Shown: positions 1 through 64,000, counted from the stretch's first letter. The stretch is DNA of 64,000 bases from Perna viridis (GCA_037379345.1 CM074514.1:46624001-46688000), one strand, 5' to 3'. Notes: generated from the sequence alone by a model not told the origin. Numbers and translations are program-made.

Positions 1-3000
1 CTAGAAATTCTTTAGAATTTAGGAAAAAATGCACTTTGTAAAAAAAACTCAATTTCTGGAGGTTTCCATATTAAACAACAGGTATTTTTTTCTTGCCTCA
101 TCAACATAAAAAAACTTATGTTTTCGTCACAGGAACATTTTTATTTATTTTTGTAAACCTAAGATCGTTGTTGATTCGCCCCTTTATTGCTCGGGATGCT
201 GTTTTTCAAAACGCAAAAACGCGGGAAAAGGTTTTAAAGCGTTAACTTATAGCCGAAGACACTTATTAATTATATGCAACGAAAAGTTGCAGATATTTGA
301 TGTTTTTGGTCCGTTTAAGTATCTATTCTGTGTGCTTGCGTCCATCTGTCTGTCTACACGTCCGTGATAAGGTTTTGTGGCCTAGGTAACGCCTCCGTTT
401 TTTACCGATTTACTTCAAACTTTAGTGAATGATTAATAACAATAATATCTTAGACGTTTTTCACGTTCATCGGTCAATGGGCAATATTTTATTTGGTTAC
501 ATATATGTAAAGCATAGAATATACTAAAGTAAATAAATGTTTGCGTGTTGGGTGTAGTGACTCGCTAAATTTCTTAAAATTGTTCCCCTTTTAGTTGGAC
601 AAACATACAACTGCGAATATCTTGATCGGAATCTAAGCCAACGCAAGAAAAAAAGGTCGAGGGCCACTGGCAACTTCAGTAGGCAGAATAAAGCATGTCG
701 TGTAAGTCGAAAGGGTCCATTAGGGGCCTGGGGGCGTTCCTTATTAGAGGCAGACAAGTAAGACAACAATGAGAATAATGAATGCAAATGAAAGCCATAT
801 ATCTTTTTCACTCTTCACTATTAATTAGCAGAACTTACAATGCTTTAAGAAATTAGAGGCAAAGTATAAGTCCCTATTCTTAAAATTCTTCATTTTTTAT
901 CCAAGGTTGCTTTCATTGCTTTTTTGATGACTTTGATTTTGATGATTGCCCAATGTGAGAGAACGGCTCATAAAAATGTCAAATGTTGTATGCGGCATGT
1001 CAAAACACGTTGGGTATTTCAAGACATTCTTGTTACCTAATACAACATCAAAAAGAGCAGCTGCAGTCGGCTATATGTCTTATGTGTAGAATGTGTAACT
1101 GAAAACAGACGCTGAGGTATGCACAGATAATGGTCGTCATGCCTGCTCATATATATCAGCAAACCACTGATATTGTATTTCTGCTTGTTGAACACAGTAC
1201 TCAAAAGAATTTGCTGTCTGTCAATTGTAGGTAATTTACATGGTAGCTCAACAATAGTACGTGGTAAATTTTCTTAAGAAGTACCAAGTAATGAGAGGTT
1301 CCGGCATGGAAAGGAAAGATTCCAATAGCTTAGAAAAAGTCTAGTTCTGAACAATATCAGCTCTATGCTTTAGTTGCACCAGTATGAAGCGATGAAACTT
1401 TTTCGCCTACTGGCTGGGCTTTTATACGACAACTGGTGATTCACTGATTCCGTTGCCAAGTATTTAACTTTTATTGCGGCTTACCTGCTCACAAACATGA
1501 AATGCGGCACTAACTATTGAGTAAAAATAATCTTTTCTACTGTTTCAGCATTCATGTCAACTTTGACATCGTAATGGCAGAAAAAAATGGGTATATATCA
1601 AGTACAAACATGCAAAGGTTGTTAGCTATAATGTACAATCAAACCTCGTGATATGAAGCAAGAATCTATGAAAGTATAAGTGCTCAATTAAAAATTATGA
1701 CCATCGATATAGTGCAATTGCAAAGAAATGTCAATACAAAGTGTGACAAGAGCCTTTGTAAGCAATTCGGACAAACTTTAACTTTTTCCTATTTATACAA
1801 AAGAAATTCAAATAAAGGTTCCTTTTTCTACATTGCTGTAAGATTTATCATCAAAAAGTCATGTAATAAACCCTGTCGATAAAGAATGCAAAGTCTCTAA
1901 AGATGTAATCAGTGCCATTTTGTTCACAGTAGAATATTTATGGAAGAACATTAATCCTAATTTTGCGTCTTATAATTGAAGATTCCAAAGTATTTTGGTT
2001 TCTTTTTCTGAAATTTACGCAGACATTCGTAGTTCACGCATTCTTTTTTTTTTTTTTCAATTTTAAAACTAAAAACTCTGAGTGCCCAAGACAGTTGTGA
2101 AAAAATACTTGATACAAAGTTTGACAATGATTCACATCAACAACTATGTTGTCCCTAAAATATTTATAAAGAAATGAGTTTAAGTCGCGTAATGCGTATT
2201 TGAATAACTTGTCCGTATGCAGAGAGCGATATTTGTATTTTTTTTTATCAAGAGACCCTTTTTTCAGAACGAACAACTCTACACTTATGGATTAGATAAG
2301 TCCTGTGAATGATACACGAACACGTTCTCATCTAATTCTTTGTCAATTCTGTATCACGCCAAAGTTATGTTGTATTTTAAAATGCAAATGAATACGATGG
2401 AGTTTCCGATCTTTTTGCATAAAATGCAAGACGACAAATTGTGTAAGGTATTAGATATAGTCAATTGGTTTGGAGATGTACCCAAAAAGTAGTTTTTCTT
2501 CGAGTAAGTTTTTTTTATACTTTAAATGATAATGAAAAACTCGATTGAGATTGAAGAGTAATCGTGTTTGTGCTAGCTGGAGCAGTCATATATAGTTATA
2601 GACATTAACATTTATCATGCAAAACGAAATATACCGTGTTATATCCAAATGGACCCTATATTAGTATGGCGTATGACATTCACGAGGAAATTTTGGCAAA
2701 AAATACCGACGTATTATGGCGCCGTCAAATATAATTTATTCTAGACTAAGTACCGATTTTCGAATTATTTCATTTACTCTATACTTGGATGGAGTACAAA
2801 AATGTAAAATGTATAATTTTTTTTCATTGCTAATATTAACATCGTACCGTCGGTTTGCTTTATTTGAATGGAATTACCTATTCATGCCTCATGTTTGATA
2901 GATTGAAAGATGCATCAATTAAACGAATTTCCTAATATACTTTCAAATTCACATTAAATATATAAACATGTATATATGTTTGTTTAAGGCACTTGAGAAG

Positions 3001-6000
3001 GTCATACGTTGACTTAACATTTTGCTTATTAAATAGTTACTTATAGTGAAACATCTGTTTATGGTATCGTTGTGTAATCCTCTATAATTATATATATTAC
3101 ATTTTTAAGGTTTTTACAACGATATCGATGTTATATGATAATATAAATGTGCAAAACTGTCAATCAACTTATGACATTAAGTTCCAAGTGATTACCTGTG
3201 ACGTTATAAAAAGTATTGTCGAAAGTAAACCGTTGAAATCAATTAAATTGGAGATGACTTGTTAGGTTCATTTTCGTAACAGTATTTGTTCATGTTTCTA
3301 GTTGATTTTTTTACAAAGTTGAAGGACACGGAATTCTTTTATGCAAACCCTTCCAACCTCTGTGGATCGCTCCAGATCGTATTCTGGTCCAAGATTAGGA
3401 TTACACTTCTGAAAATCCTGATCGTGGAAAAGAATACGTCACAGGCATTCACTTGATGATGCAGTGAGTTGTGTGTACGTTATTTACCACCTTTTACATT
3501 CCGTTTATGCCTAGCACTGAAAAGGGTCATAAGTTGACTGAAACTTTTGCTCGTTTATATTCTCTTAAAACAACTTTATCGGTATCGTTGTACAATCCTT
3601 TAGACTTCTATAATATTTTTGTTTGTGCTGCCTCGTCATGACTGGACGATCCAGACTTTGGCCAGCTGTGGAAGCTGACCAAATTTCACATTTTTTAATT
3701 ACAATTTTACTACTTTTTAGCAATGCCGAGCGGAGCGAGGCAAACCATTTTTTAGGGGGTGTAGAAAATCAAGATTTCATGCTGAAATTTACATTTTTTG
3801 CAATAAAATGGGAGTGCGAACGTCCCCTCCGCCTTCCTGAATCTGCCACTGCGTAATTCAAAAGCCAGTGCGATGGATTGAATGAATGTTGTGAATTTGA
3901 ATATAAAAATCAAGTGCCCTATATCGACTCTTTTCAATACTCAAAATGTCTCGCAAGGCAAACCTCCGACTAGTTATTAAAATCAAAAAGCTTGATGTGA
4001 TGATGACTGGGGTTTTTTAACGACCTTGAATACCATTACAGGCCTCTTACAGTCGATGTTACAAGTAGTGGTTAGTAAAACCAACTGGTTTTGGTAGCGG
4101 AGTGCAGCCTTCGGGATACCTGACCGAACAACTCTGGGCTGCTGTTGACGTTCAGGCGTACTCCCAAACCACGTGGGTCCGGGAGCGTTTCCCAAATCTA
4201 ACTATTTGGGAGTACGTCAAAGTGTAGAGTGAGGCTTGTAAAATCTGCTTTCTTTATATATGTCCCTGGTATTATTAAAGTTAAAGCTGGGGGTATTAAT
4301 TTATATTACTTGCGAGTCGCTTTATAGTTCCGTTAGTTTGCAGTCATTCATTCACTTAAAAATAATCCTTTACCTTATCATTGGATATTTATCTGTTTAT
4401 AAGGTACTTGCACTTGAATCGAAACGCACTTCAGTAGTCGTAAACATTATAGGTGGATGGAATACATATGACGTAAAATAAATAGACTGAAACATATTTG
4501 AACAGATATACACACACTAGCTGTTACACTCCTTGAGACGTTTAGGTTTCCCGCACGCATGATACCCAAACGCACGCTAAACGCTCACCAAACGCACGTT
4601 AAACGAATGCTTTTTTATACTATATTCTACATGCATGCATGTGTCCTTTCTTCACCCAACATGTTACTACATCCGTATTTTGCTAATAACAGAAGTGTAA
4701 CATCAAATTCAAATAAATCTACAGATTTACCAGAACAGATTTTAGTTCGGAGTAGCTTAAATAACTAATGCAGTGCAAGCTAGCAATAATTTGTGACAAA
4801 TTTCAAGATTTGAATGCAAATGTTAATATTTTATGTTTATTGGTGTTGGTGCTTAGCTGGATCATAGCATGACATATCTCAATTCATATAAATTTAAAGA
4901 AATAGCAAGAAAATTAATTCTAGTTCGCACTGCATAATACATTCAATAACATGACTATATAAATTTCAGACTTCAAATTTTACTTTGAACGGTGGAGATT
5001 TATTCTAAAGTATGTTTAGTTTTTTGTTTATAAAGTTATATGGAAGTTGTAAAACATTTTTTCCTACGTTTGACTAGGGCATGTGTGTTGTGTATATATA
5101 AAGATGCATATAGCAATGTTTCAGAACAAAATTTACTGTATTTTTAAAACTGAATGAAAAAAATTCATTAAGGAATGTCTAGATATTCACTTTAGCTGAA
5201 CCTTAAGAAGAAATCTTTGTGTACGTATTTTTAATATAAAATGATAAAGTTCTTTTTTCACATCTTATTTTCATTTGACAATACTTCACATCTTAAAAGA
5301 TTCATTTAAATATTATATAAGTGGAAACATTTTTTTTTACAATATTTTTGTTATAATATAAGTTATAACGTTCACGGAATTTTTGTACATGTTAAAAAAT
5401 TATAACATTACAACGTGTACGCAACATATAAATATCGTTTGTGGTGGCTTTTTTGCAACTGGATTTCACAACGGGAAAATATTTAGTGAATATAAAGTTA
5501 CTTACTTAATATCTTTTTTTTTAAAATCTGACTGGAAATAGTACATTTTATATTTGAATCCGAATACGTATGATTCCACCAAAAAACCTTTACAAATATA
5601 AAAAAAGCGCTGCGCTTGGTATAAGTAAGAACAAATATAAAACAAAAAAAACATAAATAGCTGTATTCAATTATAACAAAAACACAGTTAGTCATTCTCA
5701 TCAACAGATTAAGTAATAAGTAACGCCAATGTCATAACGTTAGCTAGACATTTCTTCATTAGTGAATAATGAATCATAAGCTGTAAATATAAATTCGATA
5801 CGTGGTGTATTGACTTTGTTCCCTCGGGATAGTGAATACCTTATTATTATGAATATCTTTGTTGCTTTTAGTTACGAAACGGAGTAAAGAATCGAACGAC
5901 TTTCCAAAGAAAAAAACCCAAATAATTCAAGCCTTCAAAAATGGCTGTATTGAATTTATTCATGCGAAATACTGCCTGTACAAATAATATTTTTAATAGC

Positions 6001-6120
6001 AAATTTCGTTATACTGTGATAAATTTTATTGAAATTTTAATAGTTAACAAGTGATGATTCGAAATAATAACTAAACTTTATATACTGTAGGTAAACGTTT
6101 GAAGGTAATAAATTGTCAAA

Positions 6121-6357
6121 TGTTTCTCGGCGGGTGTTTCTAGAAAAGCAGAGGACGCTTACCTTACCGGTGCACCTGGTCCATGCTTTTTTTTGGTGGA
6201 GTCCGAGTTGCTCATTTACTTTTGTTACTTTGTATGTATGATTTTAGTTACTTTGTGTTCTTTGTTGTGTATGTCTGTTTTCCATGTCTGGTCTTTGTCC
6301 CTGGATTACATTCTTTTGATTACTGCTATAACATTGGTTCCCTTGATTACTCTTTCT
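6121..6357 (+). mobile_element. Penelope-like 3' tail only
   Basis: Colinear with 26945-27176. Confidence 0.85.
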
Positions 6358-6770
6358 GTTCTTTACAAGAACGTATTGTTAGAAACATTTGTATCTTGAC
6401 ATTGACAATGTTTATCTACATGTATTAAATTAAAATTAATCGCGAGTAAACGATGCACATGTATTACTTAACTGAGATTACGAACCGGTTTTGTGTTCAA
6501 CTTTTCCTAGCATAATAATACAATCTATTTTACGTATACGGTAGTTGAGACCTCATATATCTTTATCCACCTTAAAAGTATGCACGATTATTGAAGTCCC
6601 TTTCAAACATTATTTTTAACCATAGTCAAATAAAAAGTTTATATGAAATGGCATATATTCATTTAAACTTACTGCTGTCAACACACAAAATATATATCCA
6701 ACATTAGTGTATACATGGTTGAAGAGTATCAAATATCAAATTTGATGAAATGAGTTGTCCATAAAACTGT

Positions 6771-6868
6771 TCATAAAAAGCTTTCTTCTTCTTCCTCAAC
6801 CTCTGATTCTGTACTTTCATCCGTCGAACTTACCCATTCGTCTGTGTCAAGGTCTTTGTCATCGTCTT
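6771..6868 (-). CDS. Host gene terminal exon 5: Q-DDDKDLDTDEWVSSTDESTESEVEEEEESFL*
   Basis: Acceptor tttgtttattgcag| in phase 1, 98 nt to TGA. The acidic composition continues that of exon 4. Confidence 0.6.
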
Positions 6869-7825
6869 CTGCAATAAACAAAGGACAGCTACCAAAAAAG
6901 TTCAAAGGGGTAAATCGTTCAGATAATTGTGAGGTACCCCCATGTCTTATCAAATATGGTAAATGCAGAATAATTCCTGATGTTTTTATTAATGCGAATA
7001 TTGCCATCGATTTAATTAAAATGTCTACCCGAGTTTCCTTGATTTCTCTTGCTTCGACAAAGGGTGTTACGAATTGTTTGGGACATCGAAAAGTGTAGTT
7101 CTACAACGATTTCAAAGATCTCCTTATGCGGGGATATTGACTCTATGTGACAATTTTACAACTAGGATAGTTTTTAAAAATATAGCCCTTTAGACACTGT
7201 TGTCGTTAAATTAAAGCGGTTTAAAGATACGTGTATACACAATGTTTAAATTAGGTGTGTTTCGATTTTACGTTTAGCAGACAATACCCAACATGGCAAA
7301 GGTTTCAATATCGAGAGCTTATTTCTTTGTCTCATCTGATACACATCAAAATCTAAGAAGCATGAAAACACGTTCACGTTTTAAGCGATATGAATGATCT
7401 TTGATAGAAGTATTAAATACCCAAGCTGACGCTCCCACACACTAAATTATACAACCAATCAAAACCCGTGTCTTAGTAAAGTAGTTTGGTACACGACTTT
7501 TTACTCGTGATTAGATCCCCGTTAAAGATGAAAGTAATGTGTATTGCATCTAAATATCGATTGACTGACCAGACTTTGACGTTCAATATTAATACTGGAT
7601 AAATATCCACTGCAAACGCGGACAATTTTTGATTTTTTTCATTCAAAGGTCGAATCGCCGAAACTAAATGTTGCATTTGTTACCGGTAACACAAATCGCG
7701 AACATATATTTCTGAATTTTCAGTATTATACATCCAATTTCACCTCAATCTTTATCTACGCCTGTAAAGATCTACAGAAACCCATCAGCGTTAAGGTCAA
7801 TGGTAATCATCAGTTCAGAAAATAT

Positions 7826-8487
7826 CAATCACTTATTACACTCTTCTCTAAAGGGTATAATACAAAGGGGTTAAATAGATATATAAGGACAAAGACCAGA
7901 TATGGAAAAGAGACGCACACAACAAGGAGCACAAAATAACTAAAATAATACGTACAAAGCAACATAAGTAAATGAGCAACTCGGACTCCACTAAAAAACT
8001 GGAAGGATGGATCAGATGCATCAGTAAGGTAAGCGTCTTCTGCTGTTCGAAAAACACCAGCCGAGTTGCTCATAAAAGGAAGTCAATTCCAGGGTAGACG
8101 AAAGAGGAAACGAAAAATATGACATGTTGAACAAATCGGTTCTCATGGTGCAGATGGATACACCGTATCGATCATGACGACGACCATGATACTTCTGTAT
8201 TTATGACTTCAACCTTGTAGTAACATAACCCTATTCCAGAAGCCTAAGTGTAAGAATTCTAGCGCGATACAAAAACTTACGACAAGCTCTGGCATAACGT
8301 ATGAGTTGTGATACGCAAGTACTGATGGGATGTTACCACAGATGGAAAGAAAGTTGACAATACGGAATGAAAGGTCATCGCGTTTGCCATATATTTTGGT
8401 AAATAGTTTTCCTATACCAATGATTGCTAAGTGTATGTCAAGATATGAGGCTGACTTCATAGTGTCTGTAGTATACTTTATCTCAAC
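7826..8487 (-). mobile_element. Penelope-like element 3' fragment
   Basis: SASYLDIHL...KRDDLSFRIVNF...NIPS plus the shared 3' tail. Confidence 0.85.
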
Positions 8488-8687
8488 TTAAATGTGTAGA
8501 TACAATGTACAAAACTGTATAAAAATGCAGCATATTGAAAACATCTCCGATATATTTGGAATATGATTTTGAATCGTTTTTAAGTATGATGAATCTCTAT
8601 CAAGTACAAAATATCTGTAGCAAGGTGTACCGTCTTTTTTGGAGTAACAATGATGTTTTATGTTATAAGATCAGATAAAATATGTTT

Positions 8688-9310
8688 ACCCTTGTAGTGT
8701 GTAATAAGAACTGAAAACGTGTATGTACCTTGGTAGTGTGTAATGAGAACGGATAAAGTATTTGTACCTTGGTAGTTTGTAATAGGAACGGTAAAGAATA
8801 GTACCTTGATAGTGTGTCATAAACTAGTATCTTGGTATTGTGTAATAGGAATTGTTAAGTATGTATTTCTTGATAGTGTATATCAGGAATGAGTAAAGTA
8901 AACTGACTTGGTAGTGTGTAATAGGAATTAGTAAAGTAAACTAACTTGGTAGTGTGTATACCTTGATAATGTGTATAGAAATATCTTGGTAGTGTGTAAT
9001 TGAAATTTGTAAAGTATAGTATCTTGATATAGTGTAATGAGAATGAGTTAAGTATAGCACCTAGGTAGTGTGTCATAGGAATTGGTTCAGTATATGTACC
9101 TTTGTAGTATGTAAGAGGAATGAGAACAGTAAAGCACCTTGGTAATGTAAAATAGGAACGGATTAGGTTTATGTTCCTTTTAAGTGTGTTACAGGAATTA
9201 GTAAAGTTTATGTGCCTTAGTATTGTGCAAAAGGAATGGATCAAACATATGTACCTTGATTGTGTGTAATTTGAACGGAGAAAGTACGTGTACCGTGGAA
9301 GTGTAATAAA
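8688..9310. repeat. Degenerate ~38-bp tandem repeat (gtaccttggtagtgtgtaataggaatgagtaaagtatat), left part
   Basis: ccttggtagtgtgtaataggaa core recurs at ~38-bp period. Confidence 0.9.
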
Positions 9311-9348
9311 AACAGAAAATGTGCGATGCCTCTTGTATGCAAACAGCT

Positions 9349-9449
9349 AACCCAAGAAGTGTGTGAAATAAGCTTTATTTCGTATAATTACATTTTTGTA
9401 TGAAATTTAACTATGGAGTGCACTAAAAACAAAAACAATAACCAGCATA
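9349..9449 (-). repeat. BEL 3' LTR remnant, internally deleted relative to 16583-16788
   Basis: Shares aacccaagaa.tgtgtgaaata.gctttatttcgtata and tgaaatttaactatgg with the right-hand copy, and adjoins the PPT. Confidence 0.65.
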
Positions 9450-9649
9450 CTCCTCGTCTAGTATGTGAAATATACCACTAATTTTTTTTTTCAAACAAAG
9501 TACAAAATGTACTCAAAATATGAAATCTACTCTAAGTTTAGTGACTGATAGACTGTGACTATCTCTGCGAAAGTAATGTCAAGATAACATATACTAGCAC
9601 TGACTAGATTGTGGTAGCAAAAACCTTGAAATTTTTTTTCTGACAGATG

Positions 9650-10795
9650 TATTAATCAAGGATTTCAGTAAGCTATTTGATAAAGTCAGTCACAATTGAC
9701 TCACTCTCAAACTTAAAAACTATGGTATACAAGGCAAAACTAATAAATGGATACATAGCTTCCTATCTAATCGTACTCAAGCAGTTGTCCTTGTTGAAGG
9801 TGTAACATCTGGCTATGTTGATGTTCAGTCAGGGGTATCCCAAGCTTCCGTACTGGGGCACAGTCTGTTTTTTATTTTATATTAATGATATGCCAGTAGG
9901 CCAAAATTCCACAATACGTTCATTCGCTGATGACACCATAGCCTATTTAGCAGTTAAATCTAACGGCGACTGCAAATCACTACAAACCGACTTAGATAAA
10001 TTAGGAGAATGGGAGTAAAGATGGCACATAGCATTCCACCCCGACAAATGTAATGTTCTTTCAATATCCAGTAACAAAAAATCTATCAAATATAACTACA
10101 CATTACCTAGACATACATTAGAACATGTCGATAAAACAAAATACCTTGGCTTTACGATCCAATCTGACCTTAATGGCACAGTCACGTGAACAATATATGC
10201 AACAAAGCCACCAATACATTAAAGCTTCCTTCAAAGAAATCTAAACATCAGTTCCACCAAGGCAAATGATAAAAATCGCTAGTCAGGTCATTACTGCAAT
10301 ATGCCTGCTCTATTTGGATCCATACACTATAGATGACATAAACAACATAGAAATAACATGCAGTTAGGTATGTGAGAAACAGGTACCACAATACATCTAG
10401 TATCTCCATCATGATAAGACATTTAAATCGGAGAAGCCTAACTCATAGGAGATAAAGAAGAAGATTAATATTGTTATAGAAAGTCAATTATTCCCAGGTT
10501 GCCGTTACTAAAACAGACCGGTTAGTTCCACCTCTCAGACAGTCCCGAAACATACACTCATTATCCTTCCAAATTTCTCCGTGTCGGTTAGAAGTCAGAC
10601 AACAATTTTCCTTCCAAGAACCATCAAATTATCAGTATACCAGTAAACATTGTTATGTGTGACTCAGTCGAGTCATTCAAAAAAGCCATTTCAACTTACA
10701 CCTACAGTCATTAAACATCCACCTATGTATATAGTTTTAAACTAACTCCTATTATTAATGTTTAAATTCACTCCTATTATTAATGTTTAAATTCA
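9650..10795 (+). mobile_element. 5'-truncated CR1-group LINE (RT C-terminal half) inserted in the BEL 3' region
   Basis: Degenerate DFSK.FDKVSH, YGIQGKTNKWIHSFLSNRTQ and YINDMP...IRSFADD motifs, followed by a 25-bp tandem duplication at 10746-10795. Confidence 0.85.
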
Positions 10796-12346
10796 CTAGA
10801 TTAATTTAGTTTCGAAATTTCGTAAATAGCATGCGCAGAAAAAATTAACAGTATTTTCAGTGTCGAATTTGGTCAGGATATTATAAAAGTAGAAAATCAC
10901 AAGTTCGTTCAGTGGACTAATGAATGTCGTAGGTATTACTCCTTGCATGGCACGGACACCAACTTTCGTGATTAGATTATCATCACTTTCATTACAAGAC
11001 CCATCGGCCAACTGATTCCAGAACGTCCCTTGTCACTAACAAGTACCACATCTTCTTCGGAAACGTTTCGTTGGAATGAATATTCCACTCCCGACGGTTT
11101 TGCAAAGTGTTCAAATATTCGACTCGCCAAACGTTTTAAGAAAACAGAAGCTAAGTGCTGTATATTGAGTCCAAGATGCGTCTTGTCACATCAATTATCC
11201 TTTCCCACACTCCTCCGATATGTGAGGAGTGTGTAGAATTAAAGATCCGTTCTGTGTGAGAAAGTTTCGGACTGGAGGTCTTCAATGTTGATGAAATTCC
11301 GTTAGAGTTCATTAGCTGCTCCAACAAAATTGGTGCCGTTATCGGAGCGGGAGGTTTTAACGTTTCTTCTGATTGCAGAATCAGTCCGATCGACCTCTAG
11401 TTCGACGTGTCCCAAAAAAATGAGGAAGGTGGCTCACACGTGGCTCACACGACATCACTCTTTCTTCGGGCAAGTCCGACATTTTCTGAGAGTCAAGACA
11501 TCACCTAGTTTCCTGCATGTCATGCACTTATGCAGAATCGATGATATAAGTCTCTTCCCTCCAACTATCCATATCCTGCTGAGCGCGCACGACCTTCTGT
11601 CACATGACTCCTTGGTGCTTTACTTCGTCATGATATTTTTGGACGATAAGAGTGGCAAGATTGTGTCTGACAGGAAGAATTATTGGATTTTTTGAAGATT
11701 AGAATCGTCTCTGATTATCTAACATTGGTATCGCTTTCGATCCTTGCTCACTCAGACTTCTTTGTCTAGTTAAGGATCTTCAAGATCGTAAGAATTACAA
11801 TATTGTACTCAGTATAGTGTTTCCGGCGAAGATGGATCTGCTGGCCATGAACTGTCCTGCCTGTTTGAAGCCGAAATCCCTCCTCAGCCGGATTCATTCC
11901 GCTTCGAACGTAGAATCACCGAGATAGATTAATGTAACTCCTAATGCATGCAACTCAATTCGTAACGTTAACGAAAAAACGTTTCTTGTCGTTGTTTATG
12001 TAACCTAATACAATGCGACTGTAACTGATGAATTTCAAATCATCAAACTTTAATTGAAGATGATCAATCGCAATTTATGCCACTTCTACTGCCAGAACCG
12101 CGGCACAAAGTTCAAGCCCGCTCACTGGGGCTACCTTTGCTTTGCCCAACACAAATCCTGTAGACATTGAAGTATCCTTGTTTGTTACTCTGAGATGACA
12201 AACTGCAGCAGTCGTAAGTTCTGACGCAACACAGTAGATCAGAAGTCCCTTTTGTTTGGAACGACAACTCGTGGAATGCGTACTTTTTCTAACCCGGGTA
12301 GTTTTCCAGCTATTCATTCCACTACTAGACAAAATAAAGACAGACA

Positions 12347-13338
12347 TGACCATCCACAGTTTTTTTTCACACAAAATGTCTCAATCAACGCATTATATGT
12401 CCATAAGAAATACGTTTTGTCTATCGCAACGTTAAAAATATTGCATCGATCATTTGTCGTCTATCTAAACAAAGTAAAATGTTTATGTAGACATTTTTTG
12501 GCTACGTCAACACTTTTTAGGCTGAGTTAGTAAAAAAATATCGATGTCAACGCTTTTTTGGGTTGAGATTGGAAAAAATGTTGTCCACTGCAACGCACAA
12601 AAACGTTGTATTAGACATTTTGTGTCCTACTACTCAACACTAAATTTGCTTTGATGTCTTAAGACAATGCATTTTTGTGTTGATTTGGGCGAAATAGTGT
12701 TTTTAATGAACATTTTAAGTGTTGATATGGACAGAATATGACTTAGTAAAACAAAATTAACGTTTGAGTAGACATATTCTTTTTCTCTTGTTGTTTGTTT
12801 GTTTGTTGGGGTTTAACGTCCGAGCAGCAATATTTCAGCTATATTCAGACGATGAACATGAAATGGATGATAAAATGAACATGGAATGAAAAAAAAAAAA
12901 AGGATGGGACACAAGGACAGTAGGGTCGACAAATTTTGATTGCCACTGGAAAAAGGGGGGATGGGTAAGGTCGGGCAATTTAGCCTCCTGTGGCGGAGCG
13001 CAAAGGTTCCTACTCCTATCGAATACCACAGCAGGGTTCTTTAACGTGCGAGGAACGTGGCATCTTTCCCAACACGGTGCACCACTATGGTTTGCGGTCA
13101 GGTTTTCCGTATTATAGCCTGACAACCCCAGCATGTAACACGCCAGGGGTACCCCATTCCACCACCTGGGGCACACATCCCAGTTGCTCTGTGGGCAGAG
13201 CGCCTAGCCCCCGGCTAGGTTTCTGAGCACTATTTAGTCGCCTTATACGACAAGCTTAGCGCTGCTGCACGCCTATTCGTTTAACACCCGGACCTGCACG
13301 GGGCTTTTTCTCAGTTATATTTTGACTGTGCATGGTCA
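12347..13338. mobile_element. MITE-like non-autonomous DNA element interrupting BEL pol and itself carrying a SINE-like insertion
   Basis: 14-bp TIR tgaccatccacagt / actgtgcatggtca with 1 mismatch. The AT-rich interior is unrelated to the BEL coding sequence on either side. Confidence 0.6.
12788..13304 (-). mobile_element. SINE-like non-autonomous retroposon (RTE-like structured head, (CAAA)n tail), copy 1
   Basis: Near-identical reverse complement of 15393-15911. TSD tttttctc at 12780-12787 and 13305-13312. Confidence 0.85.
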
Positions 13339-15392
13339 CTACAGTCATTACTTAAGACAGCAGTGCTCGTCAATCACTTGACCGGTTAATGGTTAATCCC
13401 AATCTGTTGTTGAAGACACAACTTTCTTTTCACTTTTGATTGTAATGGGTGAGAAGAATCCGAGCGAATTGTAAAGACTATTGACCACTGATGGCTTATC
13501 TGTGGTTGAGATGCTGAACTTAAATGAGTCTGTTCGTAGATCCCACAGTATGCCCAAGCTACGTTGTGAAGGAACGTCTTTCTCAAAATCTAAACCAACG
13601 ATGCCCTTAGCTAGATCCTCGCAACCGAACGCTTCCATCACGGTTTGCTGTTTGCAGCAAACTTGTTGAGTATTATATATTCGTAACACAGCATGGAGTG
13701 CTGTGTCTTACTTAATAAGTCTATTGCTATTCTATTCGAGTCTTCAGCTGATGTGCATGGTTTCAAACCATAGTCAACGTTAAAGCCGTTGACAATACAG
13801 TCATTGACCTCAGGTCTGTGTTTTTTCTCGATTAATTTACCAATTTTTTTTGCAGTCCGTATATAATAATTGACATTGAGGGGCTGTTTCCGAATACATG
13901 ATCACGCATCTGGTGTGTAATTAATGGACTTTCAAGTTTGTTGTCCTTGTGCCACAGAAATTTTAAATAGTCTCGTTGATCCTTCTGAACTAGAAAGGAA
14001 TGGAACATATGTCCGATATCTCCTACGACACCTGCGACACCTATCACCTCCTTGCGGAAGCAAATGAGAATTCCGAGAAGATTAGGTCCTTGCTTGAGTT
14101 GATCGTTTAGACATATGCCTTCGAACTTGGCTGACGAATAAATTGCCCCGCGAATTCTGTCTAGTTTCCACGGATGGTATACCCCGATGACAGAAACGAT
14201 GCAGGTTCAATGTGTTTATTGTCGATGATCGTCTGCATAAATGCTAGAAAATGTTCCTTTTTTGACAGTTTTTTTTGTGTAGAGAAGCGTCAAGTGATTT
14301 AGTTCGTCGAAGGGTAAAACTTTCCAGTGCAAAAGGGTGAAAGCGATATCCACTTTCCTTCAGAACTAAGACGGAATTCATTGTCCGTAACTGATTCGTC
14401 GATGCCTTCAACAGTCAATCCTTCGGCTAAGCGACCGTATTTCACAGTTTCCCTGAACATGAATGCATTGCGTATTCAACGGATTCCGACTGTATACCTA
14501 AATCGTCATAACGTTCACTTTCTCCTAGAGTTTTGTTACTTTCATCGTTGAACATTGCATATCTTTCAATCAAACGATGTCGTTTGCCCGCAACAAATAT
14601 ACGAACGGGCAAGATCCTAGCGCAGGATTTTCCTTTAAATTCGCCGCAAATTTCAGTACAGTTTGTGTTCATTGTAGTTTCCTCAGACGGTGACTCCTCA
14701 TCATGATTTTGTACGAAGTTTGAACCTCGGGAGTCGTTACTACTATCAACATGTAGTGCTGTGTAGTGGCGTTCACCCTTACAAATGTCACATTTGATTT
14801 TCATTCTACAAAGACTGGCAAAGAGAGCTGAAGTATTGGAACAGGTAGACAAACATTGTTACTTTTGATAAGTGCTTTCCAATCGTCCATATATTTTGCA
14901 CGGAACGCTTTGCATTCGTTGATTGTGTGTTTAAGGTTTTTGTGAAATAAATATGGATTCTTATTTTTAACCGGAGTGCCTGACTGAACATAACGATCTG
15001 GGTGATCACCAAAGCATTGTTGTCGACAGTTTTTGAAGCATAAGATTATTTTTAATCATAAAGTTAGACATGTCCGTTGAACGGATATTCATAAGACTGA
15101 ATATCTGGTGTTTTTTTAACATGATCATAAATAAATGTTGTTTGAAATTGTTTTATCACTTTACTAGGTGCTGCAAGTGTAGATGGAATTAAGGGACTAG
15201 TCTTTTAGATTTGTGGTATAAACGGTGGAGCTAACACAGACAAAGGCTGAGGAGGAGGTGAATCAAATTTCATTAGTCCTTCGAGATAATGAACTGTTCT
15301 ATAAAAGGGTGATAACTCCTCTTTGGGAGGATGTACAGTTTCGCTGAAAAGTTCGTTTTCTACTTTTTTCAAGACAAGAAGCTTCTGTTTCA

Positions 15393-15911
15393 GCCCCGTG
15401 CAGGTCCGGGTGTCAAACGAATAGGCCTGCAGCAGCGCTAAGCTTGTTGTATAAGGCGACTAAATAGTGCTCAGAAACCTAGCCGGGGGCTAGGCGCTCT
15501 GCCCACAGAGCAACTGGGATGTGTGCCCCAGGTGGTGGAATGGGGTACCCCTGGCATGTTATATGCTGGGGTTGTCAGGCTATAATACGGAATACCTGAC
15601 CGCAAACCATAGTGGTGCACCGTGTTGGGAAAGATGCCACGTTCCTCGCACGTTAAAGAACCCTGCTGTGGTATTCGATAGGAGTAGGAACCACCGCTCC
15701 GCCACAGGAGGCTAAATTGCCCGACCTTACCCATCCCTCCCTATTTCTAGTGGCAATCAAAATTTGTCCACACTACTGTCTTTGTGTCCCATCCCATTTT
15801 TCATTTCATCATCATTTTATGTTCATTTTATCATTTATTTCATGTTCATCGTCTGAATATAGCTAAAATATTGCTGCTCGGACGTTAAACCCCAACAAAC
15901 AAACGAACAGC
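15393..15911 (+). mobile_element. SINE-like non-autonomous retroposon, copy 2
   Basis: Head gccccgtgcaggtccggg...aggcgactaaa, body gcacgttaaagaaccc, tail ggacgttaaaccccaacaaacaaac. agcttctgt is duplicated at 15380-15388 and 15912-15920. Confidence 0.85.
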
Positions 15912-16582
15912 AGCTTCTGTATTTTTCAGTTGTTCAAGCCTTTGTTATTGTAAAGTTTTGTCAAGTTATTCCTTTTTGAGTTTTTTTTTTTTTTTTTGCT
16001 TTCTATGTATTGTTGTGTCACTCTTTCTGACATTGTCTGAGCACCTTTTGCAGCTGCAAGACTACTGACTCTAAATTTCCATTAATACTATTAAATCTTT
16101 TGAACATTCGGGAGGACCTTTGAGATCTTACTTCAAAGGATTCCTTAACTGAATGGATTTGATCAAATAATTGATTGCAAATTTTCTTGATCTTTGACCT
16201 TTTAGGCCAGTATGTTTCAACTTCTTGTATATCATCTGCTGAAGTTGATCGTATAAAAAGTTCGAACATTCATTGGCTATGGAATCATATCGGACAAATG
16301 CAGCCTGTAAACTGGTCACTGTAAACGGCACTGTCCAAAGCTTCAGGTGATTTTGAAAACGGTTCATAACTGTCAATACCATCGTTCAACATTGTCGTTG
16401 TTGCAGAAAGTTTTTCAACAAGTTGGCTCTCAGACTGGCTTGAAAATCGTCTCCCTGTTCTGTCTGTGTAATGATTCAACGTTCTTTATCTTCGGTACAG
16501 TTGGTAGTCATTGCGATGACTAACAAAGTGTGACGATTTGCTGTATAAACATTTCACTCTTTATACTCTTTATTCACATTTT

Positions 16583-16788
16583 AACCCAAGAAATGTGTGA
16601 AATATGCTTTATTTCGTATACTCAAATGTATGTGTGATGCAATGTTTGTGCGCTGATAGAGCAAAAAGAAAGATTTGTGGTGACTAAACTTGACAGGAAA
16701 TACGACCGACATGGTAATAATAAAATCGGAATGTACCACAGTTCCGTGTGAAATTTAACTATGGGGCGAAAAAAAAATAAATAGCAGA
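16583..16788 (-). repeat. BEL 5' LTR remnant
   Basis: Direct repeat of the 9349-9449 blocks, upstream of gag. Confidence 0.65.
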
Positions 16789-17862
16789 GTGTATCTTGGT
16801 AGTGCATCATATGAATTTATATCTAGGTAGTGTTTAATAAAATTTAGTCAAGTAAATGTACCTAAAATTTATGTACCGTGGTATTGTGTTCTAAGAATGA
16901 ATCAAATACATGTACCATGGAAGTGTGTAATTTGAACGAAGAAAGTATATGTACCTTGTAAGTGTGTAAGAAGAACAAATAAACCTAACGTACCTTGGTA
17001 GTACCTCGGAGATGTGTAATAGGAAAAGGTAAATTGTAGCACCTTGGTAGTGTGAAATAGGAATGGGTGTGGTATATGTTCTTTTGAGTGTGTTGTGCAA
17101 TAAGAATGGATCACATTTATTTACCTTGGAAGTGTGTAATTTGAACGGAGAAAGTATAGGTACCGTGGAAGTGTTTAATAAGAACGGATAGAGCTTATAT
17201 ACCTTGGAAGTGTATCATATGAATTAATATCTTGGTAGTGTGTAATAGGAATTGATTAAGTATATGTACCTTGGTTGTGTGTCAGAAGAATTAGCATCTT
17301 GTTAGTGTATAAAAGGATTTATTTAAGTAAATGAATATTGGTAGTGCTTAAAAGTAATGAGTAAAGTACAGTACCTCGGAAGTTTGTAATAGGAATAGGT
17401 AAATTAGTTTTGTTGGTAGTGTAAAAAATGAATTGGTTTAGTAAATGTACATTGGTACAGCGTAATAGGTATGGGTAAAGTATAGTATCTGGTAGTGTGA
17501 AATAGAAATGAGTAAAGTAAAGTACCTTTGTAGTATGAAATAGGAAGGAGTAAAGTATTTGAACCTTGGTAGTGTGTGATAAAAAAACGGATAAAGTGTA
17601 TGTATCTTGGTGGTGGGTAATTGGAACGAGGTAAGTAAAAAGCTTGGTAGTGTGTAATAGGAATACGTAAAGTATACGTATTTTGGAACTGTATAATAAG
17701 AACGGGTGACGTGTATGTACCTTGGTAATGTGTAGTAGAAATAAGTAAAATATAATACCTTGGTAGTATGTAATAAGAATGGTTAAGTGTATGTACCTTG
17801 ATAATGTGTAATCAAAATGCGTAAAGTCTATGTTCCTTGGTAGGATGTAATAGGAACCATAA
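16789..17862. repeat. Same ~38-bp tandem repeat, right part
   Basis: Same core and orientation as 8688-9310. It resumes immediately after the BEL LTR. Confidence 0.9.
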
Positions 17863-17897
17863 TCCCTAAGATCGATGCTTAAGCATATCAAACTTAC

Positions 17898-18032
17898 GTT
17901 CTTCGTCAGATGATACTGAGTATGACGAAATACTGTCGTTGTCTTCTTTTGGATCACTTTTACTTTCATCTGTGATTTTTTGTGTTTGAGCCAATTGGTT
18001 GTATCCACGTTTTGATCGTTTTTGATTCAATC
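17898..18032 (-). CDS. Host gene exon 4: G-LNQKRSKRGYNQLAQTQKITDESKSDPKEDNDSISSYSVSSDEE
   Basis: 135-nt exon with acceptor tttgttttatag| and donor C|GTAAGT. Phase 1->1. Confidence 0.65.
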
Positions 18033-19611
18033 CTATAAAACAAAACAAAAAACAAATAATCATATATATTGCAACAAATAAAGAACGAAATCAGATTAGA
18101 CATATAGCAAACTTAACATAATATATGTACTCATTTCCTTGCCAGAAAATACGTTATTCAAACTTTGAATAATTTATAGAAAAGAAACTTCAAAACTTTA
18201 GAACTGGTATTGTTAGTAATAAAATGCGACATTTGGCACCACGCCGTTCTGCAATATGCTTACATGTGTCTCATCAAAACTTAATTTCCCCTATCGTATA
18301 CTAGTATCAGATCTCGAGAAAAGAACAGGGAATGGGAATAAAAAATTATTACACAATATTAATTGATTTAAGCAACAACCTGTCAAGATAACAAGAAACC
18401 TTGACGGCACTAAATGAAAGTTATGGAGCTTCCTGCTGAAGTTTGTTGATATCATAATATAAATACCAAGTTTTTTACTGATTATGCTTTTAATTTCATC
18501 ATATACGTTTGAACATATGATATGATAATCCGTAACCACGTGCGATGGATGTCATATTTCCTTCCTATCCAGATAAAGCCAATCCTATGGGCGATAATAA
18601 ACTGTAACTGTCATATTCAGAGTTAACCGTGTATGGTATCAGTAATAAATAAAATAAACTGAACACTAAGTACTTTAATGTCTACACACTGTCATTAACT
18701 GTTAAATTCGATATAGTAAAAATGGTCAATCTTGCACTTCAATGTGGCTTGTCAGTTTTTTCCTTAAGACATATTAATGACAAATAAGATTTTTTAAATT
18801 CAATACAATTCCGAAATATCTTATAAACCACCCACAGTATAGAGTTTCAATACAAACTGTAATATTGTTCATCGTTTAAATTAGTTGATCCATGGACAGA
18901 CCTATCAGAACTCCAATACTTCTTCACTGTTTTTTCTGTTTTCCTTTTTTCATTTTCAATCGTTCATTAAACAAAATTATTAATTTAAAGATATGGCCAG
19001 CTGGGATGTTTCATTGAACTTATCAGACATGATATAAACACATTTAATATCTATTTGATTATATACTACAGTTACTTCTGTACGAATTTTGTCTACTCAT
19101 GCATATTGGAATGTCGTCGAACCGGTTCCTTGAAGACAGATATGTTTTGATCTCATATGTACTTAAAAAAATACTAAAAGTTGTTAATATTATTTATGTA
19201 TTTTTTCTATGTTAAATTGATTTTTGTAAAAACACATTGGCTTTAATTTTGGCACCGTAAACGTTTTTTTTTTTAATTTACAATATTTGTTCTATATATA
19301 ATGCACGTGGGATCGAGAGGTTGCAGCACATGCCTGATGTTGCAACTCCTCGAACTTCCCAAGATATTCCATAAAATCATGTTAACTATCAAATAAAATT
19401 AGTACTGATGATGAACCAACACTCTGTTCAAATAATACCAGATCCTCAAAACTGTTTTCAAGTGTACATAATGTTCCTTTCCTATTACAGCTCCACAATT
19501 TATTGTTTATAATTCATATTTGAGTCTCTGAAAGAATTTAAACCTTTTCACATGTAAGTCAACATGAATATCATAACTAGAACTTATGTAATATACTTGT
19601 ATTGTGTAGGA

Positions 19612-19812
19612 GCGTAATTAAGGGAACCAAGGTTCTAGAGGTAACCAGGGACAAAGACCTGACATGGAAAACAGACATGCAACAACAAAGAACATAAAAT
19701 AATACATACTTAGTAATAAAAGCAAACGAGCAACGGAATGTACTTAAAACTGGGAGCATGGACCAGGTGCACAGGTAGGATAAGCATCCTCTGCTTTTCT
19801 TGAAATACCAAC
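19612..19812 (-). mobile_element. Penelope-like 3' tail, diverged
   Basis: Reverse-complement similarity to 6121-6357. Confidence 0.75.
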
Positions 19813-20079
19813 CAGAAATTCTTTCATTATGTGACCTCTTTCATTTTCTAATATGTCATTCTGTTGTGACACGATATTTAGATAAACCCTGTTTAAAAAT
19901 GTCAATCTTGCAGCGACTGAAACGAACGGTGAAACAGTTTTGTATAGAACTAAAACATCCGATTAGTACAAATGATATTTAGAACTTAGTCGACGACTCA
20001 AAAGAAGGTGCCGTCAACGATATACACTCCGATAACATAATCATAAAAAGCGATTTTAACGATAACCAATTAGCTATAA

Positions 20080-22040
20080 TTGCAAATTCGAAAATCCAGT
20101 GCATAGCTTTGCGCTATATTGTATCGCGGCTCATCGATGGACCTACTTACTTCACTGAACATACGACTTCATTGAATGATCTTATTCTGAGGAATGATTC
20201 CTTAAACTGCTATTGCTCCAACACTCCTGTGATCAAATAAGGTATCATTGTCCAATTGTTGCTTTTATAAACGTTCCGAAACCAACTCAAACATAAACTA
20301 AGCGAAAGATATGGCTATATAACGGCAGCAACCATGATGAGTATATACGTATTTTAGCCAACTCTGATTAGAAATCTATATTCGATCGTGACGATATCGA
20401 CGAAATATAATCCGGTATTTGGAAGGTCGATTTATAGACTGCAGAGACAACTATACCAAATAGAATGGTTACTATCTGTAATGCCTAAATTTTATGGATT
20501 TTAAAAGATGTTTGAAAGTTTATTCTAAAAAAAGAATCGAATTCACAGAAAAGCCAGTACGACTGGGCAAAAGTTCGCAATGGCTTGACATCCAAAACTA
20601 GAAATGCACGTAAAAATTACAGTGATAATCTTTTAGATAAGTTATCACAAGAGAATGCGTCTTCAACAGATTGGTGGAAAATTTGCAAGCATAAATTATG
20701 TCTTAAATCATCATTTTCTACCACCCCGACGCTATTAAAAGACAACCGTTTAGTTTTTGACGAAGTGGAAAAGCCGATGAATTCAATAATATTTTTGTTG
20801 CAAACCGAATTGAACGACTCCAATCATCGTGTTCCCAATATTGCGGAAAGTGACCATTAACTTCAAAATAAAGATATTTCTGAATCCGACGTTGTAAACG
20901 TTTTGGTATGCCTAAACGTTAGCAAAGCAACTAGTCAAAATATGATAAGTCAAAGGAAGGTCATTCACAACTAAAATATCAGTTTTGTAGATTGTTTAAT
21001 CTCTCATTAACGTCACTGTCGTTTCCAACAAACTGGAAACAGGCACATGTTGTTCCAGATTTTATAAATGGTAATTCTAACAAAGAAAAAAAAATACCTA
21101 CCAATATCATTGTATGGAACGCTGTGTTATATACATAGTATTTTGGTAGACTATTACTCGTAACCGGTTAGGCTTCACTCGTGGTGACTCTGCGATTAAT
21201 TTTACAAGCTTAACAATCTACGATTTCGGTCGTGCCTTAGATAATGGAAAGAAAATACGTGTGGTGTTTTGTGATACTAGTCAAGCTTTCGATCGTGTTT
21301 GGCATGAAGGGTTGTTATTCAAGCTAGAAACATATGGTATTTCTGGCAATCTGTTAAATTGGATAAATTCTAAACGGGAAAAAGTCAAACTGGAAGGACG
21401 TTAAGGTGGGTGTTCCGCAAGGTTTAATATTTGGACCTTTACTCTTTTTGATTTTTAATAACGACATTGTTGATGAATAAGATGCATCCTCGCTCATGTT
21501 ACGAGCCTGTTTATTGTAACAGACAATCCCGCCGACTCACTTAAGTTCACCAGTGGTAAGAAAAATTGTAAGTAATGTTAAATCGACAAAGGAGGAGTCA
21601 ATTGTCATTTCACATAAATCAATAGAGCCGTTACATCTACCACTTACAGTGAATCAACACGATATGCAAGAAGTTTCTGGTCATAAGCATCTGGGAATTA
21701 TTATTTCAAACAATGGTGCGAGACACGATCATATAGATTACATCGTTAAAAAGGCATGTCAACGACTAAACATAATTAGTTAAAAACGTTGTCGATAGGT
21801 TTACTTTAGAGATAATATCTCAGTTTTATTAAGCCTATTTTTGATTACGGGAATGTAATTTGGGACTATCAAAGCAGTCGTTTGTAGATAAAGTTGAAAA
21901 TATATTGATGTGCAAGAATTGTCACAGGGGCTACTAAGCTGACATCTTATGTTAAAATTTGTGAAAAACGGTGTTAGAAAAACCTTCCGTAAAAAGGGAG
22001 CATCATTGATTATCTTTTTTACAAAAAGTTTTGTCAAATA
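20080..22040 (+). mobile_element. Heavily decayed CR1-like LINE ORF2 (endonuclease tail plus RT)
   Basis: PTYFTEH, VFCDTSQAFDRVWHEGLLFKLETYGISGNLLNWI, GVPQG..GPLLFLIF.NDI and HKHLGIIIS motifs, with many stops and frameshifts. Confidence 0.85.
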
Positions 22041-23484
22041 AAACCCTAGCGTATTTGGGAGAACCTTATTCTGCGTTTAGTCGGATATCAACAGTGACAT
22101 AATATATCAATTCTACGCTCCTTGTTGTAAATTTCGACATATGGTATATGTTCTGGAGTACTGAAGTTCAATAAAAAGCAGATTAATTGAGACACAATAA
22201 TACTTCATCATTACATTAATATTAGCAAGTCGACATTGTAATTCATTTTTTCTACATCATTCCGACATGTTATCTTTTACATAGTGATTCGATTCCAGCT
22301 TATAACACACAATATAACTTATCATTCTGACTTATTTGCCACAAAGTATCCTTACAAGGGGTGTACCATATGCGTTTCCATAGCTTATAATAGCTGTAAC
22401 ATATGCATTAATCAGCTAGCTACAGCTTCCCAAGATATACATTTTATTAGCTCTTTGAAATTACTTTCAATTGATATTATCTTGAAAAAATGTATTTTCC
22501 TGAAAGAACTTGTCTCAGTAAGATTTAAATTAAAGTCCAAACTCAATCTGCTTGTTTTGTTAGAGCAAAAAAAAGTTAATTAGTTTCAGTGATCATTTTA
22601 TGATTTTCAATTTATTATGCCACGTGTCTGTTGGTTTATAAGATGGAATCACAAATGAAATATATCTGGAAATCTTGTAACATAATACTATACACATTCA
22701 AGTCATACTAAGTTGTTGTCAAATAGTTGAAGATATTTAGTCTATTTCACCACTAAAAGTTGATTTGATTGAACACTTCCTTAGTAATATCGCTTCTGCT
22801 GTATATTAGAATCTTTTTTAGATTTTTTCATAGGTCGTGTAACCTGACACTCATATTACTCTTATTCTTATATATATTCATTATTCATAATTTGAAATAG
22901 GGACAGATGCACTTTCTTAACTTCATTCGATAAACAGACGGTATGTATACAAGCATAATTTTTGTCGAGCATTCACTTTATTATGAGACATTTTTGTAGA
23001 TTGTATAGGCCAATAGTGAGAAAATAACTCGACATAGTCAGCGATTTGATTATCAATAAGATCTTTAAATGATATGTAAAGTCAAACTAAACTTGAAATG
23101 AAAAATGACAATATAGAAAATTGATATTCTTCGAGAATTTAGTCATCTGTATATATCAACATATATACCAGTTCATATTAATTCATGCTTCAAATATTTA
23201 TTGTTGCCAAACCGATGTTTATGTAACACATATGTGTTTCTATTTGATCATCATGTTTCATTTTTAGAATGGAACATTACATATATAGACTAAAAATACG
23301 GTTCAGACGATATCTTAGTTTTTTTTAGACCGTTTAATTTATCGCATCGAGGCTCTAGAGTGACTTCTCCTGTAAAAAGTCAAAGATACAATACACATGA
23401 TTGTCCACAATGCATTAAACAATTTCTGTATAACATCGGTAAAATGATGGTAGTGTAGCACTTTATTTGCAATGTTGCAAATAC

Positions 23485-23681
23485 CAATGTCTTTTCCCAT
23501 TATGGCTTCTTTCGGTTCCATTTCGGTTATTTTGATGAACGTTTTTTTTCGTTTATGATGCTTGTCACAATTACACCGTAAATATTTCTCCTCGGTTTTA
23601 CAGACCGACCGACGTATTAGCGGCGTTTTCCTGACTCTTATTACATTAATTGTATCCGTTGTATCGGGATTAATATAGTTA
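23485..23681 (-). CDS. Host gene exon 3 (candidate): NYINPDTTDTINVIRVRKTPLIRRSVCKTEEKYLRCNCDKHHKRKKTFIKITEMEPKEAIMGKDI
   Basis: 197-nt open, GC-richer patch with acceptor ttctttattttatcaaaaag| and donor G|GTATTT. Phase 2->1. Confidence 0.5.
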
Positions 23682-24883
23682 CTTTTTGATAAAATAAAGA
23701 AGTATTAAATTATTGATTAAAACTGTAGCTGGTAAAGACTCTTGTCTTTGAAGTTGGGTCTTATGATTCCTAATCGTTGATTATAAATGTCTAAATAGAA
23801 AATGTCATATTTTTTATAGAATATATAAAGAGAAACTCCCTTCTGACGTAACCTTTCAATTCTATTTATTTTAGCTTTTAGATTTACTGTTTTTTAAGTT
23901 TTTTCTACAAAAATGTAACTGGCTTACGACAGGCGATCAGTTTGTCTTATTAAACGTATTTCTATCTGTGCTGATTATACCAACAATAAAATAAAATCCC
24001 TTCTATTGATACTAAAATGTTTTATCAGAAGTATTTATTAGACCTGGTTAGACATTTGTCTTGGCAATAGTTGTTAATTTCTTGCATTCTACATAATAAT
24101 AATGACTTGTTTGTCAACTGACAACTATGAACAATAGATAAAACTTCCTACTTAGAAGTGTATCACTACTGCAAAAAATAATGTATTTGCCTTATTGTTT
24201 GCTAAAATGTAATTTAATTTATCACCTACACAGCAATATTACGTTTGCACAACGGAGTCATTTTGGTAGGGTCAATGTTAAAGTCGAATTTTGACCCAAA
24301 GTTGTAAGTACTTAAAAAAAGGGCTAATGTTGGCCAACTTTTACATATGTCCATTGAAGAAAATTAATATTATGAGAAAACTATTTTTATTTTCCTATAT
24401 TCAATAAATAAATAAATCACTGTTTTTAATATTTCTCCGATAAATGCACATTTTTATCTATACGTTAGCCCCAAAAAGTAATAAATATCAGATTGAATTC
24501 AAACAATGAGGATATTATCATGAAATGTCCTCGTAATTGACCACTTTTTTAAATGTTAAAACCTTTTGTTTTGACATCAATAAATTAAAAGTGAAAATAT
24601 ATGTAAAATATCTCCATCTTGATCACTTAGTTAAACTGAGAGTATTATTAAAAACTTTGATATAAAAGTAACTCAAACTTAAACATATCGGAAAAATATA
24701 TCGGTGCATCGAAGTATAAGGACAAAACAGAGAAATCAAAATAACATCAGATGTACTGTACTTCTTGTTAGAATCAGTGTGTTTTTGTGCTAAATAATTG
24801 ATGCTAGATAAGATTTACCCCCTGTTTAGTATATAAGCGTGAAGATTTCAATCAGCACACAGAACTGTCATAAAGACGTTTCT

Positions 24884-25005
24884 ACTTTGTATGTATTATT
24901 TTGGTTAATTTATGTTTTTTGTTGTATGTGTATGTTTTCCATGTCTGGTCTATGTCCCTGGATTACATTCTTTTGATTTCCACTAGAATCTTGGTTCTCT
25001 TGATA
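24884..25005 (+). mobile_element. Penelope-like 3' tail fragment
   Basis: ttccatgtctggtctatgtccctggattacattcttttgatt block. Confidence 0.75.
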
Positions 25006-26355
25006 ATTCTTCCATATTTATTTCATTATTCTAGTCGAATCATTATCATCTCTCCAATTCAGTGGTACTTTTTAGCAGGATATTTCGCGCGTTGCAGTTT
25101 TGGTTACTCTTTTTTTATCCAAAACCATTGGGAAATGGAAAGAGTCCCCATATTGGTAATTTAAGCAGATTTGAACCAATGACCTAAACATCACCGAGTG
25201 TTTGATTTCTGTCTGTCAGTATAACTCTTGCCGATTACACGTTTCCCGTATTAAATAATAATAAAATCATTTCAGTGCCTGAAATCAAAGTACAAAATAT
25301 AAAAAAATGAAAATAAATGGCAACCTACTCTCGATATTTTCCGTCGGATTTAGGTTTTAGAAACGTTTTATTTATTTTATTCTTATTCGAGTTTAATCAT
25401 CCATTGTAAAATAGAAATATTGTAACTTTATCATGCCTACAAGTAATTCAGAAAAAACGACTAGCGAAACAGACAATATGGTCAACTCATAGATATCTGC
25501 AGAAACACCAGATAAATCTGAAGTAAAAAATAAACAATTCAGGCTAGCAAAAATTGAGAATGGTGCAAGAAAACTGGTAATGTCATTTGACCAAGGAAGT
25601 ATAATAAAAATTATAAAAAATAATACTAGTACAAATAAAAAAGACCAATTACAGATGCTGGTGCTGGTTTGACAAGGTCCTGTTTTAACTTAGTCTTCGT
25701 GTCGAATTATTAGTTACCATAAGTACAGGTATCGATTTCACCAAGTGTAACTGCTTCTCACACTGTGAGCGCTACCAATCGGACTAGAAACCCATGAATG
25801 AAATGTCTACAACTGATTATAAATAGTAATTATGCCAGTGAATTTAATACAAAAACAGTACAATATACAGCATAATTTTCCAAGTTGTTACTGTCTAAAT
25901 ATAAAAGCAATGTGGAAAACTAAACAAGTTAAACTTAATATGCAATAAACATGTTTTATATAATCCCAATCTGATCTGATGGCGTTTCAAGTTTTCAATA
26001 AGACCTGATAAGTGTCCATTAATATACTTTATATTTATTTGGTATGTTATTGACGCTTGTATACCGTACACGGTTTAATTAGTGACTATTAGATGTCTTT
26101 TTAATCTTAAAAAAATCAGAAAAAATTCTGTTTGTATCCTTTTGATATTAAAGCCACTTTAATAGAGACTTAACAAAAGGAAAAAAAAAGAATACAAGCT
26201 CGGACATATTTCCTCAAGAAAAACAAGACATGATATGCATTATATATTTTAATATACCGTGAATTTTTCGATGTAATGGAAGCACGAGATCTAGAGCGTT
26301 ATAAAACTATGTTTTACGCTCCATTTTATAAGCAAACCTAGTTTCGGGGATTTAA

Positions 26356-26566
26356 GGAGGTATACAAGGGGTAAGGGACACAACTCTTACAAATAATGGA
26401 ACGTTTGTATTCAGTATTTTACATCATTCTCATGCAAGAATCAAAATAACTTGCACTGATTTCATTCTGTTTCAAAGGAAAGCTTGATAGGCTATGATGA
26501 AATTGAATATGATACAAACATATTACTGATTGTAAGAAATATGTCCCTTACCCTAGGTCTACCTCC
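26356..26566. mobile_element. 211-bp MITE with TTAA target duplication and GG termini (Kolobok-like)
   Basis: ~37-bp imperfect TIR ggaggtatacaaggggtaagggacacaactcttacaa / ttgtaagaaatatgtcccttaccctaggtctacctcc, with TTAA on both flanks. Confidence 0.85.
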
Positions 26567-26579
26567 TTAATACAACGTA

Positions 26580-27176
26580 ACTACCCAAAAGATCTTGTGA
26601 TAAAGGACACTGCATTTACCCAGAAGTCGGCCTCATGTCTTGACCTACACTTAAAGCGATTGAAAGGAAAACTCATGACCAAAGTATACGACAAACACGA
26701 TAACTTCTCATTACGTATTGTCACATTTCCTTTCAAATGTGGCAATATCCCTTCAGCACCTGCGGATGGAGCAGGGTTATGTTGCTACAAGATTGAAGTC
26801 ATCACTACAAAAGTTTTATAGTCGTCATCATGAACTCGTGGATCGTTACGGTGTATCCATCTGCGCCATGAAAACTGATTTGCTCAACGTGTCGTAGTTT
26901 TCCTTTCTTCTTTCGTCTACCCCGGATTTGATTTTATTATGAACAACTCAGCGGGTGTTTCTAGAAAAGCGGAGGTTGCTTACCCTACCGGTGCACCCGG
27001 TCCATGCTCCCAGTTTTAGTTGAGTCCGAGTTGCTCATTTGCTTTTGTTACTTTGTATGTATGATTTTAGTTACTTAATGTTCTTTGTTGTGTATGTCTG
27101 TTTTAATGTCTGGTCTTTGTCCCTGGATTACATCTTCTGATTACCGCTATAACCTTGGTTCCGTTGATTACTCTTT
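26580..27176 (+). mobile_element. Penelope-like element 3' fragment
   Basis: IKDT..KSASCLDL...YDKHDNFSLRIVTFPF..NIPSAPA plus a complete 3' tail ending gattactcttt. Confidence 0.85.
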
Positions 27177-28489
27177 AAAAAGGAATCCAGTTTGAATGTA
27201 ACTATGGTATACATCATATTCGCACAAACTGTATTTTTTCTTCTTAAATTGCTTCATAATCGAAATAATACATGTTCGTGAAAATTGATTGTCATCAGAA
27301 CAGTGGATCGTTATGGTGTATCCAATTGCCTATACCAATCAGGACAATTCCAACTTAGTTTTTATGTTGATATTGCCATTTGTAATATGGACTTCTTTTG
27401 GACTATTTTAACTATGTTTTTCATTCGTAATTCTTAAATTCAAAGAAGCTTTACATATACTTTAGATATTATTGATAGGTGTGTAATTATATTTTTAGTT
27501 TAATTAACTATGACGAACTAGCAGTTTATTACACATCAGACTCTGTGCGAAGTCAGTGTTACATATTGATATCAATGAACAACTTAATTTATTCATCTTT
27601 TAATTGAATCAACTAGGTTATTTTCATTTATACCTCAATTAACATGTTGCCATATCATCGTCTTTAACTGGCAAAACTAGTGATGATCTAATTAAGTGCA
27701 GTTGGCAAGGACAAAATAGCTATGAAGCCCAAAAATGTAATAAAGACGATTTTTGTCAAGCGATGGGAAATCATTGGACAAAACACGGTCGGGACCCCAT
27801 ACAGAAAACAGACAAAACATAAAAGAACTGAATTATGCGAAGAAACAAACATTACAAATTTTTAAAACCAGGTTATCTAAGGTTTTATGTTTAGTGTAAA
27901 AATACCGCAATGTTGCTCGTTAAAAGTCAGCTTATGTTGCCAGTGAAAAACATTTTATGACGGACGGAGATAATGTTCCCCAGTTATAAAAAAAATACTC
28001 TTTATAGCTGACAATATTGTATCAGATTATCGCGATAACCACGATAACCTTAACCAATAGGCAGCATTTGTGTAGTTTAATGAATCCGGTCGAAAAAGTT
28101 GCTGTATTGGTTGCCATTTTTTGAAGCATCTTGAACCTTGGTATACAGAAACAGTTCAAACCGTAAAATCAAAGTTGTCATACATGTCATAGAATTATGT
28201 TGAAAGTTTTTTGTGTTGATCTGTAGCAGATAGAAAGTGATAAATTTCTGCGCTCCTTTAGAATCCTTAATTTAAAGCCGTGTGTGGTATATATGAGATC
28301 ATTTTTCTCATTTGATCAGGAATTATTGACAAAACGAAGCCTCCTAAAGGCTCTCCTAAGAAAGAAATATTTATTATATAGGCGATTACTTTAACAAAGA
28401 ATGAAGACACCATTCTTCAATTCATGAAACAACAACAGATGATTATACAGATTTAAGGCCTGTAATTTTGCCCGAAGAAAGCGACATAC

Positions 28490-28535
28490 CTTAATAAAGA
28501 TTGACCTGTGCACCATGAATTTCCAGTGTTATTAT
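28490..28535 (-). CDS. Host gene exon 2 (candidate): D-NNTGNSWCTGQSLL-S
   Basis: 46-nt open exon with acceptor ttttatttcatggaag| and donor AAG|GTATGT. Phase 1->2 bridges exon 1 and exon 3. Confidence 0.45.
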
Positions 28536-29116
28536 CTTCCATGAAATAAAATTATTTTTAAAAAGTTTATATTTGATAGAGAATCAGAATTTTGAATGTC
28601 GAGAATCAATTAAAAAACGATGTTTATATAAAAATACATTTAATTTCTTCACAAACGATAGTTAAAATTAAAAATCTAGAACAAAGAACAACGAAATTGA
28701 ATGTACTGTTTCAAGAAAACCACCTTTAGATTACATTCATAGCTGTTGCAAAAATGTAGCTGGCATGATTAAAATATCATTGGAAATTGTAATTAGAGCA
28801 TTCAGCGTGTTTTTGTTGAATTACGTCTCATGATTGAATAATTAAGGTTGAAGTATAAGTGTAAGAGCTGAGAGGAGAAGTATAGAATAAAAACAAATGA
28901 GGATATTTTGGTAACATGTTCAATGAACTTTAAATGAAATGTACTGCCATAATGGTATGGATTAAGGTTTGAATTGACAAATGAAGCCCCCCAAAACAAT
29001 GATTTTTCAGTGTAACCTCCTTCAGAAAAGCCACTGTGTAAACCGTTTATGAATATCCAAAATGTAAGCAACTAGTACGTACACAGATTATTGGTCAATC
29101 ACTGCTGTGACAAAAT

Positions 29117-29425
29117 TATCAAGGGAACCAATATATTAGCGGAAATCAAAAAGAACATATTTCAGGGACCGGTACAAACTTGGTGCATTGGTCAGGTGCA
29201 CAAGGAGGGTAAGCGACCACATCTGAGTAGTTGCTCATGAAATGTTACGTCTAAGGTAGACAAAAGAGGAAATGAAAACTTCGACACAATGAACAAATTG
29301 GTTCTCATGGAGAAGACGGATACTTTATAACGATTGAGATCCACGAGTTCATAAAGATAACCATAAAACTTATGACTTGATGACTTTAATCTTTTGACAA
29401 TATATCCCTGTTTTATAATAGGTTT
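29117..29425 (-). mobile_element. Penelope-like 3' fragment with deletions
   Basis: QGYIVKRLKSSSHKFYG..ELVD matches the ORF C-terminus, followed by tail remnants. Confidence 0.7.
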
Positions 29426-32400
29426 TGTTCCGATTACGAAGCAATTGGAAGAAAACATAATATAGTTTTGTTCGAACATGATGTCGCATGATGCATTAAA
29501 ACCGATTGTAATTGAAAACAAACGGGTTTCTTTTTTAAACAACGTAATGTGTCTAATATAGCACTAAATATACCCATTTTGTCATAATATATTGAAAGGT
29601 AGAAATAAATTAATGTCGCACCGAACAATTCATTCCCAAAAGCCTACATAATGTGCCTATGAAAATTTAAATGTGTATAATCACAATGCTGTGTAGAGAC
29701 TGTAGATGTGTAATTAGGACTACACAACCCAGACAATCGCTTTCACAAAAAAAAAAACAAGATCAGACAATCGCTTTCACACAAAAAACTCCGTATTATT
29801 TTTATTTGTGTTTTTTCGAGTCATTACACAGATATTGTCTGTGTGATTTGAGAAAGATGAAGAAAAAAGAAAAAAAAATTGTCAACATTTTATTACCTTT
29901 CAAAATGCAAAATACTTTTAATGATCCTTTGAAGTCATTTACTATTTATATATACTTGAACAATCTGTTCGCATTATATCGTGTTTTTAATAATTTGGTG
30001 GCGGAAAGTATTTTTACAATCGTGTATCTCTAATTTGATAGTTTACCATGATGTGTAAATCAAACGTGGCTTTCCTTTGAACGCTTTCATAATCATAGAG
30101 AGTATTTCTTAAAAAGGTAAACATGCAAACTATCATATTTCATAATAAAAACAAAACAATACAAATCTTTATAACAGCAGCATGTAAAACATTATTTCAT
30201 AAACGTATTTATAGCCACTAATTATTATCTTATCAACTCTGCTTATTTTTTGTTATATTCATCTTTTATATCGTAGCGTGGCTATACAATACTTGAAATC
30301 ATTACTGTATAGAAAACTTCGCGTTTATAAGAATTTAGTTCAGTGAAATTCGTTTGACAACTCCAATTAACCGGAAACCTGCCTTAAGAAATTATCTTTT
30401 GTAAACCTTGATCCATTTCAGTGTCAATGCGTTTGTACATTTCTTATGTTAATACCTGCGTAAACTGAATAAATTATTCAGTCCAAATGAGCTTTGGTTA
30501 GAATATTTTACTATAAAAATCACGTTTATGTGTTAAACTCCTGATAAATGAAATACATACGAGTATATCGAAATGGGTTTTAGCCATTATCAGAAATAAA
30601 CCGAAATATTGAAATCTACTGTGTTAAAAGATTTTTAATCCGAAATAGGATTCATGAATTATGTTTAATTTTATCGCTTGAATAATTTAAAAGAGTAATC
30701 AAGGGAACCAAGATTCAAAAAGCTTGTATTGTATTGGTTTACCCATCGCGTGTACCTTTGTTGCTTGTTTGTGATGTTTGTACTCTTATTGAATTTAGCG
30801 CAGTATTTAAATCGCACTTACACGAACTGGCCACAGTTGGACATGTTTTATTCAGCATGTTATCAAGCATAGACATTTTACAAAGTATATCAAAAATTTC
30901 AACTGTCTGACATGTCGTAAATGTACGAAACAGTTCATGTCATACATATAAGAAAAATAAAACTTGCAGTAAGAATTATAGCTTTGACACTGTTTGATAA
31001 TATAATTTATGTAAAAGTACTGTTGTTTCATTTATTTTCGTGTTTAGAGAAAAAAGACATTTCGTTGGATACTTCTATTCGTGGTTGGTTTGTAAATGTT
31101 TTTTTTTCTTGAAAATTGACGAATTTCTCTGCATTTCGGGTAAGTTTTCAATGAAGCAAGACAACTTTTCTCAAGATTTAAACGACATTTTTGTAAGGAT
31201 TTAAAACATTTACACATTATAAAGTTTTTGTGAACGCACGTTTTACCACGCTACCGTTAAACAGGCATTTCTAAAGTGATGTTATTTAAGTTACAATGGA
31301 ATATGTACAATACAACTGTCAAGAAATCAAGGCCGCCATTTTCATTTCCAAGACTACAAGTAAAAGTTTTGTTAAATCAAATTCGTGCAAATGAAAACTA
31401 CATGATCCATTGCTAGTTGAACAGTAAACGAAAAGTGGTAAAACCGGGGTATACTGAACGCAACGTTTAGGATATTGGCTTTCAGAGGAAAGACAAGAAA
31501 TGCCGCGAACAAATTTTAAATGTCATTCTTACGATTGATTTTTGGTTAAAAAGGCTATATGTTGCTACTCCGTTTAATAAACGATTAAGAATGACGGGGT
31601 GACAAAATGTCGACCACTCGATAAGCCCATCCCCCCTCGTGTCACTAGACCGAGACAGAGAATAAATTGAATAAATGTTCATCCACGTAAATAATTGTTA
31701 TGTTGGAAACTTTATTTTGTGGTCCAACACTATCCATGAAAATCACGAAAAAAGTACCAAACGGACGAAAATGTAAGACGAATAAAGTTTGGAAAAAATG
31801 AGAGAAATGGTTAAAACCCTATTACGTCTTCTGTGACTCAGTTTCATAAGTGACACCAAGCAAGCCAAAATAAATTGAGTTGTCTTGAATGATGTCTACT
31901 GCTACTGTGGTGACATAAATGATAATATTAGTATATATCTAAGCATCATTCCAAGTGAATATATTCCAATAAATTTGTGTCGCAATTGTAACTTAAGACA
32001 ATCCCCGTATGAATAATTGTATTAGACCAAAACTGCAAAATACACGGTAGGTGGAACAATTAAGAGAAACTCGCAATGAATTCTGCTGTATAGCAGAAAT
32101 ACAGAAAATTTGGTTTTAAGAGATTGTAAATACAAAAATACCAATCGTACCATTGCGATTTTCGATTTGTTATATTTTCGATATGTTGTACACGTGTTTC
32201 AAGGAGTAACTTCTCATTAGCTGCTTTAGATTCAAATATATAGGAAAATTTAAATTAAAACAAATGAAGTCTGCATCGCAAACAAAACAAATAATTTATC
32301 GGCAAAACCAACGCATCATAATAGTAAGAACTTAAGTTTAAATGCCTAAATCTGAAAGCAAGAAGCAGAGACCATTGACATGCACAATGTATGCAACACA

Positions 32401-32975
32401 TTAGCTAAGTCGAAATTACGACATACTATGCCGAAATAACAATATAGCTATGTAGAAATAACGACATAATATGTCAAAATAACGACATAGCTAAGTCGAA
32501 ATTACGACGTAGTTAAGTCGAAATTACAACATGATATTTTGCTATTACGAATTAATCGCGGGCAGGACTGTCGCGGGATTTCCGGAAAAGGAAGCAATGG
32601 CGACCGGTGGAAAGAAGAAAGGTATGTAAATGATATTTCGATATTTTTACGCGTTATTATGCCATTGCAGAATATTCATGTATGTATTATAATGATTATA
32701 GCATATCTCTAGATGATACTACTTATATCTTTATGTTATAAAATGTAGATTAGTTCGTTACCATACAGAGCATTTTTTATCCCCCAGTCGTTCTCTGAAA
32801 AACTACATTTCATGAAATTAGTCTGTGGCATGCGTTTATTTTCAACAAATTACATAACACATTGCTTTAAATGAGTTTTATTTGAAAGAAGCGTTTAGTA
32901 ATTGATAAAAACGTGCATAGATGTGGAGATATAATGTATTTGTGTAAGTATGGAACTTTCATATACTCTTAAACC
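32401..32975 (+). mobile_element. Truncated inverted copy of the IS3EU right (HECT-side) end, including duplicate micro-exon ATGGCGACCGGTGGAAAGAAGAAAG|gtatgt at 32598
   Basis: Near-identical to the reverse complement of ~47153-47740. The match stops exactly at the first base of the left TIR. Confidence 0.9.
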
Positions 32976-33011
32976 TACGGAAGCCGATTAAGGCCACTTA
33001 AATAATATATC

Positions 33012-33292
33012 ATGTCGCAATTACGACATCCTATGTCGATATTACGATATAACTATGTCGAAATTATGATATAAGTATGTCGAAATTACGATATAGTTAT
33101 GTCGAAATAACGATTTAACCATGTATGCCGAAATTACGATATAGTTATGTCGAAATAACGATTTAACCATGTATGCCGAAATTACGATATAGTTATGTTA
33201 AAATTAGACTTACATTGTCGAAATCACGACATCGGATTTCGAAATTGCAATACAGCTATGTCAAATTTACGATATGACCGTGTCGTAAATTC
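33012..33292 (+). repeat. Left subterminal array of ~21-23 bp quasi-palindromic units (TATGTCG-AAATTA-CGACATA type)
   Basis: Tandem units start about 35 bp inside the left TIR and include a ~49-bp higher-order duplication. Confidence 0.9.
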
Positions 33293-33347
33293 AACAGAAA
33301 GTTACAGCAATGATGTCATATCCGATTTGACTTCCGCCATCTCGATA

Positions 33348-35411
33348 ATAGCCGACGGTAAGTCCCAATATTTAATGTTAAAAGTTTTATTGCAAAGCGA
33401 TAAACTTAAAGAACGTTTAATAAGAAGCATGATTATTCACCAAGAGAAGAGAAAGACTTTGATGCTACTTATTTAATCGCAAAATACCAACTCACAACTA
33501 AACAAATGGCACATTGGTGGGATGATGCTAACAACTTTTATACATACACATCATTAAAAAAATATCAAGATATGGTTAGGATAATTGCGTGGGATATAGA
33601 AAAATTCAGTAAATAGTATCCAACTATGTAACCACAGAAGTATAAAATCATTTCGTTGAATTTCAGAAATGTAATGTACAGAAGTAGAGTATTTTTTTAT
33701 TCTACAATTGTGCGATGAACATTTTGTAATTCTGATTTATTGTCTCTTTTTATTTCTTTGTATAGCTGTGAACAGGGAACAGATATGCAAGTTTTATTTT
33801 AGACTTGGTTTTGAATACAAAACCATTTTAAGATTGCTTTTAGAAGTTCATGAAATCTTTATTAGTATGAGAACACTAAAAAGAAATCTAAAGAGGGCAA
33901 CTTTAAGTCGTAGAAAATCAAATACTGATGTTTTGCAAGCAGCACTTTTCATCCAGGATAAAGTTCAATTATCAGGAGGACACCAAGGTTATCGATGGAT
34001 GCATCTTCAATGTATTCAGAGTGGCATTGATATATCTAGAGATACCGTGCAATTGATGATGCAGATAATTGATCCTACTGGAATTGAAGCTCGGCTAAGA
34101 AAACGGCTAAGAAGACGGCAATATTTTGCAAGGGGACCCGACTTTCTCTGGCATCTCGATTCTTACGACAAGTTAAAAAGATATGGACTGTGCATTAACG
34201 GCTGTATCGATGGGTTCTCCAGGCAGGTAATTTGGTTACACGCTTAAACAACCAGCAGTAATCCACGAGTAGTTGCAGGCTACTATATGGAAGCATTTGA
34301 TTCCAGAAAAGGGTGCCCAAACCATGTGCGAGGCGACCTAGGCACAGAAAACGGACATGTAGCAGAAATGCACAATTTTTTGAGAGAGGAAAAATCATTG
34401 ATTTATGGCAGAAATACGGCAAATCAAAGAATGAAATATTCTGGAATATTTTGAGAAAACAATGTTGCCAGATTTGGATTGATAAATTAGGAGCCTTAGC
34501 AGATGAGGGTCTTTTTGACTTTGGAATTCTAGACAGAAATATATTACAGTTTTGCTGCTTGTCCCTTCTTCTGGTGAGCTAACTTTCAAATTTTTTTTTA
34601 GTTTGGCAACAGGTAACTAGCAAAGCATATGAGTAACGAATATTTCTTGTTTTGTACAAAATTAATATGTTTATTTCGTCCTATTTTGCAAGCGAAATTT
34701 TCATGATTAAACAGGAAAATGGAGACTTATTTTCGCCGCCAGAGCAAATACGTAAAAGTTAATGCTCAGAATAGGATTAGAATAAGTATAGGTCTAGGGG
34801 TTGGAATTAATATAAGAGTATGTAAGAGAGGGTTAATGGTCAAAGTGCAAGCTTCTTTCGGTATTTGATAAGGAACCAAATGATAATAGATTGAATATGA
34901 CTCGTCCAATAATAGTATTTGATACCATTTGCAAGGTTGAATAGGGTTTTTTGTTACTTTTGCCTTTTTATTTGTCTTTCACTTAGCCATTTAATATTGA
35001 CAGTTCGAAGTAAAGTTAGAGCATCATTTTGGACAGTAGATGTACATTCATATGTGTATTTAATAAATGTTAATTTAACATTACAGGCAGATTTGGACAA
35101 TACAATGACCACATGGAACACACATCGCATTCGCCCTACCAAAAATCAAAATTGTCCTCACGGACGTCCAATGGTCATGTACATGCTTCCTGTCTCCTGT
35201 GGGACTCGATGGTATCTATTTGAAGTTGAACAAGCTAAAATAGATATCTGTAAAACATTGCATTTTTCGCGAACAGAGATTTTGTGATGAAGATATCTTA
35301 GAGCTCTGCCTTATTTACATGGAAGAGAACAACTGGACTTTGCCAGCAACAATCGACGAAGCCTTACTTCTGTACTCAAACCTTAGGAATTGCTTTCTAC
35401 ATGACTTGTAA
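33348..35411 (+). pseudogene. IS3EU DDE transposase (integrase-core type), 3 exons, disabled
   Basis: Exons are 33348-33357 (ATA GCC GAC G|gtaagt, probable ATG->ATA), 33766-34573 and 35087-35411. Catalytic-type motifs are WHLDSYDKLKRYGLCINGCIDGFSR, RGDLGTEN, NQR(I)E and WNTHRIR. There is a premature TAA at 34245-34247 and frameshifts near 34431 and 35255. Confidence 0.9.
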
Positions 35412-35499
35412 TCAATGCAATTATAAAAGATTATTTGATGATCTGATATATATGCCGTTTTGTTCTCATCTTAGGTCAAATTGCTTCCTTTTATTCTCT

Positions 35500-36770
35500 A
35501 TGCATAGTGTAACGAAAATGGGATGCCAAAAGTCTGCTTCCGCCGTCTGTCCGTCATTCACACTTTCTTCTTAACACATGGTTTTAGAGACCTTGTTCAA
35601 ATTAATTTTGCGCGATTGTTAGTAATACTAGATTTGATCGCAGCTTCAATTTAATTGTGGGGGTAATAATAGGACTTTACTCTTCGTTACAAAATCAGTC
35701 AATCTGATTTCAATTATGCCATTGGCATTTTAAATTTTATGAAAAGCAAAAGATGTCAAATAAAGCTAGATTTGTTGAATTTATACGACCGGAGAAAACA
35801 ATCGGTCCTATTACGCAAAGAGGAGGTTGTCGTCCTTGTAGTTGGTTTTTTCCATGCGATAACTTTATATGTAGTTAACTAAATGAAATTTTGATATATT
35901 GTTTATTGCTTCTAGCGGTAGCTGTCTATTTTATTGGTCACTGCCCCCTACCGTTCTACATTTGCAAAAAGGGGGGACAAAAGGGGTAAATTAGGTCTTT
36001 ATTTAAAATGATGTAGAAGGTTTAATTTGTATTCAATTTTAACGATTCTTTTTTAGTACGTTTCTTATAAAATTCTGTGTTGTGAGTTTTGACAAATTTA
36101 AAATACCGTTTGACATTTTAGTCTACAGGAGGCCTGAATGGAGCCACACCCTAAAAATCACTTTCTTCATTTTCGGTAATTTTTTAGGGTATCCTGCACA
36201 AAATGGCCGTTTGGATTTTGATCCGTTAAAATCATGTCCCCGTTACTAAAAACATACATATGGGTCAGAGAGCAGTTGTTTTACATGTATCTAAAAAACC
36301 GTTAAGTTCAATCAACCTCTGACGGAGTAAAAGTGTTCAACGTGAGTTCTATCTGTGGTCTAATTGTAGTGAAAATATGTTGACCCATGTTGGAATTATC
36401 TTTTTTGGACGTTTTTCTTTGCTGTTTTTTTTATGTTATTACTTTCAAAAATCTTCTCCTCAGAAACAACTTCCAAGACTTCAATGAAAGTATGTATGAT
36501 TGTTTCTTAGGGTATCTTGCACAAAATGACAGTTTGGATTTTTGAGTTGTGAAAATACATGGCCGCTGTTACTTCGAATAGCACATAGGGGTCAAAATAC
36601 ATATTTTTTTGCAAATAACCCAAAAACAAATGAATTATGCAAAATTCTGATGGAGGGTAATATTGTTCACCTTCAGAACACGGGCCGAACATGGCCGTCG
36701 TAACGAAGAACTGAACATAGGGGTCAAAATCCTTTTTTTGACATTTTTTTTCTTCGTGCAACTGTAGAAG
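35500..36770. mobile_element. Cluster of Helentron-like non-autonomous repeat fragments
   Basis: Three degenerate catggccg..gttact..aa...cataggggtcaaa units and a ccgtctgtccgtc microsatellite. Boundaries are approximate. Confidence 0.5.
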
Positions 36771-36828
36771 AATAATAAAGATGAAAGCTACTGATGAAAA
36801 CTATATTCTGAGTTAACAGGCAGTATTG

Positions 36829-38172
36829 AAAGAGTAATCAAAAGAACCAAAGTTATAGCGGTAATCAACAGAATGTAATCCAGAGACAAATACCAGACAT
36901 GGAAAACAGACACACACCACAAAGAACATAAAGTAACTAAAATCATACATACAAAGTAACAAAAGCAAATGAGCAACTCGCAGGTGATGTAGGGATGTTG
37001 CCACAGATGAAAGGAAAGTTGACAATTCTGAATGAAAAGTCACCAGGTTTGTTGTAGAGTTTGGTCAATAGTTTTCCTTTACCATCAATTTCCAAGTGTA
37101 GGTCAAGATATGAGGCTGACCTCACAGTGTCTGTAGTATCCTTTATTTCAAGTTCTTTGGGGTAGATGCGATGTATCAAATCCCCGAAATTAGGATTGTT
37201 TAAAGATAATACGTCATCTATATATCGGAAACTGAGATTAAAGGATCTAGCTAAACGATAGTCTTCCTTTCGTATCGGATCAGCTATAAAGTCAGTCACA
37301 TAAGAGTAAAGAAATAGGTCAGCAAGTAGAGAAGCATAATTTGTTCCCATTGGAATGCCCACCGTTTGTTGAAAAACGCGTCCACCACACTGGACAAATA
37401 TGTTGTCGATTAAAAATTACAGCATTTGTAAATATTTTCTTCTGCATATTTGGAAGATGATTTAGAATTATTTTTCATAAAGTATGAGGAATCTCAACCA
37501 AGAACCATATATTTGTATCTAGGTGTACCATCTTTTTTGGAAAAACATCGATGTATAATGTTTTTAGTAGGGATTTTAAATTAGTATGGGGAATAGAAGT
37601 ATACAGTGTTGAAAAATAATAGATTTTAAAGCTGTTATATTCTGATAATAGTCTTGAACTGATTGTCTCTAAAAGATCTTCCGATTTTTTCAGGATCCAC
37701 ATTAAATTGATAAGATACGGGAGTAACAAGTGTTCTGGTAGGACTGCAGACCCTCTTTGACAGTTGCAGAGTATAGAAGTTAAATACTGATGTAGCATTG
37801 GCACTCATTGGCCTACTTAAAACTTTTATTCGTTTCACAATTAAAGATTTAGACCTCACGGCCTTAAACCACTCTGACAGTGTTCTAATCAGTATCTTCA
37901 CGTTCTCGTTTTATCCATTTTCTTGTGTAGTCCTCCACGGCATCCATAAAAACTTTAAAAAGTTCTGATTCCAATTTAGGGACCGTGGGTCACGGTACTT
38001 GGGACCTTTAGAAAGGATATTACGCAGAATCGTTTTCGATGATGGCTAAATCTCCCGGAACGACGTGACTCAAAGGACCATATTTGAATGGAGAGTTTTT
38101 GCAAGAACAGTCAGGTGTTTTACCCTTGAAGTCCTCAATCTCGAGGTTCAACAATAGCCTTTTATAATTGAA
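36829..38172 (-). mobile_element. Penelope-like retroelement (probably Naiad-type) RT fragment with 3' tail, nested between the two IS3EU genes
   Basis: CSCKNSPFKY...KGPKYR, FSTLYTSIPH, GIPMGTNYASLLADLFLYSY, FRYIDDVLSLNN and SASYLDL motifs, with an internal deletion before the tail. Clade assignment is from memory of the family. Confidence 0.85.
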
Positions 38173-38495
38173 ATCACTTCAAAAATGCGGTGGTGTCAAA
38201 ATATTTTGGCGAGAACACAACCCTCTCACTGTAAAATCTAATCACTGTGGAAAAATGTTACACAAATAAACGAACTTAAATCAGTTCAAAAACGCCAGAA
38301 TCCCTTGTTAAAACAGTTTCATCTCTTTATACGGGAAACAAACGTACAAGAAAAGGACTACTAGCAGTTAACTAACATGCTAGCTCCAGACCAGTTTAAA
38401 CCCGCAAAGAGTCATACCCTCACCGTATGTAATATCAATCCCAATTCTTCCAATGCGGGTGGTGAATCACGGTACATCTTCAGTCCATACATAGG

Positions 38496-38648
38496 AGCTC
38501 ATTTACTGGTGTTACTTTGTATGTATTATTTTTGTCACATCATCTTCTTTGTTGTGTTTCTCTGTTTTCCATTCCTTGTCTTTGTCCTTGGATTACATTC
38601 TTTTGATTTCCGCTAGAATCTTGGTTGCCTTGCAATTGATTACTCTTT
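38496..38648 (+). mobile_element. Penelope-like 3' tail fragment
   Basis: gctcatttact...ggattacattcttttgatttccgctag block. Confidence 0.7.
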
Positions 38649-38946
38649 TTTGAAATTTAAAACTCTGTTAGAAATACGAGCAAATCTAACTAATTGTGAT
38701 ATGTAAACACCATATAATATATAACAGGATGGTTAGAACTGGACGTCACCATCTAAAAACGGTAGTTGACAAAAGATGGTACAGAAAATAAACAGTAAAC
38801 ACAGAAATATGCCTTGCCTGTTACACATGTTCAGTCGGATATGACTGCGGTCATATACATATAAAAGCCATAAATGGAGAACAACATAATCCTAATGCAC
38901 GCCTATTATCATCGTCCTAGAAGGACTAACAGATAATGTAAATTTG

Positions 38947-38947
<1 letters not shown>

Positions 38948-38980
<33 letters not shown>

Positions 38981-39032
38981 AGGACTGACGAACAAAACTG
39001 GCATACCCCGAACTTCAGTTTAGGGGTATAAA
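38948..39032 (+). repeat. (GACA)n microsatellite followed by atacccc...ggggtat hairpin (Helentron-like end)
   Basis: Visible directly. Same end structure as in 42240-43170. Confidence 0.65.
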
Positions 39033-42000
39033 AACTGTTTTCTGCACCCTTAGGCCTCCTTGGAATGGGAAATGCCTTTAAATGCACTTTTAAACTCAAA
39101 ACTATTTTCAATTGCTGCGGTCGCCCATGACTCATTGGGTAAAGTGAGGTAAATGTAAGTTCAAAGTTGTTACATGTCAGACAAATATACAGAAAAGGTG
39201 AATGCATTATACAACCACAATTGATTGTTTTGAGTACAATAAAAATAACATTTAAATGCAACGATGTCTTTATTGATAACCGGGTGTTCTCGGCAAATAA
39301 AATTAAACAAGATGTCGAACCCTACATCATGCTAAGAATACCCCCACTCAACAATTTCAGTCAAAGCTGGGAAATGAACACAATACAGATTATCATAAGA
39401 AACAGATATATACATGTATGTACCTCATTTGCCATTTAGATTCAGCTACTGGACTCAATACAAAATTTATACATGTTAACAAGATTGAAATTAAGCAATG
39501 TCTTTATTGCAAATCAAATGTACAATCTGATATATATTTATGTATTGACGGAAGTCTTATCTGGTCTGCCGATACTTCATTGCTATTTAGTTTTAGCTTT
39601 AAGACTCGGTGTAAAATTCATACATGTTTACAAGTTCATAATTGACATTATTGCAACAATGTCTTTATTGCAAATTAAATGTATTCTTTATCGATAAATG
39701 AAGTAAAATAAAACAACAAATAAAAAAAGTGAAATTAGAGTTCATACTAAATAAATCAAACATTCAACAAGATCACAAGGTCTTTTCAAACATCTCATTT
39801 GCTATTTAGCTTAAGCCCAAACTACTGTAAGGTTTATTTAAATCTATGAAAATCCTCAATTCTGATTTTAAAGAAGAATAATTCTTGTAAGGAGATCATA
39901 TTTGTAGATAATGTTGAGCTGAGTTCAATTTTGTCAAGTAAAGTTTTCTCTTACACTTGGATTTTTTTTTGTGATAAAGGAAATACTGTGACAAATTATC
40001 AATTACGATATTAAAATGGAAATACACTCATAAAACTAGTTAGCTTAGAAAAGAGTTGTATAAAAATACAGCAATATCTTCATCGCTAATAACATGTATT
40101 CTCACTTAACAACATGATGATGAACACCAAGTGATGATATGTTTACACAATGTCCATCACCCAAAAGTTCTCGCTTAGGATGTTGTCAAATTCTGAACGG
40201 AAATTCATAATGTTTTCATATATTTTGGATAACATTAGTATACATCCGCATGTGTGAGCTATTGGCCTCCTTTGTAGACCCTGCATAACTGCAAATTCCA
40301 CTTTAATACACCTACTTATTAATAGATCTGAACCAGTACAAAACCTTAAGAATTTTTTCAATGTTCCATCATCTAAGTTCTTCACATATTTCTTCAGGTA
40401 ATTAGATACTTCTGATGATTGTGCATCCATTGGATCTGGAAACTGAAGGATCTGTACTACCTTTTTATTGGTTGGTTCCAACTGTCCATAAATACCATTT
40501 AGATCAATTGATTTTAATCTTATGTAGTTATTAGCAAAAACATCCTTCCAACAATCTATCACAAACCTTGGTGATTGTAATATCTCTTTGTGGGATATTT
40601 CTTGCAGAATAACTTTAAAAGTGTCATTTTTTGGAATTTTCTTGCACTCATGACTGTCCAATGCCTCAATTAAATCATCTATGTCTATTTCTGAAAAGTT
40701 TGAACATGCTTTAACAAAAATTTATTTGTCTGGTACAGATACAAAATTATAAAAGTTATTCATAAGCTCTTCCTTCTAAAGATTTTCATGACCCAAAAGA
40801 CATTGTGACAGAAATGTTTTTGATATCTGAATAGGCCAGTACCCAGTTTTTCTGAACCCATATACCAATATACGTGCAACTGATTTCCATTTTTCTTCAC
40901 CAAAGTCGTGGCGTAGTGTTGGAACTTTAACTGTTCTCCCAAGAGTACAGGTCTCGTAAAACAACTGCCAAAACTCACTTAATAAGTCTCCTAATACATC
41001 ACCTGAATCTTCTGCCTTTTCAGTTTCTCCATTTGGTAGAACTCTTGTAATTGATAGAGAATCGTCACATATTGCTGGATCTTTGAAATATCCAATCATC
41101 TCTATCAAGGACATTGATACACGATGAATTTGAATACTAGGAAGAGGAGTTGCTGCTTCATATGGCAAAGTACTGTCACTGTCATTTACAACTCCTTCAT
41201 TTTCAAGGGCACCATCCAAATTAAAAACTATCTCAGGATCTACTTCTGTGACAGATTCTCTATTTACTGTTTCAGAATCAAAAATATATTCCGGTAAAGT
41301 TGGTGGAACATTAACTTCATAGAGTATACAATTTGCAGTTTCACTTGTTCCACTGCAAGAAATATTAGGATCTGGTAGAGTCATCATCTGATAAATCTAC
41401 TCTCTTTGATTGACCTTTATACACTGATTTCTCTTTGTTAAAATCTTTCGCAGTTTTGATGTTGTGGCCAAATAAAATCTCAGAATATTAACACCAGTTT
41501 TTTCATACCATTCTTCAATGGAGTCATCACCTTCTATTACATCCTCTGAAAAGTCACAAAGTTGGAATTCAAACTGGTCAGAAGATCCTAGTTTGCTTTT
41601 CCCTTCAGGGAAAAAATGGCTTTAGCTTTTGCAACTATTTTTTTCTCTTTTTAAAGCATTTGGGAAGGTCAAACTTTCTTCTGCTGCAACGATTTTTCTT
41701 TTTTACTTGCTTGAACGTTGTATTACTTACATCAAAATTAATCCAACCAATTTCAACTTTCCTAGTTTGCTTTAAAGCATTTCTGTTTCCAAAGAGATGG
41801 GACCTTTTAGTAGGCTCTTCTTCCTCTTCTGAATCACTCTTGTTTTTTCTGTATGTTGAGTTTTCGTCTCAAAGTTTTCATGAAAGAAGATTTCTTTTCT
41901 TGTGCTGACCCCTTCAGCCCTCTCTCACAGAATTTTTCAAAACAAATTTGTCTCCAGCTAAAGGAATAAACTCCTTCAAAGAACCATCAGGAATAGTTTG

Positions 42001-42239
42001 AAGTATATGCTGATCAATCTACAAGAAAACAACATTTATTTGTATCATTTTCAGCTAATTAATTCATAACATGAACTTGACAGCATCAAATTCATGATAA
42101 GTATAGGTAAGCCCAGGATTTTGTGTATAAAAAATAAATAGATCAGTTCAAAACAACAGCCAATATACTTGCTCATTACTGACATAGTACAGAAAGAATT
42201 ATATTATGGGCCTACTCACAAACGATAACCCCTGCATGC

Positions 42240-43170
42240 CTCATGCAACAAAAGGTTGTTGCTTTGTTCAAATTGAACATTAATTTCCAAGGAGGAGTTG
42301 TGCTTATGAGGCCATCTTTTAATTTTGAATATCTAAAATGTCAGAGTTGAATTACCTCCCCTAAATAATATCAGAGAATAATTATTTTCCTTCATGCACA
42401 TCAGTATATGATGTCCTTCCTTCGTATTAAGTTTCATCAAATTTCATGCAGTGGTTAAAGAGGAGTTGCGCTTACGAGAAATGTGGACAGACAGACAGAT
42501 ATACAGGGCAATATCTATATATCTCCCCATAATGACTGAAAAAGTCGAACTACATGTACATCTCCCTTCAATGACGTTCGAGCTCAATTATTTTTCTTCA
42601 TGCACATCTCCATATGGTGTCCTTCGTTTGTGTACAGTATAATAAAATCTGTGCAGTGGTTTTAGAGGAGTTGCGCTAACAAAAAATGTGGAGAGACAGA
42701 TGGACATATAGGGTGATTTATATATACCCCAAAAGTTTTCAGGGGTATAAAGAGACATACCGTGGCTGTTCACTGTGCATTGGGAACAAAAGATTGAGTG
42801 GATACTAATACAGTTTCATTTTCTGCATTCAGAATGGAAGACCATTTATGTTTTTTTAGCATTATGCAAAAAAAAAAAGTTTGAATGTATCTTTTGAAAT
42901 GTGAGGGTTTCAAAATTAGTAGTGTGATTACCACTACCACAGGAAAAAGGTTTGTCAGAAGGGCATTTTACCTCTGGGATCAACTTGTCCTTAACATATT
43001 AGACTAGACATATTGTGAGCCCGTAAGTGATATGTGAGAATAATTATTTAAAGTTTCATCAAAATCCAAGAAGGGGTTTTCAGAAGGAACTGCCCTTATG
43101 GCAATCTTTTCAATGGACAGACAGGGTGATTCATATATACCCCCAAAATTTGTTTGCTGGGGGTATAACT
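42240..43170 (+). mobile_element. Two Helentron/HINE-like non-autonomous elements in intron 2 of the HECT gene
   Basis: aagtttcat..aatt...agaggagttgcgct core repeats, (GACA)n tracts, and terminal hairpins tatacccc...ggggtata at ~42723-42748 and ~43136-43167. Confidence 0.6.
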
Positions 43171-44671
43171 AGTCATGGGAAAACATATATTGATCTATTT
43201 CTAGCACATTGCCCCTGCCAGTAATGTTTATAACCATTTGAAGCTTAATAAAATTTAAGAAAGCAAGGGTAAAAACCATGAATACATGTATTACTTTAAT
43301 ACTGAAGTGGATGTAATTTTTTGGTAGATAAACCATGATTTTCATATAGCTTATGATATGATAGTGGGAGCAATTAATTACTGGTGGTGGGCATAGAGGG
43401 AGAAAAGTGATGAATTTTGAGAAGAGGGGCAGGAAAGGGAGAAGAGGAGTAGAGGAAGAAGGGTGAAAGGGCCCAACTGTTCACCCCTCATTACTATGGT
43501 ACTTCATTTGCACTTACCAACTTATTATCATTCAAGACTTTAATTTGGTCATCAGTATAGCCTCTTAACTTTAAGAAGGAAATAATTTCTTTCTCTATAT
43601 CCATATCTGGACTCCCTGTTAAATGTAAAGAAACAAATAATTTTTTGTATTCAATAATGTAAAAAACAAGAGGCTCACAAAAGCCTGAATTGCTTACGGC
43701 AAACAATGCCCTATAAACTAAGCAACAAAGCAAGGCTTAAGCCATTTACAAAATTTTCATAATCCTCATTTAACTTAAAATACCATGTTGCCGGTGTAAA
43801 CCAAATATTGTTGAAATCCAAACAAGCGTAAAAATTTCCCTAAAAAATTGCAATTTTTTTTCATTAAAATGGTCATCCAGAACATATTTGTTGTCATCAC
43901 CATTCAATTCCGGATACTATGGTTCCTCTGAAAACCAAAGATCGTTAAAATTAGCAAATGTAAATATCGGGGGGGGGAGGGTGCTAACCTTACCACAATA
44001 CAACTTAGAGTATCATGTTTTACCTTTAGCTTTTCGGTCATTATTCTGCATTTTTTAAACGCGACGTTTATATTTGGACTTACTGCCCTCACCCATTCTT
44101 ATTCGAGAAGCAATTTTTCTCAAAGCAAAAAAAAACATATTCATTTCATAGAATTTAGCAATCGTAATGTCTTTATATGATGTCTAAAAAATCCAAAGGA
44201 TAAACTTTTATTAATTTGTGCCATTTCTATTTTTTTTAATAAAGAAACTCGTTTATTTTGCGAAAATAAGTCATAGGGTCCTTTCTTGTGATCTTGAACT
44301 TAATGATATTCTAGACAAAAACAATAAAGACAGTTACGATTCTTTATCAAAAACATTTGGGTGGAGTGGAGCATGTTTATGAATAAAGCGGCTTTCAATT
44401 TGTGATGTGGTGATGCCTATGGAACTGCATTCTAAATATCATAGACCTATCATATACGTTGTTCATGTTCAACTGATGTAAGCAGAAAAACCATTAAATT
44501 TTAAAAGTCGGTTGATCATGACTGTTGGGGATTTATGCATAATACGGCTTTGAATTTGTGATCAAGTGATGCTAATGCAACTATATACCAAGTATCATTG
44601 ACCTAGCATAAGGGGTTCATGTTTAAATTAACTTATATCAGGCACTTGATTCTACGATTTTTTTCCATTAG

Positions 44672-44751
44672 CGGTGGCGGATCCAGAGAGGGACCAATGT
44701 TTGGCCCTGTTTAGTGGGCCCCTCTTATGAAAATTTCTGGATCCGCCACTG
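44672..44751. mobile_element. 80-bp MITE with C(A/G)GTGGCGGATCCAG TIRs
   Basis: 15-bp TIR with 1 mismatch. attag is repeated on both flanks. Confidence 0.75.
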
Positions 44752-45975
44752 ATTAGTACTTATATATAAAGTAATATAAGTACTAATGGGAAAAATAAAA
44801 CGCCAGGATATGAAATAAAGAGAAAAGCTACGACAAAAATACATTTCATTTTGTAGGTCTTGTCGATATGTACCAGATTTACAAGGGGTTAATAGTGTCA
44901 AGGAAAAGAAACGCCCAATAAAATTGAATGTGGTTCACTATCCTCAAGTTGTGGACATTTAGCCGAGTTTTACGTCCCAAAGTTTCACTTCAATAATTAC
45001 CCCACAAATCATGAGTAAATATGACCTATTTTAATGAAATAAAGCTTGTTAAACTCCTAACTGTTTCGTACATAAGAAGTTCTAATTTGGAATCATAACT
45101 TAACTCTTTTGTAGTTTTCGAACTATTCCGGTTTAAATCATTTATTCAATAAATCTTACAAGGCCTCCTCTCATAATGGGATACATGAAATGGTCACCCC
45201 CTTTCAATGTTTTATAAAACTAGAAGTTGTGTCTATGAGCCAAGCACGTGGAGCCAAGCATGCCTCCGATCGTTTTAATCAAGTCGCTCTAGCAGAAAAT
45301 GTAGGTCAAGGTGACCTAATTCATAATAATCCTGTTGTACTACGAGTAACCGAGATCTATCTACTGATCAAGTATGGAGGCCAGAATATATATTTCCAAA
45401 TTTGCCGGGCCATAATGATTTTTTTTTTATTAAAAAGCTACGCCGAGTGTAGCATGATACAACAGAGAACATTGAGGGACCTATATGAACAGTAATTTGC
45501 CTTGACACATGAAGCGAATTGTGGATTGTCTACGCATCTTTGTCACATGTAGTACATACTGCATTCTTTGAAAAAAACATTGCATGATTTTTTTCCCAAA
45601 TCAGACAAAGAATCAAAAATTAAACTTTTGGTCATACATGTTTCCCAACTCTGGCCTCTATAAGGTGGCATTACAACGATTTAAGATACATCAAATCCGT
45701 TGCCATATTACTGAAAGCCGTGGATTAAAGCTACATTTAGAGAAGAAATCATTAAATTCCAATGAAAAATGAAAATTCGGCCCTTTTGACCCTTAATTAC
45801 TCGGAAACCATAAGAACTATCAAAAATCTAATTAAAAACCAAGGCAGAGATTTTATTGAGGAACATAATGTTTTTTTTTTCAAAATCTTACCAGAAATAA
45901 AAAAAATATGTATATTTTTTTGGCCGTTGCCCAACTTTGCTGTGTGATATTCTATCTACTATTTATTCCCCAGTA

Positions 45976-47094
45976 ACACTGTCACGTTTCGCCAGCTAGG
46001 TTTTAGTACGTTTTAATTTGCTACGTTTATTTAATTTTTTGTCATTTATCAGTCATTTATAAGGGACAATAATTATTATACTGTTAAGCTGTTAAACACT
46101 TTTTCACATTTATCTACGAATTTTTACGCTATGTTACGGACGATTCAGGTTTTTGTGTTAGGTTTCAAAACGTTTTGTCACGTACATGTACATTTTACTC
46201 CGTTTCGCTAGGATTCAGTACGTTTGAACTACGGTGAGGTGCGTTTCAAATACGTTTTAGTACGATATGATACGCTTTAAAGTTTTGTACGTAGATTCTA
46301 CGTACTATCACGTGTAACCGTGTTTAAACTTACAAATATCGCTTGAAACGTCATACATAACTTAATCTTTTTGGTGAAATACTCATAAATCAGCAAAACA
46401 AAAGCTCAAGTAACTAATTTTCAAATTTGCTTTATAACATAATTGTTCATAATTACATTCCTCAGATTTACATGGTTATTCTGTTATTATTCCGAGACCT
46501 ATATTGACCAATCAGTAAAGATGAAGCACAAAATCAATCTTTCTATTCAATCTTTGTTTATGCAAACAGAACCGAAATTGGCAAACCGTGCTCTTCTAGT
46601 TCACAATATTTTCTAAGTATTGCAGATTTATGCAACCAATGTTGAAAATTCTGTCAAACGTGGATTTTTACTTAGTAACAATGTCGTCAGTGGTAAATGT
46701 GAAGGAAAACGCACGACAAGCGCAATAATACCTCTGTATAGTAAAGCCTAAAATATGTATCTTCTAACATAACATAACTTAACAAAACCTAACAGAACGT
46801 GCTCAAATGCATTCATACCTTTGGATTTCTGTTGTATTAGGCATTAATACGCTTTTAGTACGCATTGATACATTTGCGATACCCTTTTCTAAGTTTTAGT
46901 ACGTTTAAATTTTCGTACCGTTTGTTTTGTGCAGACCAATACAAACCGGACTGGTCACGTATCAATCTACGTATAGTTACGTATATCGCCGTTTTAAGTA
47001 CGCGTTGATTCCATTTGATACATCTATTACCGTTTCACTATATTTATATGGAAACGTAGTTAAACGAGATAGCCAAAACGTGACAGTGTGAGCT
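45976..47094. mobile_element. ~1.1-kb non-autonomous DNA element in intron 1 of the HECT gene
   Basis: 14-bp TIR acactgtcacgttt / aaacgtgacagtgt, with recurrent ttttagtacg-type motifs near both ends. The right end is followed by TTAA. Confidence 0.6.
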
Positions 47095-47589
47095 TTAATC
47101 TAGTACAGGTCTTTAAATCACACACTTATTGTCGGTGACATTGATTTTTTAGGGTTTTTAGGGTATATGAAATGTCCATACTTACCCAAATACATTATAT
47201 CTTCACATCTATGCACGTTTTTTATCAATAACTAAACGCTTCTTCCAAATAAAACTCATTTAAAGCAATGTGTAATTCGTTGAAAATAAACGCATGCGAC
47301 AGACTAATTTCATGAAATGTAGTTTTTCGGAGAACAACTGGGGAATAAAAAATGCTCTGTATGGTAACGAACTAGTCTACATTTTACAACATAAAGATAT
47401 AAGTAGTATCATCTAGAGATATGCTATAGACATTATGATACATACATGAATATTCTGCAATGGCATAATAATGCGTAAAATATCGAAATATCATTTACAT
47501 ACCTTCCTTCTTTCCACCGGTCGCCATTGCTTCGTTTTCCGGAAATCCCGCGACAGTCCTGCGCGATTAATTCGTAATATCAAAATATT

Positions 47590-48058
47590 ATCTTGTATTT
47601 TCGACTTAACTACGTCGTAATTTCGACTTAGCTATGTCATTATTTCGACATATTATGTCGTAATTTCTACATAGCTATATTGTTATTTCGACATAGTATG
47701 TCGTAATTTCTACATAGTATGTCGTAATTTCGACTTAGCTTTGTCGTAATTTCGACATAGTATGTCGTAATTTCGATTTAGCTATATCGTTATTTCGACA
47801 TATTATGTCGTAATTTCGACTTAGCTATGTCGTTATTTCGACATATTATGTCGTAATTTCTACATAGCTATATTGTTATTTCGACATAGTATGTCGTAAT
47901 TGCTACATAGTATGTCGTAATTTCGACTTAGCTATGTCGTAATTTCGATTTAGCTATATCGTTATTTCGACATATTATGTCGTAATTTCGACATAGCTAT
48001 GTTGTAATTTCGACATAGTATGTCGTAATTTCGACTTAGCTATGTCGTAATTTCGACT
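47590..48058 (-). repeat. Right subterminal array of the same ~21-bp unit, roughly 20 copies, inverted relative to the left array
   Basis: (tatgtcgtaatttcgacatag/ttagc)n directly inside the right TIR. Confidence 0.92.
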
Positions 48059-50257
48059 CTTTATTTTTTTTCAAATGACCCTAACCGGCTTCCGTAATAT
48101 TGCAATGCAGTCGATGGAAAAAAAACCTCTCATGGCATAAAAAGAAAAGTGCATGATAATAATGAAAGAAAACAGAGATTATCAAAATGTTGATTTATAA
48201 TGAAATTAATCACGTAGTCTTTGAATCAGTTGATGTAGTTACATTTTTATTATCTTAAATGGACAAAATGTTGAGTCTTTAAAACGGATGCCTTGACTTC
48301 ATAGTTTTGTATCCAGGAAAACAGTTTCAGTTTTTAAATCTTTTAACTAAATGGGTCCAGAATTTTTGGGTATTAGCATAAGCAGGTTTTCGATCGACTA
48401 GACAAAATAATAAAAAAAAACTTGTATGTGACAAAAAGGTGAAATCGAATACATGCGACGAAAGCCTTTTATCATTTATTTGATGTAGATCTAAAAGAAA
48501 ATTTTTAAAAATGTTCAATTTCATACAGAAGATATATTTGAGGCAATACTAAAAGTTTTGTGAAAAAACATCATCGAACGATAAATGCTAAATAAACAAT
48601 GTATACATGTATATTTCTGTTATTTCCTGTCTACTGTCTTGATTGACCTGATCATATGACACTTTTAAATGTATGAAGATGCATGACCATATCGGGAACT
48701 AGTTTATTACTAATATGTGTGTCCTGTTCAAAAAGGACAATATTATTGGAAACTCGATATTTATTGTATTCCGAAGACAAAATGTTAAAAGTTAAGCTCC
48801 CGTTGCGATATTCCCTGGATAAAAATCGTACTTAACCATATTCTTATCAATTTTTCATTTTTGCCCACTCTAGTAAGTATTAAATGTATTACAATCGCAC
48901 TTCAGAAAACAAATTGGAGAAAGGTTATTATTTATTAATGTATAATCCTTAAACTTAAACAATTAACACTATTTTATTATTTTGTTTGTAAAACAAACAT
49001 CGGAATAAATTTCACCAATTACATGAAAAATGCATCAATATATACTTCATATCCAAAAATGTATTTACATATGCGGAAACGATTTCTTTTTTTCTTATTT
49101 TATTACAGATTTAATTGCATTTATATTTTTTCATGAACAAATTTGGTGGAAACATTCCATTGGAATATTTTTGAGCATTTTTAATTGGTTTAATCAGAAG
49201 TCAATATCATGGATATTACTCAGTGAGGCTGGTGATTGAGTGAGTGAAAAATTGTTTTCCCATAATTAAGCCGTGACGAGAAAAGAGTAATTTATAAAGG
49301 GTAGAATTTCTTAAAAGGTAGCGATATATGGGATTGAAATGGCTTAGCCTGCTGCCTAATCCCCTTCATTATCAAATACGTTGTACTTAAAGAGTTCATC
49401 TCATACTTGCATAAGTTCCTTTGCCTTTACTTTATAACATTTGCTTTCTTTCTTTCACTTAATTTAACAAAAAACAACATCAAGAAGGCAGATTCATTGT
49501 ATTGAATCATAAACACGTATGCTTAAAACGGAAGTTATGGGAAAGCCAAGTAAAGATAACACTGTATCACAAAATGAAAGGAATACTTAAGTGAATGAAT
49601 ATACATTACTTCAAGTTAGTTTAATAAGTCAACGTTTTCTACGTTCCTCCGCTGTCGGTAGTTGTTTACAGTCTATGCGACTAATTGCATGATTGTTTCA
49701 ACATTGATTGAACATATAGTGTTTTGCTAGTATCACTAAATCAGGAATTCGATTTATGATATAATTATTTTAGCATCGATCCACTCGGAAGAACAATGTA
49801 ATTTTTTAGCTGGGTTTTACGAAAAAATTATTGATATTGCTGATCACAGAACACAACGTACAAGCTTTAACATACAAATATATTTAAAGAATGTTACATG
49901 AAATTCCTAAGTTTGGTAGCAATAATTCTAAATTATTAAGCAGCATGTTGAAAACTGTCCATAACCTTCATAGACTTAGAGAAATGCATAGATTGTATAC
50001 AATTTTTTCTTCAAGGAAAATGTTCCTAAACCATTATATCCACAATATTGTAGCCCCCAAATTGAATATTGCCATAGATCTCATAGACAGCGTTAATCAG
50101 CAATGACGACTCCGACAAAAGCAAAATTAACGATAGATAAAAAATGTTAATCAAACTTGCTGGTGATTCATGTCACAAGTTAAATTATGTTATTTTACGA
50201 GTGTAAAATTCGAAAAAAAAATCATCTTATATGTAAAACCATGTGACACATACATAC

Positions 50258-50567
50258 CAAGTGTGAATGTTACGTCCGGTTTAGGTATGACCATCATATC
50301 TAGTATGCCTTTTGGTATTCTATATTCTGGAACTCTTTCCACTTTAATTCGTGGACATATTCCATCATTTTGAAGTTTTCTACACACTCTTAATTCAGCA
50401 TTATTTAACGTAAAATAATGTCCATCTTTATAAAATACTTGTAGTTTTGGAATTTGCTTCTTCTCCTTCACACTTTTTACTTTTTTGTCTAGATCCGCTT
50501 CAGTCACAAGTTGCTCTGATTGACTCGCATCACATGTATAAAGAATATTCAGAGGACAGAGATACAT
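50258..50567 (-). CDS. Host gene exon 1: ParB/Sulfiredoxin-like domain with degenerate motif (MYLCPLNILYTCD...IPKLQVFYKDGHYFTLNNAELRVCRKL...VTFTL)
   Basis: ATG at 50567 has an in-frame stop upstream and an acceptor near 50610, so the upstream part is UTR. 103 codons plus 1 nt end at a canonical G|GTATGT donor (phase 1). Motif order matches ParB-like proteins (L.P..I.(F/Y)T.DS...IP.I.V...G.Y..LDNRRL). Confidence 0.7.
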
Positions 50568-53500
50568 AGCTTTATAACCCCTTGAACACTAACATACGTC
50601 TGTTAAATTCTATGAAAAATGTTGCCATACTCGGAAGGCATATTAAGATAGAACTGTGTTATTTTTGGAATTAAACATTCTGATATGTTATCCATTTTTT
50701 TCTTACTTGAAAATTCCATCACATCTAGAATTATTAGTTAGCTTTTTTTCTCAAGACTTGATTGTCAAAATTATAAACGCATAATGTCTTTTCATTAAAC
50801 AATCACGCCATTGAAATTGTTTCAACGAAAATATCGGATTACTGGAACAATGAAAACTGAAGTGAAACAAAAGAATTATGCTACAGCTGATTAGAACATG
50901 AAGCAGTATATCTGGTCATGAAAAATCGATATTTTCATTTAAAATAAGTAGAAGACTAGTGCAAACAGGCAATACGAAAGAACCTTAAATTAAAGCCCAC
51001 ATTTGTCAAAAGACATGGTTGTTCACTACAAATTGTCACCTATTAACCACACTAAATGAAACAATGTAAACAAATTGCGCCTAGTTTATTGTCGGAATAT
51101 CAACGTATATCAGCTTTCTTATTGCCTTTAATTAAATCAGAGTTCTTTAATTCACTTTCTTTCCTCGCTTTTACATATCAGCGACTGCACTGTATTTTCA
51201 CAATATTTGTTATCTGATTAATGGTTTTCAGATCACATACAATTCATGAACTGCATGTCCTTTGAGGTATCTCCATATATAGAACCGCCAAGATTACAAG
51301 GGTCCACAGTAGGACGTACATTCATCTCTTTATCTAGAAATAAGTCCAAGTAAAAACGTATTACAAAAAAATTAATTGAATTTAACTATCACTTCATTTA
51401 CCTAAATTTTGTCTCGTATAACAATAAAAATACACTGCAAATAAGAGCATCAACAGGATTCAATTTCTCAAATGAAAGAATTATATCTGTATTAAATCAC
51501 CAAGGTAATTAATTTCCCCATGTTTGATATTGGAGTCAATTCCGAATGTGTGAATAAGCTAGTCATATTCTGCTTTTAATCATGACGCAATACTGAGTAA
51601 ATCGATATTCATGTTATTTATACATATCACAATTATTATCTTCTTTATGATTTTACACAAAAAAATAACTTTGTTTTGCTTTTCCATGCTATCTTTTGTT
51701 TGTTGGTGACGACAGAGCCTTCTGTTCACATACTTATTTCATTTAACAAATTAAATTCCGTCCTACAAATTTATGGTATCTCACATTCTTCATCATATAA
51801 GGTAATTGTTTACCTGCGTGTTCCTTTCTGAGTAAGTTACTAATTGATTAATCAATTATAATTTTAAGTATCGGTTATTAAATTGCATTGATTAATTCTC
51901 CTATCATGAAAAGAAAGCGCTTTTTATGATCAAAATTGTTTAATTAGTTCAACAAAATGTTCTATGGGAAGACTTATACATTTTAATTCATTCAAATTGC
52001 TCTATAAGAACAATTTTATACTACAACTATAAATAGGGTGGGTTTTTTTTTATTCTTTTTAATTTCATTTTTATTTATTTATTCATTTATTATTATTATT
52101 TTTTTTTTTTTGAATTTTCATCTTTAAATTATTAAAGCAATATATAATAGCTTATCACAGATAAAGATGTTCAAAACATTAACCGCAAAAGGTTTAAAAG
52201 AACAGTCACGTCATATAAAATTTGAACTGCATGCTTATTTATGTTCAACAATATATTCATTTTCAATAATTCTGCGTGAAAACCCTATTAACATTGTGGT
52301 AATATTAAGAGACGAAGATTTAAAGTTTGACACTTCTTTGTTTTCCAGTTACTGAAATGATATACTAAACTATGTTTCACGTATCTAAAAATACCCCACC
52401 CTGGTTAAACAAACATGCATGCAAGTGTATTCATCTCAATTTGACTGCATTTATTGTTTTAGATTCCCTTAGAACATTTTGAATAAAAATCGAAAGTAAA
52501 GAACTTTTAGAAGTTATAAAATGAATGATATAAGAAAAGAAGATTTCAAACAATTGTCTATTGTACATGCAAAAAGATTCTTTTCTTAAATATGCAATGT
52601 CATTTATTTATAATCAAAGACATGTTATATAGTAAGGAAGGCTAACACTTAATAAACTTAAATCAACAAGCCTCAAACCGAGAGAATTTAGATAATATTT
52701 ACAAGATTAATTTTGAAACAATTTATATCAGTCTTTCCAATATATTCTGTTCAGCGTGATATACGACCATAGAATGAACGAGAAATTGGTAAAATAGAGA
52801 GAATAAAATAAAAGATAATGAAACTACGAAAAATAAATGAGAAAGGTGTCACAAAGCACTTATTTATGATGACCCAAATTGGATGTATCGGTATACATTA
52901 ACATAGAGATAGTAACTTCTTAAAACTATGCGGGACCTGTTAAAAAGCAATTTTGTCTGTCACATGTTTGTTATTCTACCAATTTATGATTGTACAATAT
53001 CTCTGTTAAAGAAGGGTTTAAAAAAGGAATAATAAGAAGACATTTACTTTTTTGTTTTAAGCATTTTCTTTACATATTTCCTGACCACGCTTTTGTGTTT
53101 GATAATCTGTTTTCGTGTTTTTCCTCATCAAATGTATGGAGAAGTTGGAAAACAGAAGGGCACAGATTTTCTGTTATCTTGTTAATAAGTAAGTGATTTT
53201 CAAAATATCTTAGTTATAGGTCCAAGGCTAATTATGTTGACCTGGGCAACGCCGAAGTCTAACTTGATTAGCCGATTAATTATACTTCAGCAATATAAAA
53301 ATCACTACGCAATGGTACGTCATTAAATAACTGCAGGTCTTGGCTTTATTATGAAGCACAAACTGGCATTTTGAAAGGTTACACCGACGTGACTTACTCT
53401 TTTTGTCTTGAGAGTAAGTTCCATTGTTGTGATGAAGACTTCGTTCTATAATCTTTAAATTCATCCTTAAGGTCTACTGGTTAGATTTCATTGCATGCAG

Positions 53501-54849
53501 CTCATAGAGGGTGAGATGATAGGTTAATGATTTCCATGAAGATTTGTCATGAAAATATGCAAAGTTTTCGCTTATTTTTTTTTTATTTTACCTCCTTGGA
53601 CTGAATAAATTTCTAAACCAATATTTTATTTTCTAAATCGTATTTTACAATCTTCTGCAACTCATTAATAATTCACTTAAGGTAAAAACAGAAAATTCCG
53701 TTGAAGTCATGAATTTCCGAACGACACCGATCGGAAACCGGATAACATTGCAAAAAAAACTATATTGGCTTTTCCCAATATTGGAGTGGGTTTCTGATAT
53801 TGTAAGGGCAGTTCAGGCTGTATTAAGGGCGATGCTTTGGAGGTAATTAATTAAACATTTTGTTGTCAATGACAATAGAAAGAAATAGTTTTTAAGTTGT
53901 AATTTGTAAAAGTTCAAAAGAGTCTTTTTATGTATAAACTTTTACGTTTTAATGCTGTAGTTTCTTGTCTTTTGCCAAAACATATTTGAGACACATCAAA
54001 CAATTATAAGAAGTAATACTCGAATTTTTATTGGTATTTTACTAGTCCTATTACAGGGAAATAATGTTAAAATGGTTATTTTAAAATACATTACTTATTT
54101 ACATCAGTAAAACAACTGTTTTTCATTGAATGACAAAGGTTTATAATTACGTCAGTATTTTAAATACCCCGCTATATCATGCAGCTTTGTAAGCATTCAA
54201 TAAGTTCATTTCCTTACTAACAAAATCAGCATCAATTTTAGGTCATTTGTAAATGGTTTTTGAGATATTTGTTTTTGTTTATAAAGAAATAGTATTATTT
54301 ACGTATTATACTTTTTCTTGCTTAAAATCTTAACAGTTCGATTCTGCATGCTAGTTCTGAAGTTAAATTCAGGAGTGGAGGTGTAAATCTGCGGTTTTCT
54401 TATATCTTCCATAGGAACATTATAGGCATTGTTTTGCTTTTGTTGTTTAATCCTCTCGTAGAAGTATCCTGAAAATTCTAAAGATCTTCTTGGTATAATC
54501 TCAATATGGGACAATTAATGAAATATATGATTCTAAAACTCTTTATTCTACAATCTGTTATGCTAAGCTGGATTCCCGACTCATGAAACATTAAATGGCG
54601 ATGTTACTCTTGAAAAATGGAACACTTGCATACAAATACGTATTACTTGACAGATCATTCATAGTAAGAACGATACCATCTTCGGAATATATAATAGAAA
54701 ATATTGTTAAAATGCTTGAATATTTTTACAGTGAAATATGTTTTTTTTTCAGTGTGGAGAACATACAACTGTCGACATTTTGATGGGAACAAATTTGCAT
54801 CGTTATTCTCTGGCCTTTTCTGCCAATCTTATCACGCCTAATATATAGC

Positions 54850-55330
54850 GCCCCGTGCAGGTCCGTGTGTCAAAAAATAGACCCTCAGCAACGCTTACCT
54901 TGTCGTAAGAGGCGCCTAAATAGTGCTCAGAACCCTGGCCGGGGCTAAGACGCTCTGCCTACAGAATGCCTGGTGGAATGGGGTACACCTGGCATGTTAC
55001 ATGCTGGGGTCGTAAGCCAATAATACGGAAAACCTGACCACAAACTACAGTGGTGCATCATGTTGGGAAAGATGTCACGTTCCTCGCAAGTTAAAGAACC
55101 TTACTGTGGTATTCTCCTGGAGTATGAACCATAGGGGTCCGCCCCAGGAGGCTAAGTTGCCCGACTCTGCCCACGTCTCCCTATTTCCAGTGGCAATCAA
55201 AATTTGTCGATCTTGTTATTCTTGTGCCTCATCCCATTTTTCATTTCGTCATTTCATGATCATTCCATCACCCATTTCATATTCATTCCACCACCCATTT
55301 CATGTTCATTCCATCACCCATTACATTACC
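54850..55330 (+). mobile_element. Diverged third copy of the same SINE-like family, with a different 3' portion
   Basis: Colinear with ~15393-15810, including tgtcgtaagaggcgcctaaa, then a CATTCCATCACC-type low-complexity tract. The (CAAA)n tail is absent. Confidence 0.8.
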
Positions 55331-56866
55331 GGAGTAGCTGGGGCCGCAATGATCCTGATTTGGTTCAGACATTTCAAACGAAAGGTTGGGTGAAATCAAA
55401 GTTTAACAGCGCACCAAACCTCAGACTACTGACACTTTCAGCTTAATATATTAGTCAATTCTAAGAAAAAAAAGGAAAAATCAAGACTAACCCATACGCG
55501 TTATGCAAGAGAAACAATTCGTAATGTTCTTGTACCGTACAAGACTTCTTACAAATAGGATTCTTGAACAGGACTATGTGTATTCTGTTGCTACTAACGT
55601 TTTATTGTTGTTATCATAACCAGTGTGGTGTATCCATCTGCACAATGACAATCGATAGTTGTTCATGAACCTGTTATTTTAGTTATTGAATACTCTTTGT
55701 TGTGTGTTTATATTTATTTTGTACGACCGTTTTCACTTGACTATGCTCTTCTTCATAAACGACTTAAAGTCGAAAAGGAGTTAATAACTGGTTCTCTAAA
55801 ATGTTATATGATTTTAGAGCATTTAGGTTTTAAAACAAATACTAATTTGGTATGAAAATATAGGATATATTTGAATGATAATAAATGAAATATTCAAAAC
55901 TTAAATAATAGATCAAAACATATTACATATTTGGGAATCAATCATGACGACTTCAGTTTGATAAAAGTACAAAAGATGCATATAGTTTGAATATCCCCTA
56001 TTAACCTTAACGTTGAAAATATATCAAGACTGTGCAATAACGTAACGTACCTTAACTCGCTCTGAAGCATTACGAAACTTTACAATCACTATCTTTTTAA
56101 TATCAACTAGAACATGATCGAAATTACATTGTGGTGTAGTGAATGTTATTAAGTAATGACCTGGACAAAAAACATTTATTTCTTTTAAGCAAGCTATTCC
56201 TGAGTTCATTAGCATCAGTATTCAATACCACGAATATAAATAACATTTATTAACAATCCCAAAATCTAGCTAATACTTATATTGCATTTTCCGACCCCAT
56301 TGAGACTAGTTTTAATTTATTTCCTGAATGGTTATGAATATAAATCAATTAAGTAGAAAATGGCAAGGTTTTCATTGATCGGTTGACCAAAGAAACTTAA
56401 TAATAAAACATTATATGGGAATTCATCTAAATGAATAATGTCTGTTTTGTGTATCTTTTTCGTGAATGCATTGCGCGTAGGGAATACAGTAGGCAATTTT
56501 GAGACTTCTGGAAGATATCAGAGTAAATATAACACGGCGTGTCGGTAGAAATAAACATAAAATAATGTTCGTAATTAACATTTTATCCTTGGAACTGTCT
56601 CTTTTTTGTTGAATAGCTGTTCGACAAATTGTATACTTTTAACTATGCAAACATTAATTACTTTAAATGTCACCATGGCTGCAAAATTTAATGATACTTA
56701 TTACTATGATGCTCTTGCCTAGGGTATAGTTTTAAAATGCTCTTTCAACGTTTGTACCTTTTAAGCTTTTGAGAGTATGTAATTGATATTATATAAAAAT
56801 TAACTAATATGATATTTGTATGGATACCCTTTGTTCTACAAAACGAAATCAAAGGACCCAAGATTC

Positions 56867-57175
56867 GAGCAGAAATCAAAAGAATATTATCCAAAGATAA
56901 AGACAAGAAAAGGAAAACAGACACACACATTAAAGAACATGAAATAACCAAAATAAAGCGTACAAAGAAACAAAAGCAAATGAACAACAGGGACTCCACA
57001 GAAAACTGAGAACATAGGTAACCGCTCTCAGCTTTTCTGGGAAATTCCGGCTATTGCAGACGGATACGCCGTAACGATCCACGAGTTCATGACTTCTGTA
57101 ATGATAATTTCAATCTTGTGACAATATAACCCTGCTACAGAAACCTAATTGTAAGAAGTGTAGCTCGATACGAAA
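56867..57175 (-). mobile_element. Penelope-like 3' fragment, diverged
   Basis: Tail plus catgaactcgtggatcgttacgg (HELVDRY) ORF-end remnant. Confidence 0.7.
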
Positions 57176-60100
57176 GCTTGTGTATAGTATGACTTTGATT
57201 TTGTACACGAAGGACCACGGAGGGTATGTAATCCCAATACGATACTGATATTCGTGTATGACTAAGACAAAACTTTACTGTCTTAATGAGTTTTTGTTCA
57301 AGTCAACAATAAGGACCTGATTTACATCCCTTTATGTTTTATCTTTTAATTTAAACTATACAGATCTTCCATGCATAAAATTGGTATCAAAGTTTGAAAA
57401 TTTGTGAATTAACGTGTTTCAATGAGTAACATGTCATCAACAGAGTTACCACCAAATAAATATCTACATCCAAAATAAATTGCAACCAGAAGCATTCAGG
57501 TCTCACTTACCACCTATGGGTCGAATTGCCATCCCTATGTAATACCAAAATACACACTGAACCTAGAACTAAACAATGAAAGTGCATAATTTGTATGTAT
57601 TTTAATCAAAGGTTGTCACAATAAAGCAGAGAATATGTACTTTAAAATCAAATTTGCAAATTACTATAAAAGTGTGTGAATATTGTTTACATGTGTGAGA
57701 ATGTTGCCTCCATTCTGTAAGTAAGGGGAATAGGTAAAATTGTGGTTTTTCTATATTATTAACTCAAGTAATTTTATGAAGAATTTCTATGGTCATCGTA
57801 CCATTAGAGGTATGCTTTTGAAAACCTAATTTTCCAGGTTTGCAATTGTATGTAAGTTCAAAAATTACTTTTGTAAAATGTAAAATAATGGAAACATTAG
57901 AAGTGGTTATTGAGATCTCACAACCAAATATTGAAACAAGAATCCAAAGTACAGAAAAGTATAAATGCAAATCCGGAATGTAACTTGAAGGGAATGTCTA
58001 AGCACTTTCGAATTTGTGATTTTGTGACTACTTGGTCGGATAATACTCCGGTGACATTTGGTCCATCAGCAGTCACTTCAGCAAAGTGTTTTATAAATAT
58101 TGAACGTTTTCATCATGCGCGTTATCAAGTGATACTCCATGTTGCCATCAAATGATGATGAACCAATAAGAATCCATTAATGAAATCCTTAATAAGTCTA
58201 GCTGTCTTATACCACTTATTTTTCAAACACGTTGTTCTACGTACTAAATTACTACCCCAAGTGAATTCTATGGGTCAGAAAATACATTAAACAAAGAGAT
58301 CAGATGTGATAATCTCGTAAATACATTGTATTTTGCTTGCTTATATAATATAATATACCTTTAACTTAAAACAAAGACAGATTTTACCAACACAGGGGAT
58401 TAAACTTGACTTTATTATTGATCGGATAAGTGTTCGGTAATTTCGTTGTTATCCTCATTTGAAACATGTTTGATATATTATCATTTCACAATTTCCTCAC
58501 ATACAAATGAATTAGATTGGATATAAGTCAGACTTGCCAAATCTGTATTACAAGTATATTGTTTGCAATATAGTTGGTAGAAATAAGAATGATGAATACA
58601 TAAATGCAGACGTATTTGTCGAGATTTCATTTACCATCCAGACTGTAGGATACATGTATATATACTGATTTCTTGAATACTTCAAACATTTCTTTGTATA
58701 TGTAAAATTAATTATTTAGGTGACAAAGTTGACACTAACTTGGGTTCAAAAATACTTAACTAATCATGCAGATTAATAGATGTTAATTGGGCATGGTGTT
58801 GTTTTGCCTTAAAAGTCATCATATAACCAAATATTTTGAATAGCTTTAGGTTTTGAAAAAGGTAAAACTACACAATTGGTATTTTGTCTCAAGGTAGCGT
58901 CTTTGATATCGTATAAAATTATGAATCAATTTGAACGTTTTAACCTTTGGTATTTCTTAAACATCAACATTATGATCTGGATAATGACATATATATAAAA
59001 AAAATCAAAATTGCAAAGAAAAAAACTTCAATAACGTATGTTGATATTAACGAGGATTTTTGTTTAAATTGTGGCATAATATTAGTCAATTGTTTTCATT
59101 CGTGTAGGTTTTTGTTATCACCATCATTTCATGATAGAAAAGGAATACATTTTTAAAATATGATAACCTTTAAATACCTTGCAATGAGATTGAAACGTCA
59201 AGGAGATAAAAATGTAGACCCGAACTGGGTTCAAACACAAAATGGCAGAGTGTTAACATAGAGACCTTTGACAATTAGTGACTAGTTAAATGAAGAGTTC
59301 AAATAGGGCTTGGAGTATTCAAGCCAACTCCTCCTGGAATCATATTAACGTCAAACAAATATTTAGTAATAAAATAAACCAGTTGTTAGAGTTTAGATAG
59401 GTCTAGCCTTATTCAAGCCACTTCGACCTGCAATCGTATAAACGTCTAACAGATATCTTAAATGACAGAACATATAACCGAATTATAGTTTAATATAGTT
59501 TAAATGTCCTTTCAGTCCTCCGTACCTCCCTTGGGCATTATAGTTTGACATATTGAGAACAAATATAAAATAAGAGTTTAAGTAAAACGTATACTGTTAA
59601 AAAGTATATTTCTTTCTCTTAAATGTTACGCATGTAGCAGATTAACATTTCAATGTTGTCATTCGTGACGAACCAGTGGTGTTATAAACTATTTTCAGTT
59701 GAATTTGAAGTGCAAAATATTAGTTCTTATCAACCTTATTTGTAACGTGCGTGTAATACTCATTATACTAAAAGGCTTCAATTTAGTTCTTTCGTGTTTC
59801 GTGACTTTATTATAAATTTATCGAATTAATAACAAACAAGACCTCAACTATATATTGATAAAGATGTAAATGTCAAATCTATCAAAACAACAAATAGCAG
59901 TGTACAAACAACAAAATATCAAAAGTTAAAGATCGACGGATCTGTAGTTTATAAAAGTTCAAGAATTCAGAAAAAAACAGTGTAGGTAAATACTTAACTC
60001 ATATCATAGATTTTTTTTTACAAAAGTATTAAGCTTGAAAGATTTCAATAAATTCATAATAATTTATTTATATTTTTAATGTATATGTATATAAGGATTT

Positions 60101-61001
60101 ATGAATACCACGTACATGTATTTATAAGAACATTTTTATACTCTGACGACAAAAATCTAGTCCCATAAAGAAAACATTCGTTATGTAATTTCGATTACCA
60201 TAAGTGAATTGGGAAAGTTAAGGGAGTTGCAATAGCAAAGCGCATTATCTTAGGTAACTCGATTAGTTTTAATAGGTTTCTGTTTACCCAAAGCAAGCTA
60301 TCATTTGATATGAATATTGACTATGCTTATAAAGTAAAATCATATATATACTGACACGATTCATTTGTTATTTTAAATATAGCGTATTCCAATATATTAT
60401 TCATACATTTCCATTTATATACATCTCCACTGAAGTCTCATGACAATGTTTTTATAAAATTCATTGTGTCATTATTTCTAGTATTTAAACAGTTAGTTCA
60501 AATATGAATTGAAACATGCAACGGAAGCGAAACATCAATATGTAAAGTCATGTGTACGGACGCTATTCAACGAAGACAAAATAATATTAGATATGGACGG
60601 AGCATCAGCGACGTCCTATATGTAGAATGTTAGACCAGAACTGTGAATGAATAAAAAGTATTTAGATGAAAGTGACGAAACTTGTCGGAGGATTGCACAA
60701 GTGCGGAGACGCTTTTTTGTCTCGTATGTTACGCCGATTAATACGGTTTACTATTTTTTTATTAAGTGCATGAATGTATTATCAACTTGGTTGTGTAAAC
60801 TAATGGCAAGAAAAATCAATAGCCGTCGGTTTGAACCCTTCAGATATGACAACTTTATTCGCGTATACTTTGTAAATGTGATTGAGAATCAAACCAGTCT
60901 CAGAAAATTTTTGCAAGCTCCAATTTTAAAAACAAATCGAATCATAGTTTTTCCAAGAACGAGATGGCCAAAAACAGTCTAAAATATGGGGCCCAGATGT
61001 T

Positions 61002-61236
61002 TACGGAAGTGACGTAATCAGCATTACCGCAATAAAAATGCAAAACGAGAACGAAACAAAACGAAACGAAACAATTTGAAACAAAAGAAAACAAAAGAAT
61101 TAAAATTAAAAGGAAAAACGAAAGAAATCGAAAAAAGAATGAATAAAACAAGTCAAAATTTAAATAAAAACGAATCTAACCAAAACAAAATGTCACGAAA
61201 CGAAATAAAATAAAGAAATCTTTAAGATTTTCCGTA
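61002..61236. mobile_element. Possible short non-autonomous IS3EU-like element of a different family
   Basis: Begins TACGGAA, ends TTCCGTA, and is filled with (AACGAA)-type repeats. The TIR is only 7 bp and there is no TSD. Confidence 0.35.
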
Positions 61237-61786
61237 GTTTATAAGTTTATAAGTACCACATGTTTTACCTACGCCGGGCATTTTGATCCAAAGACATTTC
61301 CAACCATGACAATTCGGAGCATGTATTAGGATAATTCAAACGAACATCTGAAAGAGGAAGGTTTCTGGAACAATTCTTATATTTTGTCAATTGAATTATG
61401 CACACATGGGTGCAGGGGGTGGCATCCTCTTTTTTATTGGCAAATTTGTCATTTTCATGTGTACAATTGACAAAAAAATGGCAAACAATGTCCTATCACC
61501 CCCTTTTTTCTGATGAGCATCTGTGGCACCCCTTCTTTTTAAAGTGTCTGGATCCGGCTCTGGGTCTTAACCAATTATTGTAATTGTGTTTGAACCGATA
61601 CATATTTAGTATTGTAGGAAGTATTTGAGGATAGTTCGTGGACGCACATTGGGCCCGTCCATCATAAGCATAGCTTAAAATCATATACACAAACACAGCT
61701 GGTTTAAATTGTAGATATACAACACTCCCCTAAAAACAACTAAGATACAGATGAAATCAGTTGTAACCTATCAGTCAAACTTTCAG

Positions 61787-61951
61787 AAGAGCCTGCTCTA
61801 GGACAGTTCTTCAACCAACTCTTCTGACAGTTGCAGCAGAGCCGGCTTTTATTCTGTCAAGCTCTACGAGAGCCAGCTCTGCTAGTACTATCAAAAGAGC
61901 CGCCTCTACGAGATTTGTTGTACCGTTAGAACTGTCAGAAGAATCGGCTCT
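61787..61951. repeat. Five degenerate copies of the 12-bp palindrome AGAGCCGGCTCT
   Basis: Copies at ~61787, 61838, 61869, 61896 and 61940, plus the inverted pair ttctgacagtt / aactgtcagaa. Confidence 0.7.
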
Positions 61952-64000
61952 GTTGAACTGCAAAAAGATCTAGATCCGTATCTTGGTGCAGTTCTCGTAA
62001 ATCTATACACATTGTAATTCGCCAATTTAATGAATTAATCATATTCAAAAAGTTTCGATTTTGTCGTAACTGTTCACAATTATTAGCTATTCTCACATTG
62101 TCTTACATTTGCACATGTAGTGACATTGGGGGACAAACGATCGTACACGTACTTTATTCTTGTTTTTTTATTGCAAAGATTTTTTTTATTTTTCTTCGCT
62201 GAACAACTCTTAACTTAACCAATAATTTTATTTCTTCAAAAACAACTATTTAAACTAAAATATTTAAATGAAACATTTACAAGTACTATAAACTTAAATA
62301 TGCATGTACATGCTCAGTGTCAGTAGGAACTCTCATTTTCATTTGAAAACCTCAAAATTAGATGGAAAGCTATGACTGGAATGCATATAGACCTATTTAG
62401 GTACTTTTTTCTAGTGCGAATATTGTTTGAAAACCTCAAATATTGGATCAAAGAGTAATATTTACTAATTTTTTTCCTTTTCTATCAGTCTTTTAGTTAC
62501 TTTTGAAAAAAGGCAACAATTATTGCTCAAAATTGTGAATATCTTCATATTTGGTTAATTAAAGACCTCGTTCAATATGGGCAACTAATAGAGGCTGAAT
62601 GATGGGATGAAATGGTCTCAGTATAATGTTGATTTGACGGAGCCTGTCAAGATAATCAGAAATACCGATGCAACGTAGGGCAAGTCTGGGCACGATTGGT
62701 ATCAGTGGATGCTATGTTTCCTCTTGGTAGGCAAAACAGCAAGAGAGAAATAAAGTTCACGAGATCCACTTACGCCAGGTCGCATCCCATCACCCTCTGG
62801 GGCAGTAATCAAAGGAGTGCGGCCAAAATTAATGTTAGCAAACTGATAGCATATTTTTTATAGCGTAATAGCTATTTATATATGAATATTTAGGGAAACC
62901 CAAACTGGTGATAGAAAAGAAACGAGCACTCATGGTTGGCATGAGATGGTCTACCCATGCTTCTTGCGGTAACGCAACAAAGTACAAAATTTTGATTTGA
63001 TCCGACGTACAATACTGGAAATCGTGACCCCATACCTTGCCAGATTTCGCCATATCTATACTGTGACGGAGTTTTATTATATATGTCAAAAATGAGAAAC
63101 AACAATATATACAAAAAGATTTTAAGACTTTTAAAGTTAGTAAATTGGAAATAATCGTGTTAATCCGTCTTTCCTGGTTGGATAATAAGTTTACAGTTTT
63201 GTTTAATCACCAATTCGTAAACATCTGAATTACAGCTGATCAATTGCCTGAAACATCCGCAGGCGTTAGGTCACCATTGTTCAGTTTTCGATCTCCAGGT
63301 TTAAACATAAAGTCCACACATTGTTCACTCCAAGCCACATATGTCTCTAGTTGCATAGTGCTTAATTTCATCCCCGGTATGCACCCATGGGTCCCTGGCA
63401 ATCATCCTTCTCAGCGAGGAACGCCTGAAAAAAACAAAACAATAGCAGAAAGGATTCAAGTAAATTGTACCCGGGTAAGTAGTTTGAGTAGTGGGAAGGG
63501 TTTTTCGATGTGATTTCAATCAATAAACATGTGTTTAATTTCCGTAACGTTAGCTTTCATTAAATTGGTTTACCTAAAATAACGATAAACCGTATTAAAT
63601 ATGTACCAATGGAAAGAACCAATAAAATGTTACAAAGAGAAAAATAGCAAATTTTAGTATCCTTTAATGACTTAGTTTATTTTCCTTTCTAAACCTCTGA
63701 ATTAGATGATAAGCTATACAGTGAATGCATTTAGACCTTTTTGCTAGTGCGAAAACTAACATTCTTTGAATACCTCAGATATAGGACCAAAACGTAAAAA
63801 TTCACTGCTATTTTGTTTGTGTAACATTTGTTAGCATATTTTTGACGCGATAGCAAAAATAAGGGCTACAAGCTGTAAAACATCTTAAAATTTTGCTATT
63901 AGAATATTTTAATATGAAAAACACCCATAAAATATTTAACAAGTATTATATCAGAAAGAAGAAATATAGCAATTTTAAGTATCATTAGTAAGTTTGAGCA

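What the first reader, a model, noticed from the sequence alone, without database searches (positions are those of the whole stretch)
32976..48096. Two-gene IS3EU-type transposon carrying its own SAM-like/HECT E3 ubiquitin ligase
Seen: TACGG TIRs enclose a DDE transposase (+) and a convergent multi-exon gene (-) ending in FLRFCTGS...RPIAHTC. The cargo start codon and first exon sit about 60 bp inside the right subterminal array, and both genes carry stops and frameshifts. Established: the PxAHTC cysteine is the HECT thioester-forming residue, and TAY..RTA ends with an IS3-like transposase define IS3EU. Inference: the ligase is an integral second gene of the element rather than a bystander host gene. 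It could act as an anti-silencing or host-factor degradation module, or control transposase turnover. I know of no functional characterisation, but cannot exclude that repeat libraries already annotate this ORF.
Basis: partly seen in the sequence, partly recalled or inferred. Interest (0 to 1): 0.9.

Follow-up and report, generated by a model that had tools for sequence, protein, structure and literature searches.

The report
Transposon carrying its own ubiquitin ligase
This is a dead copy of a cut-and-paste DNA transposon (IS3EU type) that, like relatives in corals, sea anemones, molluscs and fishes, carries a HECT-type ubiquitin-ligase gene next to its transposase gene, a pairing I could not find described in any paper.

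Summary
TACGG...CCGTA ends, 22-bp subterminal arrays, an rva_4 integrase-core transposase (+) and a convergent HECT gene (-) are all present, and both genes are broken.

Corrections:
- In this family, 32976 is an inner terminus.
- Every copy carries an inverted partial right arm outside it (window 32395-32973). One copy has a perfect 6-bp target duplication around the outer ends. The window copy has lost its outer-left tip.
- The exon next to the right array is a spliced 5' leader whose ATG is out of frame. The conserved start codon is at 43604.

- About 12 of about 17 HECT-like loci in this genome have a convergent transposase within 3.5-20 kb.
- The same pair lies inside perfect TACGG inverted repeats with target duplications in Pecten, Actinostola and Porites, and inside long inverted repeats in Oryzias and Sardina.
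- The ligase has a ubiquitin-like domain, a disordered linker and a full HECT fold with an invariant catalytic cysteine.
- A 2.7-kb transposase-only relative in Nematostella shows the ligase is not universal.

Its target is unknown. A predicted ligase-transposase contact has only weak support.

This scan reached the same conclusion earlier on another copy in this genome (s1-771670).

The parts
32395..32973 (.). Outer-left arm. This is an inverted partial copy of the right arm (equivalent to 47156-48057). Its terminal TACGG tip (about 45 bp or more) is lost in this copy.
   Evidence: One search gives inverted repeats I1, I2, I9, I17 and I24 at 91-97% identity. Searches show the same arm in the copies on C1, C2, C8, C12 and C9. 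Searches show that the outer terminus is intact in C1, C8, C12 and C9c, and that C1 has the target duplication CCTTAC/CCTTAC around the outer ends.
32597..32621 (+). Mirror copy of the leader exon (ATGGCGACCGG...) with a GT donor, pointing towards the transposase gene.
   Evidence: Read directly from the sequence. It maps through inverted repeat I9. Its use in transcripts was not tested.
32976..32999 (+). Inner left terminus, TACGGAAGCCGATTAAGGCCACTT. It matches the right terminus at 20 of 24 positions.
   Evidence: The junction ...CTCTTAAACC|TACGG is identical in the window, C2, C12 and C9c.
33005..33291 (.). Left subterminal array of about 13 units of roughly 22 bp (ATGTCGAAATTACGATATAG-like). 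These are presumed transposase-binding sites.
   Evidence: Tandem Repeats Finder. The binding role is inference.
33708..35396 (+). Remnant of the transposase gene (DDE integrase core, Pfam rva_4). It has an in-frame stop at 34245-34247 and later frame breaks.
   Evidence: The fragments are 45-56% identical to the transposases of the paired elements in other species.
36800..38650 (-). Nested fragment of a very high-copy retroelement (RT-like ORF 36943-37362), flanked by a 130-nt inverted repeat at 36845-36974 and 38497-38626. It is present in all family copies and is not part of the transposon's design.
   Evidence: One search returned 37,651 first-look candidates in the genome.
40146..42018 (-). 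Main exon of the ligase gene. It encodes the end of the N-terminal helical part, a ubiquitin-like domain, an acidic disordered linker and a full HECT domain. The catalytic Cys codon is at 40248-40250 and the stop codon at 40143-40145. The exon carries 7 in-frame stops and one frameshift near 41615.
   Evidence: Searches give the coordinates and the breaks. Searches cover the HECT fold and the invariant Cys. Searches cover the ubiquitin-like fold.
43518..43614 (-). First coding exon. The ATG is at 43604 and it encodes MDIEKEIISFLKLRGYTDDQIKVLNDNKL. It has an AG acceptor and a GTAAGT donor.
   Evidence: One search shows the joint 42018|43518 in contigs of two runs. One search shows that the peptide matches the N-termini of intact homologues (MDELCDFLRSRNV...). 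One search shows the same two-exon plan in four species.
44831..44900 (-). 3' end of a further upstream (5'UTR) exon, spliced to 43614. Only the 44831 boundary is supported; the upper limit is nominal.
   Evidence: joint 43614|44831 with CT..AC ends, in a single contig.
47503..47532 (-). 5' leader exon about 45 bp inside the right array. Its ATG (47527) is out of frame with the ligase ORF, so it is 5'UTR or a short upstream ORF.
   Evidence: joint 42018|47503 with GT..AG on the minus strand, in a 1533-nt contig.
47572..48057 (.). Right subterminal array: 11.3 copies of a 43-bp unit, each made of two units of roughly 22 bp.
48073..48096 (-). Right terminus (reverse complement TACGGAAGCCGGTTAGGGTCATTT).

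Best explanation
The stretch is a decayed, left-truncated copy (about 15.7 kb, 32395-48096) of a two-gene DNA transposon of the IS3EU/GingerRoot kind.

Shown:
- The element has TACGG...CCGTA tips, subterminal 22-bp repeat arrays and long inverted arms.
- It carries a DDE integrase-core (rva_4) transposase gene and a convergent gene for a protein of about 650-700 aa.
- That protein consists of a short helical N-terminus, a ubiquitin-like beta-grasp domain, a disordered acidic linker and a complete HECT domain whose catalytic cysteine is invariant across the family.
- The gene pair is inherited together inside the inverted repeats in Cnidaria, Mollusca and teleosts.
- The family makes 6-bp target duplications.
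- In this genome's family, the mobile unit ends at an outer inverted copy of the right arm, not at 32976.
- Related copies are transcribed from the ligase strand and spliced from a leader exon in the terminal arm.

Inferred:
- The transposase binds the arrays and performs cut-and-paste.
- The ligase is an active E3 that takes ubiquitin from a host E2 (about 0.6).
- It works for the element at the transposition complex, docking on the transposase through its N-terminal module. It would then ubiquitinate the transposase or neighbouring host proteins, for example to clear the stable integrase-like strand-transfer complex so that the gaps can be repaired (about 0.3).

The ligase is an accessory of one clade and not a universal requirement.
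For: Anatomy.

Family copies and the composite left end. The copy on C1 has the target duplication CCTTAC/CCTTAC at its outer ends.

Pairing within the genome.

Pairing in other species:
- Pecten: 30/30 inverted repeat, target duplication TATATCC.
- Actinostola: 30/30 inverted repeat, target duplication GTTCTC, intact 388-aa transposase matching rva_4 at E 8e-39.
- Porites: 30/30 inverted repeat, target duplication GAGACA.
- Oryzias: 995-bp inverted repeats. Sardina: 575-bp inverted repeats.
- Pinctada and a further assembly.

Ligase family:
- 1309 cluster representatives at E <= 1e-3.
- The named members are all called 'uncharacterized' or 'HECT domain-containing'.
- The catalytic Cys is invariant in 48 sequences.
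- Foldseek matches HUWE1, UBR5, NEDD4 and E6AP at E 7e-12 to 1e-8 over roughly 350-400 alignment columns.
- The ubiquitin-like fold scores Z 9.1-7.3, and all 50 top rows are beta-grasp domains.

Co-divergence: Mantel r 0.87, permutation p 0.001. Both gene trees recover the same supported nodes.

Splicing and strand.

Predicted contact between the Actinostola transposase and ligase residues 1-200: ipSAE 0.45 against a best control of 0.06, runs agreeing in at least 42% of contacts, partner pLDDT at least 71. The tool's verdict was 'weak support'. That mark was reached by 51 of 78 solved complexes and 2 of 108 mismatched pairs, but scores of 0.60 or under are more often wrong than right.

Diagnostic IS3EU features (TA..TA or TAYGG..CCRTA ends, 6-bp target duplications): PMC10045372, PMC12730594.
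Against: - No ligase activity, target or requirement for transposition has been tested.
- A Nematostella element of 2.7 kb has a perfect 30-bp TACGG inverted repeat, the target duplication GTATTC and an intact 393-aa transposase, but no ligase gene.
- This genome has more than 150 transposase matches against about 17 ligase loci. The ligase is therefore dispensable for at least some relatives, or is supplied in trans.
- The co-divergence signal rests mainly on two lineages; r falls to 0.29 (not significant) without them.
- The complex prediction is only weak.
- Pfam HECT scores sit barely above the cutoff.
- No intact copy exists in this genome, and all RNA reads are under 99% identical to the window copy.
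- I could not consult Repbase or Dfam, where the second ORF may already be recorded.
Confidence: 0.85

Rival explanations
1. The ligase is an integral element gene but acts on host factors independently of the transposase. For example, it could mark silencing or restriction proteins for degradation, as some viral E3 ligases do.
For: Conservation and the invariant Cys fit any enzymatic role. The ubiquitin-like domain and long disordered linker could equally be a host-protein docking module. Fungal IS3EU elements carry presumed anti-silencing TET/JBP genes (PMC12730594). The comparison with viral ligases rests on my own knowledge.
Against: No host target is indicated by any result. The only interaction test run gave weak support for a contact with the transposase instead.
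Confidence: 0.3
2. The ligase gene is a passenger with no role in transposition. It would have been captured once and kept by hitch-hiking, or it is catalytically dead and merely structural.
For: A transposase-only relative in Nematostella shows signs of recent mobility. Transposase loci far outnumber ligase loci in this genome.
Against: The pairing persists across Cnidaria, Mollusca and fishes at 30-45% protein identity. Open reading frames are intact in several species, and the Cys, the AHTC motif and many fold-core residues are invariant. Neutral cargo would have decayed.
Confidence: 0.1
3. The mobile unit is exactly 32976-48096, and the inverted arm at 32395-32973 is just a neighbouring fragment.
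For: The inner TACGG terminus has its own array and matches the right tip at 20 of 24 positions.
Against: The arm abuts the inner terminus at the identical junction in all copies on six chromosomes. The target duplication CCTTAC flanks the outer terminus in the C1 copy. There is no duplication at 32976/48096. Fish relatives have 0.6-1 kb inverted arms.
Confidence: 0.07
4. The HECT gene is an ordinary host gene that happens to lie beside a transposase.
For: Two HECT-like loci on C5 have 366-aa open frames with no transposase hit among the listed matches. Some family members may therefore be host or domesticated genes.
Against: The window gene is multi-copy, broken, and enclosed with the transposase by inverted repeats. 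The same holds in other phyla.
Confidence: 0.01

Closest known systems
[quoted passage not shown] 2019, PMC6839031; Kojima & Bao 2023, PMC10045372)
   Same: It has an integrase-core DDE transposase, TA..TA (TACGG..CCGTA) tips, 6-bp target duplications and long inverted arms with internal repeats. It occurs in fishes, corals, sea anemones and oysters.
   Different: The papers I could read describe only the transposase in animal and plant elements. None mentions a HECT or any ubiquitin-system gene. PMC11934779 states that IS3EU structure and function are largely unexplored.
Fungal TET-positive IS3EU families (Kojima 2025, PMC12730594)
   Same: They have TAYGG..CCRTA ends, inverted repeats longer than 30 bp and 6-bp target duplications. 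A second gene lies in the opposite orientation to the transposase, so multi-gene IS3EU elements exist.
   Different: There the extra genes are an alpha-kinase and a TET/JBP dioxygenase. Here the extra gene is a ubiquitin-like plus HECT ligase, and Pfam finds nothing else in it.
Cellular HECT E3 ligases (HUWE1, NEDD4 family, UBR5, E6AP)
   Same: It has the bilobed HECT fold and the P-x-AHTC catalytic loop about 35 residues from the C-terminus.
   Different: It is very divergent: 11-17% identity, with Pfam scores just above the cutoff. The HECT domain is compact (about 330 aa), the N-terminal architecture differs, the family is multi-copy, and the gene is encoded inside a transposon.
Other ubiquitin-system enzymes carried by transposons: ULP1-like proteases in Mutator-like and CACTA elements, OTU-like proteases in Helitrons (my own knowledge, not checked here)
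   Same: A mobile element brings an enzyme of the ubiquitin or ubiquitin-like pathway as an accessory gene.
   Different: Those enzymes are deconjugating proteases. This one is a conjugating E3 ligase.
Viral E3 ligases and ligase hijackers (herpesvirus ICP0; papillomavirus E6 with E6AP) (my own knowledge)
   Same: A genetic parasite uses ubiquitination, possibly to remove host defences or to manage its own proteins.
   Different: There is no sequence relationship, and this is a DNA transposon and not a virus. The function here is unproven.

Membership tests
IS3EU/GingerRoot DNA transposons | DDE transposase of the IS3/IS481-like integrase-core type | tested here: met
   The window exon matches rva_4 at E 3.6e-10. 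The intact Actinostola relative matches rva_4 at E 8.1e-39, with D (WHIDGYDK), D (ADYGTEN) and E (NQRIEAWW) readable in the ORF. Its N-terminus gives only a weak HTH_32 hit and no zinc-finger family.
IS3EU/GingerRoot DNA transposons | Termini TA..TA, typically TAYGG..CCRTA | tested here: met
   TACGG/CCGTA in the window, in the family copies, and in Pecten, Actinostola, Porites and Nematostella.
IS3EU/GingerRoot DNA transposons | 6-bp target-site duplication | tested here: met
   Met for the family and its relatives: C1 copy CCTTAC, Actinostola GTTCTC, Porites GAGACA and Nematostella GTATTC. Pecten shows 7 matching bases, TATATCC. Not visible in the window copy itself, because its outer-left tip is lost.
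IS3EU/GingerRoot DNA transposons | Transposase groups with Repbase IS3EU / GingerRoot sequences in a tree | not testable with these tools
HECT-type E3 ubiquitin ligases | Bilobed HECT fold (N-lobe plus C-lobe) | tested here: met
   In the AF2 model of the closest full-length relative, residues 330-660 have pLDDT mostly above 90. Foldseek gives probability 1.0 to HUWE1, UBR5, NEDD4, SMURF2 and E6AP over 366-401 columns.
HECT-type E3 ubiquitin ligases | Catalytic cysteine in the C-lobe about 35 residues from the C-terminus | tested here: met
   It is invariant in 48 family members, with the flanking H and T at 90% or more. The window codon TGC lies at 40248-40250, 34 residues before the end.
HECT-type E3 ubiquitin ligases | Sequence-profile match above the curated threshold | tested here: met
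   Pfam PF00632 scores 25.5 bits against a cutoff of 23.9 for the window exon and 24.9-36.9 bits for full-length relatives. This is marginal. One relative falls below the cutoff at 23.2 and another at 21.3.
HECT-type E3 ubiquitin ligases | Forms a ubiquitin thioester and transfers ubiquitin | not testable with these tools
   This needs a biochemical assay.
   There was no SAM hit in Pfam at E <= 1 for 8 intact relatives. A family-profile search of PDB at E <= 10 also found none. The models lack the first coding exon and show only two helices there. The residue pattern (FL..RG....I..L....ID...L..M.D.DL..YLP..GDR) is only reminiscent of SAM.
Ubiquitin-like (beta-grasp) domains | beta-beta-alpha-beta-beta beta-grasp fold | tested here: met
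   VIA-align gives Z 9.1 (polycomb ULD, rmsd 2.6 over 80 residues), 8.8 (USP11 UBL) and 8.4 (Ring1B RAWUL), and all 50 top rows are beta-grasp domains. Foldseek matches the SATB1 ULD at 3e-4 and the GABARAP/LC3 family. Z values within 1 of each other are ties, so no subfamily is assigned.
Fungal multi-gene IS3EU (alpha-kinase / TET-JBP carriers) | The second gene is an alpha-kinase and/or a TET/JBP dioxygenase | tested here: not met
   Pfam finds only HECT in the second gene. The convergent arrangement is shared (PMC12730594).

The most novel reading that the evidence does not exclude
A clade of metazoan IS3EU transposons encodes the first known transposon-borne E3 ubiquitin ligase. This ligase is an active partner of transposition. 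It docks on its own integrase-like transposase through the N-terminal helical and ubiquitin-like module. It then ubiquitinates the transposase or adjacent chromatin or repair proteins, clearing the strand-transfer complex or locally defeating host silencing. Both genes would be driven by mirror-image promoters and leader exons built into the long terminal arms.
Probability: 0.25. Interest if true: 0.9.

Novelty: new variant of a known kind. Interest (0 to 1): 0.7.

Why it matters
DNA transposons are usually thought of as a transposase plus its binding sites. Known accessory genes are mostly DNA-binding proteins, nucleases, proteases or, in fungi, demethylases.

A ubiquitin ligase conserved inside one transposon lineage from corals to fishes would be a new kind of accessory function. 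It would give a tractable system for two questions. The first is how integrase-like transposases are removed after integration. The second is how mobile elements manipulate host proteostasis or silencing.

It also has a practical consequence. Hundreds of 'uncharacterized HECT domain-containing proteins' in mollusc, cnidarian, fish and amphibian annotations are probably transposon genes and not host ligases. That matters for gene-family counts and for reports of gene-family 'expansion'.

The window copy itself is a dead relic. The value lies in the family.

Tried and rejected
- An inverted-repeat search with TAYGG ends in the divergent own-genome pairs (C3a, C10, C3c, C2b, C13) found no clean ends. 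These copies are too decayed, or the fetched span was too short. C3b turned out to be an inverted duplication with a nested 4.3-kb element.
- SAM-like domain: no Pfam or PDB sequence support.
- The atlas search of the N-terminal part gave only unnamed clusters.
- I tried to fetch own-genome transposase loci that lack a ligase hit (C1:52.58 Mb, C13:1.25 Mb, C4:9.67 Mb and others) to see what they carry.
- No DNA was available for the closest homologue's contig or the Bombina locus. The Montipora transposase is not on record. The Haliotis locus shows no transposase within 10 kb.
- Co-phylogeny: the Mantel signal is real but is carried by two lineages, so it is only modest evidence.
- Complex prediction gave 'weak support' only. 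I use it as a hint and not as evidence of binding.
- Literature: there are no papers with IS3EU plus HECT. Searches for HECT plus transposase plus terminal inverted repeats, for 'HECT domain' plus 'DNA transposon', and for G2E3 plus transposon found nothing relevant. The Kojima 2019 review is not held.
- The leader-exon ATG as start codon was rejected on reading frame.
Exons were searched by reference one at a time. In one search, translated fragments (stops as X) were concatenated only to compute distances.

Full report
**What is in the window**

The motif TACGGAAGCCGNTTA occurs exactly twice in the 64 kb: at 32976 on the plus strand, and ending at 48096 on the minus strand. About 0.18 matches are expected by chance. 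Inside each end lies an array of roughly 22-bp units, at 33005-33291 and at 47572-48057 (43-bp double units, 11 copies).

ORF 33708-34247 (+) matches the Pfam integrase-core family rva_4 (E 3.6e-10). ORF 40143-40661 (-) ends ...FLRFCTGSD...RRPIAHTCGC... and matches Pfam HECT over the C-lobe (25.5 bits, cutoff 23.9). The two genes converge. The region has about 33% G+C and lies in a 723-Mb eukaryotic genome.

**State of the two genes**

The closest full-length relative found (P0001, 662 aa) aligns almost collinearly to 42018-40146 on the minus strand. That main exon carries seven in-frame stops, three of them at 41397, 40776 and 40722, plus a 1-nt frameshift near 41615. The catalytic Cys codon TGC is at 40248-40250.

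The transposase frame has a stop at 34245-34247 and more stops downstream. The region of the catalytic E (NQRIEAWW in intact relatives) is disrupted. No copy in this genome has an intact ligase frame.

**Gene model**

The single read-laying run gave three canonical GT..AG joints on the minus strand in transcript contigs:
- 42018|43518, seen in two runs;
- 43614|44831;
- 42018|47503, seen in a 1533-nt contig.

Raw stranded RNA reads lay with the first mate on the plus strand over 41650-45032. This fits minus-strand RNA if the library is of the usual stranded kind. None of the raw RNA reads (run X21) is 99% or more identical to the window. They therefore come from sister copies or from another individual.

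Exon 43518-43614 encodes MDIEKEIISFLKLRGYTDDQIKVLNDNKL. This matches the N-termini of intact homologues, and it splices in phase 0 to ...IDQHIL.... The annotated homologues in Pecten, Sardina, Haliotis and Oryzias all have the same plan: a first coding exon of 22-28 aa, one intron, then one large exon.

The exon at 47503-47527, next to the right array, is therefore a 5' leader. Its ATG runs into TGA after either splice.

**The real ends of the element**

Whole-genome searches with both ends show the same inverted arm abutting the inner TACGG in the copies on C1, C2, C8, C12 and C9. It always starts at the same base (query position 57-58). The junction sequence is identical.

Copies are 88-95% identical to the window along their whole length. 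In C1, C8, C12 and one C9 copy the outer arm ends in its own TACGGAAGCCGGTTAGGG tip.

In C1 the outer-left tip and the right tip are flanked by the same hexamer, CCTTAC. C8 shows ATTTAG against ATT-AG.

The family therefore moved as outer arm plus inner element, with inverted arms of roughly 0.6-0.9 kb.

Medaka and sardine relatives have 995-bp and 575-bp inverted arms with internal 21-bp arrays. Long arms are thus normal in this clade.

The outer-left arm carries a mirror copy of the leader exon with its GT donor, at 32597-32621 (+), pointing at the transposase. Whether it is used was not tested.

**Is the ligase part of the element?**

Within this genome, the C-terminal ligase exon has 22 matches and the transposase exon more than 150.

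Six further loci of the same family (79-92% identity) are convergent pairs 6-7 kb apart. Five more pairs belong to much more divergent families:
- C3:7.37/7.39 Mb
- C10:25.73 Mb
- C3:12.74/12.75 Mb
- C3:9.15/9.16 Mb
- C2:59.40 Mb

In these, the ligase is 27-46% identical and the transposase 34-63%. That makes about 12 of about 17 ligase loci paired. The chance of a transposase hit within 25 kb of a random point is below 1% by arithmetic.

Outside this genome the ligase family is large: 1309 cluster representatives at E <= 1e-3, with full-length members of about 600-780 aa. The databases name them only 'uncharacterized' or 'HECT domain-containing'. They occur in Haliotis, Mytilus, Pinctada, Pecten, Gigantopelta, several teleosts, Bombina and Actinostola.

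Loci reached from the ligase side:

| Species | Arrangement | Ends |
|---|---|---|
| Pecten maximus | Ligase (+) and an annotated rva_4 gene (-) | Perfect 30/30 TACGG inverted repeats; TATATCC on both flanks |
| Actinostola | Ligase (+) and an intact intronless 388-aa transposase (-) | Perfect 30/30 inverted repeats; target duplication GTTCTC |
| Sardina, Oryzias | Convergent pairs | Long inverted arms |
| Pinctada, one further assembly | Convergent pairs | Not fully visible |
| Haliotis | No transposase within 10 kb | n/a |

Loci reached from the transposase side:
- Porites lutea has the pair inside perfect 30/30 inverted repeats, with the target duplication GAGACA.
- Nematostella has a 2.7-kb element with perfect inverted repeats, the target duplication GTATTC and an intact 393-aa transposase, but no ligase.

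Across eight paired loci the pairwise distances of the two genes correlate (Mantel r 0.87, permutation p 0.001). Both trees recover (C3b, Pecten) and its sister Sardina with support. Without the two most distinctive lineages, r drops to 0.29.

Taken together, the ligase is a long-standing, co-inherited gene of one IS3EU clade. It is neither a bystander nor a recent capture. It is also not universal.

**What the protein is**

In an alignment of 48 family members the catalytic Cys is invariant, and the preceding H and T are at 90% or more.

An AF2 model of the closest full-length relative (mean pLDDT 78.6) has three parts: a confident alpha/beta domain at 75-183, a disordered segment at 187-322, and a confident domain at 330-660.

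The last domain matches complete HECT domains (HUWE1, UBR5, NEDD4 family, SMURF2, E6AP) with probability 1.0 over 366-401 columns. The family profile also finds HECT chains in PDB by sequence.

The N-terminal domain was modelled alone from five species (pLDDT about 90 in the core). It is a beta-grasp, ubiquitin-like fold: Z 9.1 to a polycomb ULD, 8.8 to the USP11 UBL, 8.4 to the Ring1B RAWUL, and every one of the top 50 rows is a ubiquitin-like domain. These Z values are ties, so I assign no subfamily.

The first approximately 60 residues are helical. Their pattern recalls SAM domains, but neither Pfam nor a PDB profile search supports this. My models also lack the first coding exon, so the point stays open.

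**How it probably works**

Shown: the anatomy, the co-inheritance, the fold, the invariant catalytic residue, and transcription and splicing of family members.

Inferred from established knowledge of DDE transposons and HECT ligases:
- The transposase binds the subterminal arrays and cuts and pastes the element with 6-bp staggered target cuts.
- The ligase accepts ubiquitin from a host E2 on its cysteine and passes it to a substrate.

A complex prediction between the intact Actinostola transposase and ligase residues 1-200 scored 0.45 against a best control of 0.06. The runs agreed in at least 42% of contacts and the partner pLDDT was at least 71. The tool rates this 'weak support': the mark was reached by 51 of 78 solved complexes and 2 of 108 mismatched pairs, but scores of 0.60 or under are more often wrong than right.

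My preferred reading (about 0.3) is that the ligase is recruited to the transposition complex by the transposase. There it would ubiquitinate the transposase or its neighbours, for instance to clear the stable integrase-like strand-transfer complex. Action on host silencing or restriction factors (about 0.3) is equally open.

The Nematostella one-gene element argues that the ligase is helpful or clade-specific and not strictly required. Alternatively, it can act in trans.

**Comparison with what is known**

The literature gives these diagnostic features for IS3EU/GingerRoot: TA..TA ends, 6-bp duplications and an integrase-like DDE transposase (PMC10045372). It also gives TAYGG..CCRTA ends with inverted repeats longer than 30 bp (PMC12730594). 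All were met here, apart from a tree against Repbase sequences, which I could not build.

Multi-gene IS3EU elements are known in rust and truffle fungi, where a convergent alpha-kinase gene and a TET/JBP gene accompany the transposase (PMC12730594). No paper in the library holds IS3EU together with HECT. The IS3EU and GingerRoot papers I read mention no ubiquitin-system gene. One of them states that IS3EU structure and function are largely unexplored (PMC11934779).

I therefore file this as a new variant of a known kind. The caveat is that Repbase entries may already list the ORF.

**Earlier work in this scan**

This scan's notebook shows that another agent reached the same conclusion on another copy in this genome (s1-771670). 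My tests were run independently and agree with it.

This prevented inspection of this genome's transposase loci that lack a ligase.

Noticed in passing
window 36800-38650: A fragment of a very abundant retroelement sits between the two transposon genes in every family copy, so it was already present in the master copy. It has an RT-like ORF at 36943-37362 (-) and is flanked by a 130-nt inverted repeat. The genome search returned 37,651 first-look candidates at about 85% protein identity.
   Followed up: partly
window 32597-32621 (+): A mirror copy of the ligase leader exon, with its GT donor, lies in the outer-left arm and points at the transposase gene. With an acceptor at 33681/33682 its ATG would be in frame with the transposase ORF. 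That is one chance in three, so it is only a lead. Both genes may be driven from the terminal arms.
   Followed up: no
G000:C9:26595738-26631432 (L007-L010): Two family copies are joined head-to-head within their transposase regions, forming a palindrome of about 35.7 kb bounded by two right ends. The flanks are GATATG and GATAAC (4 of 6 match).
   Followed up: partly
G000:C3:12728000-12757000 (L020-L022): A divergent ligase/transposase locus is embedded in a large inverted duplication. It contains a nested 4.35-kb element with perfect 30-bp TATGGAAACGCATTTGGG... inverted repeats and flanks ATAAAT/ATGAAT.
   Followed up: no
G000:C5:40499470-40500474 and C5:44321197-44322177 (L029, L030): Two HECT-like stretches have 366-aa open frames without stops, at 27-31% identity. 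No transposase hit lies within the 10 kb fetched. They may be host or domesticated relatives of the transposon ligase.
   Followed up: no
L033 7541-18731 (Actinostola): The intact two-gene element is itself inserted in a short TACGG-ended element (29 of 30 inverted-repeat match, 41 bp plus 338 bp remaining). It looks like a non-autonomous IS3EU derivative that served as the insertion target.
   Followed up: no
L038 9489-12203 (Nematostella vectensis): A 2.7-kb one-gene IS3EU element with perfect 30-bp inverted repeats, the target duplication GTATTC and an intact 393-aa transposase lies inside an intron of a histone-fold gene.
   Followed up: partly
P0172 (Bombina bombina, 1060 aa): An annotated protein combines C2H2 zinc fingers with a full-length match to the transposon ligase. 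It is either a fusion or domestication, or an annotation that merges neighbouring genes. No DNA was available to check.
   Followed up: no
window 42289-42615 and 43663-43694: Many RNA reads and contigs break off here into unrelated sequence. This indicates short high-copy repeats inside the ligase gene's intron and first coding exon region.
   Followed up: no
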